Shown: piece after piece, positions 1-50,199 of the stretch
How positions within the stretch are numbered: position 1 is the stretch's first letter
Layout: the number at the start of each line of letters is the position of its first letter
The notes under the pieces: model-generated
What the model was told of the DNA's origin: nothing
What the model saw: only the letters and a program-made list of their open reading frames with translations
Database searches by the model: none
Source of the DNA: Candidatus Saccharimonadota bacterium
Lineage (GTDB): Bacteria > Patescibacteriota > Saccharimonadia > Saccharimonadales > JAGPDM01
Direction of reading: 5' to 3'
NCBI GenBank assembly: GCA_018057585.1
Contig: JAGPDM010000001.1
Location: 1-50,199, forward strand
Length of the DNA stretch: 50,199 nt
Translations under genes and position numbers: made by a program

Positions 1-93
1 GATATTGTAGCCACTAACCGTCTCAAGAAGTCCTCCGAAGTTAAGCTGAATGTCATTGCTGATTACCAGATTGACACCTCTGTTGATAAATAG
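1..93 (+). CDS. 3' end of a CDS truncated by the window edge, product unknown
   Basis: Open frame from base 1 to TAG at 91-93 (...DYQIDTSVDK*). It is too short to identify. Confidence 0.35.
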   Translation, partial: DIVATNRLKKSSEVKLNVIADYQIDTSVDK

Positions 94-116
94 TACTATT
101 GAAGTCTAATTAACCT

Positions 117-142
117 GCCTACATGCTCTGAGGTATGTAGGC
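117..142 (+). promoter_or_regulatory. Hairpin in the rpsF 5' leader, candidate S6:S18 autoregulatory element
   Basis: 8-bp stem GCCTACAT (117-124) / ATGTAGGC (135-142) with a 10-nt loop, 25 nt upstream of the rpsF GTG. No U-tract follows, so it is not a terminator. Confidence 0.25.
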
Positions 143-167
143 CGTAGTCCACAGGAAGGAGTACTTT

Positions 168-518
168 GTGGAATTATATGAACTAGTAGTTTTACTACAC
201 CCAGATCTAGAAATAGATATCGACAAACCACTTAAGAAGCTTGAGAAGATTATTTCTGATCAAGACGGCAAGATTGCCAAGATGGATAATTGGGGCAAAC
301 GCAAGCTTGCTTACCCGATCCAAAAAGGCGATTATGCTATCTATATTTACTATGAAGTTGAGCTAGATAAGCAAAAGGTCAGCAAACTTGACGGCATTTT
401 AAACATCACTGACGAAGTTATTCGACATTTATTGGTTCGTCACGTTGAACCACCAGAAGAAAAACCAGAATCTGAAGAAGATACAGAATCTAGCGAAGAA
501 GCAAAAGAGGAGGAATAA
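168..518 (+). CDS. rpsF: 30S ribosomal protein S6
   Basis: GTG start preceded by AGGAAGGA. The translation MELYELVVLLHPDL...WGKRKLAYPI is S6-like with an acidic C-tail. Sits in the conserved rpsF-ssb-rpsR arrangement. Confidence 0.95.
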   Translation: MELYELVVLLHPDLEIDIDKPLKKLEKIISDQDGKIAKMDNWGKRKLAYPIQKGDYAIYIYYEVELDKQKVSKLDGILNITDEVIRHLLVRHVEPPEEKPESEEDTESSEEAKEEE

Positions 519-976
519 TGGCTCAAGGATTTAACCAAGTAAATTTACTCGGCAATCTAACTGCCGACCCAGAACTAAAGACTATACCTTCGGGTCAGTC
601 TGTCTGCTCTTTTAGCCTTGCAGTTAATCGTAACTGGACAGGCAAGGACGGCAACAAGCAGGAAGAAGTTAACTTCTTCGACTGTGTAGCCTGGGGCAAG
701 CCTGGTGAGATAATCGCTCAGTACATGGGCAAAGGCCGACAGCTATTTGTTAGCGGCCGATTGCAAAACCGTAGCTGGGAAGCTAAAGATGGTAGCAAGC
801 GTTACCGAACAGAAGTAGTAGTTTCAGACTTCAACTTTGTAGATAATGCCGGAGGTGGTGGCGGACAATCATCCGCTAGCTCACCGAAATCTGCTCCAGC
901 TAAAAAAAGTGATGACGTCGTCATCGAAGATATTGACGCTAACGAACCGATAGATCTATCGGACATCCCATTCTAA
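518..976 (+). CDS. ssb: Single-stranded DNA-binding protein
   Basis: TAATG overlap with rpsF. OB-fold N-terminus (NQVNLLGNLTADPELK...), a Gly-rich linker and the acidic C-terminal tip DLSDIPF. Confidence 0.95.
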   Translation: MAQGFNQVNLLGNLTADPELKTIPSGQSVCSFSLAVNRNWTGKDGNKQEEVNFFDCVAWGKPGEIIAQYMGKGRQLFVSGRLQNRSWEAKDGSKRYRTEVVVSDFNFVDNAGGGGGQSSASSPKSAPAKKSDDVVIEDIDANEPIDLSDIPF

Positions 977-989
977 AGAAAGGAATATT

Positions 990-1187
990 ATGAAGAAACA
1001 AGACAACCGAAAAATAACTTTTTTTGATTACAAGGACTTTAAGACCTTGCAGAGGTTCATGAACCAATACGGTCAGATTGAATCACAGTATAAAACTGGC
1101 CTTTCTGCTAAGCAGCAGCGAGCTCTAAGTACTGCTGTAAAGCGATCACGACACATAGCACTACTACCGTTTATTAATCATCAGTAA
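990..1187 (+). CDS. rpsR: 30S ribosomal protein S18
   Basis: 65 aa and basic. The motif FFDYKDFKTLQRFMNQYGQI...LSAKQQRAL matches S18. Follows ssb. Confidence 0.9.
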   Translation: MKKQDNRKITFFDYKDFKTLQRFMNQYGQIESQYKTGLSAKQQRALSTAVKRSRHIALLPFINHQ

Positions 1188-1196
1188 GCCTAAATT

Positions 1197-1760
1197 ATGC
1201 TGTCTATAACTGACCTTAAGAAAGACACACTTATACAAATCGATAATACGCCGTATCGAGTGGTTGACTATGCGCAGAAACAAATGGGGCGTGGTGGTTC
1301 GATTGTTAATACTAAGCTCAAGAACTTAATCGATGGTAGCGTTATCCCTAAGACTTTTAAAGGTAACGATAAAATAGATCAAGCTGACGTTTCAAATGAG
1401 AAAGTTCAATACTTATATGCCGATAAGGAAGATTTATTCTTTATGAACGGCGAAACTTACGAGCAGTTTTCAGTCGATATCAATATGCTAGGTAAAACTG
1501 CCGAACTGCTAAAAGAGGGGCTCGAAGTCCAAGCACAGAAGTTTGACGGCAATGTTATAAATATTAACCTGCCTGTTAAGGTTACTCTTCAAGTTACCGA
1601 TGCGCCTGATGTCTCAAAAGGCGATACTCAATCGACTGTTCAGAAAGAAGCGATTCTAGAAACTGGCGCAAAATTACAAGTTCCGATTTTCATAAAGACT
1701 GGCGAGCAAATCGTCGTGGACACACGTGATTTTAGCTATGTCGAACGTTTTAAGGGTTAG
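1197..1760 (+). CDS. efp: Elongation factor P, with Arg at the modified loop tip
   Basis: 187 aa. The N-terminal KOW-like domain aligns without gaps to EF-P (PYRVVDYAQKQMGRGGSIVNTKLKNL). The C-terminal OB domains are present. Confidence 0.95.
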   Translation: MLSITDLKKDTLIQIDNTPYRVVDYAQKQMGRGGSIVNTKLKNLIDGSVIPKTFKGNDKIDQADVSNEKVQYLYADKEDLFFMNGETYEQFSVDINMLGKTAELLKEGLEVQAQKFDGNVININLPVKVTLQVTDAPDVSKGDTQSTVQKEAILETGAKLQVPIFIKTGEQIVVDTRDFSYVERFKG

Positions 1761-1764
1761 TTAA

Positions 1765-2475
1765 ATGCGCTTAGATAGAGCGTTAGTTGAACGGAAACTA
1801 GCCTCTAGCCGGTCGCAGGCAAACGACATGATAAAGCGCAAAGTTGTCGAATTGAACAATAAAATTGTTCAGAAACCAAACCAATCTACCTCTGTTAATG
1901 ATAAAATATCAATCATTGAGAACGATCAGTACGTTTCACGAGCTGGTCGTAAACTAGCATCAATCGCGACACAGTTTGATCTCGATTTCAAAGACAAAAC
2001 CGTGCTTGATGTCGGCTCGTCAACCGGTGGTTTCACAGACTATTCGTTGCAGCATGGGGCCGGCAAAGTTGTGGCGGTAGACGTTGGAACCCAGCAATTG
2101 CATGCAAAACTGCGCGGCGATAAAAGAGTAGAATTACATGAAAAAACTGACATTCGCAAATACCAAAACTCTAATAATTTAGAGTTCGATTTTATACTTA
2201 TCGACGTTTCATTTATTTCGATTTTGGACATTCTGCCAGCAGTGTATGGATTTAGCAGTGAGAAAACTAGAATTGTAGCAATGGTTAAACCACAGTTCGA
2301 GACAGGAAAAAAGCACAAAGGTGTAGTTAAGAATAATACAATACGTCGTAATGTTCTTTCCGAGGTTGAGCAAGAGTTTGCACCTAAGTTCATAGTAATG
2401 GCTAAAAAGGACTCCGAACTAAGCGGAGCTAAAGGTAACGTCGAGCGATTCTATTTACTGAAAAAATCTAAGTAG
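1765..2475 (+). CDS. tlyA: TlyA-family rRNA 2'-O-methyltransferase (S4 domain plus FtsJ-like methyltransferase)
   Basis: MRLDRALVERKLASSRSQA (S4-like), YVSRAGRKL, and the SAM motif VLDVGSSTGGFTD. Confidence 0.85.
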   Translation: MRLDRALVERKLASSRSQANDMIKRKVVELNNKIVQKPNQSTSVNDKISIIENDQYVSRAGRKLASIATQFDLDFKDKTVLDVGSSTGGFTDYSLQHGAGKVVAVDVGTQQLHAKLRGDKRVELHEKTDIRKYQNSNNLEFDFILIDVSFISILDILPAVYGFSSEKTRIVAMVKPQFETGKKHKGVVKNNTIRRNVLSEVEQEFAPKFIVMAKKDSELSGAKGNVERFYLLKKSK

Positions 2476-2480
2476 ATTCA

Positions 2481-3554
2481 TTAAACGTTAAAGCGGAATT
2501 CGACAACATCGTCGGGCTGCATGACGTAGGTTTTGCCTTCGGTCCGAACCTTGCCAAGCTTCTTAGCATTAGGTCGTGTTTTACATTCAAGTAGATCATC
2601 GAAGTTAATAACTTCGGCGGCGATAAAGCCACGCTCAAAGTCAGCATGAATAGCTCCGGCAGCTTGAGGCGCAGTGCTACCAGCTTTGATTGTCCAGGCT
2701 CGAACTTCTTTGCCGCCAGAGGTTAGGTAGGTTTGCAGGCCTAAGGCAGAGAAGCCTACACGGCTGAGACGGACTAAGCCTGATTCTGTTAAGCCGTACT
2801 CCTGCATGAACATTTCGGCATCTTCGCCTTCGAGCTGAGCAATTTCAGCTTCGATTCTGGCGCTGACAAACACGACATTTTTGCTTGGGGCAAGTGCTCG
2901 CAACTCATCTTTCTTGAATTTATCATTCAGAGCAGTTTCATCGACATTAAAGACGTAAATAAATGGCTTAGCGGTCAGAAGACTAAGATAGCTTAGCTCC
3001 TCGAGTTCGATACCGCTGTTAATTGCTAGGATTCCTTCGTCGAGCTTCGGTTTGAGTTGCTCGATTAGTGCCATCCGCGTCTTAGCGTCTTTATCAGACT
3101 TTGCCTGCTTGTTTAGCTTCGGCAAGTGATTCTCAATCGTTTGTAGGTCGGCTAATATTAGCTCAGTATTAATTGTTTCTATATCTTTTTTCGGGTCGAG
3201 ATGGTTATCAACGTGTTGTATGTCACTGTCTTCAAATGCACGAACAACTTGGACGATAGCTGAGGTTTCACGGATGTGACTCAAAAAAGCATTGCCCATG
3301 CCTTCACCCTTGTGAGCACCAGCCACAATCCCAGCGATATCAAGGAACTTCACAGTCGCTGGTACGATCGGCGCGCCGTCATACAGTTCACTAAGCTGCG
3401 CCAAACGATCATCTGGTACGGCAACAATACCTTCGTTTGGCTCAATAGTCGCAAACGGATAATTAGCCGCCAAGACATTATTTTTTGTCAGGGCATTAAA
3501 TAGTGTTGATTTCCCTACATTAGGTAGGCCGACAATGCCGATTGATAAACTCAT
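2481..3554 (-). CDS. ychF: Ribosome-binding ATPase YchF
   Basis: GIVGLPNVGKSTLFNALT P-loop; 357 aa; C-terminal TGS-like region ...VMQPDDVVEFRFNV. Confidence 0.95.
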   Translation of the reverse strand: MSLSIGIVGLPNVGKSTLFNALTKNNVLAANYPFATIEPNEGIVAVPDDRLAQLSELYDGAPIVPATVKFLDIAGIVAGAHKGEGMGNAFLSHIRETSAIVQVVRAFEDSDIQHVDNHLDPKKDIETINTELILADLQTIENHLPKLNKQAKSDKDAKTRMALIEQLKPKLDEGILAINSGIELEELSYLSLLTAKPFIYVFNVDETALNDKFKKDELRALAPSKNVVFVSARIEAEIAQLEGEDAEMFMQEYGLTESGLVRLSRVGFSALGLQTYLTSGGKEVRAWTIKAGSTAPQAAGAIHADFERGFIAAEVINFDDLLECKTRPNAKKLGKVRTEGKTYVMQPDDVVEFRFNV

Positions 3555-3695
3555 ATCTACTAGTTTAACAGATGGGATGCTAAAATCAGCAAACCATGGA
3601 GAATTCCCGTTTCTTACGAAATGTTCATGCTCTGTAAGTTAATGCTTGCAGCTAGAGAGCCAAGATTGATTGCGCACTAGCAATAAGTTATTATT

Positions 3696-4091
3696 GTGCT
3701 AATGGTAAATTTTAGAAAACACAAAAAAATAATCATCTTAACTCTACTAGTCATAACTATATCTGCTAGTGGAGTCTACTATTTTGTATTTTTTAGAAAA
3801 ACTGCTTTTGATGGTCTAAGCGATCAGGAAATTGAAGAAAGAGCCGGTCATACTTTTGCAACTTCTAAAACTAGCAATAAAGACAGAGAAGAGAGCATTG
3901 AGAGAACCTTAAAGGATAAGGATGCAGGCTTTATTGAGTATCTTACGGCTGCCCAAAGCGCTCTTGAATTAAAAGATAAAGCTAAAACACTAGAAGTAGT
4001 CGACAAAGCTAGGCAGAATTTAAAAGAACTCGACGAAGTAAGTGAGGGTGCGTTGCAAAAATTGGAAGCTCAGGCCAAGGAACTAAAATAA
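3696..4091 (+). CDS. Hypothetical membrane-anchored coiled-coil protein
   Basis: One N-terminal TM helix (IIILTLLVITISASGVYYFVFF) followed by a charged helical region. Its stop TAA abuts the next ATG at 4092. GTG start at 3696; an ATG at 3702 is an alternative. Confidence 0.6.
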   Translation: MLMVNFRKHKKIIILTLLVITISASGVYYFVFFRKTAFDGLSDQEIEERAGHTFATSKTSNKDREESIERTLKDKDAGFIEYLTAAQSALELKDKAKTLEVVDKARQNLKELDEVSEGALQKLEAQAKELK

Positions 4092-6590
4092 ATGTCTAAA
4101 AAATATCTACACATATCAGGACTAGTAGTTGTGGCATTGCTTGCTATTTCTATGCCAGCTTTTGCTCATCGGCCAGGCTGGGATGGTAGTCGTCTTGACG
4201 GAGATTATGGTGATCATAAGCGAAATACGACCTATATCTGTGAAAAGAATGTTGAGGTAGTGAGGAGTGGGTCTCTTGCAGACGGTAGAAGATATAAGGT
4301 TGTAGAACTCAGATTGCTAGGCAACGACAATGCATCTATTCATTATGATGAGCGTGGCAGCTTACTACCCCTAAATAATAAGAAATGCACAAATACGAAT
4401 GAGAATATATGGGATAATGATTGGAAGTTCCAACCTAGCAAGGTTACCTTTGATGGCGATAAGCCGATAGATATTTCATTGGGTGGCGTGAAAAGTACTG
4501 GCTCTACTTACGATTTTTGTGGTATTACTGCTTCATCTTCACCAGCAACAAGAATTGTCAGGAGCATGTATGGGATTGACTGTAAGATAAATGGCTCAGA
4601 GATTGCAACTATTAATGACCTAGGTGCAGCATCAATAAACGGCAAGAAACTGTACTGTGTTGGGTTGCCGAAATCAGGTTACGAGAGTAATTTTAGTGGA
4701 TATCCGACCTGTCCTAATAATGGCCCTCAGACAGATACGCAGATTTATAATGTTATCAAGGCTGGAGAGACAAAAGACTACGAAGGGATGCCTACAGTGG
4801 GTTACCTTACTCGTAGAACAATAGATGGTGGTTTTGAACTAAGCGAAGGTTACTACAACGTTCCAACCGTCAATGCTATTAATCCTAGTGCATACAGATA
4901 TGTTTCAGAAAATAGTCAGCCCTCACTGATAGACGGCACTAACTATTTTAATCTTAAAAAGAACGGTACGTTGGTTGGAGACGTGTCAGTTAAGCTGTGG
5001 GCTGCAAATACTGAAAATCCTTGGGGTGGAATAACAGGAACCCGTGATGGGGTTGTTCCGAAAAGAAGGGCAGATTTTTCACCACCGAGAAAAGCGAATG
5101 AGAATATCGCAAAAATTGCCTGTGGTGGTAACTATGTACAGTGTAAATCAGTTAAATCGACAGTAATGTTTACGTTAATTTATAACAAGAAAACTCAACA
5201 CGATGCAAGCTTTACTGGATATAGCGGTCCGCTTCCTGCCGGCTCTCTTAATCCATACCAAAACAGCAATAAAGTGCTACCTGGTAAGAAGTATTCTGTC
5301 CAAATAAAAGCTTGGAATAATGGTCCTGATAATGGCAAATTGACTGAATTATTTGTTGAAAACAAAAATACAAGTCTTGCATCTCACGAAGAGATGAGCC
5401 CAATTGATCCTGCCGCCTACAAGGGAGGTGTTAACACTATTCTTGGAGGTGACAAGGTGTATATAAAAAATAAAGAGTTTTGCTCAGAGGCTAGTGATAA
5501 ACCTCTAAGTTGTTGGTTTTGGTCGGTCTATGGTTTACCCAAAAATAAGAAAACACTTAAAACAAACTTCACCTTTCTGGTTTCTGCTAGCGCCAAGCAG
5601 AACGATAAAATTTGTTTCGATGTCTACATAAGAGAAAAGGATGCCGGCTCATCTAAGCGTAAGAAAGTGTGTTTTAAGGTCGATATTCCGACCAAGCCTG
5701 TACTTAAGGTTGAGGGTGGTGATGCCCGTTCAGCCGGTGCAAGGATGTCGACGACGGCAGGAACGGCATGTGTGGCCGAGCCTAGCTATAGTGGCGACGT
5801 AAAGACTCATTCTAGCCCAAGTGGAGGTGCTTCCTATGGTCAATATGCAGTGATGGGTAAAGGCGCTATAACTGGATTTAGATCGGAGAACGATAGCCTA
5901 TCCACCAATAAAAACCTGACTTTCTACAATAATAAGTCTACAAAAGGCGGTTATGAAGTAGTCTGTAGAGAAGATTTAGCAAAAAAGATAGAAAATGAAC
6001 CATTGAAAGTAACAAGAAATAATATGACAGGACTTTTAAGCGGTCCAGCGATTAATGATTCGGGTATGTATATAGTAAAAAAAATTGGCACAACTAAATT
6101 TACAACTACCGGCATAACTATTCCTAAAGGCTCTCGAAAGACTGTAGTTATCAATGGCGATCTTGTGATTAACGGAAACATTAAATACCCAACAGGTGGT
6201 TATTCAAGTAGAAAACAAGTATCCGCTTTAGCCGTTATTGTTAAGGGCAATATTCATATTGGAAAAGACGTAGATACTATCGAAGGGCTTTTCGTTGCCA
6301 GTGGCAAGATTATCACCTGCTCAAATGGGACCTCGTCGGCATTAGGTAGCCTCAAGCCAAACATCAAGAACTCCATCGGCAGAGGCCAGTGCGCTAAGCC
6401 CTTAAAGATTAAGGGTGCTATTGTTGCTAACGAAATCTATTTTAGGCGGACATATGGCGATATTGGCACAGGTAAGTATGCCGAGACAATTAGCTTCCTG
6501 CCTGAACTATATATAGCACCACCACCATTCAGTAGTAATCTACTAGAACTTAAACGCAACGATCAACTAGATTTGCCAGCTGTTTTTTAG
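4092..6590 (+). CDS. Large secreted Cys-rich protein, function unknown (possible beta-helix C-terminal region)
   Basis: 832 aa with a signal-peptide-like N-terminus (LVVVALLAISMPAFA|HRP) and many Cys residues. The C-terminal stretch VVINGDLVINGNIKY...AVIVKGNIHIGKDVDTIEGLFVASGKII is repetitive. I recognise no family. Confidence 0.8.
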   Translation: MSKKYLHISGLVVVALLAISMPAFAHRPGWDGSRLDGDYGDHKRNTTYICEKNVEVVRSGSLADGRRYKVVELRLLGNDNASIHYDERGSLLPLNNKKCTNTNENIWDNDWKFQPSKVTFDGDKPIDISLGGVKSTGSTYDFCGITASSSPATRIVRSMYGIDCKINGSEIATINDLGAASINGKKLYCVGLPKSGYESNFSGYPTCPNNGPQTDTQIYNVIKAGETKDYEGMPTVGYLTRRTIDGGFELSEGYYNVPTVNAINPSAYRYVSENSQPSLIDGTNYFNLKKNGTLVGDVSVKLWAANTENPWGGITGTRDGVVPKRRADFSPPRKANENIAKIACGGNYVQCKSVKSTVMFTLIYNKKTQHDASFTGYSGPLPAGSLNPYQNSNKVLPGKKYSVQIKAWNNGPDNGKLTELFVENKNTSLASHEEMSPIDPAAYKGGVNTILGGDKVYIKNKEFCSEASDKPLSCWFWSVYGLPKNKKTLKTNFTFLVSASAKQNDKICFDVYIREKDAGSSKRKKVCFKVDIPTKPVLKVEGGDARSAGARMSTTAGTACVAEPSYSGDVKTHSSPSGGASYGQYAVMGKGAITGFRSENDSLSTNKNLTFYNNKSTKGGYEVVCREDLAKKIENEPLKVTRNNMTGLLSGPAINDSGMYIVKKIGTTKFTTTGITIPKGSRKTVVINGDLVINGNIKYPTGGYSSRKQVSALAVIVKGNIHIGKDVDTIEGLFVASGKIITCSNGTSSALGSLKPNIKNSIGRGQCAKPLKIKGAIVANEIYFRRTYGDIGTGKYAETISFLPELYIAPPPFSSNLLELKRNDQLDLPAVF

Positions 6591-6664
6591 TCATAAACTG
6601 CAAACTTACTTTAAATAAAAAATGGGCTTACATAACTGATGATGCTTATGGTAATATTGTTTGC

Positions 6665-7705
6665 ATGGGCATATTCGCCAAAAACAAAGATTTTTTTGGT
6701 TTAGACATAGGAACAACAGGAATTCGGGTGGTCCAGCTTGCTGGTGGCACAGTGAAGCCAAATTTAATGAGATTCGGGTCAATAAAAGTAGATTCTAAAA
6801 TGGTTCAAAGTAATGCCCCAGGCGACCAGGGAAAGTTAGCGAAGACTATAAAAAAGTTAGTGACTGATTCTGGTATTAAATCCACTTCGGTCGTTATTGG
6901 AGTACCATCTAAGCAGGTCTATTCTTCAGTTATTGAAACTGCTCAACTGACTCCGCAAGAATTAGGAAAATCAATAAACTATTTGGCAGAGAAGTATATT
7001 CCGGTGCCGATCGACCAGGTCAAGTTAGATTGGGCTCAGTTAGGCCCATCTCCTGTTGAGCCAACAAAACAAGAAGTGCTGTTACTTTCGGTAAGAAATA
7101 TATTCACAGAGTCGAGACTGGACATGCTTGGCAGTATCGGGCTTGATGTTGTCTCGGTCCAGCCTGAGGCCTTAGCCTCTGGTAGGTCACTACTTCCGAC
7201 AGGATCTATTGAGCCCGTTTTGGTATTGGACTTGGGTGCAAATACTTCTGACCTTTCAATTTTCGTAAATGGTGCACCTCGCCTAATAAGGTCTATATCA
7301 GTTGGTGGTAATACTTTCGTTAAAAGTGTTATGCAAGGTCTTGGAGTAGACGAAGAACAGGCTGCACAATTTGTTTTTAAATTTGGCTTGAACCAACAAA
7401 AACTAGAAGGACAAATATATGATGCTATCCATCCTGGACTCCAGTCTTTAATTGAAGAAGTCAATAAATCTATTCAGTTTTTTGTGAACAGATATAAAGG
7501 CTCTAAGATTAGTAAGATCATAGTAACCGGACAGACTTCATCTGTGCCAGAGCTACCACTTTACTTAGTGAATCAAACCCAGACTGCTGTAGAGATAGGC
7601 AATAGCTGGACCAATGTTAACTATCCAAGTAATACGACCGAGAAGCTTATGTCTGCTTCGACCGAATTTTCTGTGGCTGTGGGTCTTGCGGAGGCTAGTA
7701 TATGA
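6665..7705 (+). CDS. pilM: Type IV pilus assembly protein PilM (actin-like ATPase fold)
   Basis: FFGLDIGTTGIRVVQL N-terminus; 346 aa; ATGA overlap with the next gene; position ahead of PilN/PilO-like genes. Confidence 0.85.
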   Translation: MGIFAKNKDFFGLDIGTTGIRVVQLAGGTVKPNLMRFGSIKVDSKMVQSNAPGDQGKLAKTIKKLVTDSGIKSTSVVIGVPSKQVYSSVIETAQLTPQELGKSINYLAEKYIPVPIDQVKLDWAQLGPSPVEPTKQEVLLLSVRNIFTESRLDMLGSIGLDVVSVQPEALASGRSLLPTGSIEPVLVLDLGANTSDLSIFVNGAPRLIRSISVGGNTFVKSVMQGLGVDEEQAAQFVFKFGLNQQKLEGQIYDAIHPGLQSLIEEVNKSIQFFVNRYKGSKISKIIVTGQTSSVPELPLYLVNQTQTAVEIGNSWTNVNYPSNTTEKLMSASTEFSVAVGLAEASI

Positions 7706-8379
7706 TTAATGTAAACCTCCTTCCGGATAGTAAGCTACAGAAACTCAAATCTAAACGCTCGAAAGATGCAGTAAGGGCTATATCAGTTATATTGATCATT
7801 GCGAGTATAGCCTTGCCTGTGACTTTACTGATTTTTGACTTCGTAATGACCCAGGCCATTAAATCAAAACAGAATAAAATTGATGACCTTGTCACAAAAT
7901 TTGAAACACAGGAAGATGTTCAACGGATATTAACAGTTCAGAATCAGCTGAATGCTCTGCCACAAGTAGAAGCTAATTCGTTTAAGATGTCTAACCTATT
8001 AGCAGTTATCGAACATGCTACACCAAAAAATGTATCACTCTTAGGAGTGAACGTACTAAACGATAACGGCACTTTCGAGTTTCAGGTTAATGCTGACTCT
8101 ATGCAGAGTGCTAATGAATTCATCAACACTCTTGAGTCAATAGAGATAATCAGTGTTAATGAGAGCGGTGAGGGCTCAGGGCCAATCTCGCCATTTGAAG
8201 CACCAGTAACTACATCGCTTGCCGGCGGAGCAAGTGAGCCGATATCTTTTAGTGTTAAAGGTAAGCTCAATAGCGAGTTTGGCAAAATAGAACGCATCGA
8301 TAAGTTTACACTCAAACCTTTCAAGCTAGAACTTAGTCAGTCTGGTGAACGAACTATTAAAATGTCGGGAGACAACTAA
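7702..8379 (+). CDS. pilN: PilN-like pilus alignment protein
   Basis: Starts MINVNLLP followed by a single TM helix, as is typical of PilN. Coupled to pilM and the next gene. Confidence 0.75.
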   Translation: MINVNLLPDSKLQKLKSKRSKDAVRAISVILIIASIALPVTLLIFDFVMTQAIKSKQNKIDDLVTKFETQEDVQRILTVQNQLNALPQVEANSFKMSNLLAVIEHATPKNVSLLGVNVLNDNGTFEFQVNADSMQSANEFINTLESIEIISVNESGEGSGPISPFEAPVTTSLAGGASEPISFSVKGKLNSEFGKIERIDKFTLKPFKLELSQSGERTIKMSGDN

Positions 8380-9026
8380 TGTCTAAGGCAAAAAAAATCC
8401 ATCCTAGCAAGCTAGACACTGGCGAATCGAAACCGCTGGCAATGATGATTCTAGCTACCGTGATACTCGCAATTGGATTGGTTGCGACTAATTATTTCGT
8501 GAAATCATTGAATTTTCACACTAGGGTATTTAGACAGAAACATTCAGTAGTTAAGAAACTTGAATCAAATCAAGATTCACTGGATAGCCTAAGAGAGGAG
8601 TTTGTAGCTAACGAGAAAACAGGACCGACGTCGGATGAAATTTTTGCAAGCTTACCAACATCAAAAGATTTCCCGCAAACGTCTGCTACGCTAGAGAGTA
8701 TTATCAAAAGGAGTGGAGTTGAGTTGCAGAGCGTAAGCCTCAACACAAACGCCGAAGAAGGGGTGCCAGAAGGTGAGGCAGAAGCACCGAAATACGCATC
8801 ACCAAATCCTGAGATAGGCGAAATGGTATTGACTGTTGAGGTTTCTGGTTCATACGACAGTATTAGAGATATGTTGAAAAATCTTGAGAAGTCTCTCAGA
8901 GTTTTCAGGGTTGACTCTTTAGAGGTTAGCGGCTCTCAAGATAAAATTACTGGAAATTTACAGATAAAAACCTATTATCAACAGGCCGTAGATAACACTG
9001 TTAAAACTGAGGTAATTGAATTATGA
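8379..9026 (+). CDS. pilO: PilO-like pilus alignment protein
   Basis: N-terminal TM helix, a coiled segment, then an alpha/beta C-terminal part. The call rests mainly on position after pilN. TAATG and ATGA junctions. Confidence 0.55.
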   Translation: MSKAKKIHPSKLDTGESKPLAMMILATVILAIGLVATNYFVKSLNFHTRVFRQKHSVVKKLESNQDSLDSLREEFVANEKTGPTSDEIFASLPTSKDFPQTSATLESIIKRSGVELQSVSLNTNAEEGVPEGEAEAPKYASPNPEIGEMVLTVEVSGSYDSIRDMLKNLEKSLRVFRVDSLEVSGSQDKITGNLQIKTYYQQAVDNTVKTEVIEL

Positions 9027-9271
9027 AATTATCTGATTACCTAGTCGCGATAGTAGTTGGCTTGCTAGTTGGGGTGCTTACTTATGCATCAACAGCAAAC
9101 TTTCTGTTTGACTCTGATAGATTCAAGGCAGAGATAGAAGTTGTTAAGAATATAGATTCCACATTCAACACTGAATCAACAAATTTATTCACTGATGATG
9201 CAAGGGTAGACTATTCGTCTGAGGTTGAGCTTAACACTTCCCGCAATCCGAAGCCGTTTAGCGGGCTTTAA
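9023..9271 (+). CDS. Small single-pass membrane protein in the pilus operon
   Basis: 82 aa with one TM helix (LVAIVVGLLVGVLTYA). ATGA overlap with the pilO-like gene. It sits where PilP is found in diderm loci. Confidence 0.5.
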   Translation: MKLSDYLVAIVVGLLVGVLTYASTANFLFDSDRFKAEIEVVKNIDSTFNTESTNLFTDDARVDYSSEVELNTSRNPKPFSGL

Positions 9272-9282
9272 GGAATGTTGTC

Positions 9283-11055
9283 ATGAGCATGCTTTCAGCC
9301 GAGAGCAGAACTAAAGTCGCTGAATATTTAGTTTCATCATTAAATATCGATAAGAATCTCGTAGAATCGGCACATAAATTATCGAAAGACTCTGGCAAGA
9401 CATTCCTGCAATATCTGGTAGACGAAAATATAATCAGCTCTGAGCAACTAGCACAGGCAGTTGCTAAGGTGGGCAATATCCCGTACGTAAATCTCAGTGA
9501 GGCTGTTATTGACGAGAAAGTTTTAGATTTTTTATCTAAAGACATAGCCGAACGCTACATGGCCGTGCCGCTTGGTCAAGCCGAAGGCAGACTAGCTGTA
9601 GCCATGTTAGATGCGAACAACGTCCAGGCAGTTGACTACCTGTCTAGCAAGATCGGTAAGCCGATAACTGTTTACTTAGCATCTGAAACTGGGATAAGGA
9701 ACGTACTATCTCAGTATAAAACCGGACTAGTAGACGACGTCAGCGCCACTCTTGTAAATAAAATCAAATCAAACGAAGATGATGAAAGCAGCAAGGAAGA
9801 GGTTAAGACTATTGTTCAGGACTCGCCAATTAGTAAGGCTTTGAGCGCTATATTAGACTATGCTGCGGGCAATGAAGCTTCCGATGTGCATATCGAGCCA
9901 AGAGAAGACAATCTGAAGATCAGAGCTAGGATTGACGGAATACTAACCGAAATCATGACTCTTCCAAAATCAATTGAGCCAGCACTAATATCAAGGATAA
10001 AGATTCTATCAAATCTTAAAATAGATGAGCATCGTATTCCTCAAGATGGTGGCTTTAAGGTAAAAGCAGCCGGTAAGAGCATCGATCTTCGTATTGCGAT
10101 TTCACCGGTTGTCTGGGGTGAACAGGTAGTTATTCGTTTACTTGACCAGTCCGGCGGCATGATAGAACTTAAGAATCTTGGTTTTGCTGGGCAGGCTCTA
10201 CGATCGATAAAAGAGGGAATTTCGAGGCCAAATGGCATGATCATCTCTAGCGGGCCAACTGGTTCAGGTAAATCAACTACGCTATATGCTTTAATTAACG
10301 AAATAATATCTGACGAGATAAATATTGTGACTCTAGAAGACCCAGTTGAGTACAAAATGGATCGAGTTAATCAGATCCAGATTAATCCAGACGTTGGGCT
10401 GACCTTTGCTAGTGGACTGCGTTCAATTCTTAGGCAGGATCCTGATGTAGTTATGGTCGGAGAAATCCGCGATAAGGAGACTGCTCAACTAGCTGTTCAA
10501 GCGGCTCTAACGGGGCATCTCGTCTTTTCGACGCTACATACTAATTCGGCTGCGGGTGTTCTTCCGCGGCTTCTAGATATGGATATCGAGCCTTTTCTGA
10601 TTGCGAGCACGGTGAATACGATCATAGGCCAGAGATTAGTAAGAAAGATCGGTGGCACGCAACAGCCATATGATAGTTCAGAGGCAGAAACAGCTACAAT
10701 TAAAAGCGTCTTAAGTGATGTCCTGCCTAAGACTGAAAGCCAAATGAGTGCAACTGCAAACAGTTTAGGATATCAAGCCTTGCCCCTTAGTGGTCAAAAC
10801 GCTTATACTTTATATAAAGGAGTCGATTCTGCAAAAGCTCCAGGTGGCTATAAGGGAAGAACAGGAATTTATGAAGTGTTCAATTTAGATAGTAAAATTG
10901 AAAAACTAGTAGTAAAGCGTTCAGCTAGTATCGAAATACAGCAAGCAGCCAGAGAGCAGGGCATGCTCACTATGCGTCAGGACGGTTATTTAAAGGCATT
11001 AGCTGGCATAACTACAGTGGACGAAGTAAATCGTGTGGCAGCAGCACAAGTTTAG
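9283..11055 (+). CDS. pilB: Type IV pilus extension ATPase PilB (GspE family)
   Basis: N-terminal T2SSE_N-like domain, Walker A SGPTGSGKSTT, an Asp box, and the His box TGHLVFSTLHTN. AAGGAA RBS. Confidence 0.95.
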   Translation: MSMLSAESRTKVAEYLVSSLNIDKNLVESAHKLSKDSGKTFLQYLVDENIISSEQLAQAVAKVGNIPYVNLSEAVIDEKVLDFLSKDIAERYMAVPLGQAEGRLAVAMLDANNVQAVDYLSSKIGKPITVYLASETGIRNVLSQYKTGLVDDVSATLVNKIKSNEDDESSKEEVKTIVQDSPISKALSAILDYAAGNEASDVHIEPREDNLKIRARIDGILTEIMTLPKSIEPALISRIKILSNLKIDEHRIPQDGGFKVKAAGKSIDLRIAISPVVWGEQVVIRLLDQSGGMIELKNLGFAGQALRSIKEGISRPNGMIISSGPTGSGKSTTLYALINEIISDEINIVTLEDPVEYKMDRVNQIQINPDVGLTFASGLRSILRQDPDVVMVGEIRDKETAQLAVQAALTGHLVFSTLHTNSAAGVLPRLLDMDIEPFLIASTVNTIIGQRLVRKIGGTQQPYDSSEAETATIKSVLSDVLPKTESQMSATANSLGYQALPLSGQNAYTLYKGVDSAKAPGGYKGRTGIYEVFNLDSKIEKLVVKRSASIEIQQAAREQGMLTMRQDGYLKALAGITTVDEVNRVAAAQV

Positions 11056-11064
11056 GGGGGTAAT

Positions 11065-12141
11065 ATGGATACATCGAAGCAAATTAGAATAGAGACATTA
11101 CTAGAAGAGGTGATTAGCAAGAACGCCTCTGATTTACACTTGCAGGTTGGATTACCTCCAACACTTAGAGTTGATGGTAAGTTGATTCCATCTAGTAATA
11201 ATGGTGAAGACTTGAACGTTGAGGCAATAGAATCTTTAGTGTTTGCGATCCTAGACGAGGACCAGAAGCAGATATTTTTGAAGGATAAGGAATTTGATTT
11301 CTCCTTCGCCTTTGGTGATCTTGGTAGGTTTCGAGTCAACGCCTTTCACGAGAGAGGTAACATCGCTGCCGCACTGCGCCTAATACCTAAGAACATACAA
11401 ACTATTGATACATTAGGTCTCCCCCCGGTTGTTGGCGGTTTCGCTGATTTACCGAGAGGCCTAGTTCTCGTCACAGGGCCAACTGGTTCTGGTAAGTCAA
11501 CTACATTGGCGGCCCTAATTGACAAGATAAACACCGAAAAACAAACTCACATAATTACTATAGAAGACCCGATTGAGTACACTCACAGCAACAAGAAGTC
11601 GGCAATTGTGCAACGTGAAGTTCACTATGATACGTTTTCATTTGCAGCGGCTCTTCGTTCCAGCTTGCGTCAAGATCCTGACGTTGTTTTAATTGGCGAG
11701 ATGCGCGATTTAGAAACTATCGCTGCAGCCATTACGCTAGCAGAAACCGGCCATTTAGTTTTTGCCACCCTGCACACAAACTCAGCATCTCAATCAATTG
11801 ATCGTATGATTGACGTTTTTCCGTCACACCAACAGTCACAAGTCCGTTCTCAGCTATCAGTGATTTTACAAGCAATTGTTTCACAGCGGTTAGTACCTGC
11901 AATTGGTGGCGGAAGGATAGCTGCGGCAGAGATACTAGTGGTAACGTCGGCTGTTCGTAATATCATTCGTGAAGGCAAGACTCATCAGATAGATGCTTCA
12001 ATCCAAACAGGGGCCGATCACGGCATGCAGTCAATGGACAGAACCCTAGTCAATCTGGTTCACAACGGTACAATAACTTACGATGACGCCAGGTCTATCG
12101 CAGTCGATGCAGAAGAACTAGATAGGTTAATGAGAGGTTAA
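11065..12141 (+). CDS. pilT: Twitching-motility retraction ATPase PilT
   Basis: 358 aa. ASDLHLQVGLPP, Walker A TGPTGSGKSTT, GHLVFATLHTNSA, and the AIRNLIREGK-like motif AVRNIIREGKTHQI. Confidence 0.95.
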   Translation: MDTSKQIRIETLLEEVISKNASDLHLQVGLPPTLRVDGKLIPSSNNGEDLNVEAIESLVFAILDEDQKQIFLKDKEFDFSFAFGDLGRFRVNAFHERGNIAAALRLIPKNIQTIDTLGLPPVVGGFADLPRGLVLVTGPTGSGKSTTLAALIDKINTEKQTHIITIEDPIEYTHSNKKSAIVQREVHYDTFSFAAALRSSLRQDPDVVLIGEMRDLETIAAAITLAETGHLVFATLHTNSASQSIDRMIDVFPSHQQSQVRSQLSVILQAIVSQRLVPAIGGGRIAAAEILVVTSAVRNIIREGKTHQIDASIQTGADHGMQSMDRTLVNLVHNGTITYDDARSIAVDAEELDRLMRG

Positions 12142-12149
12142 TAAAAAAA

Positions 12150-13361
12150 GTGCTTAACTATAACTATTCAGCCAAGGACGTCGCTACTGGAAAGATTGTA
12201 AAAGCCCAGATCCAGGCAGAAACCGAAAAAGCAGCAGCTAACATGCTGATAGAAAGAGACTTGATACCGTTAGAGATAAGCACCAAAGATTCAAAAAATA
12301 TTATAGATATAGTTCGTTCTCGAGTACGTAATAAAGACAGAGTGCTATTCACGCGTCAGTTAGCCACGCTGATAAATGCTGGCCTCCCATTAGCCCAGTC
12401 TCTACGCACAGTCGAAGATCAGACAGATAGCAAGCCATTAAAAGCAGTTGTTTCACAGATTATATCTGATGTTGAGGGGGGGTCTTCTTTGGCTAACGCA
12501 TTTTCTAGAAATCCAAAAGTTTTTAACCCCGTCTACGTTAACTTAATTGCAGCCGGTGAAAGCTCCGGTACTCTTGATGAAACATTAGATAGGCTAGCTA
12601 CTCAGCAGGAGAAGGATGCTTCTATTACAGCTAAAATCCGCGGGGCATTAACCTATCCGCTGATTGTTCTTATAGTCATATTCGGAGTCATAATATTCAT
12701 GATCACGACTGTTTTGCCGCAGATCGGTGCACTATATAAAGATCTAAATAAAGAACTTCCAACTATAACAGCAGTACTTCTCTGGATAGCCAATATATTT
12801 ATACATTACTGGCCGATCTTAATACTAGCTTTTGTTGCTGTCATTTATGGAATGATAGCTTATTCTGCCACAGAAACTGGTAAGCGAATATTTGATCGTA
12901 TGAAGATGAAGATGCCATTGTTTGGACAGCTCTTTATGCTGATGTATATGGCAAGGTTCGCTCGGACTGCCAGCACACTTTTATCTAGTGGCGTTCAGAT
13001 GCTAGAGAGTTTGGATATAAGCGGTAAAGCAGTTAATAACATTCATGTCCAGGAGTCCTTGGAAAGAGCTGCAAACCAAGTCAAGGGTGGCGGGGCATTA
13101 TCCAAGGCACTAGAAGATGACCCAAACTTCCTAAGGCTGGTTCCACAGATGATAAACATAGGCGAGCAGTCGGGTGCGATCGATGAGCTATTAGCAAAAA
13201 TTGCCGTATTTTACGAAGAAGAACTCGATAATAAGATCAAAGCTATATCAACAATTATCGAACCAGCCCTAATGGTGGTGTTGGCGATTGTAGTTGGCTT
13301 TATCGTTGGTGCAATTCTGTTGCCGGTGTACGGGTTGGTCGGAGACTCATTATCCTTGTAA
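12150..13361 (+). CDS. pilC: Type IV pilus platform protein PilC (GspF family)
   Basis: 403 aa with two GspF repeats (LATLINAGLPLAQSL; ARTASTLLSSGVQMLESL) and three TM segments. GTG start. Confidence 0.95.
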   Translation: MLNYNYSAKDVATGKIVKAQIQAETEKAAANMLIERDLIPLEISTKDSKNIIDIVRSRVRNKDRVLFTRQLATLINAGLPLAQSLRTVEDQTDSKPLKAVVSQIISDVEGGSSLANAFSRNPKVFNPVYVNLIAAGESSGTLDETLDRLATQQEKDASITAKIRGALTYPLIVLIVIFGVIIFMITTVLPQIGALYKDLNKELPTITAVLLWIANIFIHYWPILILAFVAVIYGMIAYSATETGKRIFDRMKMKMPLFGQLFMLMYMARFARTASTLLSSGVQMLESLDISGKAVNNIHVQESLERAANQVKGGGALSKALEDDPNFLRLVPQMINIGEQSGAIDELLAKIAVFYEEELDNKIKAISTIIEPALMVVLAIVVGFIVGAILLPVYGLVGDSLSL

Positions 13362-13435
13362 TAAAGCATAATTACTATTGATTAAACACCGAGGTTAGAG
13401 CAAACTATAAGCATAAGTATAAAAAGGGAATAACA

Positions 13436-13897
13436 ATGATAAACAAAGCTAGTAATGATAAAAAAGGTTTTACAATTATCGAGGTAGTATTAGTGCTGGC
13501 AGTAGCGGCACTAATATTCTTAATCGTATTCTTAGCGGTTCCATCTCTGCAAAGATCGCGTCGTGATACGGCCAGAAAAAATGACCTTGGAAGACTTATG
13601 TCACAGCTGGAAAGTTATGCTTCTAATAATAACGGAGATTACCCAACCACAGGCAACTTCAATAATTTCGTAACTCAGTACATGGGCAATGATTTTAAAG
13701 ATCCAAGTAAAGGTACTGCGTATAAATGGGTTGGCACTGATCCGGCTCTGGGTCAGGTGCAATACGGAAAAAATAAAAAGTGTTCGGCAGATAATAAGCT
13801 TATTACTGGATCTGGTGGAATTAGGGAGATTGCGGTTAGAATCCGTATTGAGCAAGGCGGTGCAAGTGCTACATATTTCTGTCAGGATAATCAATAA
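13436..13897 (+). CDS. pilA: Type IV major pilin
   Basis: Class III signal MINKASNDKKG|FTIIEVVLVLAVAALIF with Glu at +5. C-terminal Cys pair (KKCSADNK...YFCQDNQ). AAGGGA RBS. Confidence 0.85.
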   Translation: MINKASNDKKGFTIIEVVLVLAVAALIFLIVFLAVPSLQRSRRDTARKNDLGRLMSQLESYASNNNGDYPTTGNFNNFVTQYMGNDFKDPSKGTAYKWVGTDPALGQVQYGKNKKCSADNKLITGSGGIREIAVRIRIEQGGASATYFCQDNQ

Positions 13898-13899
13898 GC

Positions 13900-14703
13900 T
13901 TGATTGCAAACGATTTTTTACTGGCTATATTTATAGCCAGTTTCGGTTTGATGATTGGCAGTTTTCTTAACGCCTTAGTTTGGAGACTGCGCAATAATCT
14001 ACCCATAGGTGGCAAGGAACGTAGCATTTGCACCAAGTGCAAACACCAGCTAGTTTGGTACGATCTTATACCGGTAATCAGTTGGTTGAGCCTCAAGGCG
14101 AAGTGTCGTTATTGCCAAAAACCTATATCTGCCCAGTACCCGGTCGTGGAACTTCTTAATTCAGCAGTCTGGCTAGTGTCATTCATTGTGCTTCAACCGA
14201 GCACAATGACAGACTATGTTTTGCTAGCAATGTGGCTGTTCGCTAGCTCTTGCCTGCTGGCGCTTGCAACGTATGACGCTAAATGGCTAGAACTACCGGA
14301 TAACCTAGTTTTGGCATTTACGATTGCAACAATTGGCTACATCTTAGTCGATTCGTTTGTGCTTGGTGGTTTTAGCATTATTGCCAGCTCACTTCTAGGA
14401 GTTTTTGCAGTGGCTGGGCTCTTTTACGGACTACATGCCATTAGCGATGGGGCTTGGATTGGCGGAGGAGATGTAAAATTAGCCGTTGGAATGGGTATTC
14501 TGCTTGGTTTAGAACAGGGTCTACTGGCTGTTTTCGTTGCAGCATTTGCTGGTAGTATATTTGGCCTAGCTGGTATTGCTTTCTTTGGTAAAAACCGTTC
14601 TGCACAAATACCGTTTGGTCCATTTTTGATCATGGCTACCATTATCAGCTTTCTATTTGGCGAGCATTTAATTGATCTGTATATGAACCTGATTATTATA
14701 TAG
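13900..14703 (+). CDS. pilD: Prepilin peptidase / N-methyltransferase PilD
   Basis: TTG start 3 nt after the pilA stop. Zn-finger Cys pairs CTKCKHQL...CRYCQKPI, a polytopic membrane layout, and the catalytic Asp motif GGGDVKL. Confidence 0.9.
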   Translation: MIANDFLLAIFIASFGLMIGSFLNALVWRLRNNLPIGGKERSICTKCKHQLVWYDLIPVISWLSLKAKCRYCQKPISAQYPVVELLNSAVWLVSFIVLQPSTMTDYVLLAMWLFASSCLLALATYDAKWLELPDNLVLAFTIATIGYILVDSFVLGGFSIIASSLLGVFAVAGLFYGLHAISDGAWIGGGDVKLAVGMGILLGLEQGLLAVFVAAFAGSIFGLAGIAFFGKNRSAQIPFGPFLIMATIISFLFGEHLIDLYMNLIII

Positions 14704-14725
14704 TGCTTATGTTATACTAAAAGTT

Positions 14726-15397
14726 ATGCATACCTCTGTTAGTGGCAATAAAACCCAAGGTTTTACTATAATTGAAATGCTTCTAGTGCTTGCGATTACT
14801 GGGCTTCTGATGACAATGACATTTTTCGGACAGGGCAGCATTAGAACTCAATCGCAATTCCGCGACTCGGTTGAAGAATTCCGTGCCAGTATGGAATCAA
14901 TCAAAAACCAAGCAAATAACGGGGTCACGTCTAGTCCTGATGGTTGCGGCGTTGTTAACTCTGGTTCAGTAGGCAGTAACCCCGGGTGCGTTCTCTATGG
15001 TCGAGTAATTAAGTTCACAAACAAGACGGATGAATACGTAGTAACTCCAGTATATGGCCAGGGGCCAGATTCGTCAGTTTTTGACCCGAGCAAAGCAGTG
15101 GCTAATCCTCAACCATCCTCTAATCAGGAAAAGAAACTTCTTTGGGGCACACGTTTTTACAAGAATACAACCCCAGCATATAAAATTGGATTTCTTAGGC
15201 ATGCCGGTAATGGACGTTTAGGCACCTATAGGATTGGAGATAGTAAGTCGCTGAATAATGAGCTTAGTTACACCGGCTTAGGTAAAAAGTATACACTCAA
15301 ACTAGTCGGTACCGACTGTGATACAGCTGATGTAGTCTTTAACGATCCAATTAACACTATACGTGTAGAATTTAAAGATACTAAATTATGCATTTAA
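14726..15397 (+). CDS. Minor pilin / pseudopilin
   Basis: Prepilin signal NKTQG|FTIIEMLLVLAITGLLM. Confidence 0.8.
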   Translation: MHTSVSGNKTQGFTIIEMLLVLAITGLLMTMTFFGQGSIRTQSQFRDSVEEFRASMESIKNQANNGVTSSPDGCGVVNSGSVGSNPGCVLYGRVIKFTNKTDEYVVTPVYGQGPDSSVFDPSKAVANPQPSSNQEKKLLWGTRFYKNTTPAYKIGFLRHAGNGRLGTYRIGDSKSLNNELSYTGLGKKYTLKLVGTDCDTADVVFNDPINTIRVEFKDTKLCI

Positions 15398-15906
15398 GAT
15401 TAAATAATCAACGTGGCGATACATTGATCGAGGTGACCCTAGCGGTAGCTATCTTAGCCACAGTGCTAGCTTCGGCCTATGCCGTTACAAGCAGGGCGGC
15501 TAAATCAGGTCAAGCAGCCAAGGAGCGGTCACAGGCAGTGGCTCTGGTCCAGCAGCAGGCTGAGATCATCCAGTCTTTCGCCATTCTAGACTGGGATGAG
15601 TTTATTAGTGATTTTAAGCCTTGGAACTCAGGGCGTAACCATTATGACCCGAGTTCTTGGAGTGCGAAACCAAACATGTGGACAGGCACGGCAGTCTCAA
15701 ACGCAGCTGCAGATTTCCGCGTCTATTATCAGGCTACTTGTTCAACGTCTCGCTTAGGCATGCCAGGCGACAGTTGTAGTGTAAGCACTGATAAAATCAA
15801 CAAAGTCAGTTTTGAGATTACGGCCGATTGGGTCCCGAGCGATGGTGACGGGACAAGACAGTCAACCACGATCGTAGTTCAGGTTTCACCATCGAGGGTG
15901 AAATAG
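15388..15906 (+). CDS. Minor pilin / pseudopilin with atypical Asp at +1
   Basis: NNQRG|DTLIEVTLAVAILATV keeps Glu at +5. Overlaps the preceding gene by 10 nt. Confidence 0.7.
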   Translation: MHLRLNNQRGDTLIEVTLAVAILATVLASAYAVTSRAAKSGQAAKERSQAVALVQQQAEIIQSFAILDWDEFISDFKPWNSGRNHYDPSSWSAKPNMWTGTAVSNAAADFRVYYQATCSTSRLGMPGDSCSVSTDKINKVSFEITADWVPSDGDGTRQSTTIVVQVSPSRVK

Positions 15907-16512
15907 ATGTCAAGACAAAGAAAATCTCAGTCTGGCTTCACGATAATCGAGATATTGTTAGCTATGGCTATATTCAGTTTTGTGATGATTACGATCATAA
16001 CTGCCTTTTCACAGATCATTAGGAGCTACAGGAAAGGTGTTGTTAGTCAGCGAACTCAGGAGGCAACAAGACAAGTGGTCGATTTCGTAAGTAAAGAAGC
16101 TCGTGTGTCGACCGAAATATCCGTAGGCGTGTATGGAACAGGTGTGAATAAGGTTAATATTCTGTGTTTTAAAAATGGGTCTCAGTTTGAATACAAAGCT
16201 AATAATCACACTTTAAAACAAGGTAGTTCTAGTCCGAGCTGCAACAGTTTAGATCCATTGGCTCGTAACGTAGTCGATAAAAAAGAGTTAGATGTTCTAA
16301 AGTTTAAGCCAAGTATTAAATCAACATCCGGGACGCCACCTGTGACATTAGGTATTAACCTAGAGGTCTCAGTAGGAACAAACAATGGACCGGACAGCTT
16401 AATGAATGCAGCCAAAACAGCCTGTGACCCTCTAAAAGCAGGTTCTCAGTTCTGCTCAATATCAAGTTTAAAAACCTCGATCGGACTTAGGGTTAAGGAG
16501 AGTGGACCATGA
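15907..16512 (+). CDS. Minor pilin / pseudopilin
   Basis: Prepilin signal RKSQSG|FTIIEILLAMAIFSFV. Starts directly after the previous stop codon. Confidence 0.8.
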   Translation: MSRQRKSQSGFTIIEILLAMAIFSFVMITIITAFSQIIRSYRKGVVSQRTQEATRQVVDFVSKEARVSTEISVGVYGTGVNKVNILCFKNGSQFEYKANNHTLKQGSSSPSCNSLDPLARNVVDKKELDVLKFKPSIKSTSGTPPVTLGINLEVSVGTNNGPDSLMNAAKTACDPLKAGSQFCSISSLKTSIGLRVKESGP

Positions 16513-17561
16513 AAAAAATAAATAATCAACGTGGAGTAGTATCTTTCTTCACGGTGATTTTTGTGACTATGCTACTACTTATTATGACCACTGCATTTAT
16601 CAGGCTAATGGTCAATGAGCAGCGTCAATCGACAGATAATGATCTATCGAACAGGGCTTTTTATGCTGCCGAATCTGGCGTTAATGATGCCATCCTACAG
16701 ATTAAAGAGGCTCTCGAAGCTAAAAAAGATTTAAATTTGGCAATTGCTGGAGGTTGTGGCGGAAGCGATGTACCTGTTAAGTTAAGTGTCGAGGCAAACA
16801 TCAGTTACACCTGCCAACTAATCAGCCTGAGACAAACAGAATTAACGGGATCTCTCAAAGAAGGGGAGAATCTTATTCTTGATCTAACCAACCAGTCCGC
16901 CACCAGACAGCTAGAGATTTCATGGCATCTACCAAGTGAAAATGGTTCACCTTATGGTGCGATATCGTCACTCTCTGCAGGACAGAACCTTAGTAGTTGG
17001 GGCAATAGTCCGGCCATCGTACGCTTGCAGGCCATAACTTTTCCTGATGCTAATATAAATAGTACTAATCTTGTAAACCGTATATCTTATGCTTATCCTA
17101 CGGTTAGTGGCACGACAGACGGTAGAGGTAAGTCACTATCTATAACTAAATCTAAAGGGCCAAACAGCTCCACTTGTTATAAGGGTGCATCAACTGCTGA
17201 ATACGTTTGTAGGGTTAAGTTCACAAACTTAGGCACAGAACCGAATAAATTTCTTAGAATACAAATGATCAATAATAAGGCTGAGTATAAGGCTTCTTTG
17301 TTGAATGAATATGGAGCGAAAGTAGATACAGACTACAAAGTAGCAACTATAGATGTTACCGGTAAGGCAGGGAGCGACGTCTTTCGTAGGGTGCGCGTAA
17401 CTGTGCCGATAAACTTTAATTCAGGCGCTACCACAGGCTATGCTAGCCTAGCATCAATACCCGATCAGGTACTGATGGTTGACACACAGATTTGCAAGAG
17501 CTTCGATGTCGATGCTAAAGGTACCGGAGTCGCTACGGCATTTGGCTGTAATAATGAATAA
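16509..17561 (+). CDS. PilX-N-like large minor pilin (no Glu at +5)
   Basis: NNQRGVVSFFTVIFVTMLLLIMTTAF...AFYAAESGVNDA resembles the PilX N-terminal domain. ATGA overlap with the previous gene. Confidence 0.65.
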   Translation: MKKINNQRGVVSFFTVIFVTMLLLIMTTAFIRLMVNEQRQSTDNDLSNRAFYAAESGVNDAILQIKEALEAKKDLNLAIAGGCGGSDVPVKLSVEANISYTCQLISLRQTELTGSLKEGENLILDLTNQSATRQLEISWHLPSENGSPYGAISSLSAGQNLSSWGNSPAIVRLQAITFPDANINSTNLVNRISYAYPTVSGTTDGRGKSLSITKSKGPNSSTCYKGASTAEYVCRVKFTNLGTEPNKFLRIQMINNKAEYKASLLNEYGAKVDTDYKVATIDVTGKAGSDVFRRVRVTVPINFNSGATTGYASLASIPDQVLMVDTQICKSFDVDAKGTGVATAFGCNNE

Positions 17562-17581
17562 TAGTAATTAGTCAGCTATTT

Positions 17582-18496
17582 TTAAGATTGTTTACGGTGG
17601 AATTGTTGGTGAACCTTTTTAAGGTGCGGATCAGTTACATGGGTGTAAATTTGGGTTGTTGATATATTGCTATGACCAAGCATGCCTTGGACGCTACGTA
17701 GATCAGCACCGTTCATCAATAGGTCAGTTGCAAATGAGTGTCGGAGCGTGTGTGGGGTTACTTTTTTAGTTATCCCTGCCAATAGTGCGTATTTTTTAAT
17801 CATCCGCTGGACGCTCCTGGCAGTTAAGCGCATGTAGGAACCAGAATTTGTCAGGTCTTTAGTTCCTGAATAGTGAATAAAAAGTGGTTGAGAGTTGTCG
17901 TCTCTAGCTTTTAGATACTGCTCGATTGATTCGGCCGATTGATCACTAATAAACACCGGCCGATCTTTTTGTCCTTTGCCACGAACAGTAAACTCTCTCC
18001 GCTTCAAATTGATATGCGATCGATCTAACCCAACCAGCTCCGAGACACGAAGACCAGACGAGAACAGTAGCTCTAGGATAGCTCTATCGCGTAGACCGAT
18101 AACAGTCTGCACATCTGGCTGGCTTATCAGTCTTTCAACTTCTTCCGTGCTTAAGAACGTAACTTGCTTGCGTTTGGTGGTCGCTAGCTCTACCTTGTCG
18201 CTTGGTAGGGCATCAACATCAATCAAGGCAAGATATTTGAGGTAGCTACGCAGTGCGATCAGGTGGTAGTTCTGAGTTGATTTACTCAGTAGATCACCAT
18301 GCTCGTCGCTATACCTGTTAAGCCATAAACGCCATTTGCGGACTAGCTCTTTTGTAATATTAGTGATTTTCAGCTCTGGCTTAAACTCGTCTAACCGCAT
18401 TAAATAGTGATGGTAATTAGCGATTGTTTTCTGCGAGCGGTTTTTGTCAACTTCAAGATATTCTAGGAAATCAATGATGGAATCAGCGTAAAGCAT
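17582..18496 (-). CDS. XerC/XerD-family tyrosine recombinase
   Basis: 304 aa with an N-terminal SAM-like core-binding domain. Catalytic residues are seen in LRVSEL, HTLRHSFATDLL and GHSNISTTQIYTHV. Confidence 0.85.
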   Translation of the reverse strand: MLYADSIIDFLEYLEVDKNRSQKTIANYHHYLMRLDEFKPELKITNITKELVRKWRLWLNRYSDEHGDLLSKSTQNYHLIALRSYLKYLALIDVDALPSDKVELATTKRKQVTFLSTEEVERLISQPDVQTVIGLRDRAILELLFSSGLRVSELVGLDRSHINLKRREFTVRGKGQKDRPVFISDQSAESIEQYLKARDDNSQPLFIHYSGTKDLTNSGSYMRLTARSVQRMIKKYALLAGITKKVTPHTLRHSFATDLLMNGADLRSVQGMLGHSNISTTQIYTHVTDPHLKKVHQQFHRKQS

Positions 18497-18549
18497 AAAC
18501 TTATTGTAACTGCTTTGCTCGGAGCCTCAAAACGCTCTATAGTATAACT

Positions 18550-19344
18550 ATGTTCTCAGAGGTCATAACAGCAATAATTCTAGGTGCTATCCAAGGACTA
18601 ACAGAGTTCATCCCTGTCTCTAGTTCTGGTCATCTGCTACTCGCTACCGAGCTGCTCGGGTTGTCCGACTCTTCCTTTAGCTTCGAGCTAGCTCTCAATC
18701 TCGGTACATTGCTCGCACTTGTGGTCTATTTCTGGAGAGACATACTAGCAATTTTAAAGATGCTAGCCAGACCAAAATTAGATAGCCTACCGATCAAGAT
18801 TATAATAGCTACGATCCCAGCTGTTTTAATCGGTGCAGTTGTCTGGCCTCTGGTGTCGACGGTGTTCAGATCGCCGATAGTAGCCATTGTGGCACTTATT
18901 GTTGTAGGAATTATCATGATATTTTCTGATAGAATCGTTGGCTCTAAAGAGATTGATGATTTAACCCCCAAAGATGTGATACTGATCGGTCTAGCTCAAG
19001 CACTGGCATTCATTCCCGGCACGTCTCGTTCTGGAATTACCATTATCGCCGCGAGACTCAGAGGTCTTAATAACAAGCAGGCGGCTAGATTTAGTTTTTT
19101 GATGGCAATTCCTATAGTTACGGTCGCACTGCTTAAGCTGGCACTTGATTATAATAGCCAGGATCTAGCAAACCAGTCGATCGCCTTGCTAGTCGGAATT
19201 ATAACTTCATTTGTAGTTGGTCTTGGAGCGATTCACTTTATGTTGAAGTTTCTTGAAAAATACGGCTTAAAAAGTTTCGGTTATTATCGCATTATTATCG
19301 CTTTAGTGGTATTATTTACACTAATTAACAGAGGAACTATCTAA
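18550..19344 (+). CDS. uppP: Undecaprenyl-diphosphate phosphatase
   Basis: GLTEFIPVSSSGHL and PGTSRSGITI motifs; 8 predicted TM segments. Confidence 0.95.
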   Translation: MFSEVITAIILGAIQGLTEFIPVSSSGHLLLATELLGLSDSSFSFELALNLGTLLALVVYFWRDILAILKMLARPKLDSLPIKIIIATIPAVLIGAVVWPLVSTVFRSPIVAIVALIVVGIIMIFSDRIVGSKEIDDLTPKDVILIGLAQALAFIPGTSRSGITIIAARLRGLNNKQAARFSFLMAIPIVTVALLKLALDYNSQDLANQSIALLVGIITSFVVGLGAIHFMLKFLEKYGLKSFGYYRIIIALVVLFTLINRGTI

Positions 19345-19821
19345 ATGGAAAAGACACTAATAATCGCCAAGCCGGATGCCGTTCAACGTGGGCTAGTTGG
19401 TGAAATAATTCGACGTTTTGAAGATAAAGGTCTAAAACTCATCGGTTTAAAGATGATGAATGTCAGCGGTGTATTGCTTAGGGCTCATTATGCGCATATT
19501 GCAACTAAGCCGTTTTATCACGATGTTGAAGACTTTATGCAAAGCTCGCCAGTCGTTGCAATGGCTTGGGAGGGGTATGCCTGTACTGATGCTGTGCGAA
19601 TCCTTGTTGGTCCTACAAACTCTAGAGAAGCACCAGCTGGAACGGTTAGGGGTGACTTTGGTATGGCTATGGGTCGTAACATCATCCATGCATCAGACAG
19701 TCCAGAAAATGGTGCGAACGAGGTTTCAAGATTCTTCGATGATAATGAACTATTCAAATACAACAAAACCGAATGGTTACATGTTTACGAACACAAAGAG
19801 CTTCCTGACGGCGATAGTTAA
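19345..19821 (+). CDS. ndk: Nucleoside-diphosphate kinase
   Basis: EKTLIIAKPDAVQRGLVGEII...NIIHASDS includes the active-site His context. Confidence 0.95.
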   Translation: MEKTLIIAKPDAVQRGLVGEIIRRFEDKGLKLIGLKMMNVSGVLLRAHYAHIATKPFYHDVEDFMQSSPVVAMAWEGYACTDAVRILVGPTNSREAPAGTVRGDFGMAMGRNIIHASDSPENGANEVSRFFDDNELFKYNKTEWLHVYEHKELPDGDS

Positions 19822-19858
19822 TTCATAAAACATAAGCATAGCTGCTACAATTAGTGGT

Positions 19859-20398
19859 ATGGCATCAGGTAAAAAATCTAAAGACTTTGAAGAACAGCAT
19901 CAAGACGAAAATGTTGTTCTGGTGGCACGTAATCATCCAGTAGTGTTACGAAAACCGTTGTATTTTATGCTACTTTCTTTAACCGTCCCCGTAGTTTTAT
20001 GGAGCTACTTACTGACAGCTGCAATGGCTTGGGCCTCACTAGGGGGGCTTGTAATAGGCATGCTGGTGCTTTTCTACTACTGGATTGGCTATGAGTTCTC
20101 ATACTATATTATTACTGACCAAAGGGTCTTACAGATATCTCAGAAGGGCTTTTTTAAAAGAGGGGTTGTAGAGGTTGGGCTAGATAAAATCCAAAATGTG
20201 AACTACACGATCAATGGCCTACAAGAACACTTGCTACACTTCGGCACAGTTGTTATACAGACCTATGCTGGTGACTTAATTCTTGATAAACTGTATAAGC
20301 CTAAATATTTTCATGAACAGCTAACGGAAACAATCCACAAGCAAATTAAACACTCAACTAGGCCATGGATGAATAACGAGACGGAGAACGATGACTAA
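19859..20398 (+). CDS. Membrane protein with a bacterial PH domain (YdbS/YdbT-like, bPH_2)
   Basis: Two TM helices followed by YYIITDQRVLQISQKGFFKRGVVEVGLDKIQNV. Confidence 0.7.
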   Translation: MASGKKSKDFEEQHQDENVVLVARNHPVVLRKPLYFMLLSLTVPVVLWSYLLTAAMAWASLGGLVIGMLVLFYYWIGYEFSYYIITDQRVLQISQKGFFKRGVVEVGLDKIQNVNYTINGLQEHLLHFGTVVIQTYAGDLILDKLYKPKYFHEQLTETIHKQIKHSTRPWMNNETENDD

Positions 20399-21440
20399 AC
20401 AAACAGATAGCGAAGCTGAGGTAGTTCAAGCCGAACGGTCAAAGGTTTTAAAGAAGGCTCAGAAATTTGTTTATCCGGTCGGTTCGCCAAAACATAGAAT
20501 AGCTTTGATCTCATCGTTTGTATTCGGACTTTTGATCATTGGCTTCATAGGGCTTTTCACTTTCTTGGTTTACGTCAAGAAAGATGACAGCAACTTCACA
20601 TATCAGATTAGTAAAATTATCCCTTTGCCGATCGGTAAGGTTGACAGTAACTATGTAACGTATGAAGAGTATCTTTTCGAGTTGAAATACGCTCTTCACT
20701 TTTTAGTCGAGCAGGAAGGCGTAGACCCCAACTCTGCTGAGGGCAAAAAGCGGACAGGGGAACTAAGAGAGCAAGCGGAGCAAAGAGCTTACAACACAGC
20801 TCTAGCTGAAAATATTGGGAAGAAACAAGAGATAAAGGTATCTGATAAAGACGTCGAACAAAGGATATCGATTCTAAAGACTCAAGCTAGCGATTTAGGT
20901 GGAGCAACCGGTAGTTCTGACCAAAAGATAGAAATCAATAGTGGCGGTAAACGGTTTGAAGAGATATTAAAGGAGTATTACAACTGGAACGTCAATGATC
21001 TTAAACGAGCTCTTAGGATACAGATTTTAAAATCTAAATTGCCTTTTGTTATTGATACAAAAACCAAGAAACAAGCTGAAGACTTGCAGAAGCGCCTTGC
21101 CGCCGAACCGAAAACCTTCGCAGAGGTTGCAAAAAATAACTCTGCCGATAAGAAAACATCTGAAAAAGGCGGTGATATAGGATTTTTAACGCCTGAAACA
21201 TCTGTAGCTTACCCAAAGAACTTTTTAGAAGTTGCAGGCTCACTGAAGGACGGTGAAGTGTCGCAGGTGATAGAAACTGACTTTGGACTCGATATTATTA
21301 AAAGAACCGAAACCAATAAAGATCAACAGCCTAGAGTGTCACATATACTACTTGAGTTTAAGGGTGTTGATGAGTTGCTAGCTTCTAAGCTCAAGGCGGA
21401 TAAAGCCGAGGTTCGGCGGTATTTTGAGATTAGTGGGTAG
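20391..21440 (+). CDS. Membrane-anchored parvulin-type peptidyl-prolyl isomerase (PpiC/PrsA-like)
   Basis: N-terminal TM helix, a SurA-N-like helical region, and the parvulin segment SADKKTSEKGGDIGFL...GEVSQVIETDFGLDIIK. Confidence 0.8.
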   Translation: MTKQTDSEAEVVQAERSKVLKKAQKFVYPVGSPKHRIALISSFVFGLLIIGFIGLFTFLVYVKKDDSNFTYQISKIIPLPIGKVDSNYVTYEEYLFELKYALHFLVEQEGVDPNSAEGKKRTGELREQAEQRAYNTALAENIGKKQEIKVSDKDVEQRISILKTQASDLGGATGSSDQKIEINSGGKRFEEILKEYYNWNVNDLKRALRIQILKSKLPFVIDTKTKKQAEDLQKRLAAEPKTFAEVAKNNSADKKTSEKGGDIGFLTPETSVAYPKNFLEVAGSLKDGEVSQVIETDFGLDIIKRTETNKDQQPRVSHILLEFKGVDELLASKLKADKAEVRRYFEISG

Positions 21441-21572
21441 GGCACTTTAGGTCCTGGAGTCCCAGACTTAATAGAAAAGCTCTAGACCTAATAATTTAGG
21501 CTCTAACCCAGATAAACTTGGCCACTAAACCGTACTTCATTTAGCCTACGAGAGCACTTGGCTTACAACAAG

Positions 21573-22001
21573 CTACATTCGTCCTAGATCATCCAGGGTT
21601 GGTCTCTGTTGAGGAGCCATGCCATCTTCGAAAAAGCCTTGGTGCTCGTCCAACCACGCATCTATAGACTCTCTACGCATAGCTGCAATTGCATCTAAAG
21701 CTTGATTATGTTCGGTGTCTCTATTGGTTCCAGCCAAAAATGTGCTAGCTTCCTCAGCTAGTTCACCATCGTCATCTGGGAATAATGGTCCTTCTTCGTG
21801 AGGAAAGTGTTTACCACGAGTACTCTTATAGTTGCCGCCAGACCCAAGCTCAGCTTCGGCGATATAAGCTTCCAGGTTTTTGGCGTGGGTGCGACTTTCA
21901 ATAATGTTTCTCTCTCCTGCCCCTAGAGCTGCTTCGTCGGGCTCATGTTGATGATTTATTCCGGAGCCAGCATCATCGTTGTCAAGATAATCCTGAACCA
22001 T
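21573..22001 (-). CDS. Hypothetical acidic protein
   Basis: 142-aa ORF rich in D/E. I recognise no family. It lies in frame with a short upstream ORF across a single TAA. Confidence 0.55.
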   Translation of the reverse strand: MVQDYLDNDDAGSGINHQHEPDEAALGAGERNIIESRTHAKNLEAYIAEAELGSGGNYKSTRGKHFPHEEGPLFPDDDGELAEEASTFLAGTNRDTEHNQALDAIAAMRRESIDAWLDEHQGFFEDGMAPQQRPTLDDLGRM

Positions 22002-22007
22002 CTTGTG

Positions 22008-22106
22008 TTATGCATAGTTCATCGCAGATATTAGTTCTATAGGAGCACCTTCCGCACCAAGGAGACGTCCCTCATTATCGTGATTTAGTTGTTGTTCGTT
22101 TGCCAT
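22008..22106 (-). CDS. 32-aa ORF with a strong RBS, in frame with the downstream 142-aa ORF
   Basis: AGAAGGAAAttccaATG gives MANEQQLNHDNEGRLLGAEGAPIELISAMNYA*. The stop TAA is at 22008-22010, and 22106 minus 22001 = 105, a multiple of 3. Confidence 0.35.
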   Translation of the reverse strand: MANEQQLNHDNEGRLLGAEGAPIELISAMNYA

Positions 22107-22291
22107 TGGAATTTCCTTCTTATATTCAACATATCAGCATAAAAAATTAAATCAGTCAATACTAGACGAACACGACCGGAATGTTGCAGCGTAACTGCTA
22201 TTCCCTCGCTGCGAGTCTCGTTCCTTGCGAACCGCTTTTACTAGAGTAAAAGATTACGGCTCGAACCAGAATCATAGATTCATCAGAATTT

Positions 22292-22317
22292 AAAAAACAC
22301 CTTAGGAGGTGCTTTTT
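22292..22317 (-). terminator. Intrinsic terminator downstream of tRNA-Asp
   Basis: Stem CACCT (22298-22302) / AGGTG (22307-22311) with a 4-nt loop. An A-run and a T-run flank it, so a U-tract follows on either strand. Confidence 0.5.
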
Positions 22318-22323
22318 AAATTC

Positions 22324-22401
22324 TGGCGGGCCCGACCGGATTCGAACCGGCGATCTTCTCCGTGACAGGGAGACGTATTAGGCCAGCTATACCACGGGCC
22401 C
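22324..22401 (-). tRNA. tRNA-Asp (anticodon GTC), CCA encoded
   Basis: Hand-folded cloverleaf: GGGCCCG-TG-GTAT-AGCTGGCCTA-ATAC-G-TCTCC-CTGTCAC-GGAGA-AGATC-GCCGG-TTCGAAT-CCGGT-CGGGCCC-G-CCA. Confidence 0.9.
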
Positions 22402-22568
22402 GCATATCAACTGATTAATGGTATCAACAAAATATCTCAGGTGCAATCAGTTCTTAATCTGCTACAATTAAAGGACGTTATAGCCAGGTAATAACTTGCT
22501 TTGATAACAGAGCAGAACAATTGTCTGTAGTGCTAGAAAAAACTGTAATATGACTATTAAGGATCGCT

Positions 22569-22913
22569 ATGGTTAAGAAAAAGAAGATAGATCGTTTCGG
22601 TGTCATCATACTGTCTATCCAGGTTTTAATTTTCATTATGATTGCCGTAATTGCCGTCATGAACCTGGATAGTAAGGATTTATTGGTTGAATTCCGATAC
22701 AATTTTATAAAGTTTTTCGTTGATAAAGTAGAGTGGTATTGGAGATTGTTCCCAGCTATAGCTTCACTGCTTTTTCTATCGGCTAATATCTACTTATGGC
22801 GTCTTGAACTAAAGATCATTAAAAAGGCGACACTAAACCTATATTTGTCATTATCAATTATCCCGCAAATTTTTCTCTTAGTAATTACGCTGTCAATGCA
22901 GGCAGCATTTTAG
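22569..22913 (+). CDS. Small polytopic membrane protein, hypothetical
   Basis: 114 aa with 3 hydrophobic segments and an AAGGA RBS. Ends 8 nt before the glycosyltransferase gene. Confidence 0.55.
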   Translation: MVKKKKIDRFGVIILSIQVLIFIMIAVIAVMNLDSKDLLVEFRYNFIKFFVDKVEWYWRLFPAIASLLFLSANIYLWRLELKIIKKATLNLYLSLSIIPQIFLLVITLSMQAAF

Positions 22914-22921
22914 TTTAAGTA

Positions 22922-24580
22922 ATGTCAAAAATAGAAAAAACTAATTTCGATCTCGAGATTTCTAAAATTCCTAAAGGTTTTAGACGAACTTTCGAAATAA
23001 TCCCCGGATTTGTCTCTTGGTCGTTCTTGCTGTTGTTTATCATTTTGAGTTTTATCCAGCCAGTAGCTGCAGCATTTATACTGATAGCATTTGACCTATT
23101 CTGGTTAATTAAATCATTGAGTATTGCAGGCAGGCTGATCCAAGGTTACGTTCGTCTCCATCAAACAGACAACGTCGACTGGGCTACTAGGCTTAGCGAC
23201 CTACATAATATAGATTCTGCGATAGATAGATTATCTAAAACCAGTACAAAGTCTAACGGCTATTCACTGTATTTTGAGAATAAAAGATATATCCGCTTTT
23301 TAAATCTCATAAGGCTTAAAAAACATATTAAAAATCCTGATCAAATTTATAATGCTGTAATTATTGCTACGTACAACGAGTCTAATGACATACTGGAGCC
23401 AACAGTTAAGTCATTGGTATCGAGTGCCTACGATCAAAAAAATAAGATGATTGTACTTATAGCCTACGAAGAAAGAGGTGGTTTACAGATAGAACAGACG
23501 GTTAATAAAATAATTAATAAGTATTCTAGAGACTTCTTGATTATCAAATCAATCAAACACAAGCATGATGTCAAGGGAGAGGTAATGGGTAAGGGGCCCA
23601 ATATCACCAATGCTGGTAGACTATTAGAGAAGATGGTGTTGGACATGGGAATTCCTATCGATGATGTTGTTGTTACAACACTAGATTCAGATAACAGGCC
23701 TAGTGAACAGTACTTTAATTATCTAACTTTTCTTTATGCTACTTCAGATAATAGACTAGCTCAGTCATACCAACCAGTAGCTATGTTCTATAATAACATC
23801 TGGGATGCACCTGCCGCGATGAGGGTCGTAGCCGCCGGAAATAGCTTTTGGAACGTTTCATTATCAATGCGGCCACATTTGATCCGCAACTTCTCGGCAC
23901 ATGCCCAAGGATTGGCTGCTTTGATCAAGACTGACTTTTGGTCGGTTGAAACCATCGTGGAGGATGGGCACCAGTTTTGGAGGAGTTACTTCACTTTCGG
24001 GAATGATTACGAGGTTGTACCAATGTACACACCAATATATCAGGACGCAGTACTAGCTGGAACTTACCTGAGGACAATCCTTGTTCAATTTAAGCAGATT
24101 AGACGTTGGGCTTGGGGAGCGTCAGACATTGCCTACGTTGCTTATTATGGATTAAAAGATAAGACAATTCGTAAATCCGATAAGCTTTCTAAATTCTTTA
24201 GATTGTTTGAGAGCCATTTCTCTTGGGCAACTGCACCATTGATACTGGCTTTCATGGCTTGGGCTCCGTTATTTTTAAATCCTGGATCTAATAAGAGCAT
24301 AGTCGTACATCAGCTGCCGATTGTTGTCAGCAGGATACAAACGGTCACGATGGTGGGGCTTTTCATTACGGTGATTATAAGTCTGCTCTCGTTGCCGCCT
24401 AGGCCTAAAGAGTACAGGAAATCAAAATCCTTGCTGATGATCTTCCAGTGGATATTATTCCCAGTAACAACGATTGTATTTGGATCTATTGCCGCATTAA
24501 ATGCTCAGACCAGACTGATGCTAGGCAAGTATCTAGAGGAGTTTGAGGTGACTGAAAAGGCAGTAAAACATGCAGATTGA
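22922..24580 (+). CDS. Membrane-integrated processive family-2 glycosyltransferase (cellulose/chitin/PNAG-synthase-like)
   Basis: VIIATYNES, DSD (23684-23692), VEDGH, and the QxxRW motif QIRRW (24095-24109). TM helices lie at both ends. Confidence 0.85.
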   Translation: MSKIEKTNFDLEISKIPKGFRRTFEIIPGFVSWSFLLLFIILSFIQPVAAAFILIAFDLFWLIKSLSIAGRLIQGYVRLHQTDNVDWATRLSDLHNIDSAIDRLSKTSTKSNGYSLYFENKRYIRFLNLIRLKKHIKNPDQIYNAVIIATYNESNDILEPTVKSLVSSAYDQKNKMIVLIAYEERGGLQIEQTVNKIINKYSRDFLIIKSIKHKHDVKGEVMGKGPNITNAGRLLEKMVLDMGIPIDDVVVTTLDSDNRPSEQYFNYLTFLYATSDNRLAQSYQPVAMFYNNIWDAPAAMRVVAAGNSFWNVSLSMRPHLIRNFSAHAQGLAALIKTDFWSVETIVEDGHQFWRSYFTFGNDYEVVPMYTPIYQDAVLAGTYLRTILVQFKQIRRWAWGASDIAYVAYYGLKDKTIRKSDKLSKFFRLFESHFSWATAPLILAFMAWAPLFLNPGSNKSIVVHQLPIVVSRIQTVTMVGLFITVIISLLSLPPRPKEYRKSKSLLMIFQWILFPVTTIVFGSIAALNAQTRLMLGKYLEEFEVTEKAVKHAD

Positions 24581-25613
24581 GTTAGTGACTGTTGGCATAA
24601 TAGCTTTTATTATCACCTTGTTAAGCTTGCCGATTATTAGGATATTTGCCCTTAGAATGGGGCTTTATGACGAGATAGAGGATCGTAAAGTTCATAAAAG
24701 CCTAACTCCAAGAATAGGAGGGGTATCTATAGCCTTGGCCTTAGTGGTCAATATTCTACTGTTCGTAGACCTGTCCAGGCCAGCGATAGCACTGATGTTA
24801 GCAGCGATCACACTATTTATAACAGGTATGATTGATGATCTTTTTGGGTTGAAGCCGATAACTAAGCTGTTAGCTCAAATTGTAGCGGCTATCTTTGTTT
24901 TGTCTGGTGGCATTAGCATTCTTTTCTTTAACTTGCCATTCAGCTCAGCACTAATATTTCTAGATACCTGGAAGATACCAGTCGAAATCTTCAATTTATC
25001 TTTCACCATAATACCGTTAGCTAATATGTTTACTATTGGCTGGATAGTTTTAATTATTAATGCAACCAACCTTCTAGATGGACTAGATGGACTGGCGGCT
25101 GGAATATCGTTTATTGCTTTTGCAACCTTGCTATCATTGACCGTTGGCAGCTCTGGAGATAGCTTGATTCTAGTACTAGCTGTCACAATGTGTATGTCAT
25201 TATTAGCTTTTCTGAGCAGCAACTTCTATCCAGCCAGGATATTTATGGGTGACAGCGGTGCATATTTAATCGGCTTGATGATGGCAGTTTTGCCCATTTA
25301 TAGTACTGTTAAGACCACTGTTGGTGTCGTCGTAATTGGTGTCGCGATAGTTGATCTTGCTTGGGCTGTGCTTCGTCGAATTAGGAAAAGACAATCACCC
25401 TTTAAAGCAGATCGAGGGCACATACATCATCGACTGCTGGACAACGGCATAGAACACCGTAACGTAGTCATAATATTTTATCTAATTACGCTGATTGTAT
25501 CGATTACGGTTACTATGTTTGGACTCATTGAAGCAATCACGGTATTAATGCTGGCATTATTATTCGTGATTGTAATGACAAAAAACAAAAAAATCGACAA
25601 ACAGATGCAGTAA
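24570..25613 (+). CDS. MraY/WecA-family polyprenyl-phosphate sugar-1-phosphate transferase
   Basis: Polytopic, with MIDDLFGL and NATNLLDGLDGLAAG motifs. Overlaps the GT2 gene by 11 nt. Confidence 0.9.
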   Translation: MQIELVTVGIIAFIITLLSLPIIRIFALRMGLYDEIEDRKVHKSLTPRIGGVSIALALVVNILLFVDLSRPAIALMLAAITLFITGMIDDLFGLKPITKLLAQIVAAIFVLSGGISILFFNLPFSSALIFLDTWKIPVEIFNLSFTIIPLANMFTIGWIVLIINATNLLDGLDGLAAGISFIAFATLLSLTVGSSGDSLILVLAVTMCMSLLAFLSSNFYPARIFMGDSGAYLIGLMMAVLPIYSTVKTTVGVVVIGVAIVDLAWAVLRRIRKRQSPFKADRGHIHHRLLDNGIEHRNVVIIFYLITLIVSITVTMFGLIEAITVLMLALLFVIVMTKNKKIDKQMQ

Positions 25614-25670
25614 TCAGTTTAGGATGTTATAATTTATAAATCAGACAAGTATTTAAAGAGAGGAATCAAA

Positions 25671-26351
25671 GTGACAGTTCAGTTGGAAAAAATAGTAAAG
25701 ACCGAAATACGAGAGCTACAAGGCTCAAAATTCAGGAAAGCACATCCAGATAAGGTTCCTGGTGTCGTTTATGGAAATAACCAAGAGCCAATATCAATTG
25801 CTCTTGATCCGCTAACCCTAAATAAGATATTTGATATTTTTGGTCATAGTACTATATTTGACCTTGATATCGATGGGATGAAAGAGCCAATCTCAGTTCT
25901 TTTGCATCAGATAGATCGACATCCAAACACTAACAACGTAATTAGCTTTGATATGTACGCAATTACAAAGGGCCAGAAGCTGACTACGGAAGTTTCTATA
26001 ACTTTTGAAGGTAACGCACCGGCTGCTTCTGATTCTAGTAAAGTAATAACGACTATAATCGATACTATCGAGATTGAAGCCTTGCCTGTAGATTTGCCTG
26101 AGCAGGTAGTAGTTGATATCAGTAATTTAGTTGAAGTTGGCGACGCTAAATATGTCAGCGATCTTAATCTTGGCGATAAAATTACAGTCTTAACTGACCC
26201 AGAAGCTGCACTTATAAAAGTCGGTGAATCCAGGGTAGAAGAAGCTGAACCTGAGACAGTCGTAGATAGCGGAGATGTAGAAGTTACCGGACAGAAGTCT
26301 GATGATTCTGAGGGTTCAGAATCTAAAGATAACCAAGAAAGTTCTAACTAG
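25671..26351 (+). CDS. rplY: 50S ribosomal protein L25 (Ctc form)
   Basis: GTG start with an AGAGAGG RBS. RKAHPDKVPGVVYG is L25-like, and the two-domain length with an acidic tail fits the Ctc form. Confidence 0.9.
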   Translation: MTVQLEKIVKTEIRELQGSKFRKAHPDKVPGVVYGNNQEPISIALDPLTLNKIFDIFGHSTIFDLDIDGMKEPISVLLHQIDRHPNTNNVISFDMYAITKGQKLTTEVSITFEGNAPAASDSSKVITTIIDTIEIEALPVDLPEQVVVDISNLVEVGDAKYVSDLNLGDKITVLTDPEAALIKVGESRVEEAEPETVVDSGDVEVTGQKSDDSEGSESKDNQESSN

Positions 26352-26514
26352 AACTATTGATTCTTTTTAGGTCTGGTTGGTTTTTTAATCTTAGATGCAT
26401 CAAATGGGATCTCTTCATAAAAGAGTGCGTAACCGTCCAGGAAAGTAGTTTTTGCTGTCATGTTGCATATTATACCACAAATGATAAGAATAGTTAAGTA
26501 CATTTAAATATTTC

Positions 26515-26543
26515 TTGAATAACCTCTGTTAAAGGTGTAGAAT
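26515..26543 (+). promoter_or_regulatory. Sigma-70-type promoter for tRNA-Val
   Basis: TTGAAT (26515-26520), a 17-nt spacer, then TAGAAT (26538-26543), 17 nt upstream of the tRNA 5' end. Confidence 0.5.
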
Positions 26544-26560
26544 CATACGGTATTTGTAGC

Positions 26561-26637
26561 GGGCTCTTAGCTCAGTTGGCTAGAGCGCCTCATTGACGTT
26601 GAGGAGGTCAGAGGTTCAAGTCCTCTAGGGCCCACCA
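26561..26637 (+). tRNA. tRNA-Val (anticodon GAC), CCA encoded
   Basis: Hand-folded cloverleaf: GGGCTCT-TA-GCTC-AGTTGGCTA-GAGC-G-CCTCA-TTGACGT-TGAGG-AGGTC-AGAGG-TTCAAGT-CCTCT-AGGGCCC-A-CCA. Confidence 0.92.
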
Positions 26638-26639
26638 TC

Positions 26640-26825
26640 TGCTATAATTATCATGAGTAATGACGTGGCTTAACAGACCACCGAACTCCGTCGGCATTAT
26701 AAGAACGGGCGAAAACGTGCTTTAAAGAGTGAAAGATTTCGGTGGAACAGCCTAAAACGGGCCCGAAACACGTAGTGAATAATTATTTCACTACGTGTTT
26801 ATTAATTTAATGGGAGAGTTAGCTA
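26640..26825 (+). promoter_or_regulatory. thrS leader: extended -10 promoter, partial T-box-like sequence and terminator hairpin (candidate attenuator)
   Basis: TGcTATAAT at 26640-26648. AGATTTCGGTGGAACAGCC at 26734-26752 (12 of 18 matches to the T-box consensus, by my count). Terminator at 26766-26800, then a GGGAGAG RBS. Confidence 0.4.
26766..26800 (+). terminator. Intrinsic terminator-like hairpin inside the thrS leader
   Basis: Perfect 14-bp stem AAACACGTAGTGAA / TTCACTACGTGTTT with a 7-nt loop, followed by ATTAATTT. It ends 25 nt before the thrS ATG. Confidence 0.55.
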
Positions 26826-28643
26826 ATGATTAAGCCAGAACAAAACGATCTATATGCTATGAGGCACAGTCTTGCCCACATTATGGCAACAGCAACAATT
26901 AGCCTTTGGCCAGAGGCTAAGCTTGGTGTTGGACCGGTAGTAGACAACGGTTTTTACTACGACATCGATATTCCAGGGGTTACTATCTCTGAGAGTGATT
27001 TCAAGCAAATCGAAAAAGTTATGCGACAGACAATAAACCAAAAGCAAGATTTTGTTAAAACACAGCTACCAATTGACGACGCAATAGCCTGGGCAAAAGA
27101 AAACAATCAGCCGTACAAAACCGAGCTACTTAATGACCTGAAACGAGCCGGCACCACAGTGGCTAGCAACATTGAACAGGAGGATTTGGGTACGGTTACT
27201 GATGGGGTTTCAGCACTAGATAATGTTTCTTTCTACACTAACGGCAATTTTACAGATTTATGCCGAGGCCCACACGTGGGCAATACGGCCAATGTCGGTG
27301 CTTTTAAGTTGATGAGAGTGGCAGGGGCCTATTGGAGGGGCAAGGAGGGTAATCCGCAAATGCAGAGGCTGTATGGTGTGGCATTCGCGACCAACGAAGA
27401 CCTAGATCTGCATTTAAAGATGCTTGAAGAAGCTAAAAGACGTGATCATCGCAAACTCGGACAAGAGCTCGACTTATTTGTTAGCTCTAGCCTCGTAGGC
27501 CCTGGATTGCCCCTCTTTACTCCCAGAGGCACAATCCTTAGGAATAAGCTTATAGAGCTCACAGAGAGTTATCAGAAGAGCGTAGGTTATGAAGCAGTTT
27601 GGGTGCCACATATGGCTAAGATTGAGCTCTACAAGAAATCAGGTCATTACGATAAGTATCCAGAACGATTTGACGTATCCAGTGGTGAGTCAGATGACAA
27701 GTTCATGATGAAGCCAATGAATTGCCCTCACGTGACCCAAATCTATGCCTCAAGGGCACGCAGTTATCGAGACCTGCCACTGCGATACATGGAAACAACC
27801 ACAATGTACCGCGACGAAAAGAGCGGCGAGCTACATGGATTATCTCGGGTCAGGGCACTGACTCAGGATGATTCGCACTCATTTTGCAGGCGTGATCAAA
27901 TAGAATCAGAAATGGAGTCGTTGATCGCAATCATTAAAGAGGTCTACGAAATACTGGGTCTGGACATGTCCGTCGAACTTTCTTTTAGGGACGAATCAGA
28001 TGGCTACTTGGGTGATGATGCAGTATGGCAAGAATCAGAAAAAAGCCTAGTGGATATTGCCAACAAACTAAACCTAGACTATGTCATTGAAAAAGGTGAA
28101 GCAGCTTTCTATGGGCCCAAAATTGATATTCATATCTCTGACGGACTAGGCAGGCAATGGCAAACGGCGACTGTTCAACTTGATTTTATCCAACCAGATA
28201 GATTCGAGCTAGAATACACAAACCAAGATGGTGAAAAAGAAACACCAGTAATGATTCATAAAACCATACTAGGCTCCATAGAGCGGTTTCTTAGTGTGTA
28301 TATAGAACATAGAGCTGGTAAGTTTCCGTTCTGGTTAGCTCCTGAGCAAATTAGAGTGTTGACAATAAATGATGATGTTAAGGATTATGTCGATGAAATA
28401 ACAACGATTCTCGATGAAACAATACTGATGAAACCAATAAAATATAATGAAATTAGATACAGCTTAGACAATCGTAGCGAATCGATTGGCAAGAAAATCC
28501 GTGAAGCTCGCAAGATGCGAATACCTGTAATTCTGATCGTCGGGCCTAAAGACGAAGCTAGTCGCTCAGTAAGCATAAGAATTGATGATGAAGAGCAAGC
28601 TATAGAGTTATCAAAATTATCTAGCTTTATCAATGAGAGCTGA
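26826..28643 (+). CDS. thrS: Threonine--tRNA ligase (no N-terminal TGS domain)
   Basis: Starts in the editing/SAD domain (MRHSLAHIMA). Class II motifs FMMKPMNCPH, YRDEKSGELHGLSRVR and FYGPKID are present, plus the anticodon-binding C-terminus. Confidence 0.95.
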   Translation: MIKPEQNDLYAMRHSLAHIMATATISLWPEAKLGVGPVVDNGFYYDIDIPGVTISESDFKQIEKVMRQTINQKQDFVKTQLPIDDAIAWAKENNQPYKTELLNDLKRAGTTVASNIEQEDLGTVTDGVSALDNVSFYTNGNFTDLCRGPHVGNTANVGAFKLMRVAGAYWRGKEGNPQMQRLYGVAFATNEDLDLHLKMLEEAKRRDHRKLGQELDLFVSSSLVGPGLPLFTPRGTILRNKLIELTESYQKSVGYEAVWVPHMAKIELYKKSGHYDKYPERFDVSSGESDDKFMMKPMNCPHVTQIYASRARSYRDLPLRYMETTTMYRDEKSGELHGLSRVRALTQDDSHSFCRRDQIESEMESLIAIIKEVYEILGLDMSVELSFRDESDGYLGDDAVWQESEKSLVDIANKLNLDYVIEKGEAAFYGPKIDIHISDGLGRQWQTATVQLDFIQPDRFELEYTNQDGEKETPVMIHKTILGSIERFLSVYIEHRAGKFPFWLAPEQIRVLTINDDVKDYVDEITTILDETILMKPIKYNEIRYSLDNRSESIGKKIREARKMRIPVILIVGPKDEASRSVSIRIDDEEQAIELSKLSSFINES

Positions 28644-29847
28644 ACAGTCACAGAGACTAGAATTTAAAAATAGGGTGTTTTGGTTGGTGTGGAACATCCC
28701 GTTTGGTAAGTGCATCAGTTATGGAGATTTAGCTACGTTGGCAGGCAACCCAAGAGCTGCTCGTATCGTAGGTGGAATTGCGCACAATGGGCCGTCGGAT
28801 CTACCTTGGCATAGAGTAGTCTATAAGGATGGCAAGCTTGCCAGCGGCTTTCCTGGAGGACCAAGCAACCAAAAGGAGATGCTCCAAAGCGAGAGCATAG
28901 AATTTACAGATGACGACATAGTGTCTAATAATAAAATATTTTGGTGGACACCGCCGTCATCCATCCTTAAGCCGATAGTTGTGATTATTGGCGAGACGGC
29001 AAGTGGTAAATCATCAATTGCTATGGGTCTGGCTAAAGAGTTCTCGGGTTCAATCATATCTGCTGATGCCTGGACCGTGAGACGGGGGCTGGATATAGGC
29101 ACCGCAAAGCCCAGCAGGGAAGATCAGGCACAAGTAAAGCACTATCTAATAGACGAGGTCAACGTCGATGAGTCATTTAGTGCAGCCAAATTCAAAGACT
29201 TAGCAAAAGATGCGATTAGAGATAGCTATAGCAGTAGAAGCCTACCGATTATCGTGGGGGGTAACGGTCTGTATGTCGATGGACTTATTTATGGATATTC
29301 ATTCTTGGAACAATATGACGAATCGTTGCGTAAATGGCTACAGTCATTGGATACTAAAGAGGTTTTAAATGAGGCTTCAGCTCTTGGTTTAGACTGTTCT
29401 GGTGTCGATACTAAAAATAAGCGTCGATTAATTAGACTAATCGAAACACAAGGTCATCACCCATTGCGTTCTCCAGTTAGACGGCCCAATACGTTGCTAC
29501 TAGGTGTAAGGAGAACAAGTGAAGAGATGAAGGCAAGAATCAAAGAACGAATAGATCAAATGATTGAGGTTGGTTTGGTTGATGAGGTAAGAAATTTAGT
29601 AGATAAGCATGGCTGGGATAACGAAATTATGAAAGCTATCTGTTATCGTGAATTTGAAGGCTATTTTGAGGGCGATAAGTCCTTGGAAGAAGTTAAGTCT
29701 CTGATTGTAAGATCAACTAACAATCTGGCTAAGCGCCAAAGAACCTGGAACAGGAAGTATGAAGATATTCACTGGTTGTCGGCTATCGAGGAAGCTTCGA
29801 GGCTGGTGTGCAAATTTCTAGATCAATCAGGGTATAATACCAAGTAG
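28633..29847 (+). CDS. miaA: Fusion of an alkyltransferase-like (ATL/MGMT-family, Cys-less) domain and tRNA dimethylallyltransferase MiaA
   Basis: The N-terminal ~105 aa contain ISYGDLATLAGNPRAARIVG and PWHRV (28804-28818). MiaA follows with the P-loop GETASGKSS (28990-29016), ISADAWTVRRGLDIGTAKP and HYLID. Confidence 0.85.
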   Translation: MRAEQSQRLEFKNRVFWLVWNIPFGKCISYGDLATLAGNPRAARIVGGIAHNGPSDLPWHRVVYKDGKLASGFPGGPSNQKEMLQSESIEFTDDDIVSNNKIFWWTPPSSILKPIVVIIGETASGKSSIAMGLAKEFSGSIISADAWTVRRGLDIGTAKPSREDQAQVKHYLIDEVNVDESFSAAKFKDLAKDAIRDSYSSRSLPIIVGGNGLYVDGLIYGYSFLEQYDESLRKWLQSLDTKEVLNEASALGLDCSGVDTKNKRRLIRLIETQGHHPLRSPVRRPNTLLLGVRRTSEEMKARIKERIDQMIEVGLVDEVRNLVDKHGWDNEIMKAICYREFEGYFEGDKSLEEVKSLIVRSTNNLAKRQRTWNRKYEDIHWLSAIEEASRLVCKFLDQSGYNTK

Positions 29848-31125
29848 ATGTTTATATTATCGATTATAATCGGGAAACTGACTATTTTTGGGCTTAGAGT
29901 TGCTGGAAAGGGTGGATCGGCGCTACCTGGTCTCGTGATTGAAAAGATTAATAATTCTTTTCTAGAGCAGTTTAGTAAAAGCTTCAATGGTAAAGTAGTA
30001 CTAGTTACCGGAACTAACGGCAAGACTACCACGACTAAAGTACTTGGCGATGTGCTGCTTGATCAAGGCGAAACTGTTTTAAGCAATCGGTCAGGAAGCA
30101 ACATTAAACGTGGCGTAATATCGAGCATTATTGAGAACTCCTCGGTTTTTGGTAAGTCGCATTACAATTACGCAGTCTTTGAGATTGATGAAGCTTATGC
30201 TCCAATAGTAGCAAAGGCTTTAAGACCTCATGTTTTAGTAGCTTTAAATATCTTTAGAGATCAACTTGACAGGTTCAGTGAATTAGACAAGACCTATCAA
30301 TATATTAGTGAAGCGGCTGAGTTCTCAGACAGGATAGTCATAAATATAGACGACCCATTACTCTCTGCGATCAAGACCAGATATAGCAAATCAACAACAA
30401 GCTTTGGCGCTGTTGCTAGGATCCGCAAATTATTGCCGACAGATAATGACTTACATGCGAGTAAGACGGCAAGCAAGGCGTATAATCCTGATATACTGTT
30501 GTATGAAACACAACGTATTGGTAATAGAGAACAGATACAGATAAATTGTAATAACAAAATTATAAAATTCAGTACTCAATTGATAGGTGTCCATAATGCA
30601 ATCAATCTTGCCGCAGTCTTTGCGACTCTAAAAGTATTAGGAATGTCAGACTCTCAGTTTGAAAACTCGATAAAAAAATCTGAGCCAGCATTCGGACGAG
30701 GTGAAACTGTGACAGTCAGCGGAAGGGACATAATATTGATGCTGGCCAAGAACCCCGCTGGGTTTAATCAGGCGCTGTTGAGCTTGAAGGCTGACGGCAT
30801 TACACCTTCAATCATAGGAATCAACGATAACCTAGCTGATGGCCGCGATGTCTCCTGGCTGTGGGATGTCAATTTTGAAGAATTTGTAAATAATGACTCT
30901 AAGATTATTTGTACTGGCACCAGAGCATTCGATATCGCAGTTAGATTAAAATATGCTCATCACGATTTGCAGAGTATCGTGATTGAAGATTTGGATAATG
31001 CTATATCAAAACTTTTAGTTAGCAAATCAGAAGGTACCAAAGCAATTGTAGCAACTTATACAACTATGCTTGAAATAAGGAAGATCTTATCCTCAAGAGT
31101 ATATTTGAAGGAGTTTTGGAAATGA
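29848..31125 (+). CDS. murT: Lipid II isoglutaminyl synthase subunit MurT (Mur ligase family)
   Basis: VLVTGTNGKTTTTK P-loop and NIFRDQLDR, with a DUF1727-like C-terminus. Coupled to gatD. Confidence 0.85.
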   Translation: MFILSIIIGKLTIFGLRVAGKGGSALPGLVIEKINNSFLEQFSKSFNGKVVLVTGTNGKTTTTKVLGDVLLDQGETVLSNRSGSNIKRGVISSIIENSSVFGKSHYNYAVFEIDEAYAPIVAKALRPHVLVALNIFRDQLDRFSELDKTYQYISEAAEFSDRIVINIDDPLLSAIKTRYSKSTTSFGAVARIRKLLPTDNDLHASKTASKAYNPDILLYETQRIGNREQIQINCNNKIIKFSTQLIGVHNAINLAAVFATLKVLGMSDSQFENSIKKSEPAFGRGETVTVSGRDIILMLAKNPAGFNQALLSLKADGITPSIIGINDNLADGRDVSWLWDVNFEEFVNNDSKIICTGTRAFDIAVRLKYAHHDLQSIVIEDLDNAISKLLVSKSEGTKAIVATYTTMLEIRKILSSRVYLKEFWK

Positions 31126-31847
31126 AGTCAACAAGATCTATAGGCATAGTCCATCTTTACGCTAGGGAAATGAATATATATGGAGATAATGGTAATGTCA
31201 TCGTCATCAAGAAGAGGCTAGAGGCTAGAGGCTATAAAGTAAATCTTAAGCAACTTAATGTCGGTGACGCTAAGAGCCTTAATGATGTTGATATCATTAT
31301 AGGTGGTGGCGGACAAGATAGCGGACAGCTCAAGGTAGAGAGGGATCTACTTAGATCTAAGGCTGAGTTCATGACTGCCAGCGAGGATGGAGTAACGATG
31401 CTGATGATATGTGGCATGTATCAGTTGTTTGGCAATTATTTCTTAACAAAAGATAACTTGAAGGTTGAAGGGTTGGGAATTTTTGACTTACTCACTGAGG
31501 GTGATCAGAAACGGATGATTGGCAATGTGTTGATAGATACGGCTTTTGGCGAGCTGGTCGGTTTCGAGAATCACAGCGGCAAGACGATTCTAGGTGTAGG
31601 GCAGAAGGCCCTAGGAACTGTCTTTAAAGGAGCAGGGAATAACGGTGACAGCGGTGACGAAGGAGCCATAGTAAACAATACCTTCGCCAGTTACCTACAC
31701 GGACCCATGCTTCCAAAGAACCCCGCATTTGCTGATGAACTGATAAAAAGAGCAGTTGAAAGAAAGTATGGAGAGTCGGTGATCGAACCACTAGATGATA
31801 CTTTGGAGAAATCAGCTTTTGAACATGCAAAATCACTGAGTTACTAA
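31122..31847 (+). CDS. gatD: Glutamine amidotransferase GatD (CobQ/CobB type), partner of MurT
   Basis: ATGA overlap with the murT stop and a GAAGGAG RBS 8 nt upstream. The ORF track's TTG at 31116 is an alternative start. Nucleophile context MICGMYQLFG; HGP near the C-terminus. Confidence 0.85.
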   Translation: MKSTRSIGIVHLYAREMNIYGDNGNVIVIKKRLEARGYKVNLKQLNVGDAKSLNDVDIIIGGGGQDSGQLKVERDLLRSKAEFMTASEDGVTMLMICGMYQLFGNYFLTKDNLKVEGLGIFDLLTEGDQKRMIGNVLIDTAFGELVGFENHSGKTILGVGQKALGTVFKGAGNNGDSGDEGAIVNNTFASYLHGPMLPKNPAFADELIKRAVERKYGESVIEPLDDTLEKSAFEHAKSLSY

Positions 31848-31903
31848 ATTGACTAGAACTACTGCATACAAATTTGATACAATGCATAGTCAAAGGGGAA
31901 TAG

Positions 31904-32488
31904 ATGATTGATCAATTATTCGGTTCTAAAACTAGGGTAAAGCTTCTGTACTTGTTTTACGGTAATCCAAACCGTTCATTTTACGTACGAGAGATTACAA
32001 GAAAGATTGACGAACAGATCAATTCGGTTCGTCGCGAACTGTCTAATCTGCTAACAATTGGTATTATTAAATCCGACAGTAATAATAATCGGCTATATTA
32101 TGAGATAAATCAAAGCCACGAATTTTACAAACCCTTACATGAAATATTTAACAGTAATTCAAATTCAACGCTTTCGTCTTCGCAGACCAACCAGCAAAAA
32201 CGCTTTAGAGAGATAGGTCAGGTAAGGTCGGCTTATTTGATGGGTAAATACGTTAGGGATAAATCTATGCCTGTCGATATATTTATTATCGGTGACGTAA
32301 ATAAGACAAAACTCGAGAAATTAGTTGCGGAACTTGAGAAAGAGGAAGGCTTCGAGATTAATTATAGCCAAATGAGCAGTAAGGATTTTGAGTACAGAAA
32401 GATCGTAAAAGATAGGTTTATAACAGATGTAGTCAATGCAAAAAAGACTATAATCATTGATGAAATTACAACGAAAGGAAAAGAGTAA
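31904..32488 (+). CDS. Winged-helix (ArsR-like) DNA-binding protein with an uncharacterised C-terminal domain
   Basis: LFGSKTRVKLLYLFYGNPNRSFYVREITRKIDEQINSVRRELSNLLTIGIIK. Confidence 0.6.
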   Translation: MIDQLFGSKTRVKLLYLFYGNPNRSFYVREITRKIDEQINSVRRELSNLLTIGIIKSDSNNNRLYYEINQSHEFYKPLHEIFNSNSNSTLSSSQTNQQKRFREIGQVRSAYLMGKYVRDKSMPVDIFIIGDVNKTKLEKLVAELEKEEGFEINYSQMSSKDFEYRKIVKDRFITDVVNAKKTIIIDEITTKGKE

Positions 32489-33114
32489 TGGCTGAATTAA
32501 TATTCCATGGAGCAGGTTGTTTTGAGGTAAAAACTAAAAAGGTCAGTGCAGTAGTTGACCCGTTTCCAAAAGAATATGGTGCTACCGTACAGTTGAAGGA
32601 TAAAGTAATAATACTGACCGATACAAAACAATCAGTTGATAGTTCGAATACAAAATTTATAATCAATGGCCCCGGTGAATACGAGGTAAGCAATCTTAGC
32701 TTAAAGGGCATACCTGTTCAAAAGAACATAGATGATGAATCAATGCATGAGGGTGTTATTTATCGAATAGTCGTTGGTGAGATTGTGATCGGCCTGCTTG
32801 GTAATCTCTTTCCGAAGCTAAGTGACGAACAGCTGGAAGAGCTGGGCATTGTCGATATTCTAATTGTTCCTGTTGGTGGCAACGGTTTAAGCCCTGATGC
32901 TATAGGTGCAGCCTCATTAGTCAGAGACATAGAGCCGAAACTAGTCCTGCTGTCACACTTTGAGAGTAGCAAGATCAAATATCCTATGCCACAAAACGGC
33001 ACAGATATATTTGCTAAAGAGTTTGGTAGTGAAATTATGGTGCAATCAAAAATTAAATTAGACAGGTCATCGTTACCTGAAGATATTCAAGTCGTAGAGC
33101 TCGAAGAGGTTTAA
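32488..33114 (+). CDS. Beta-lactamase-fold (UPF0173/Lactamase_B_3-like) protein lacking the HxHxDH metal motif
   Basis: The N-terminus LIFHGAGCFEVKTKKVSAVVDPF resembles MBL-fold hydrolases, but LTDTKQS occupies the metal-motif position. TAATG junction with the upstream gene. Confidence 0.45.
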   Translation: MAELIFHGAGCFEVKTKKVSAVVDPFPKEYGATVQLKDKVIILTDTKQSVDSSNTKFIINGPGEYEVSNLSLKGIPVQKNIDDESMHEGVIYRIVVGEIVIGLLGNLFPKLSDEQLEELGIVDILIVPVGGNGLSPDAIGAASLVRDIEPKLVLLSHFESSKIKYPMPQNGTDIFAKEFGSEIMVQSKIKLDRSSLPEDIQVVELEEV

Positions 33115-33308
33115 GCCTCTAGCTTAGCTTGTTTTTTGAGTGTTCTTAATCCAGCAGCAGAAACTTTAACTTTCTGCTTCTTGCCGTCAATTACTAATGT
33201 TCTGTTCTGTAAGTTCGGTTTCCAGATCTTTTGAGTCTTTCGTTGTGAAAAGCTTACATTGTGACCGAATTGTTTACCTTTACCAGTGATTGCGCATTTT
33301 TGTGACAT
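33111..33308 (-). CDS. rpmB: 50S ribosomal protein L28
   Basis: MSQKCAITGKGKQFGHNVSFSQRKTQKIWKPNLQ. Confidence 0.9.
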   Translation of the reverse strand: MSQKCAITGKGKQFGHNVSFSQRKTQKIWKPNLQNRTLVIDGKKQKVKVSAAGLRTLKKQAKLEA

Positions 33309-33394
33309 TTTTTCTCCGAAGTAATTATTGACTTACAATCATATCTGTAACTTTAGCTTTAGTCAAGCCGCAGAATGGTATACAATACTGTTTC

Positions 33395-34057
33395 ATGAGT
33401 TTAATCATCTACATTATCGTCACTATAGTGATCGTACTGCTGTCGGTGACCCTACACGAAGCTATGCATGCCTATGCTAGCTATTGGTTGGGTGACGACA
33501 CTGCGTTTCATTCTGGCAGGCTGACGCTTAATCCTATAGCTCACTTGGATCCATTTTTGAGCTTTTTGCTACCGCTTGGTCTGGCGATACTTGGCTTACC
33601 GATATTCGGTGGAGCAAAACCAGTTCCTTTTAACCCCTTCAGGCTAAAGTATGGCGACTGGGGTCCAGCAATCGTGGCTGTAGCCGGACCGCTTACAAAT
33701 CTAGTTTTAGCCATCGTTTCTGGTGTCTGGCTCCGCTTTATCAACATACCTAACGACACAGTCTTGTTTACCCTGCAGCTGTTTGTCCAGGTCAACCTTG
33801 GCTTCTTTGTATTTAACATGCTGCCGATACCGCCATTAGATGGATCTAGGGTGCTTTACGCACTGAGTCCTGAGTCGGTTCGACGAGTAATTGAGGGCAT
33901 AGAGAGAAACAGCGTGCTACTTGTGTTCATGGTAGTTATTTTATTTAGATCGCAGCTTTCATTATTGATAGTAGGTGTTATGTCGCCATTGTTCAAGCTT
34001 ATAACTGGGGATAGCCTCAACCAGTTTTTCATATTGATGCAGCAGATGGTACAATAG
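33395..34057 (+). CDS. Site-2 protease family (M50) membrane metalloprotease
   Basis: HExxH motif LHEAMHAY in the first TM region, a polytopic layout, and a second motif NMLPIPPLDG. Confidence 0.85.
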   Translation: MSLIIYIIVTIVIVLLSVTLHEAMHAYASYWLGDDTAFHSGRLTLNPIAHLDPFLSFLLPLGLAILGLPIFGGAKPVPFNPFRLKYGDWGPAIVAVAGPLTNLVLAIVSGVWLRFINIPNDTVLFTLQLFVQVNLGFFVFNMLPIPPLDGSRVLYALSPESVRRVIEGIERNSVLLVFMVVILFRSQLSLLIVGVMSPLFKLITGDSLNQFFILMQQMVQ

Positions 34058-34263
34058 AAATGCCCTTATAAAGGTAGTGTTTCGGAAGTTTTTTTCCTGA
34101 ATACCTTATATACGGGAGGTTAATATATTTTGTGCCGTGGTATAAAATTGCAACCACCCACCTGGCAATTCGCTAGGATAAGGCTCCGGAATACTCCTGA
34201 AAAGGGCATTCTGATTTCGTTAATTATTGATTAAAATAGATTCGTTAAACAAAAATAATAGCA

Positions 34264-34701
34264 ATGGACAACATGCCAAATAGTGACGATCTAATTATCT
34301 ACACCGACGGTGGCTCTAGGGGCAATCCTGGTCCATCCGCTACTGGGTATGTGATTATGGATCGTAATTTAGAGATCATAGAGTCTGGTGGTGCGTATAT
34401 TGGAATTACCACAAACAATCAAGCCGAGTACCAGGCCGTGAAGATCGCACTTACTGAGGCTGAAAAGTACAAACCGGATAATATTGAGTTCAGAATAGAC
34501 AGTCTGCTGGTAGTTAACCAGATGAAAGGACTGTATAAGATAAAGAATCGTGACCTCTGGCCCATTAACGACTCAATTAAACGTCTGATTGAAGAAAGTA
34601 GTGCAAAAATAAGCTTTGTTCATGTTGGTCGTGACTTGAATGTACTCGCAGACCAGAAGGTTAACGAGGTTTTAGATAATCAGGCCAAACAAGTTATTTA
34701 G
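34264..34701 (+). CDS. rnhA: Ribonuclease HI family protein
   Basis: [30 protein letters not shown] and DSLLVVNQM supply the DEDD-type catalytic residues. Confidence 0.85.
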
Positions 34702-35038
34702 TTGAAGCTTTTACTATTTCTGCAAATGCGATCGGCTCGCTGACCGCAAGCTCTGAAAGTACTTTTCTGTCAAGAATTATGCTATTTTGAGTCATTTTGT
34801 TCATTAGCTTACTGTAGGAAATCCCGTTAATTCGAGCTGCTGCATTGATTCGTTGAATCCAAAGAGCCCTGAAATCACGCTTACGGTTACGTCTGTCTCT
34901 GTACGCATACTGGAGAGAGCGGATTACGGCTTGTTTACCCATACGGTAACTAGCACGTCTTTTGTGTTGCATGCCTTTAGTTTTAGCTAATGTCTTCTTG
35001 TGTTTAGCTCTGGCCGGTACTGATCTTTTTACGCGCAT
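34694..35038 (-). CDS. rplT: 50S ribosomal protein L20
   Basis: [22 protein letters not shown]...[23 protein letters not shown]. Confidence 0.95.
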
Positions 35039-35039
35039 A

Positions 35040-35234
35040 TTAAACTCCTAACTGTCTTTTTATTCGCTGAGTATCACTTGCATGAACTTCGTGCTCAATT
35101 TTAAAACCACGTTTTCGACTGCTAGATTTTTTCTGTAGAAAATGGTTTCCAGACGGACGCCGTCGTAATAGCTTGCCGCTACCGGTAATCTTTATTCGTT
35201 TAGCTGCTCCGCTATGTGTTTTACGCTTCGGCAC
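35040..35234 (-). CDS. rpmI: 50S ribosomal protein L35
   Basis: [33 protein letters not shown]. Confidence 0.95.
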
Positions 35235-35748
35235 GTTGTGTACTCCTTAGAACTATAGTTAATTGTTTACCAGACATTGAGGCGGGCTGATCGACCGTAG
35301 ATATATCACTAGCGGCATCAACAACCTTTTTAAGCAGATCGTGGCCAAGTTCCTTATGGGCCATTTCTCTTCCTCTGAAGAAAGCACTAACTCTTACGAT
35401 GTGGCCATCTTCGAGAAAATCTCTAATCTTCTTAAGTTTAATGTTAAAGTCATGCTCGCCAATCTTTAGACCAAATCTGATCTGCTTGATACTGACGGAC
35501 TTTTGCTTCTTTTTGCCTTGTTGCAATTGTTTGGTTTTTTGATAAGTGTACTTACCCCAATCCAAAATCTTGCATACAGGCGGCTTCGCATGAGGTGAAA
35601 CTTCAACAAGGTCCAAACCAGCTTGATTGGCGAGATCCAGAGCTTCTTCAATGCTAACAACACCTTTTTGCGTATCGTTTTCATCTATTAGTCTGACCTC
35701 TTTAGCCCTAATCTGTTGATTGAGCCTAGCTGGTTTTTCTTTTTTTAT
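35221..35748 (-). CDS. infC: Translation initiation factor IF-3, with a non-canonical ATA start
   Basis: The IF-3 N-domain (KKEKPARLNQQIRAKEVRLIDENDTQKGVVSIEEALDLANQAGLDLVEV) continues in frame upstream of the tracked TTG at 35616. AAGGAG (35755-35760) lies 6 nt before ATA (35746-35748). No in-frame ATG/GTG/TTG lies between them. Confidence 0.85.
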   Translation of the reverse strand: MKKEKPARLNQQIRAKEVRLIDENDTQKGVVSIEEALDLANQAGLDLVEVSPHAKPPVCKILDWGKYTYQKTKQLQQGKKKQKSVSIKQIRFGLKIGEHDFNIKLKKIRDFLEDGHIVRVSAFFRGREMAHKELGHDLLKKVVDAASDISTVDQPASMSGKQLTIVLRSTQRAEA

Positions 35749-35782
35749 TGAATGCTCCTTATACTCATACTTGTAATATCAG

Positions 35783-35811
35783 ATTTTAGCAACATATTCG
35801 ACTGAGGTCAA
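35783..35811 (-). promoter_or_regulatory. Promoter of the infC-rpmI-rplT operon
   Basis: On the minus strand: TTGACC (35811-35806), a 17-nt spacer, then TAAAAT (35788-35783). Confidence 0.55.
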
Positions 35812-35817
35812 CAACTG

Positions 35818-36288
35818 TTACTTTTTATTTTTAATAATTTTCGATAATACCAAATTTTCTTCTTTTGAGAGCGACAATTGCGAAGAACCATTATTTATCT
35901 CCTTAGTATAGACTCTAGTGTTCTCACGACTATGGATAGCGGTAATTATTACTCCACTATTAGTGTGATCTAACATGCACAGAGCAAAGCTCTGATCTCC
36001 ACCAGTGTCGCGGAACGGATTGAATCTCAAAAGTGCGGTTTTCTGTAGTGATCGCTCAGAAATTGATTTTACTTCAGAGTACAGCTTCTTAATCTGCGTC
36101 TGTTGCTGTTCGATGTTCTTATTACTAGAGATTATTTCTTCTAAAACTAGATTAAGATCTCCACTGCTACTTAAATCAAGTACGTTTTTTATTTGCTTCT
36201 TTAGCTTTGAGATAGTAAGTAAATTAGCGATAGATACGGTACTTAAAAGGACAATTGGAACGACTAAGACTAATTCTAATTGATTCAT
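35818..36288 (-). CDS. DUF4446-family membrane protein
   Basis: N-terminal TM helix, a coiled region, and LLRFNPFRDTGGDQSFALCMLDHTNSGVIITAIHSRENTRVY. Confidence 0.7.
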   Translation of the reverse strand: MNQLELVLVVPIVLLSTVSIANLLTISKLKKQIKNVLDLSSSGDLNLVLEEIISSNKNIEQQQTQIKKLYSEVKSISERSLQKTALLRFNPFRDTGGDQSFALCMLDHTNSGVIITAIHSRENTRVYTKEINNGSSQLSLSKEENLVLSKIIKNKK

Positions 36289-36318
36289 AATTGTAGTATA
36301 GACTAAAATTCAAGATAA

Positions 36319-37815
36319 TTATTTAAATCGATACTGGAGAGCTTCAGCAACGGCCCGTTTGTCTATGAGTTCGCTGTTGTTGATGTCTGCAATTGTTCGG
36401 CTGACTTTTACAGTCTTAACATATGATCTTGAACTCAGCTTCAGACCTTTTGATGCCCTATCTAGTAATTCTTGCGATTCTTCGTCTAGATTTGCAAATT
36501 TTATCACCTCACGATTACTCATGTGTGCATTTAGCTTAGTGGAATTACCGAATCGTTGCTTCTGTCTGTCCCTGGCCCGATTTACGACGCTAGCCATGTC
36601 TACGTTCACGCTGTCCTTAATTGGCGTTTGTAATATCTCTGAATTATCGATCCTATCAATCTTGACGCTTAGATCAATTCGGTCTAAAAGTGGTCCCGAT
36701 ATACGTTTAGAGTACTGATTTATTTGATGCGGAGTACAAAGACATTCTTTATCTTTGTCTCCATAGTAGCCACAAGGACAGGGATTCTGGGTGGCCACAA
36801 GGGTGAATTGAGCAGGATATCTAACTCTCCCCTCGGCACGAGAGATGTCGACGTAGCTATCTTCTAGGGGCTGTCTTAGAGTCTCTAGAACCTGCCTAGG
36901 GTATTCGGGAAGCTCATCTAGAAATAATATCCCACGGTGACTAAGGCTGATCTCTCCCGGTTTAGGGATTCTACCGCCACCGATCATTGAAACGTGACTA
37001 GCAGTATGGTGTGGAGACCTTACTGGCCTATCCGATATCACTTGTCCTATGCTAGATCCGCCAATGCTCTGTATGTTTGTCACTTCAATAATCTCCTCAT
37101 CATTCATTGGGGGTAGTATCGATGGCAGGGCTTTAGCTAGCATGCTTTTGCCCGCTCCAGGCGGACCTGACAGAATTATGTTGTGCCCGCCAGCCGCTAC
37201 AATCATCATTGCACGTTTAGCCTGTGGTTGACCTTTAATGTCTGAAAAATCTAGTTTATTCACTCGATTTATTTTATTTCTGAAAGATGTGAAGCTGTTT
37301 ATATCCTGTTCATTATTGAGAAACATTACTACTTCTCTAAGGTTGCCTGCTGGCTTTATCTCAATATCTTTGACAAGACAAGCTTCGTCCGCATTAGCTT
37401 TGGGGATAACAATCTGTTTAAATCCGCGATCCCTAGCTAATATTGTATGGGCCAGAGCTCCCGGCACTGGTCGAAGCTCTCCGCTAAGTGATAGCTCGCC
37501 AATAAAAAAAGTTTTATCCAGCACCGCTGGCACTTGTTTAGATTTAGCCAAGATTGCAATAGCAAGTGGTAGATCGTAGCTACTACCTTGCTTAGGCATG
37601 TCTGCAGGCGCTAGATTCAAAGTTATCCTTTTCTTGGGTAATTGTAGGCTTGAGTTTACGAGAGCGCTCCTTACGCGTTCCTTGGCCTCATCTATGCTTT
37701 TTCCAGCAAGTCCTACCATGAGTATAGAAGGCAGGCCGTTGCTTAGTTCACATTCGACGTTAACGAGCCTGCTTTCGTAACCTATTATGCTTCCAGTATG
37801 AATAGTTACTGACAT
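36319..37815 (-). CDS. comM: YifB/ComM-family Mg-chelatase-like AAA+ ATPase
   Basis: Lon-protease-like N-domain, Walker A ILSGPPGAGKSMLA, Walker B GILFLDELPE, and a CxxC...C cluster (NPCPCGYYGDKDKECLC). Confidence 0.9.
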   Translation of the reverse strand: MSVTIHTGSIIGYESRLVNVECELSNGLPSILMVGLAGKSIDEAKERVRSALVNSSLQLPKKRITLNLAPADMPKQGSSYDLPLAIAILAKSKQVPAVLDKTFFIGELSLSGELRPVPGALAHTILARDRGFKQIVIPKANADEACLVKDIEIKPAGNLREVVMFLNNEQDINSFTSFRNKINRVNKLDFSDIKGQPQAKRAMMIVAAGGHNIILSGPPGAGKSMLAKALPSILPPMNDEEIIEVTNIQSIGGSSIGQVISDRPVRSPHHTASHVSMIGGGRIPKPGEISLSHRGILFLDELPEYPRQVLETLRQPLEDSYVDISRAEGRVRYPAQFTLVATQNPCPCGYYGDKDKECLCTPHQINQYSKRISGPLLDRIDLSVKIDRIDNSEILQTPIKDSVNVDMASVVNRARDRQKQRFGNSTKLNAHMSNREVIKFANLDEESQELLDRASKGLKLSSRSYVKTVKVSRTIADINNSELIDKRAVAEALQYRFK

Positions 37816-37839
37816 AAATCCTCATAATTATCTGCATGA

Positions 37840-37869
37840 ATTCTAAGCTTGAATGCTGTTACCTGTAAA
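37840..37869 (-). promoter_or_regulatory. Candidate comM promoter
   Basis: On the minus strand: TTTACA (37869-37864), an 18-nt spacer, then TAGAAT (37845-37840). GAGGA RBS before the ATG. Confidence 0.4.
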
Positions 37870-37874
37870 GCTCT

Positions 37875-37962
37875 TTAAATAAATAACAGCGACCCGGAGA
37901 AGGTCGCTGTTGATGGTATGTAACCGTTTTTGTTTTTGAGTACTTTTTTTATTCAAAGTACT
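37875..37962 (-). ncRNA. Candidate ~90-nt small RNA (promoter, 5' hairpin, terminator)
   Basis: Minus-strand TTGACA (37997-37992), a 17-nt spacer, then TAATCT (37974-37969). Next comes the hairpin AGTACTTT/AAAGTACT (37939-37962), a CA-rich linker, and the terminator at 37885-37911. It contains no ORF. Confidence 0.25.
37885..37911 (-). terminator. Intrinsic terminator oriented on the minus strand, upstream of the comM promoter
   Basis: Perfect 10-bp stem AACAGCGACC / GGTCGCTGTT with a 7-nt loop. The U-rich tract TTATTTATTT follows only on the minus strand. Confidence 0.55.
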
Positions 37963-38025
37963 GAATACAGATTAGAATATGCTTATGTTAGTGTCAATAG
38001 TCATTTTTACAATGACAATTCTGCC

Positions 38026-38034
38026 TGTGGATAA
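38026..38034. other. Perfect DnaA-box 9-mer (TGTGGATAA = TTATCCACA), isolated
   Basis: Exact match read directly from the sequence. I found no second box with 1 mismatch or fewer within the region. Confidence 0.4.
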
Positions 38035-39107
38035 AAGGTAAGATTCTTTGCCGATTTATAGAAGCGCTCCGTTCATTACTGCTTTAAATAAGAAGTTTCA
38101 TCAACCCTGCGTTAGCTAGGTGTGTGATGATAATTTAAAAAAATAATCACACTTAGCTCATCAGGAAATGCATCTCATCCAGTATTTTATGAAGGTTAAC
38201 TAAGTAGCTCAAATCATCAAATCTGTCTGACGTAGGTGATTTCGTGCCTAACGAATCGAAGTATTGGTGAGCACTAATATCTTTACATGCAGTCAACCTT
38301 GGGCAGGTGTCTGATCGACCAATAGGTTTGCTTGGTGATATGAAAAGACATGGATTTTAAGCAGAGCTCGATAAGTACCATTACCCCTACAAATTCAAAG
38401 CATTGGATCAGGCCGTTGTCTATCAACTAGTTATTTCAAGCATTAGATTAGTCTCATTGATTTTGTGAGCAGACTAGTAACTTGCCGAACAGGTTTAGCT
38501 GTCTGCAGATCGCTTTACGATTCAGCTTAAAAGTCAATCGAATTTAGCCGCTCCAATATATAGCAGTAGATTGGTTCATGATTTTTCTAGCTGCACGTAC
38601 AATTAATTATCTGTACGTATCTGTAGCCTTATTGCTCTTACTTTTGAAATAGAGCTTTTGTTAGGCAGTAGCGGCGTCGATAGCAACATAGATGATGCCT
38701 TTGAATGGTAATTAAATCACAGTTAGTTATAAATTTTAATTAAAAGTTTAAATATTATGAATCGGCTTTTATTAATATAAAATTACATTTCAAGTGATTT
38801 TAGTTAAATGTCGATACTGTTCAATGTTGGCTGTTTTGAAAGTGCTAATTCTAAACATAATAACTAGAGTGTTCAATTAAATTCTTCAAGACTCATAAGA
38901 ATACTTAGTAAATTTATATTAATATTGTAATTAATACTACATTAAATTTTTAAAATTACATCTGTTAATTCTTTTTACTACAACAAAATGTATTACTATT
39001 CATTGACTTGTTGAATATTAACTTGTTAATGTATATTTGTAACATTAAATCAATGTTATGCAAGTGTAGGTAGTTTGTTGCTTCTAGGTTTAAGCCTGAA
39101 GCAATTT

Positions 39108-39169
39108 AAAATAGAGCAATAAGCGCCACATAATTTGAGAAGTGTAGGGCGGTTTTATTGCTCTATTTT
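39108..39169. repeat. Long inverted repeat / hairpin immediately upstream of the 39199 operon
   Basis: AAAATAGAGCAATAA (39108-39122) pairs perfectly with TTATTGCTCTATTTT (39155-39169). An inner CGCC/GGCG adds 4 bp, the loop is 20 nt, and a T-run follows. Confidence 0.6.
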
Positions 39170-39198
39170 TTATATTATGAGGGTATACTGGTAATATT

Positions 39199-39525
39199 AT
39201 GAATATCCTAACATCACTCAAGCAGCAGTCATTCTTGTTGATAGCTTTAACCTTGAGCGTAGCTGTGATCGCCATAACTACTTCGCCCTTTTCATATCCA
39301 ATTTATGTGCCGATATTAGTAGTTTTGCTCGCTTCAATCAGCTTTATATCTATGGTTATGTTGCGTAATAAATTAAAAATATCTGTGAATATCGCTACGT
39401 TGGTGCATTTGAACATTATTGTCGCAGTAATTGTTGCACTATGTTCTTTACACCAGTTAAAAATTACTGACATGGCCTTGATAATTGGGCTGTATTTCTT
39501 ACTCAGGATTTATTCTAAAAGGTAG
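39199..39525 (+). CDS. Small polytopic membrane protein, hypothetical
   Basis: 108 aa with three to four hydrophobic helices. First gene of a co-directional trio. The RBS is weak. Confidence 0.5.
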   Translation: MNILTSLKQQSFLLIALTLSVAVIAITTSPFSYPIYVPILVVLLASISFISMVMLRNKLKISVNIATLVHLNIIVAVIVALCSLHQLKITDMALIIGLYFLLRIYSKR

Positions 39526-39564
39526 CGATGTAATTAGTGTTGGTTATTGTTATAATGCTTATAA

Positions 39565-40014
39565 ATGGAAGAACAAAATATAAATATGCAAACTGGAAAC
39601 ACAGAATTTAGACAGCCTGCACAAGAGTTTGTTGCTCCGCCGGGTAGTGAGCTTGTACCAGATTTAGCTCCAGCACCTGCAATGCAAGAAAAGGCTCCAG
39701 CAAACAGGGAGGGCGCTAATCAGAATAGTGGAATGACCTTGCCACCGGTTGTGCCTCAACCAATTTCAAACACTCCTGATCCACAGTCAGCAGCTTCTAT
39801 TAGCCAGGTTGCACCACTAGTGATAGACCCTAATCCACCTAAGGCAGACGATGTCGATGTGATTGAAAAAGAATGGGTAGATAAGGCAAGAAAGATCGTA
39901 GAGCAATCCAAAGACGACCCATACAGACAGGAGCTAGAAGTCGGAAAGCTTCAGATCGACTATATGAATAAACGTTATGGTAGGGAAATTAAACCTGGCA
40001 GTACGTCGCCTTAG
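39565..40014 (+). CDS. Hypothetical protein: Pro-rich N-half, charged helical C-terminus
   Basis: 149 aa. The C-terminal segment is DVIEKEWVDKARKIVEQSKDDPYRQELEVGKLQIDYMNKRYGREIK. Ends 9 nt before the ATPase gene. Confidence 0.65.
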   Translation: MEEQNINMQTGNTEFRQPAQEFVAPPGSELVPDLAPAPAMQEKAPANREGANQNSGMTLPPVVPQPISNTPDPQSAASISQVAPLVIDPNPPKADDVDVIEKEWVDKARKIVEQSKDDPYRQELEVGKLQIDYMNKRYGREIKPGSTSP

Positions 40015-40023
40015 GCTAATTGT

Positions 40024-43000
40024 ATGGCAGGTGTAATAGCAGTTTTAGTAACGATCAGCTTCTTCTTAGGAGCAATTGCTTTCGTCTACTACCGGTATCG
40101 TTCGATTCTAAGATATGCTAAGGGAGTAGAGAGAGGCTTGAAAGTTGTGCCGCTTCTAATCGAACTACCACCAGCAAGCGATGACACCGAGATAGGCACA
40201 AGAGATGTTAGGGACGTCTTACAGGAGAAAGTCTCACAAGCGGAGGTGCTATATAACATAGTTGCAAGCACGGCCCAGGATGGATTTAAGAGTAAATTTT
40301 ACGGACAGAGGCACATAGCATTCGAAATCGTGGCCGTTAAAGGTAGTGTTCACTTCTATGCAGCAGTTCCTGTGGCTCTGTTGGATATTGTTAAACAGGC
40401 GATTGTCAGTGCCTACCCGACGGTCCAGCTTCAAGAAGCACAAGAGCATAATATATTTAGTCAAGTTGGAAAGATTAGCGGGACCATAGGTGGCGAGGTG
40501 GTCCTTAAGAATGATTATGCATACCCGATCGCAACTATACAGCAGACTAAGCGAGATGGGATGCAGGGTCTACTCAACGCCTTGACAGCACTTGGCCCAG
40601 ACGATGGCGCTGCGGTACAGATCATGCTCCGTCCCGCAAAGTCTGGCTGGGAAAAGAAATCTAAGGATTTAGTCGATAGAATCAAAAAGGATAAAGGCAA
40701 AAGTGGCTCAGGTATTTCCGCTGGACTAGGTGGAGTCATGGACCTTATGGCGGCACCAAGCAAAGTCCCAGAAGCTAAAGAGAAAGCTCCGGACGAAAAG
40801 CAGCTTTCTAATCTAGAACAGAGTCAAGTAGAGGCAGTCGAAGAGAAAACCAGGCATCCAGCCTACGAGGTACTGATCAGGGTTGTTAGTTCATCAAATA
40901 CGGCGAATCGCTCTCAATCGACCCTACGCAATATTATTTCTTCATTTTCACTCTATGATGCCCCGGGATTGAACGGTTTTAAATATAATGAAGCTAAAGA
41001 TATCGAGAATTTCGTCACGGCGTTCATTTTTAGATTTTTTCCACCAGAGATTGACACCAATGTTTTGAATAGTGTAGAGCTAGCGACCTTATTTCATTTT
41101 CCTGATCAACAGTTTACTTATTCATCCCAGCTTCAGAGACAGTCTGCTAAGCAAGTTGACGGACCTAATATTTTGCCAGACTCCGGACTGTTGCTGGGCT
41201 ATAACGTGTTTAGGGGTGTTAAAAAAGAGATCCGCCTCAGCGCTGATGACCGTCGCAGGCATGTATATATAGTTGGTCAAACTGGTACTGGTAAGTCAAC
41301 ACTACTAGAGAACATAATCCTCCAGGACATGGTTGATGGAAACGGGCTAGCTTTTGTTGATCCTCACGGTGACACGGCCGAAAAGTTGCTATCCATGGCA
41401 CCGAGGAACAGAGTAGACGATATCGTCTACTTCAATCCGGGGGACATGGCCAATCCTTTAGGTTTGAATTTATTCGAGTTTACAGACCCTGAACAAAAGG
41501 ATTTTCTGATACAGGAAGCTATAAACATGCTATATAAGTTGTACGATCCACAACACCAAGGAATAATTGGCCCTAGATACGAGCACTGGTTTAGAAATGC
41601 CGCACTGACACTTATGGCCGATCCTAAAGGTGCTACATTCATAGAGATTCCTAAGATATTTACAGATAAGCAATTTGCTAAAGAAAAGCTAAAGTACGTC
41701 AAAGACCCGACTGTTCTAGATTTTTGGAATAAAGAAATGGCACAGACAAGTGATTATCATAAGAGTGAAGTCCTTGGTTGGTTTGTTAGTAAGTTCGGTG
41801 CTTTTGTCAGTAACGAAATGATGCGCAATATTATCGGACAGGTAAAGGGCTCGTTTGAGCTTCGAGATATTATGGATAATAAGAAAATATTGATAGTTAA
41901 CCTTTCGAAAGGCAAGGTGGGTGAACTAAACTCCAAGCTACTTGGAATGATATTCATAATGAAGTTTCAGGCTGCCGCCATGAGCAGAGCTAATATACCC
42001 GAAGACCAGCGCGTCGACTTCAGTCTGTATGTTGATGAGTTTCAGAACTTTTCAACTGACTCATTTGCCACGATATTGTCTGAGGCTAGAAAGTACCGTC
42101 TGAACCTAATCGTCGCCAACCAGTTCATAGGGCAGTTAACCGAAGAAATACGTGATGCGGTTTTTGGAAACGTCGGAACGATCATTAGTCTTAGGGCTGG
42201 TGCCACTGATGCAGATTTCCTAGTAAAACAATTCACACCGATATTTGATGCCCAAGATATTATAAAAGTACCGAACTACAACGCTATTACAAGATTGATG
42301 ATTGGGGGTGTTCCTTCCCAGCCTTTCAGCCTGACCACCTTGCCACCCTTTGGTACTCCGAACGAGCAGTTAATGAGTGCACTTAAGCAGCTGTCTGCTG
42401 CTCGTTATGGCAAACCACGTGCAGATGTTGAGAAGGACATATTTAAGCGATTAGAAACGAAGCCAGTACCTAATAAGCCAAAACTAGGAGCTCCTGGAGC
42501 GACTGGACGCGCATTGCCTGCTGCAGGCGGAGTAGGAGGGCGCCCTGGAGCAAAGGCTCCGGGCAAGCCAGGCTCAAGCTCTTTCTTGGACGACTGGCTA
42601 GCTAAGAAGAGGAAACAGGCAGCCACCTCATCATCCGGTCCATCCAGCTCGCTGCCAATGACGGCTTCATCAAGAGGTAGCAGCGATATCTCGACTAGCC
42701 AGCTACCACTACCGGCCGTGGTCAATGATCAGACGAGTAATAATACTCAGCAGTCTGAAAGTGTTTCTGGTGCCATAGATTATAGCCAACCACCAGTCGG
42801 GACAGATCAATCAACACCTGGAACCCCACAGCAAACCATTAACAACGAGCCACAGCCTGCGGTAACACCTTCGCAGTCCATTACCGCTCAGGCCATGGAT
42901 GCTCAATCTAACCCACGGAATATATATCAAAAAGCTCCAGCACAGGACGCAACAGTGAGCATTGATAACAACCTACAGGACGGCGGACTTGTGCAAAGCG

Positions 43001-43062
43001 CTCAAACTGATCAGCTGTCCCAGATTAATATTGATCAGAACGGTAATATAATCAACAAATAA
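40024..43062 (+). CDS. Membrane-anchored P-loop NTPase of the VirD4/TraD/VirB4-like (FtsK-HerA superfamily) type, with a long disordered tail
   Basis: N-terminal TM helix. Walker A GQTGTGKST (41275-41301), Walker B LYVDEFQNF (42025-42051), and ARKYRLNLIVANQFIGQL. The last ~200 aa are P/S/T/Q-rich. Confidence 0.85.
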   Translation: MAGVIAVLVTISFFLGAIAFVYYRYRSILRYAKGVERGLKVVPLLIELPPASDDTEIGTRDVRDVLQEKVSQAEVLYNIVASTAQDGFKSKFYGQRHIAFEIVAVKGSVHFYAAVPVALLDIVKQAIVSAYPTVQLQEAQEHNIFSQVGKISGTIGGEVVLKNDYAYPIATIQQTKRDGMQGLLNALTALGPDDGAAVQIMLRPAKSGWEKKSKDLVDRIKKDKGKSGSGISAGLGGVMDLMAAPSKVPEAKEKAPDEKQLSNLEQSQVEAVEEKTRHPAYEVLIRVVSSSNTANRSQSTLRNIISSFSLYDAPGLNGFKYNEAKDIENFVTAFIFRFFPPEIDTNVLNSVELATLFHFPDQQFTYSSQLQRQSAKQVDGPNILPDSGLLLGYNVFRGVKKEIRLSADDRRRHVYIVGQTGTGKSTLLENIILQDMVDGNGLAFVDPHGDTAEKLLSMAPRNRVDDIVYFNPGDMANPLGLNLFEFTDPEQKDFLIQEAINMLYKLYDPQHQGIIGPRYEHWFRNAALTLMADPKGATFIEIPKIFTDKQFAKEKLKYVKDPTVLDFWNKEMAQTSDYHKSEVLGWFVSKFGAFVSNEMMRNIIGQVKGSFELRDIMDNKKILIVNLSKGKVGELNSKLLGMIFIMKFQAAAMSRANIPEDQRVDFSLYVDEFQNFSTDSFATILSEARKYRLNLIVANQFIGQLTEEIRDAVFGNVGTIISLRAGATDADFLVKQFTPIFDAQDIIKVPNYNAITRLMIGGVPSQPFSLTTLPPFGTPNEQLMSALKQLSAARYGKPRADVEKDIFKRLETKPVPNKPKLGAPGATGRALPAAGGVGGRPGAKAPGKPGSSSFLDDWLAKKRKQAATSSSGPSSSLPMTASSRGSSDISTSQLPLPAVVNDQTSNNTQQSESVSGAIDYSQPPVGTDQSTPGTPQQTINNEPQPAVTPSQSITAQAMDAQSNPRNIYQKAPAQDATVSIDNNLQDGGLVQSAQTDQLSQINIDQNGNIINK

Positions 43063-43076
43063 CGGTAGTGGTGTCT

Positions 43077-43460
43077 CTAGGCTGTGTATTTGTGATTAAA
43101 GAATACGACTATTAATTCAACAGAAAGACCAATAAATCCACCGATTAGTAGCGCCATTATACTTACTGAATAGTTGTAGCTATATCCATAGAATTTTGCA
43201 AGTTCCCAGAGTATTATTGTTACTAGCAGGCCGGAGAAAACCGCCCCGAACATCGCAGAATTACGAGCTACAGAATTATGGGTGATTTCATGCAGAAAAT
43301 GCCGGTCAGTTCGGTTGCCAGTAGAGTTTTTCCTAATCTTTTTCACTCTATATTCAGGATTGTTGTTTGGTAGATCTATAATTGCAGAGTTTGCCTTTAA
43401 TTTTTTAATCACGGACTGTCTAGGCTGGTTTGGTTTAGCTCGGGTTATATCACCTTTCAT
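43077..43460 (-). CDS. Hypothetical membrane protein (basic N-half, two C-terminal TM helices)
   Basis: 127 aa. Overlaps the end of the upstream 548-aa gene by 11 nt. Confidence 0.55.
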   Translation of the reverse strand: MKGDITRAKPNQPRQSVIKKLKANSAIIDLPNNNPEYRVKKIRKNSTGNRTDRHFLHEITHNSVARNSAMFGAVFSGLLVTIILWELAKFYGYSYNYSVSIMALLIGGFIGLSVELIVVFFNHKYTA

Positions 43461-45096
43461 CTGTGTCTGCTTTTTCTGAAAAGAGGTAGCTTCGTCTTAA
43501 TTGAACCAGCTCATTCTTAGCTCGACGGCTGTTCATGAAATAATAAAGGCAGGCTAGTGAGACGAGGAACAGAATTGACAGCACGAGTCGAGAGCTTGCT
43601 ACTGGGAGTTTCTGCATACTCTGTTCAACCAACTTAACATTGCCACAATCAATTTTTTGATTAGATTCATTTCCGTAGCTTATAGAAATTATACAGTCAT
43701 TGTATCTTGGGTCTGAGTTAGGTTGTGGTGATGAATTCGCATTAATGTTAACCTGAAGTTCAAAAGTCTTTTGCACATGCTCTCCGGCCCTTATATTGAA
43801 CGCTGGCCACAGTAGCATATCATCTGATAATACACCGCCGTTCGGTTTGGTTAGTGTTGCATATTGCAATGCATCGCTTAAGACTAGGCCTGGTATGTAT
43901 TTGTTTTTAAAATCTTGCTGGCTGTCATTGTTTATGTCTACTGTATAAAGCAGCCTATCACCAGGTTCGCCAATATGCTCGCTGTTAAGCTTAGGTTCTG
44001 TGTTTTGAGTTAGATTTTTCACACGTATAGACGTCTCCAACCCAAAGCTTGGTATGAGCGTTTTGTCAGTAGGCGGAGGTTGCAGGAGGCTTTCAGCATT
44101 TACTCTAGGCTGTTCTTGTGCCGATGTAGTTTTGTAGCAGTCAGTTTTTGTCTGGCTAGCAGCATCTATCGCACTAAATGTAGATACTATGCATAGTTCC
44201 TCACTATCTGCCTTATCTGGGTCGAGGCTCATCACTAAGTCGAAATACTGGTTAGCATTAGGGTTAAGCTTCTGCCAACTAAAATCTGTGCGTCCATTGT
44301 TGGTAGTAGATGTTCTTACAGGATAGGCAGCTTCGAGTTTTATGCTGTCTGGCAGTTTAATACTGATTTTAGGCCCATTAATCGGTTTATCTGCTTCGCT
44401 AGACACAAAGACTCTGTAATTTATCTTTTTAGTATTAAGTTCAGGTTGGATGGGTGTGCCATGGTCGTCAACCAGGCTAGTGAGTAGGTTTATTCTTCTC
44501 GAGTTATCTTTGAAGACTATATTACCTGATCCATAAAGCACGTAGATGTCGCTTTTTATCCTCAAAGATTTCTGGTACTTTAGGCCATTGTCCTTAAATA
44601 GCTTATCCAGATCTGTATAGTAGTAGCCAGATAATGACCTTGTCTGCATCGGGTGTCCAGATTTACGTCCCAATATCTTTAATTCCTTTGTTTCTTCACA
44701 GCCTCGAGTGCATATTTTTCTTTCTGATGAATTTTCAATATCTGACCGGTCTACGCCGAAAGATGCAAACACATTCTGTATGTCTGATTCCTGACCACCA
44801 CCTGGATTTTGGTTATTATCCCAAACTTGAAGCAATATCCTCTTTGCAGTATTCTCTGAGCCTGTTAAGCCGCCATAAATTAAATCATTGTCACTAGCTG
44901 CAACCGAGCTCTGGATTGGAGAGGTGTATAAGTAGACATTAAGTCCCAGTAGCAGTAGGGAAAGAGCCAAAGTAATTGATCGTAATCTATGGTGCTTTGC
45001 ATACAGCTTTATCTGCCGAGGCAGCATATCTAAGAGAGATGGGCTGTAACTCATTTTACTCACAAGTTCTTTGTAGGATGTTTTCATAAGTTTCAA
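43450..45096 (-). CDS. Bitopic surface protein with a DUF11-like repeat region
   Basis: 548 aa with TM helices near both termini. The extracytoplasmic region contains GDRLLYTVDINNDSQQDF, which is DUF11-like. Confidence 0.7.
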   Translation of the reverse strand: MKLMKTSYKELVSKMSYSPSLLDMLPRQIKLYAKHHRLRSITLALSLLLLGLNVYLYTSPIQSSVAASDNDLIYGGLTGSENTAKRILLQVWDNNQNPGGGQESDIQNVFASFGVDRSDIENSSERKICTRGCEETKELKILGRKSGHPMQTRSLSGYYYTDLDKLFKDNGLKYQKSLRIKSDIYVLYGSGNIVFKDNSRRINLLTSLVDDHGTPIQPELNTKKINYRVFVSSEADKPINGPKISIKLPDSIKLEAAYPVRTSTTNNGRTDFSWQKLNPNANQYFDLVMSLDPDKADSEELCIVSTFSAIDAASQTKTDCYKTTSAQEQPRVNAESLLQPPPTDKTLIPSFGLETSIRVKNLTQNTEPKLNSEHIGEPGDRLLYTVDINNDSQQDFKNKYIPGLVLSDALQYATLTKPNGGVLSDDMLLWPAFNIRAGEHVQKTFELQVNINANSSPQPNSDPRYNDCIISISYGNESNQKIDCGNVKLVEQSMQKLPVASSRLVLSILFLVSLACLYYFMNSRRAKNELVQLRRSYLFSEKADTDER

Positions 45097-45151
45097 TTTT
45101 TCGTATAAACTATGTGTTCATTTAACCACAGCGGTTACACTACAACAAGAC

Positions 45152-45180
45152 TTGCAATCGACTGTCATCAAGTCTATAAT
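45152..45180 (+). promoter_or_regulatory. gyrB promoter
   Basis: TTGCAA (45152-45157), a 17-nt spacer, then TATAAT (45175-45180). GGAGGG RBS 9 nt before the GTG at 45254. Confidence 0.55.
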
Positions 45181-45247
45181 TTTAATAAGCAAATTAAGAG
45201 AGGTGGACTCTGCTAGAATTAGTGGAGTCAATTTACTTGGAGGGTAG

Positions 45248-47272
<2,025 letters not shown>

Positions 47273-47280
47273 AGGTAATT

Positions 47281-49902
47281 ATGGCTGAAAACGAAGAAAA
47301 CAATTTAGAAGAAACAACTCAAGACCAAGAAGAAGTTAATGTTGAACATGTTCATGTTGATGATATGGTGGTTCTTGAAGATGACAAAGCAAAATCAGTT
47401 AAACCGCGAACCATTGAAGACGAGATGGAGGAGAGTTATCTTCAATACTCCATGAGCGTGATTGTCTCGAGAGCACTTCCAGATGTTAGAGATGGTCTAA
47501 AACCGGTCCAGAGAAGGATCCTATACGTAATGGGCTTGAGTGGGCTACGCTCAACGGCTAAGTTCCGCAAATCAGCGACAGTAGTCGGTGACGTTATGGG
47601 TAGTTATCACCCCCATGGTGACTCTTCAATCTACGACACCATGGTTCGTATGGCTCAAGACTTCTCGATGCGCTACATGTTAGTTGACGGCCAGGGTAAC
47701 TTCGGTTCAATGGATGGTGATCCTCCAGCCGCCTATAGGTATACAGAGGCCAGAATGACCAAGGAAGCAGAGCAGATGCTTGTCGATATCGACAAGGAAA
47801 CAGTCGATTTCCGACCAAACTTTGACGATTCCAAGCAAGAACCATCTGTTCTACCAGCAAAACTGCCGAACCTTCTACTTAACGGTCAGGTTGGTATCGC
47901 AGTTGGTATGGCTACAAATATCCCGCCACACAACTTGAATGAGTTACTTGATGCCACTATCGAGATTATAGATAATCCAGAAGCAACAATTGATGACCTT
48001 CTAAAGCACGTAAAAGGTCCCGACTTCCCAACGGGGGGTATTGTCTATGGTAAAGAATCAATCAGAACAGCCTATGTTAGCGGTAGGGGTGGAATTATTA
48101 TCAGAGCTGTTGCCGAAATTGAAGAAAAACCGGGTAAAAAGGGCGGTCATAGGATCGTTGTTACTGAGATACCTTATGCTCAGAACAAAGCTACACTTGT
48201 AGAGAAAATTGCTGATCTAGTCAGGAATAAGAAAATCACAGGCGTTAGCGACCTTAGAGACGAAACTGCCAGAGGTAAGGTCAAGATTGTCATAGATCTA
48301 AAGAAAGATGCTTATCCTAAGAAGATTCTTAATCAACTATATAAACTTACTCCACTGCAGACAAGCCTGCACTACAATATGTTGGCATTGATTGACGGCA
48401 TTCAGCCTAGAGTCCTAGGGCTAGAAGCTATTCTGAAAGAGTACCTAAAGCACCGAAAGAATATTGTTCGCAGACGTACAGAGTACGAGCTTAGAAAGGC
48501 CGAAGCCCGTAAGCATATACTCGATGGATTAAAGATTGCTCTCGATAATATCGATGAGATTATTGCAACGATTAGAGCAAGTAAAACTACTGAAGAAGCT
48601 CAGAAGAATCTGATCAAAAAATTCAAACTCTCAGAACTACAGGCCAAAGCTATTCTGGCAATGCAATTACGCTCACTTGCTGGTCTTGAAAGGCAGAAGA
48701 TCGAGGACGAACTAGCCGAACTACTAACTCTAATTACAGAGCTAAAGAGAATACTAAGCGATGAGAAGTATATACTTGAAATAATTCGTGAGGAATTAGT
48801 AGAACTTAAAGAAAAGTTTGGTGATGAGCGAAGAACTCAGATAATTCCATACGAACTTGGTAAATTTAGTGAAGAAGAACTGATACCGAATGAACAGGTC
48901 GTTGTTACAATTACATCAAGTAATTATATCAAACGATCCAAAGCTGAAGACTATAAGAAGCAAAATCGAGGCGGCAAAGGCAGGCGGGGTATGACCACTA
49001 AGGATGAAGATCTTATAGAACATCTTATCTTGGCAAATACTCATGACTACCTATTGTTTTTTACTAATAAAGGCAGACTATTCAGGCTCAAGGCTTACGA
49101 AGTGCCGCAGGCTGGACTTATAGCCAAAGGGCAGGCAATCGTTAATCTATTGCAATTACAACCAGAAGAACGAGTCAACTCAGTTGTTAACCTGAATCAA
49201 CAAGGCACAGATGGCTATATGTTTATGTGTACCAAGAAAGGCATAGTCAAGAAAACAGCTATAGGCGACTACAAGAACGTCCGACAAAGTGGCTTGATTG
49301 CTATAAGACTAGATGAAGATGATGAACTTAAGTGGATAATGGTTAGTGGCGGTGAAGACGATATCGTCATCGTAACCCAAAAGGGTCAAGCGATTCGATT
49401 CGCTGAGAAGGATGTGCGTCCTATGGGCAGGGTAGCCAGGGGGGTTAGAGGTATCAGGCTAAGGGCTGGTGACGCTGTTATCGGTGCTGGCGTAGCTAAG
49501 CCGGACTCAAATATCTTTGTTATTAGCGACCATGGCTACGGTAAACGAACTAAAGTGTCACAGTTCACACTTCACAGACGAGGCGGCGTTGGTATCAGAG
49601 CAGCTATTGTAAACAAGAAAACCGGTGATTTGATCGCTATGCGTTCATTGCGAGACGTTGCCGACGAGATAATCATTATTTCCGAAAAAGGCCAGACTAT
49701 CCGAACTGAACTTAAGCAGATATCCGAAATTAGTCGTACAACCCAGGGTGTTCGAATTATGAAGCTTAACGCATCAGACATGGTAGCTTCGGTTGCTCTA
49801 GTTGTGAAAACACCAGGTGAAGACGGAATTGACGATGATCAAGACGGCGAAGACGACGATCAAGCTTCAGAGAAATCTGAAAATTCTACAGATAAAAAAT
49901 AA
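47281..49902 (+). CDS. gyrA: DNA gyrase subunit A
   Basis: [30 protein letters not shown], the catalytic Tyr context [10 protein letters not shown], a GyrA-box-like [10 protein letters not shown], beta-pinwheel repeats and acidic termini. Confidence 0.97.
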
Positions 49903-50199
49903 ATAATCTCATTGTTATTTATACATCAATATTGGTCCAAAATAATTATACTGACCCCTGTTATGAATAAGTTTTTTACCCATTAAAGTATTTTTTTGAT
50001 AGCTCAAATATAACGATAAACATAAAAAAGTAAATTCTATACTTGACGTAGGTGACAGAGTTTCGTATTCTGTATCTTACGTCTCTGATGGATTAACAGG
50101 AGTGAACATTAAAAATTTAGCAGTGCAGCGTCACGTCAATTAACTTTGATGTAACAAAAAATAGAGTCACAAATTACTTCGGTAATACAGTTCAACTTT

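Follow-up and report, generated by a model that had tools for sequence, protein, structure and literature searches.

Introduction

The prgQ leader and Anti-Q belong to the attenuation region of the Enterococcus conjugative plasmid pCF10, in which a leader RNA runs to an intrinsic terminator before the transfer genes; the region also gives rise to a second small RNA. Other described arrangements are those of RsaE and RoxS, trans-acting small RNAs (sRNAs) of Gram-positive bacteria with unpaired C-rich seeds, and of the L10 leader (RF00557), where an A/U-rich linker joins a conserved structured domain to a terminator hairpin, just upstream of the regulated operon. Here we compare with these systems the long gap between comM and a putative type IV secretion system (T4SS) operon in a member of the Saccharibacteria.

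Saccharibacteria are, to our knowledge, the only widely cultivated Patescibacteria. They are now transformable. A 2024 perspective calls the regulation of their life cycle "completely unknown" (PMC11665869), and according to a TM7x transcriptome preprint no small RNAs have been validated (10.1101/2022.03.25.485537). We propose that the gap is probably a conserved non-coding divergent control region, with outward-facing promoters, a small RNA on the left, a leader or attenuator on the right and a variable spacer in the middle.

Results

Extent and composition of the gap

The window, that is the whole stretch of DNA analysed, comprises 50,199 nucleotides of one contig of a Saccharibacteria metagenome-assembled genome (834 kb in 67 contigs). 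The gap and its neighbours are as follows.

36319..37815, minus strand: comM/yifB, 498 aa (Pfam Mg_chelatase/ChlI; TIGR00368 at 3.8e-174)
37869-37840, minus strand: promoter-like site TTTACA-18-TAGAAT, 10/12 matches, comM's own
38040..39000, no strand: variable non-coding spacer (38040-38700, 38% G+C; 38701-39000, about 20% G+C)
39199..43062, plus strand: downstream operon encoding a 108-aa membrane protein, a 149-aa protein and a 1012-aa HerA/TraD/VirB4-like ATPase

Position 37815, given in the preliminary description as the end of comM, is in fact its start codon on the minus strand. The 1012-aa ATPase has Pfam domains DUF87, AAA_22 and TraG-D_C, matches the NCBIfam models TraD, TrbC, VirD4-like and VirB4 over the P-loop region only, and matches IcmO/DotL and TrwB in the PDB. 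From its sequence the operon appears to be a T4SS core, for whose proteins PMC12102498 supplies the putative names PrgI/VirB3, TrsD and VirB4; the Saccharibacteria T4SS is reportedly essential for epibiotic growth (PMC10633639). The neighbourhood is stable: among 14 fetched relatives, drawn from different families, the 149-aa and 1012-aa proteins lie on the right in all 14 and a comM homologue on the left in 12.

As had been claimed at the outset, 37816-39089 contains no open reading frame (ORF) of at least 60 aa, and the longest inside the gap has 47 aa. This 1274-nt ORF-free stretch is the longest in the 67 contigs, the runners-up being 1095 and 982 nt. Elsewhere in the window there are four such stretches of at least 200 nt (476, 474, 206 and 297 nt), the two largest of which are occupied by tRNA-Asp and tRNA-Val; a tRNA and tmRNA search of the gap itself found none. 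The low G+C content counted by hand for 38701-39060 was reproduced, at 15, 23, 28, 18, 15 and 22% per 60-nt line. At 20.3% overall this block has the lowest value of all 360-nt windows of the genome (median 42.5%, 0.1 percentile 28.8%), whilst 38040-38700 has 38.4% G+C.

Two conserved elements at the ends of the gap

Models of two structured elements, R2 on the left and R1 on the right, matched 141 and 135, respectively, of 151 genomes of the order. R1, which was built without the window's own sequence, gave one match in each of its 135 genomes, the window included, and R2 a single match in nearly all. In a phylum-wide sample R2 was found in 4 of the 7 genomes of the same order and in none outside it. 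Three high-quality genomes from one of the families without R1 or R2 matches have kept the VirB4-like gene. In them both elements are present as weak, diverged copies (R2 25–29 bits, R1 11–18 bits) with the expected arrangement, indicating that the misses mostly reflect divergence.

With Rfam 15 (4227 models) at gathering scores, only two tRNAs matched in the window. The best hit of the gap at E up to 10 was Plastid-psbA-3, with 35.4 bits against a threshold of 48.4, and seven related loci gave no match at E up to 0.1. The Plastid-psbA-3 match covers just the P2 hairpin described below, and is found on both strands. SRP RNA and 6S RNA were rejected as identities for either element, neither family scoring in 5 genomes; the Ffh M domain is also undetected, so that no SRP RNA is expected. 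The two elements are candidates for undescribed structured RNAs, single copy and conserved across the order, and would be new RNA families for annotation. Among the sequencing runs found to contain this DNA none was listed as RNA; four that were examined consist of contigs, probably from DNA, and two of these four cover only short pieces, including a conserved 32-mer of relatives.

In all 126 genomes in which the two were paired by coordinates they share a contig and point away from each other on opposite strands. Their separation ranges from 217 to 3210 nt with a median of 849 nt (500–1250 nt in 112 of the 126) and is 1105 nt in the window. Of the earlier proposals of non-coding RNAs and of a regulatory region for the ATPase operon, what stands is confined to 37871-38034 and 39003-39176, at either end of the gap. 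Neither the hairpins within 38040-38700 nor the AT-rich block itself, on which the preliminary description laid weight, shows detectable conservation.

The left element

The left element is on the minus strand and has the following parts.

37876..37962, minus strand: predicted left small RNA, about 87 nt (model R2, fold, covariation)
37955-37965 and 37936-37946, minus strand: arms of its 5' hairpin
37926-37938, minus strand: unpaired CAAAAACAAAAAC between the hairpins
37902-37911 and 37885-37894, minus strand: arms of its 3' hairpin, followed by AUUUAUUU (terminator-like call)
37969..37997, minus strand: promoter-like site (-35 TTGACA, 37997-37992; 17-nt spacer; -10 TAATCT, 37974-37969)
38026..38034, minus strand: TTATCCACA, a DnaA-box-like sequence about 28 nt upstream of the -35

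R2 matches the window at 37871-37971 with 70.9 bits, and the predicted RNA folds at −27.8 kcal/mol (z −6.9). Over 40 sequences, 98.3% of cells are paired and both-side changes occur in 11 of the 16 pairs, with slid controls at 26–45%; these counts, like those for R1 below, come from related sequences and are inflated by kinship. The G-U pairs of the 5' hairpin are compatible with an RNA from the minus strand only. A reading frame is ruled out for this element, since the length of the hairpin loop shifts by one base among relatives.

The TTGACA and a TAAGAT-like hexamer align across the 40 related sequences, and the 5' end of the RNA is inferred from this putative promoter. The site was read from the sequence and is not listed by the automated promoter scan. 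In relatives a true terminator follows the left RNA, with comM beyond it; in most of them the RNA continues as a C/A-rich single strand of about 60 nt before a separate terminator is reached. As sequence signals, then, a promoter of its own, a terminator of its own and a separate comM promoter are all found, and we read the left element as a stand-alone sRNA. The predicted RNA resembles RsaE and RoxS in being short, in having its own promoter and terminator, in the near-invariant seed left unpaired between its hairpins and, among relatives, in the CCUCC- or ACUCC-like words of its C/A-rich tail. The seed itself differs, being the A-rich CAAAAACAAAAAC whereas that of RsaE and RoxS is C-rich. 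A search for a conserved target found none. Complementarity to the L10 leader is significant in a few genomes, with z-scores of −5.8 (G000), −3.1 (G009), −2.4 (G014) and −2.3 (G033), but no stronger than −1.3 in the 13 others of the 17 examined.

The TTATCCACA box is the sole exact match in the window, and a TTAT[ACG]CACA box stands at the equal distance in 13 of 14 relatives as well as in the window and is visible in most of the 40 aligned rows. An exact box of conserved position, lying between divergent genes in a gap that also holds the most AT-rich DNA of the genome (the 20.3% G+C block), is what might be expected of a chromosomal replication origin, with an AT-rich unwinding element and a DnaA box. 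Low G+C by itself does not define an unwinding element. The gap is almost certainly not an origin, as this reading is already contradicted by skew, by dnaA proximity and by box clustering. The G+C skew, a check suggested in the preliminary description, rules it out: on the 2-kb scale both flanks of the gap have positive skew, with no change of sign, and in the complete genome G006 the locus, at 106 kb, lies on the rising arm of the cumulative skew, the minimum of which is at ~630 kb (dnaA at 647 kb) and the maximum at ~260 kb. The dnaA gene is on another contig here and 130–150 kb away in G006 and G009. Most relatives have one box, a single one being conserved in position, with 0–3 near-matches per locus at 15 loci, and in G052 the two elements are merely 217 nt apart.

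The right element

The right element faces the operon.

39003..39032, plus strand: promoter-like site (-35 TTGACT, 39003-39008; -10 TAATGT, 39027-39032)
39039..39176, plus strand: predicted right RNA, about 138 nt (model R1, fold, covariation)
39039-39059, plus strand: its 5' hairpin
39077-39105, plus strand: hairpin P1
39108-39169, plus strand: P2, a long hairpin followed by U6, doubling as an intrinsic terminator (terminator-like call)

R1 matches 39077-39169 with 34.2 bits (E 5e-6 to 5e-5), and the predicted RNA folds at −43 kcal/mol (z −4.8). Over 40 sequences, in an alignment of related sequences that was fitted to its model, 98.7% of cells are paired and both-side changes occur in 11 of the 19 pairs, with slid controls at 30–47%. 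The window's copy is diverged, scoring 34 bits against 60–98 bits in most relatives. A GGUCAGUCA junction and a UAAG/GAUUU internal loop are near-invariant in relatives; the window's copy is without the junction, and without the A-rich loop motif that 25 of 36 relatives have at up to one mismatch. These features bear on a possible riboswitch, for which no ligand suggests itself. The recurrence of TTATTGCTCT / AGAGCAATAA reported earlier takes on a different meaning here: the copies at 39108-39122 and 39155-39169 exist, but they pair with each other as the arms of a single perfect 15-bp hairpin, whilst the third, at 38628-38638, is an isolated 11-nt match of a size seen in many chance pairs of the repeat list.

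The promoter-like site agrees by position with the consensus TATTGAC-N17-TAGTAnnnT of 36 relatives. Its -10 is weak and the site is absent from the automated scan; the -10 hexamers are weak in both promoters of the window, neither of which the scan listed. Palindromes of the form TTGT-N6-12-ACAA are enriched in the spacers of relatives (25, compared with 7.2 ± 2.5 in shuffled sequence); most of them lie a short way ahead of the right -35, and none occurs in the window.

We read the right element as the probable leader or attenuator of the T4SS operon. A conserved structured domain lies downstream of a promoter-like site, the consensus of which comes from 36 loci, and directly upstream of the same operon in all 14 contexts, and in the window the U-run of P2 ends 24 nt before the ATG at 39199 of the first operon gene. 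With a terminator in this position, transcription of the operon would have to read through it, which is what makes the leader a putative attenuator. A crude scan of 38 loci placed a terminator-like hairpin after P2 in 26 and found none in the other 12, so that attenuation may not be general. The same hairpins would also suit another small RNA that stands alone and has a terminator of its own, the operon being transcribed separately. The left element has exactly such a design, and this anatomy fits the right one too; in the window there is moreover a promoter-like TTTAAA-18-CATAAT at 39105-39134, inside P2. We regard this as somewhat unlikely, because the element stands just upstream of the same operon in all 14 contexts and the distance left to the coding sequence, 24 nt in the window and by a crude measure mostly 9–90 nt from the end of P2 to the ORF in relatives, gives little room for a promoter and 5' untranslated region.

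The layout of the putative leader is like that of the L10 leader, and the L10 leader of the same genome shows the same succession of domain, linker and terminator. Unlike leaders of that type, the right RNA is below the gathering score of every Rfam family.

The spacer between the elements

Between the elements no conserved sequence was detected. Compared with the same-family relative G001, the coding flanks have ~69% identity and the spacer gives no match; a metagenome scan for closer relatives returned two identical contigs, with the same BLAST coordinates as G001. Across relatives the spacers share no 8-mers beyond A/T runs, and the spacers of 37 loci hold no conserved small ORFs, the few matches between pairs of genomes being of 12–38 residues. 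The hairpin singled out earlier at 38113-38158 is a real fold (−20.6 kcal/mol, z −4.5), for which no counterpart was found in relatives. The folding z-scores of the spacer are −1.3 (plus strand) and −2.3 (minus strand). A-tract phasing, as in bent DNA, was no better than chance at 38700-39001, 170 of 300 shuffles scoring as high as the real sequence. The AT-rich block, to which the preliminary description drew attention, probably tells us less than any other part of the region.

The G+C content of 38040-38700, near that of coding DNA and unlike that of the adjoining 20% block, could suggest that a gene has decayed there or that foreign or mobile DNA was recently inserted. The spacer does accept insertions, as indicated by its range of lengths (217–3210 nt) and by the ~175-nt multi-copy palindromic elements in the spacers of relatives G029 and G014. 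A remnant or recent insertion in the window is nevertheless decidedly unlikely. Each of the six frames has 31–44 stops, and the spacer has no ORF even when any one stop codon is read through; alternative genetic codes were rejected, as reading through TAA, TAG or TGA gives no frame above 112 aa. Neither the spacer DNA nor its six-frame translations are similar to anything in the related loci or elsewhere in the own genome; of the decayed gene considered in the preliminary description these comparisons showed no remnant. Of foreign DNA, also considered there, we saw no sign: the spacer matches nothing in plasmid and phage collections and has no second copy in the genome, and the repeat list, once the two RNA hairpins are set aside, holds only short or imperfect repeats, none of them at the spacer ends.

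It is also very improbable that the whole gap is spanned by one long non-coding RNA or by an oriT-like relic of the conjugative ancestor of the T4SS. The clustering of gap length at ~0.5–1.25 kb (112 of 126 genomes) and the folding of 38040-38700 on the minus strand would fit, as would the descent of the T4SS from monoderm conjugation machinery reported in PMC12102498. The same paper, however, has most such T4SS clusters without a relaxase. The middle is not conserved in sequence even within the family, the two conserved ends point outward and have a promoter-like site apiece, and in some genomes they are only 217–392 nt apart.

Discussion

The working of the proposed control region would be as follows. 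Two outward-facing putative promoters of the sigma-70 type lie near the ends of the gap. From the left one, on the minus strand, the ~87-nt RNA would be made and stopped by its 3' hairpin and U-rich tail, its near-invariant unpaired CAAAAACAAAAAC offering a contact surface for a partner in trans, protein or RNA, whilst comM would be transcribed separately from its own promoter. From the right one, on the plus strand, would come a leader with its hairpin, P1, the junction and the long P2 with the conserved internal loop, ending at the intrinsic terminator in front of the first T4SS core gene, where some signal would control read-through. The middle ~960 nt would be a spacer that tolerates insertions, varies and has drifted to low G+C; it may carry sites for regulators without conserved sequence.

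Such a region would resemble that of pCF10 in being a dedicated stretch of non-coding control DNA ahead of T4SS genes akin to those of the monoderm (MPF-FATA) type, with a leader RNA leading to an intrinsic terminator and a second small RNA. As that system is commonly described, it differs in that the RNAs of the window neither overlap nor complement each other. An antisense pair of the pCF10 or FinP type was rejected for this locus: the RNAs are divergent and 1105 nt apart, and their predicted duplex (−22.4 kcal/mol) is no better than those of shuffles (−27.3 ± 4.3 kcal/mol). No pheromone or repressor genes are seen at the window's locus, and pCF10 is a plasmid system whereas the present region is chromosomal and found throughout the order.

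The 13-nt word CAAAAACAAAAAC recurs outside the left RNA. In most relatives the loop of the first hairpin in the putative T4SS leader contains it; it also occurs in the 5' region ahead of rsmH in 4 of 6 genomes checked, and upstream of mraZ in the genome of the window. It is conceivable, though unlikely, that the word is an RNA tag for one trans-acting factor and the locus the hub of a post-transcriptional circuit. Such a circuit would couple the T4SS to cell division, with the left RNA as a titrating decoy, and could govern the change between free swarmer cells and host-attached mother cells. Lying exactly between comM and the T4SS operon, the two RNA candidates are concrete targets for mutation.

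One further observation concerns the spacer. Its length falls within 500–1250 nt in so many genomes as to suggest some constraint for which the divergent control region as proposed here gives no reason.

The ORF-free gap and its neighbours

The stretch 37816–39089, between comM and the plus-strand T4SS-type operon, is as free of ORFs as the preliminary description had claimed: it holds none of 60 aa or more, the longest being 47 aa, and no other stretch of this kind in the 834-kb assembly, 67 contigs in all, reaches its 1274 nt. Allowing read-through of any one stop codon, the longest frame opened is 112 aa. The reported block of about 20% G+C is also borne out. The 360 nt from 38701 contain 20.3% G+C (15–28% per line), the minimum among 360-nt windows of the genome (median 42.5%); 38040–38700 contains 38.4%.

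The window, contig C2, comes from a MAG of 0.83 Mb that is 68.5% complete (relatives' genome sizes, 0.5–1.6 Mb), and its DNA is present in many sequencing runs from wastewater or activated sludge. The genes on either side are:

Left, minus strand: rplT, infC, a DUF4446 gene and comM/yifB
Right, plus strand: genes for a 108-aa membrane protein, a 149-aa protein and a 1012-aa ATPase

The nearest clusters to the 149-aa protein carry the label Candidatus Saccharimonadota. The ATPase matches DUF87/HerA and TraG-D_C, with weak matches to TraD, VirD4 and VirB4. A survey of Patescibacteria T4SS genes describes TrsD-like and PrgI/VirB3-like homologues near virB4, with the relaxase mostly absent (PMC12102498), and we take the three right-hand genes to be, putatively, the T4SS core described there. 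In Southlakia epibionticum, the T4SS cluster is reported to be essential for host-dependent growth (PMC10633639). Further out, immediately left of rplT, is an RNase H gene (34264–34701) that has a match of RVT_3 type, the ATPase gene is followed by two minus-strand genes (127 and 548 aa) without Pfam or NCBIfam match, and 45254–49902 holds gyrB and then an 873-aa ORF.

Five other stretches of 0.9–1.1 kb in this genome (G000) lack ORFs of 60 aa or more (C57:4880–5974, C53:3751–4732, C3:6886–7802, C19:10954–11868 and C9:3063–3962); rRNA, RNase P RNA, tmRNA or other non-coding genes may lie inside them.

Conservation of the locus

When the gap was compared with 40 relatives by BLAST, a near-invariant core of ~30 nt (37925–37956) came up in 32 of 41 genomes, including the window's own; the other matches were 45 nt near 39121–39165 in a same-family relative (G001) and two trivial ones. 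In 12-kb contexts from 14 relatives of different families, the core is in every case followed by 0.8–1.7 kb with few or no ORFs and then by the same plus-strand operon. All 14 keep the 149-aa protein and the ATPase, and 12 have comM on the left. When the relatives' gaps were compared with one another by BLAST, another conserved block emerged immediately upstream of the first operon gene. The gap is kept as a feature, its sequence at its ends only.

A replication origin was considered and rejected. G+C skew does not change sign at the gap, being positive on both flanks, and dnaA is located elsewhere. Most relatives have a single DnaA-box-like site, and one site only is conserved in position. 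In the complete genome G006 (669 kb), cumulative skew is lowest near 630 kb and highest near 260 kb, with dnaA at 647 kb and the locus at 106 kb.

The left element

The core belongs to a candidate RNA of ~87 nt (about 37962 to 37876, minus strand). The parts of the element, including those ahead of the RNA, are as follows in an alignment of 40 related sequences read on the minus strand:

Part 1, minus strand: TTAT[ACG]CACA box
Part 2, minus strand: TTGACA, 17-nt spacer, TAAGAT-like hexamer
Part 3, minus strand: hairpin of 5 bp or more
Part 4, minus strand: the word CAAAAACAAAAAC, unpaired
Part 5, minus strand: second hairpin, AACAACGGCUU-CUCGCA-AGCCGUUGUU

A reading frame is ruled out by one-base length changes in the loop of the first hairpin, whose minus-strand G–U pairs would be A–C mismatches if the opposite strand were transcribed. 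Across the alignment, 98.3% of cells are paired, against 26–45% when the partner is slid by 1–3 columns, and 11 of the 16 pairs have changed on both sides. The window copy (37876–37966) folds at -27.8 kcal/mol (z -6.9). AUUUAUUU comes straight after its second hairpin, which was called terminator-like, and a comM promoter-like site lies between this hairpin and the comM start codon. In most relatives the RNA has a further ~60 nt, C/A-rich, and ends at a clear terminator that lies ahead of comM.

R2, the model of this element, matched 141 of the 151 genomes of the order (123/130 of high quality), nearly always once per genome. In a phylum-wide sample, also of 151 genomes, its matches were confined to the order: four of the seven genomes sampled from it, as well as the window's own, and no genome from outside it.

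The right element

The second block corresponds to a candidate RNA of ~138 nt (about 39039–39176, plus strand). The alignment of relatives defines, from the site ahead of the RNA onwards:

Part 1, plus strand: TATTGAC-N17-TAGTAnnnT
Part 2, plus strand: hairpin GUAAG...CUUAC
Part 3, plus strand: variable hairpin
Part 4, plus strand: hairpin P1 (CGCUC...GAGCG)
Part 5, plus strand: junction GGUCAGUCA
Part 6, plus strand: long hairpin P2 (GGACGGUAAGCGCU...AGCGGAUUUACCGUCC)

The loop of the part 2 hairpin contains AAAACAAAAAC, exact in 12 of 36 loci and with one mismatch in 13 more. The junction is absent from the window and G001 copies, and the A-rich loop is absent from the window copy. The recurring words TTATTGCTCT and AGAGCAATAA noted in the preliminary description are the two arms of the window P2. 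Six U come after this P2, which was called terminator-like, and the first-gene ATG lies 24 nt further on; by a crude scan, 26 of 38 loci have a terminator-like hairpin behind P2. For the window RNA (39036–39176) the folding energy is -43 kcal/mol (z -4.8).

R1, a model of the 3' domain built from 12 relatives with the window left out, matched the window at 39077–39169 with 34.2 bits (E about 5e-6); its score for G001 was 32.4 bits. It matched 135 of the 151 genomes of the order, at one site each, and 119/130 of high quality. Over 40 matches, 98.7% of cells are paired (30–47% with the partner slid) and 11 of 19 pairs have changed on both sides, figures that are biased towards structure by a model-fitted alignment and related sequences.

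Arrangement of the two elements

We paired R1 and R2 coordinates in the 126 genomes with both matches on one contig; nine further genomes with an R1 match were left out, the R2 match being apparently on another contig, partial or missing. The two are divergent on opposite strands in 126/126, separated by 217–3210 nt (median 849; 500–1250 nt in 112; 1105 nt in the window). Both matches are absent from nine genomes. In one family without matches, three high-quality genomes retain the ATPase gene (49–57% identity) and, at the positions expected, have weak copies of the two elements. The tallies count one unpublished genome, G035, once.

The middle of the gap

Between the elements, 38040–39000 has nothing in common with related loci or the rest of its own genome, as DNA or in six-frame translation, and no match in plasmid and phage collections. 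Against G001, the coding flanks are ~69% identical and the spacer is without match. Across 37 loci the spacers hold no conserved ORF, range from 21 to 47% G+C and share 8-mers that are all A/T-rich. Folding of the window middle gives z -1.3 (plus strand) and -2.3 (minus strand), and no A-tract phasing was found. The hairpin previously singled out at 38113–38158 is stable (11–13-bp stem, -20.6 kcal/mol, z -4.5) and has neither a U-run nor a counterpart in relatives, lying inside unconserved spacer. In two relatives the spacer holds palindromic elements of ~175 nt that are multi-copy, so it accepts insertions. On these grounds we read the middle as weakly constrained spacer; its AT-rich part may be mutational drift upstream of a promoter. 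The clustered spacer length is left unexplained by this reading.

In some relatives, palindromes of the form TTGT-N6-12-ACAA lie a short way upstream of the right -35; 25 were counted where shuffles give 7.2 ± 2.5, and the window lacks them. The ~175-nt elements (locus L013 of G029, 6434–6618; locus L018 of G014, 6266–6457, and at least three further copies) are near-perfect palindromes of -91 to -93 kcal/mol, with several copies per locus, similar between the two families, and look like miniature mobile or REP-like repeats.

Proposed working and the shared word

Within the gap, which has no coding potential, two structured elements are conserved; they are single-copy and divergent, and they show promoter-like and terminator-like signals. 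We found no description of either in the Saccharibacteria/Patescibacteria RNA literature (open-access papers and bioRxiv). The left element is most likely a small RNA that stands alone and would offer CAAAAACAAAAAC to a partner, and the right element most likely a leader whose terminator would gate transcription into the T4SS operon.

CAAAAACAAAAAC also occurs upstream of rsmH in four of six genomes checked (G000, G070, G080 and G121; loci L087, L088 and L089 for the last three) and upstream of mraZ in G000, where positions are C38:819 and 1581 (minus strand). Because it recurs at these genes, with four exact copies in G000 against an estimated ~0.07 by chance, a common putative reader is suggested.

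Ahead of the rsmH-upstream word stands a conserved stretch, C/A-rich (…CCUCCCAAAACUCCACCUCACAC…), that resembles the relatives' left-RNA tail. Upstream of mraZ (G000:C38, about 1650–1760) there are three TTATNCACA boxes, two forming the perfect palindrome AGTTATCCACATTTGTGTGGATAACT. The same box type occurs upstream of the left RNA promoter; G006 has 21 such boxes genome-wide, never two within 1 kb.

SRP RNA of small or large type was found in none of five genomes (G000, G006, G070, G080 and G121, four of them complete; best sub-threshold score 13.9 bits), nor did these match the Ffh M domain (PF02978) or 6S RNA. Positive controls in 14 genomes recovered small SRP RNA in 12, large in 9, PF02978 in 14 and 6S RNA in 5. 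This order may therefore lack the SRP pathway or have a very diverged one.

An L10 leader (RF00557; G000:C22:4557–4714, locus L053 1058–1215, plus strand) scores 42.6 bits against a 44-bit threshold. Its U-rich linker is complementary to CAAAAACAAAAACGGUUACAUACC of the left RNA over 24 nt, with two G–U pairs, in G000. The duplex z is -1.3 or weaker in 13 of 17 genomes tested, and in the other four it is -5.8 (G000), -3.1 (G009), -2.4 (G014) and -2.3 (G033).

Follow-up and report, generated by a model that had tools for sequence, protein, structure and literature searches.

A Saccharibacteria gene trio encoding a membrane-anchored DUF8128 ATPase: a candidate unlinked coupling ATPase of the Patescibacterial type IV secretion system

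Type IV coupling proteins (T4CPs), FtsK and HerA relatives are DNA pumps, and double-stranded DNA transfer in actinomycetes uses an FtsK-type motor. In the archaeal Ced system, a VirB4/VirD4-superfamily ATPase is combined with small membrane proteins outside of a classical conjugative element, and the tails of the coupling proteins TraD and DotL are docking elements for substrates or adaptors. In Patescibacteria, 5,713 VirD4-like homologues have been reported in 2,918 out of 3,035 genomes, only 148 of them near virB4, VirB4 itself being present in 2,417 genomes (PMC12102498). Some genomes therefore possess this kind of ATPase although no type IV secretion system (T4SS) was detected in them, with MAG incompleteness as a confounding factor. 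Saccharibacteria generally encode a T4SS, located near dnaA in S. epibionticum, where it is essential and has been described without recognisable coupling and relaxase proteins (PMC10633639). The S. epibionticum t4cp is treated as non-essential in the published account, but Table S1 contains two homologues (PMC12102498; PMC10633639).

The locus described here lies in a window of 50,199 nucleotides, a piece of Saccharibacteria chromosome sharing its gene order with S. epibionticum SEML1_0097-0146. An earlier note on this DNA had delineated three co-directional genes and a pair converging on them; when rechecked, the five ORFs have the coordinates and strands claimed and carry the motifs quoted (Table 1). 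The trio is compact, with gaps of 39 nt (p108 to p149) and 9 nt (p149 to ATPase), and its ORFs are genes and not chance ORFs, as shown by more than 7,500 homologues of the ATPase (56-80% identity) and 4,909 of p149. The stop codons of the ATPase and p127 genes are 14 nt apart, and p548 and p127 overlap by 11 nt and thus form a separate operon. As anticipated, the housekeeping genes comM and gyrBA flank the trio in the window and in most of 83 related loci (comM in 61/83, gyrB in 62/83). The statement that the window lacks secretion, integrase and phage genes holds for VirB4, VirB6, VirB8, relaxase and phage genes, none of which was found among the 45 window ORFs scanned, but it overlooked a cluster of type IV pilus genes some 22 kb away from the trio and a Xer-type tyrosine recombinase. 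No T4SS genes adjoin the ATPase gene in the 83 Saccharibacteria loci. A conjugation-type ATPase with homologues in phages G and SPO1 (PHROG 5156 profile, E = 7e-90) could be the remnant of an integrated conjugative element or prophage, present here by chance. This is barely credible: position and neighbours are kept in most of the 83 loci, identity is 56-80% across the class, base composition is that of the flanks except for the codon bias of the ATPase tail, neither integrase, relaxase nor repeats were found at the locus borders, and the counterpart in a relative is essential. Synteny and essentiality together effectively refute such an origin.

Table 1. Features of the locus and of its surroundings in the window
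Feature	Position (nt)	Strand	Description
Type IV pilus cluster	~6.6-16.5 kb		
Xer-type tyrosine recombinase	17582-18496	-	
Structured RNA element	39066-39182	+	ends 17 nt ahead of p108 start codon
Leader RNA P1	about 39077-39105	+	hairpin
Leader RNA P2	39108-39169	+	long hairpin
p108	39199-39525	+	small 4-TM membrane protein, gene 1 of trio
p149	39565-40014	+	soluble partner, gene 2 of trio
p149 core motif	39856-39900	+	
ATPase	40024-43062	+	1012 aa, membrane-anchored, DUF8128 / coupling-protein-like family
TM helix	40033-40092	+	aa 4-23; read from sequence; AF2 helix, pLDDT 83-96
N-terminal domain, DUF8128	40141-41118	+	aa about 40-365; PF26449; predicted fold VirB4-N-terminal-domain-like
P-loop ATPase core with inserted helical domain	41221-42453	+	aa about 400-810; hhalign, PDB, Foldseek
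Walker A GQTGTGKST	41275-41301	+	aa 418-426; sequence
Walker B LYVDEFQNF	42025-42051	+	aa 668-676; sequence
ARKYRLNLIVANQ	42085-42123	+	aa 688-700; sequence
Disordered C-terminal tail	42454-43059	+	aa 811-1012; pLDDT, composition
Tail island SSFLDDWLAKKRK	42577-42615	+	aa 852-864; conserved
Tail island, I-D-x-x-G motif		+	aa 1001-1012 (C-terminal); conserved
p127	43077-43460	-	small membrane protein, convergent on ATPase
p548	43450-45096	-	bitopic DUF11/CLIPPER-type surface protein

Sequence comparisons support the proposal of a translocase-type ATPase for the largest protein and place it closest to type IV coupling proteins. The family profile matches TrwB (VirD4) with an hhalign probability of 96% (E = 2.3e-9; aa 404-707 to TrwB 116-393) vs 16% for TrwK (VirB4), TrwB and DotL are the best matches in a PDB sequence search, and Foldseek also retrieves TrwB (E = 1e-8, TMt about 0.5). 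The top NCBIfam matches are TraD and VirD4-like models (TraD 1.3e-12, far under the curated cutoff), and all T4CP-specific curated models score under their cutoffs, as does the VirB4 model TIGR00929 (15.6 bits vs 643). Invariant catalytic residues include G418, Q419, T420, G421, G423, K424, D671, E672, R689, K690, N699 and Q700. The suggested likeness to single-ATPase DNA transfer in actinomycetes fails: FtsK models missed the protein (FtsK_SpoIIIE, 15.2 bits vs cutoff 24, P-loop only), and S. epibionticum has a separate, canonical FtsK, which is essential. Since a basic stretch follows the TM helix, the bulk of the protein is probably cytoplasmic. This helix is also found in a Falkowbacteria relative (P0159) and is missing in a T4SS-adjacent relative (P0215) and in the phage homologues. 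The tail of about 200 aa is Ser/Pro/Ala/Gln-rich, with pLDDT of about 30-35 except for a helix at 854-867, and its length differs greatly between relatives, whose total size runs from 770 to about 2,000 aa; F854, L855, D856 and K861 are invariant, and conservation is 90% or more at W858, L859, I1003, D1004 and G1007.

The N-terminal domain corresponds to PF26449, precomputed on a 100%-identical fragment and on nearly all homologues; it has 1,325 relatives among 50%-identity representatives and, among the 150 listed, full-length proteins have it near their N-terminus. Structure prediction, which the earlier note had proposed for the first ~400 aa, gave a model (AF2, aa 1-400, pLDDT 75, pTM 0.72) whose fold appears to resemble only VirB4 N-terminal domains. 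Indeed, the 14 PDB matches at E <= 1e-3 are all TrwK/VirB4 chains (best 3.6e-6, TMq 0.42), the next match having E > 1e-2, and a BFVD search returned phage G gp156 (4.5e-18) and the VirB4-like gp155 (1.9e-7); no sequence-level match to VirB4 N-terminal domains was found. The protein might be a second VirB4-type motor, not a substrate receptor, that extracts and polymerises the VirB2-like pilins of the T4SS or builds its inner-membrane complex. The exclusive match of the N-terminal fold, the superposition of this domain and the core, best on TrwK/VirB4 over the whole chain (E = 1e-11, about 800-860 columns), the small membrane protein gene upstream, in the place of VirB3 for VirB4, and the essential pilin array of S. 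epibionticum argue for such a role. However, the core sequence is coupling-protein-like, the TM-scores are modest (0.29-0.43) and come from models of medium confidence, p108 has no VirB3/PrgI signature, and the S. epibionticum T4SS already has its canonical VirB4 (SEML1_0008), making this explanation improbable.

The claim of dedicated small partners is borne out: the p149 gene lies immediately 5' of the ATPase gene in 82/83 loci, with a gap to the ATPase start of mostly -4 to +18 nt, and roughly 70/80 loci have, at the position of p108, an ORF of 105-150 aa with about four hydrophobic segments. p108 is polytopic, as described earlier (3-4 hydrophobic segments), and p149 combines a disordered Pro/Ala/Gln-rich N-half with a conserved helix-rich C-terminal module, ADDxDLIEKEWVxKAKxIV...DPY...KADYxKKRYGK. 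Members of the p108 family align with low identity (about 20-25%) and conserve TxP after TM1, SxxQLxxxD before TM4 and a C-terminal FY..R; neither a Pfam family nor a VirB3/PrgI signal was found for p108. The 4,909 members of the p149 family are all about 130-160 aa long and none has a Pfam match. The 4-TM gene is restricted to Saccharibacteria and missing in L001. Other Patescibacteria (L086, L088, L092, L093) have small, disordered, Pfam-less genes at the p149 position, for which no significant homology to p149 was found. A Patescibacteria-wide operon module consists of a small disordered partner gene ahead of a DUF8128 ATPase gene; in Saccharibacteria, its orthologue is the trio. The convergent pair is syntenic, p548 being found in 68/83 loci and p127, by tblastn, in 42/83. 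No Pfam family matches p127, and the DUF11/CLIPPER match of p548 is sub-threshold, with orthologues giving clear CLIPPER matches (PF01345). Their counterparts in S. epibionticum, SEML1_0144 (p548) and SEML1_0143 (p127, by position), are non-essential in published Tn-seq data, whereas those of the trio are essential or cause a growth defect; although syntenic, the two are probably neighbours and not part of the machine.

Ahead of the operon is a covarying, conserved structured RNA of about 120 nt without an Rfam family. In the window, it folds at -38.2 kcal/mol (z = -4.7), with AAGCGC...GCGGNUUU as a conserved motif inside P2 and a U-run after this hairpin; its 5' half has diverged and lacks the GGUCAGUCA linker present in most species. 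In an alignment of 43 sequences, compared with slid controls, 14 of 19 base pairs show compensatory changes, with 97.7% paired cells (controls <=46%) and 65 double-change cells (controls <=14). Apart from one weak antisense overlap, the covariance model matches each Saccharibacteria locus at most once on the sense strand and has no further match in the rest of the window. This leader may gate expression of the operon, its terminator-like hairpin ending 30 nt 5' of the first start codon.

Essentiality was taken from the published Tn-seq calls of S. epibionticum, with orthologues assigned by synteny. The ATPase counterpart, SEML1_0142, is ES/ES/ES (class I essential, core, Patescibacteria-enriched), hence essential from T0 on, whereas most T4SS genes are first called growth defect; at T0, its surviving insertions (11/114) are similar to those of the T4SS VirB4 (9/80). 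For SEML1_0141 (p149), with not one transposon insertion from T0 to T2, the calls are GD/ES/ES, and for SEML1_0140 (p108) they are NE/GD/GD. By synteny, ATPase and p149 thus have counterparts that score essential, while the convergent pair and a second ATPase paralogue (SEML1_0293, Table S1) are dispensable.

The ATPase loci occur in at least 574 GTDB species, the 80 listed being Saccharibacteria-type MAGs, nearly all so labelled, and relatives occur throughout Patescibacteria as well as in the Bacillus phages G and SPO1. Elsewhere among Patescibacteria, the orthologue adjoins dnaX (in Falkowbacteria-type genomes), ribosomal genes or secDF; in L092, [partner + ATPase] pairs are in tandem with no T4SS genes nearby, and in L087 a 32%-identical relative adjoins PrgI-, VirB4- and M23-type genes. 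The phage homologues are full-length, with 22-24% identity over aa 87-813. In phage G, gp156 comes after gp155 (VirB4-like), the small gene gp154 and the 6-TM gene gp153, and in SPO1 the gene after gp27.4 carries a replication nickase annotation. The family is already catalogued, as Pfam DUF8128 and among the "T4CP homologues far from virB4" (PMC12102498), no member having a demonstrated function; the window gene is very probably one of the 5,713 VirD4-like homologues. In the Patescibacterial T4SS papers covered here (PMC12102498, PMC10633639), neither the leader RNA nor the VirB4-like fold of the N-terminal domain nor the small partners were found described.

The explanation we favour, with a likelihood approaching even, is that the ATPase is a candidate unlinked coupling or energising ATPase of the chromosomal Patescibacterial T4SS. 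It would form a hexameric ring on the cytoplasmic side of the membrane, with p149 (and p108 as well in Saccharibacteria) to hold or regulate it, and would spend ATP to feed substrates into a T4SS encoded elsewhere and itself without coupling protein. The substrate would more likely be unfolded protein than DNA, since most of these genomes are without relaxases (none was found in the window), and the disordered tail and p149 could serve as substrate or adaptor docking elements, as do the tails of TraD and DotL. For this coupling role speak the TrwB/DotL sequence matches, the VirB4- and TrwB-like fold, the conserved small partner genes, the L087 relative, phage G gp153-gp156 and the SPO1 nickase, together with the S. 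epibionticum T4SS described as lacking a recognisable coupling protein and the similar T0 insertion survival of ATPase and VirB4. Against it stand the absence of adjoining T4SS genes in 83 Saccharibacteria loci, VirD4-like proteins being commoner than VirB4, the T4SS-adjacent P0215-type relative belonging to a different subfamily without TM anchor, essentiality at T0 unlike most T4SS genes, the dnaX, ribosomal or secDF neighbours elsewhere and the T4CP models under cutoff.

The main rival, less likely and still to be reckoned with, is that the ATPase ring, p149 and a 4-TM oligomer form a self-sufficient essential translocase, independent of the T4SS, that would transport, outward or inward, a macromolecule which these host-dependent cells require. 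The protein's own anchor and dedicated small membrane partner, a context always housekeeping and away from T4SS, a distribution wider than that of VirB4, an essential call at T0 like type IV pilus and core information-processing genes, and the tandem pairs of L092 fit this. Yet, the ATPase has no co-conserved surface component, cell-wall hydrolase or polytopic protein large enough for a channel, the 4-TM gene does not occur outside Saccharibacteria or in L001, its S. epibionticum counterpart causes a growth defect only, and relatives of the ATPase are embedded in T4SS-like modules. The interpretation in the earlier note is partly supported overall: the dedicated small partners stand, but the "stand-alone minimal device" is unproven because the Saccharibacteria T4SS elsewhere is without a coupling protein (PMC10633639). 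A role in DNA handling at the cytoplasmic face during replication or segregation, for example as a membrane-tethered pump with gyrase, DnaX or ComM, or in DNA uptake, would agree with the comM, gyrBA and dnaX neighbours, with essentiality akin to replication genes, with DNA pumping by related ATPases and with a weak NCBIfam match to the archaeal DNA-translocating ATPase CedD (4.9e-7, 28.8 bits vs cutoff 600, Walker A region only). Nevertheless, neighbourhood is weak evidence, as synteny is generally conserved in such small genomes, profile searches detected no DNA-binding domain, S. epibionticum has its canonical essential FtsK, and its comEC is dispensable for viability and its comM non-essential; we regard this role as very unlikely.

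Compared with known systems, the ATPase shares with type IV coupling proteins (TrwB of R388, VirD4, TraD, DotL) a P-loop core with an inserted all-alpha region and an N-terminal membrane anchor and, with TraD and DotL, a disordered tail at the C-terminus that carries conserved short motifs. It differs by a single TM helix where two are usual, by an extra VirB4-like domain of ~330 aa between anchor and core, and by a chromosomal gene that is inherited vertically, has no linkage to a T4SS or relaxase and is essential in a relative. VirB4 (TrwK of R388) has the same two-domain architecture, whole-chain structural similarity, N-terminal fold and upstream small membrane gene (VirB3-like place); however, the window protein has no sequence-level VirB4 signal, a T4CP-like core, its own TM helix and a long tail. 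Phage G gp156 and SPO1 gp27.4 (PHROG 5156) share the N-terminal domain and core but have neither N-terminal TM helix nor long tail and, unlike the window gene, are set in T4SS-like or replication-nickase modules. FtsK/SpoIIIE and actinomycete TraB share superfamily and membrane anchoring, whereas the window ATPase is devoid of their 4-TM N-terminus, alpha domain and gamma domain. Archaeal Ced ATPases belong to the same VirB4/VirD4 superfamily, with the weak CedD match, but no CedA-like polytopic protein is encoded at the window locus. With the Patescibacterial T4SS and its "T4CP homologues far from virB4", the window ATPase is connected as the orthologue, by synteny, of SEML1_0142 (Quinonero-Coronel et al. 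2025, PMC12102498; Wang et al. 2023, PMC10633639).

The 1012-aa product of the last gene of the trio (hereafter the ATPase) is best described as belonging to a DUF8128 subfamily of T4SS-type ATPases, already catalogued and uncharacterised. The motifs quoted for it in the earlier note are all present, namely GQTGTGKST (aa 418-426), LYVDEFQNF (aa 668-676), ARKYRLNLIVANQ (aa 688-700) and a TM helix (aa 4-23), and the catalytic residues of Walker A and Walker B are invariant among 34 homologues, indicating an intact P-loop core. The likeness of this core to type IV coupling proteins (T4CPs), proposed from these motifs, is now supported by profile searches, although the curated T4CP cutoffs are missed. 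Indeed, hhalign comparison of A1, the 34-sequence family profile, with R388 TrwB gave a probability of 96.2% (E = 2.3e-9, 252 columns) over aa 404-707, a span comprising Walker A, an inserted helical region and Walker B, as compared with 16% for R388 TrwK (VirB4). DotL and TrwB were the best PDB sequence matches with the single sequence as well as with the family profile, and Foldseek matched the ATPase model to TrwB (E = 1e-8, TMt about 0.5). The top NCBIfam matches were TraD (1.3e-12), TrbC and a VirD4-like model, all far under their curated cutoffs (TIGR03743 TraD, 47 vs 366; CD1115, 39.7 vs 250), and the T4CP families of Pfam also scored under cutoff (TraG-D_C, 19.7 vs 22; TrwB_AAD_bind, 16.4 vs 20.5). 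T4CPs typically possess two TM helices directly before the ATPase core. The ATPase has a single one, followed by an extra domain of ~330 aa, and neither the 50-kb window nor 83 related loci revealed an association with a T4SS or a relaxase; a T4SS-adjacent relative exists in another Patescibacterium (L087). Because of the missed cutoffs, the different N-terminus and this lack of linkage, we liken the ATPase to coupling proteins yet do not file it as a canonical one.

The HerA-type profile PF01935 (DUF87) scored above its cutoff (26.5 vs 23.2), over the Walker A region only (aa 405-497), and HerA structures rank under VirB4 and TrwB among the fold matches. FtsK_SpoIIIE (PF01580) reached 15.2 bits vs 24, over 22 residues only, and neither the 4-TM N-terminus nor the gamma domain of FtsK is present in this one-helix protein. 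We thus rejected an FtsK substitute, since FtsK models are missed and S. epibionticum possesses a separate essential FtsK. A housekeeping role in DNA handling appears highly improbable to us.

The ~380 aa that the earlier note left unassigned correspond to the N-terminal Pfam domain DUF8128 (PF26449), precomputed on P0001, a fragment of 100% identity, and on almost every homologue; our local Pfam scan of the ATPase returned no PF26449 match. An AF2 model of aa 1-400 was of medium confidence (pLDDT 75, pTM 0.72), and its PDB matches were exclusively TrwK/VirB4 chains (14 at E <= 1e-3, the next at E > 1e-2), the best of them at E = 3.6e-6 with a TMq of 0.42. In a viral structure library, the same model matched gp156 of phage G (4.5e-18) and the adjacent VirB4-like gp155 (1.9e-7). 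Moreover, the full-length model (pLDDT 65) aligned with TrwK over ~800-860 columns and with TrwB only over the motor of ~350 columns. The models, all of single chains, have medium confidence and modest TM-scores to VirB4. At the sequence level, no VirB4-type N-terminal domain was matched, TIGR00929 reached 15.6 bits vs 643 and PF03135 (CagE_TrbE_VirB) gave no match. The ATPase is therefore not a VirB4 by sequence, and is predicted to combine a N-terminal domain that is VirB4-like at the fold level only with a coupling-protein-like motor. A role as a VirB4-like assembly ATPase, for which the fold of this domain would speak and the sequence models against, is improbable. The 200-aa tail is disordered and rich in Ser, Pro, Ala and Gln, with two conserved islands, SSFLDDWLAKKRK and a C-terminal I-D-x-x-G.

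The positions given in the earlier note for the five genes were exactly right (see table). The trio is tightly packed, and the ATPase gene converges on a separate two-gene operon. Pfam scans of the 45 ORFs of the window gave the gene order S6, SSB, EF-P, a type IV pilus cluster and a Xer-type recombinase, followed by BacA, NDK, ThrRS, MiaA, MurT/GatD, L20, L35, IF3, DUF4446 and comM, and finally an ORF-free gap of 1.4 kb preceding the trio, with the convergent pair, gyrB and gyrA after it. The same order is found in S. epibionticum ML1 (SEML1_0097 to 0146). In these scans no VirB4, VirB6, VirB8, relaxase or phage gene was detected in the window, as the earlier note had stated; its claim that there is no integrase is not strictly right, owing to a tyrosine recombinase that is probably a housekeeping Xer enzyme and does not touch the trio. 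The pilus cluster, which the earlier note did not mention, does not touch the trio either and is the counterpart of the essential T4P1 locus of S. epibionticum. Among the other genes of the window, two large ORFs have no Pfam match, and an apparent fusion joins an Ogt-type DNA-binding domain to MiaA; in a related locus (L003) these two are annotated as distinct genes that overlap.

Features of the locus and of related loci (positions refer to the whole stretch unless a locus is named)
Feature	Position	Strand	Description
Pfam-less ORF	4092-6590	+	832 aa, directly upstream of pilM
Type IV pilus cluster	6665-16512	+	PilM, PilO-like, PilB, PilT, PilC, pilin, prepilin peptidase (PilD), three more N-methyl pilins
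Tyrosine recombinase	17582-18496	-	N-terminal SAM-like domain; Phage_integrase E = 1e-44
Pfam-less ORF	22922-24580	+	552 aa
Apparent fusion gene	28633-29847	+	DNA_binding_1 + MiaA tRNA isopentenyltransferase (IPPT)
comM-p108 gap	37816-39198		GC 0.32
comM-side element	about 37868-37995	-	~85 nt, immediately upstream of comM; in 69/83 loci, core >=90% conserved
Spacer between RNA blocks	about 38000-39060		~1 kb, ORF-free, AT-rich
Block 2 RNA element	39066-39182	+	-38.2 kcal/mol, z = -4.7; ~115-125 nt in family
p108	39199-39525	+	39 nt before p149
p149	39565-40014	+	9 nt before ATPase
Trp-containing amphipathic helix, p149	aa 98-112, nt 39856-39900		EKEWVDKARK
ATPase	40024-43062	+	DUF8128 family
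Trp-containing amphipathic helix, Saccharibacteria ATPase tail	aa 852-864, nt 42577-42615		SSFLDDWLAKKRK
p127	43077-43460	-	11-nt overlap with p548
p548	43450-45096	-	DUF11/CLIPPER-type surface protein
Trp-containing amphipathic helix, L093 partner	L093:7368-7973		GSSFRWLSEW
Trp-containing amphipathic helix, L086 partner	L086:7519-7998
Tandem partner + ATPase pairs	L092:4556-10784		flanked by ribosomal genes/TGT and secDF

More than 7,500 homologues of the ATPase were retrieved (56-80% identity), and the gene occurs in at least 574 GTDB species loci, the best 80 of which, as listed, are MAGs of Saccharibacteria type, almost all bearing that label; the closest genome among the matches listed in the GTDB scan shows 66% identity. 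In the 83 loci that we fetched, p149 lies directly 5' of the ATPase in all but one (82/83), with a gap of mostly -4 to +18 nt, and a small ORF with ~4 TM helices precedes p149 in about 70 of 80, bearing out the view that the two small genes are dedicated partners. Synteny of the convergent pair, for which the earlier note had proposed a check, holds for p548 (68 of the 83 loci) and less so for p127 (only 42, by tblastn); comM and gyrB are present in 61 and 62 loci, respectively. We reject as unsupported that p548 and p127 are parts of the machine, as they form their own operon and their counterparts are non-essential. The idea that the trio is a mobile-element remnant has a negligible probability and was ruled out by synteny in most of the 83 loci and by a composition like that of the flanks; no bordering repeats or integrase were found at the trio.

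The p149 family counts 4,909 members of about 130-160 aa, with no Pfam match. Their Pro-rich N-half varies, and their C-terminal module (ADDxDLIEKEWVxKAKxIV...DPY...KADYxKKRYGK) is invariant. The p108 family is weakly conserved (20-25% identity), shares the motifs TxP, SxxQLxxxD and FY..R, and corresponds to no Pfam family. In 15 family members scanned with Pfam, no consistent match supported an assignment of this 4-TM protein, encoded two genes upstream of the ATPase, as VirB3, SMR or CrcB-type, nor was any VirB3, PrgI or TrsC signal seen. The four small or neighbouring proteins had no match in PHROGs.

Among representatives at 50% identity, 1,325 are related to the N-terminal domain, which in the 150 listed lies close to the N-terminus of full-length proteins. 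Beyond Saccharibacteria, a TM-anchored relative of Falkowbacteria type (39% identical) has dnaX on one side and, across a 3-nt gap, a disordered Pfam-less gene of 159 aa on the other, a disordered 201-aa partner lies upstream of the DUF8128 ATPase in L093, and L092 carries two tandem pairs, each made of a small disordered partner and a DUF8128 ATPase. Homology of p149 to these small upstream genes was not significant (hhalign E = 0.038, probability 1%), the aligned part being limited to the 12-residue EKEWVxKAKxIV motif, and they correspond by position and style only. Because a Trp-containing amphipathic helix recurs in partners and in the ATPase tail, a single shared docking motif is suggested, which partner and tail may carry interchangeably. 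An anchor-less subfamily (P0215, 32% identical) adjoins PrgI-, VirB4- and M23-type genes near dnaN. Large Bacillus phages, i.e. jumbo phage G and SPO1-like phages, also encode full-length homologues (the ATPase matches PHROG 5156 at E = 7e-90). In phage G (L085, gp153-gp156), the DUF8128 ATPase gp156 belongs to a mini T4SS-like module, in which it is preceded by the VirB4-like gp155, a small protein and a 6-TM protein. In SPO1 (L084, gp27.3-gp27.9), the homologue gp27.4 follows three 1-TM mini-proteins and precedes an annotated replication nickase gene, with an actin-like partition protein also in the neighbourhood.

The gap between comM and p108 is ORF-free in the window and in more than 20 other loci (0.7-1.7 kb; 2.85 kb in S. 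epibionticum), and its conservation is confined to two blocks. The spacer between them is not conserved in sequence even with L089, whose ATPase is 77% identical, despite the gap persisting in compact genomes. A single large ncRNA or an oriC found no support, only two short blocks and not the middle ~1 kb being conserved, and no strand switch or change in GC skew was observed at the gap. Block 2 lies on the operon strand, 16-100 nt upstream of the 4-TM gene, in loci including L003, L007, L016, L022 and L089. Its two hairpins, P1 and the long P2, are joined by a GGUCAGUCA linker; P2 contains a conserved internal AAGCGC...GCGGAUUU, and a U-run often comes next. The 5' half of the window copy has diverged. 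RNAalifold gave 19 pairs, compensatory changes being present in 14. Paired cells amounted to 97.7% and double-change cells to 65, vs at most 46% and 14 with slid partners, and none of 500 shuffles reached the observed values. A search with R1, the covariance model of this RNA, detected no more than one copy on the sense strand of any Saccharibacteria locus (plus one weak antisense overlap), including loci outside the training set, with no copy elsewhere in the window and none in the loci of other Patescibacteria. Rfam gave no match for either block at gathering or E <= 1 thresholds.

As the P2 hairpin ends 30 nt from the p108 ATG, leaving little room for a separate promoter, the candidate function that we favour for block 2 is that of a leader or attenuator acting in cis on the operon. 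An independent single-copy sRNA is the other candidate: L089 has a separate terminator after the element, in L001 the element heads pheS-pheT-p149-ATPase, and in L078 it is located 4 kb away. The comM-side element, which exhibits a promoter-like TTGACA-17-TAnnAT site, a hairpin GCACUUGAAUAAAAAAAGUGC, an invariant UCAAAAACAAAAA and a further hairpin of 10 bp with the loop UCUCGCA, has 15 pairs of which 5 covary. It accompanies relocated comM (L001, L059) and could be a leader of comM or else a small RNA.

Tn-seq scores at three time points (ES, essential; GD, growth defect; NE, non-essential) for the syntenic locus of S. epibionticum are available from Wang et al. 2023 (PMC10633639, Table S1). 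The ATPase counterpart SEML1_0142 (1019 aa, "TraM recognition domain"), identified by gene order, sizes and spacing, is ES/ES/ES, core and Patescibacteria-enriched; the p149 counterpart SEML1_0141 (139 aa) is GD/ES/ES with zero insertions, and the p108 counterpart SEML1_0140 (117 aa) NE/GD/GD. Around them, comM (SEML1_0138) and the p127 and p548 counterparts (SEML1_0143, SEML1_0144) are NE, gyrB is ES/ES/ES and gyrA GD/ES/ES, and a second DUF8128-type paralogue, SEML1_0293, is NE (PMC10633639). SEML1_0140-0142 are undiscussed in the main text of that paper, which reports that the essential T4SS of S. epibionticum (SEML1_0006-0019) has no recognisable coupling or relaxase proteins. In a survey of 3,035 Patescibacteria genomes, 5,713 VirD4-like homologues were found in 2,918 of them, only 148 near virB4, and VirB4 in 2,417 genomes (Quinonero-Coronel et al. 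2025, PMC12102498). The t4cp of S. epibionticum was stated there to be non-essential, which fits SEML1_0293 and not SEML1_0142; this amounts to a correction of the literature, SEML1_0142 and its partner SEML1_0141 being scored essential.

We propose that the ATPase would form a hexameric ring at the inner membrane face, organised by its TM helix and its VirB4-like N-terminal domain, and that, acting with p149 and in Saccharibacteria also with p108, it would drive a substrate through a membrane channel. That this channel is the chromosomal Patescibacterial T4SS has, in our judgement, slightly less than an even chance. This T4SS is without a coupling protein of its own, relatives of the ATPase are embedded in T4SS-like modules, and transposon insertions in its counterpart are depleted to a degree similar to those in the T4SS VirB4; however, the ATPase is never linked to T4SS genes in Saccharibacteria, its family extends to more genomes than VirB4 does, the relatives adjacent to a T4SS represent another subfamily, and its counterpart scores as essential from an earlier time point than do most T4SS genes. 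A translocase acting autonomously, the main alternative, seems rather unlikely. Less likely again is the full version of this idea, in which leader RNA, p108, p149 and ATPase constitute an autonomous, essential, Patescibacteria-specific envelope translocase of VirB4/VirD4-intermediate descent that moves a vital macromolecule independently of the T4SS under a new class of cis-regulatory RNA.

Patescibacteria account for a large share of bacterial diversity and, to our knowledge, almost nothing is known of how they acquire necessary materials from their hosts. In the papers that we consulted, we saw no description of the DUF8128 fold assignment, the conserved partner module, the distinction between essential and dispensable paralogues, the phage relatives with their contexts or the putative leader RNA, and reports may exist elsewhere. 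Core and enriched in Patescibacteria, the family has no assigned function, and its member in S. epibionticum is scored essential. The conserved putative leader RNA is tractable in a genetically accessible Saccharibacterium. If the ATPase were the missing coupling protein of the essential T4SS, it would offer a handle for finding the substrates of this system; if it works alone, it would be a minimal translocase of a new kind. Finally, the predicted association of a VirB4-like N-terminal domain with a coupling-protein-like motor bears on how the two families of T4SS ATPases have diverged.
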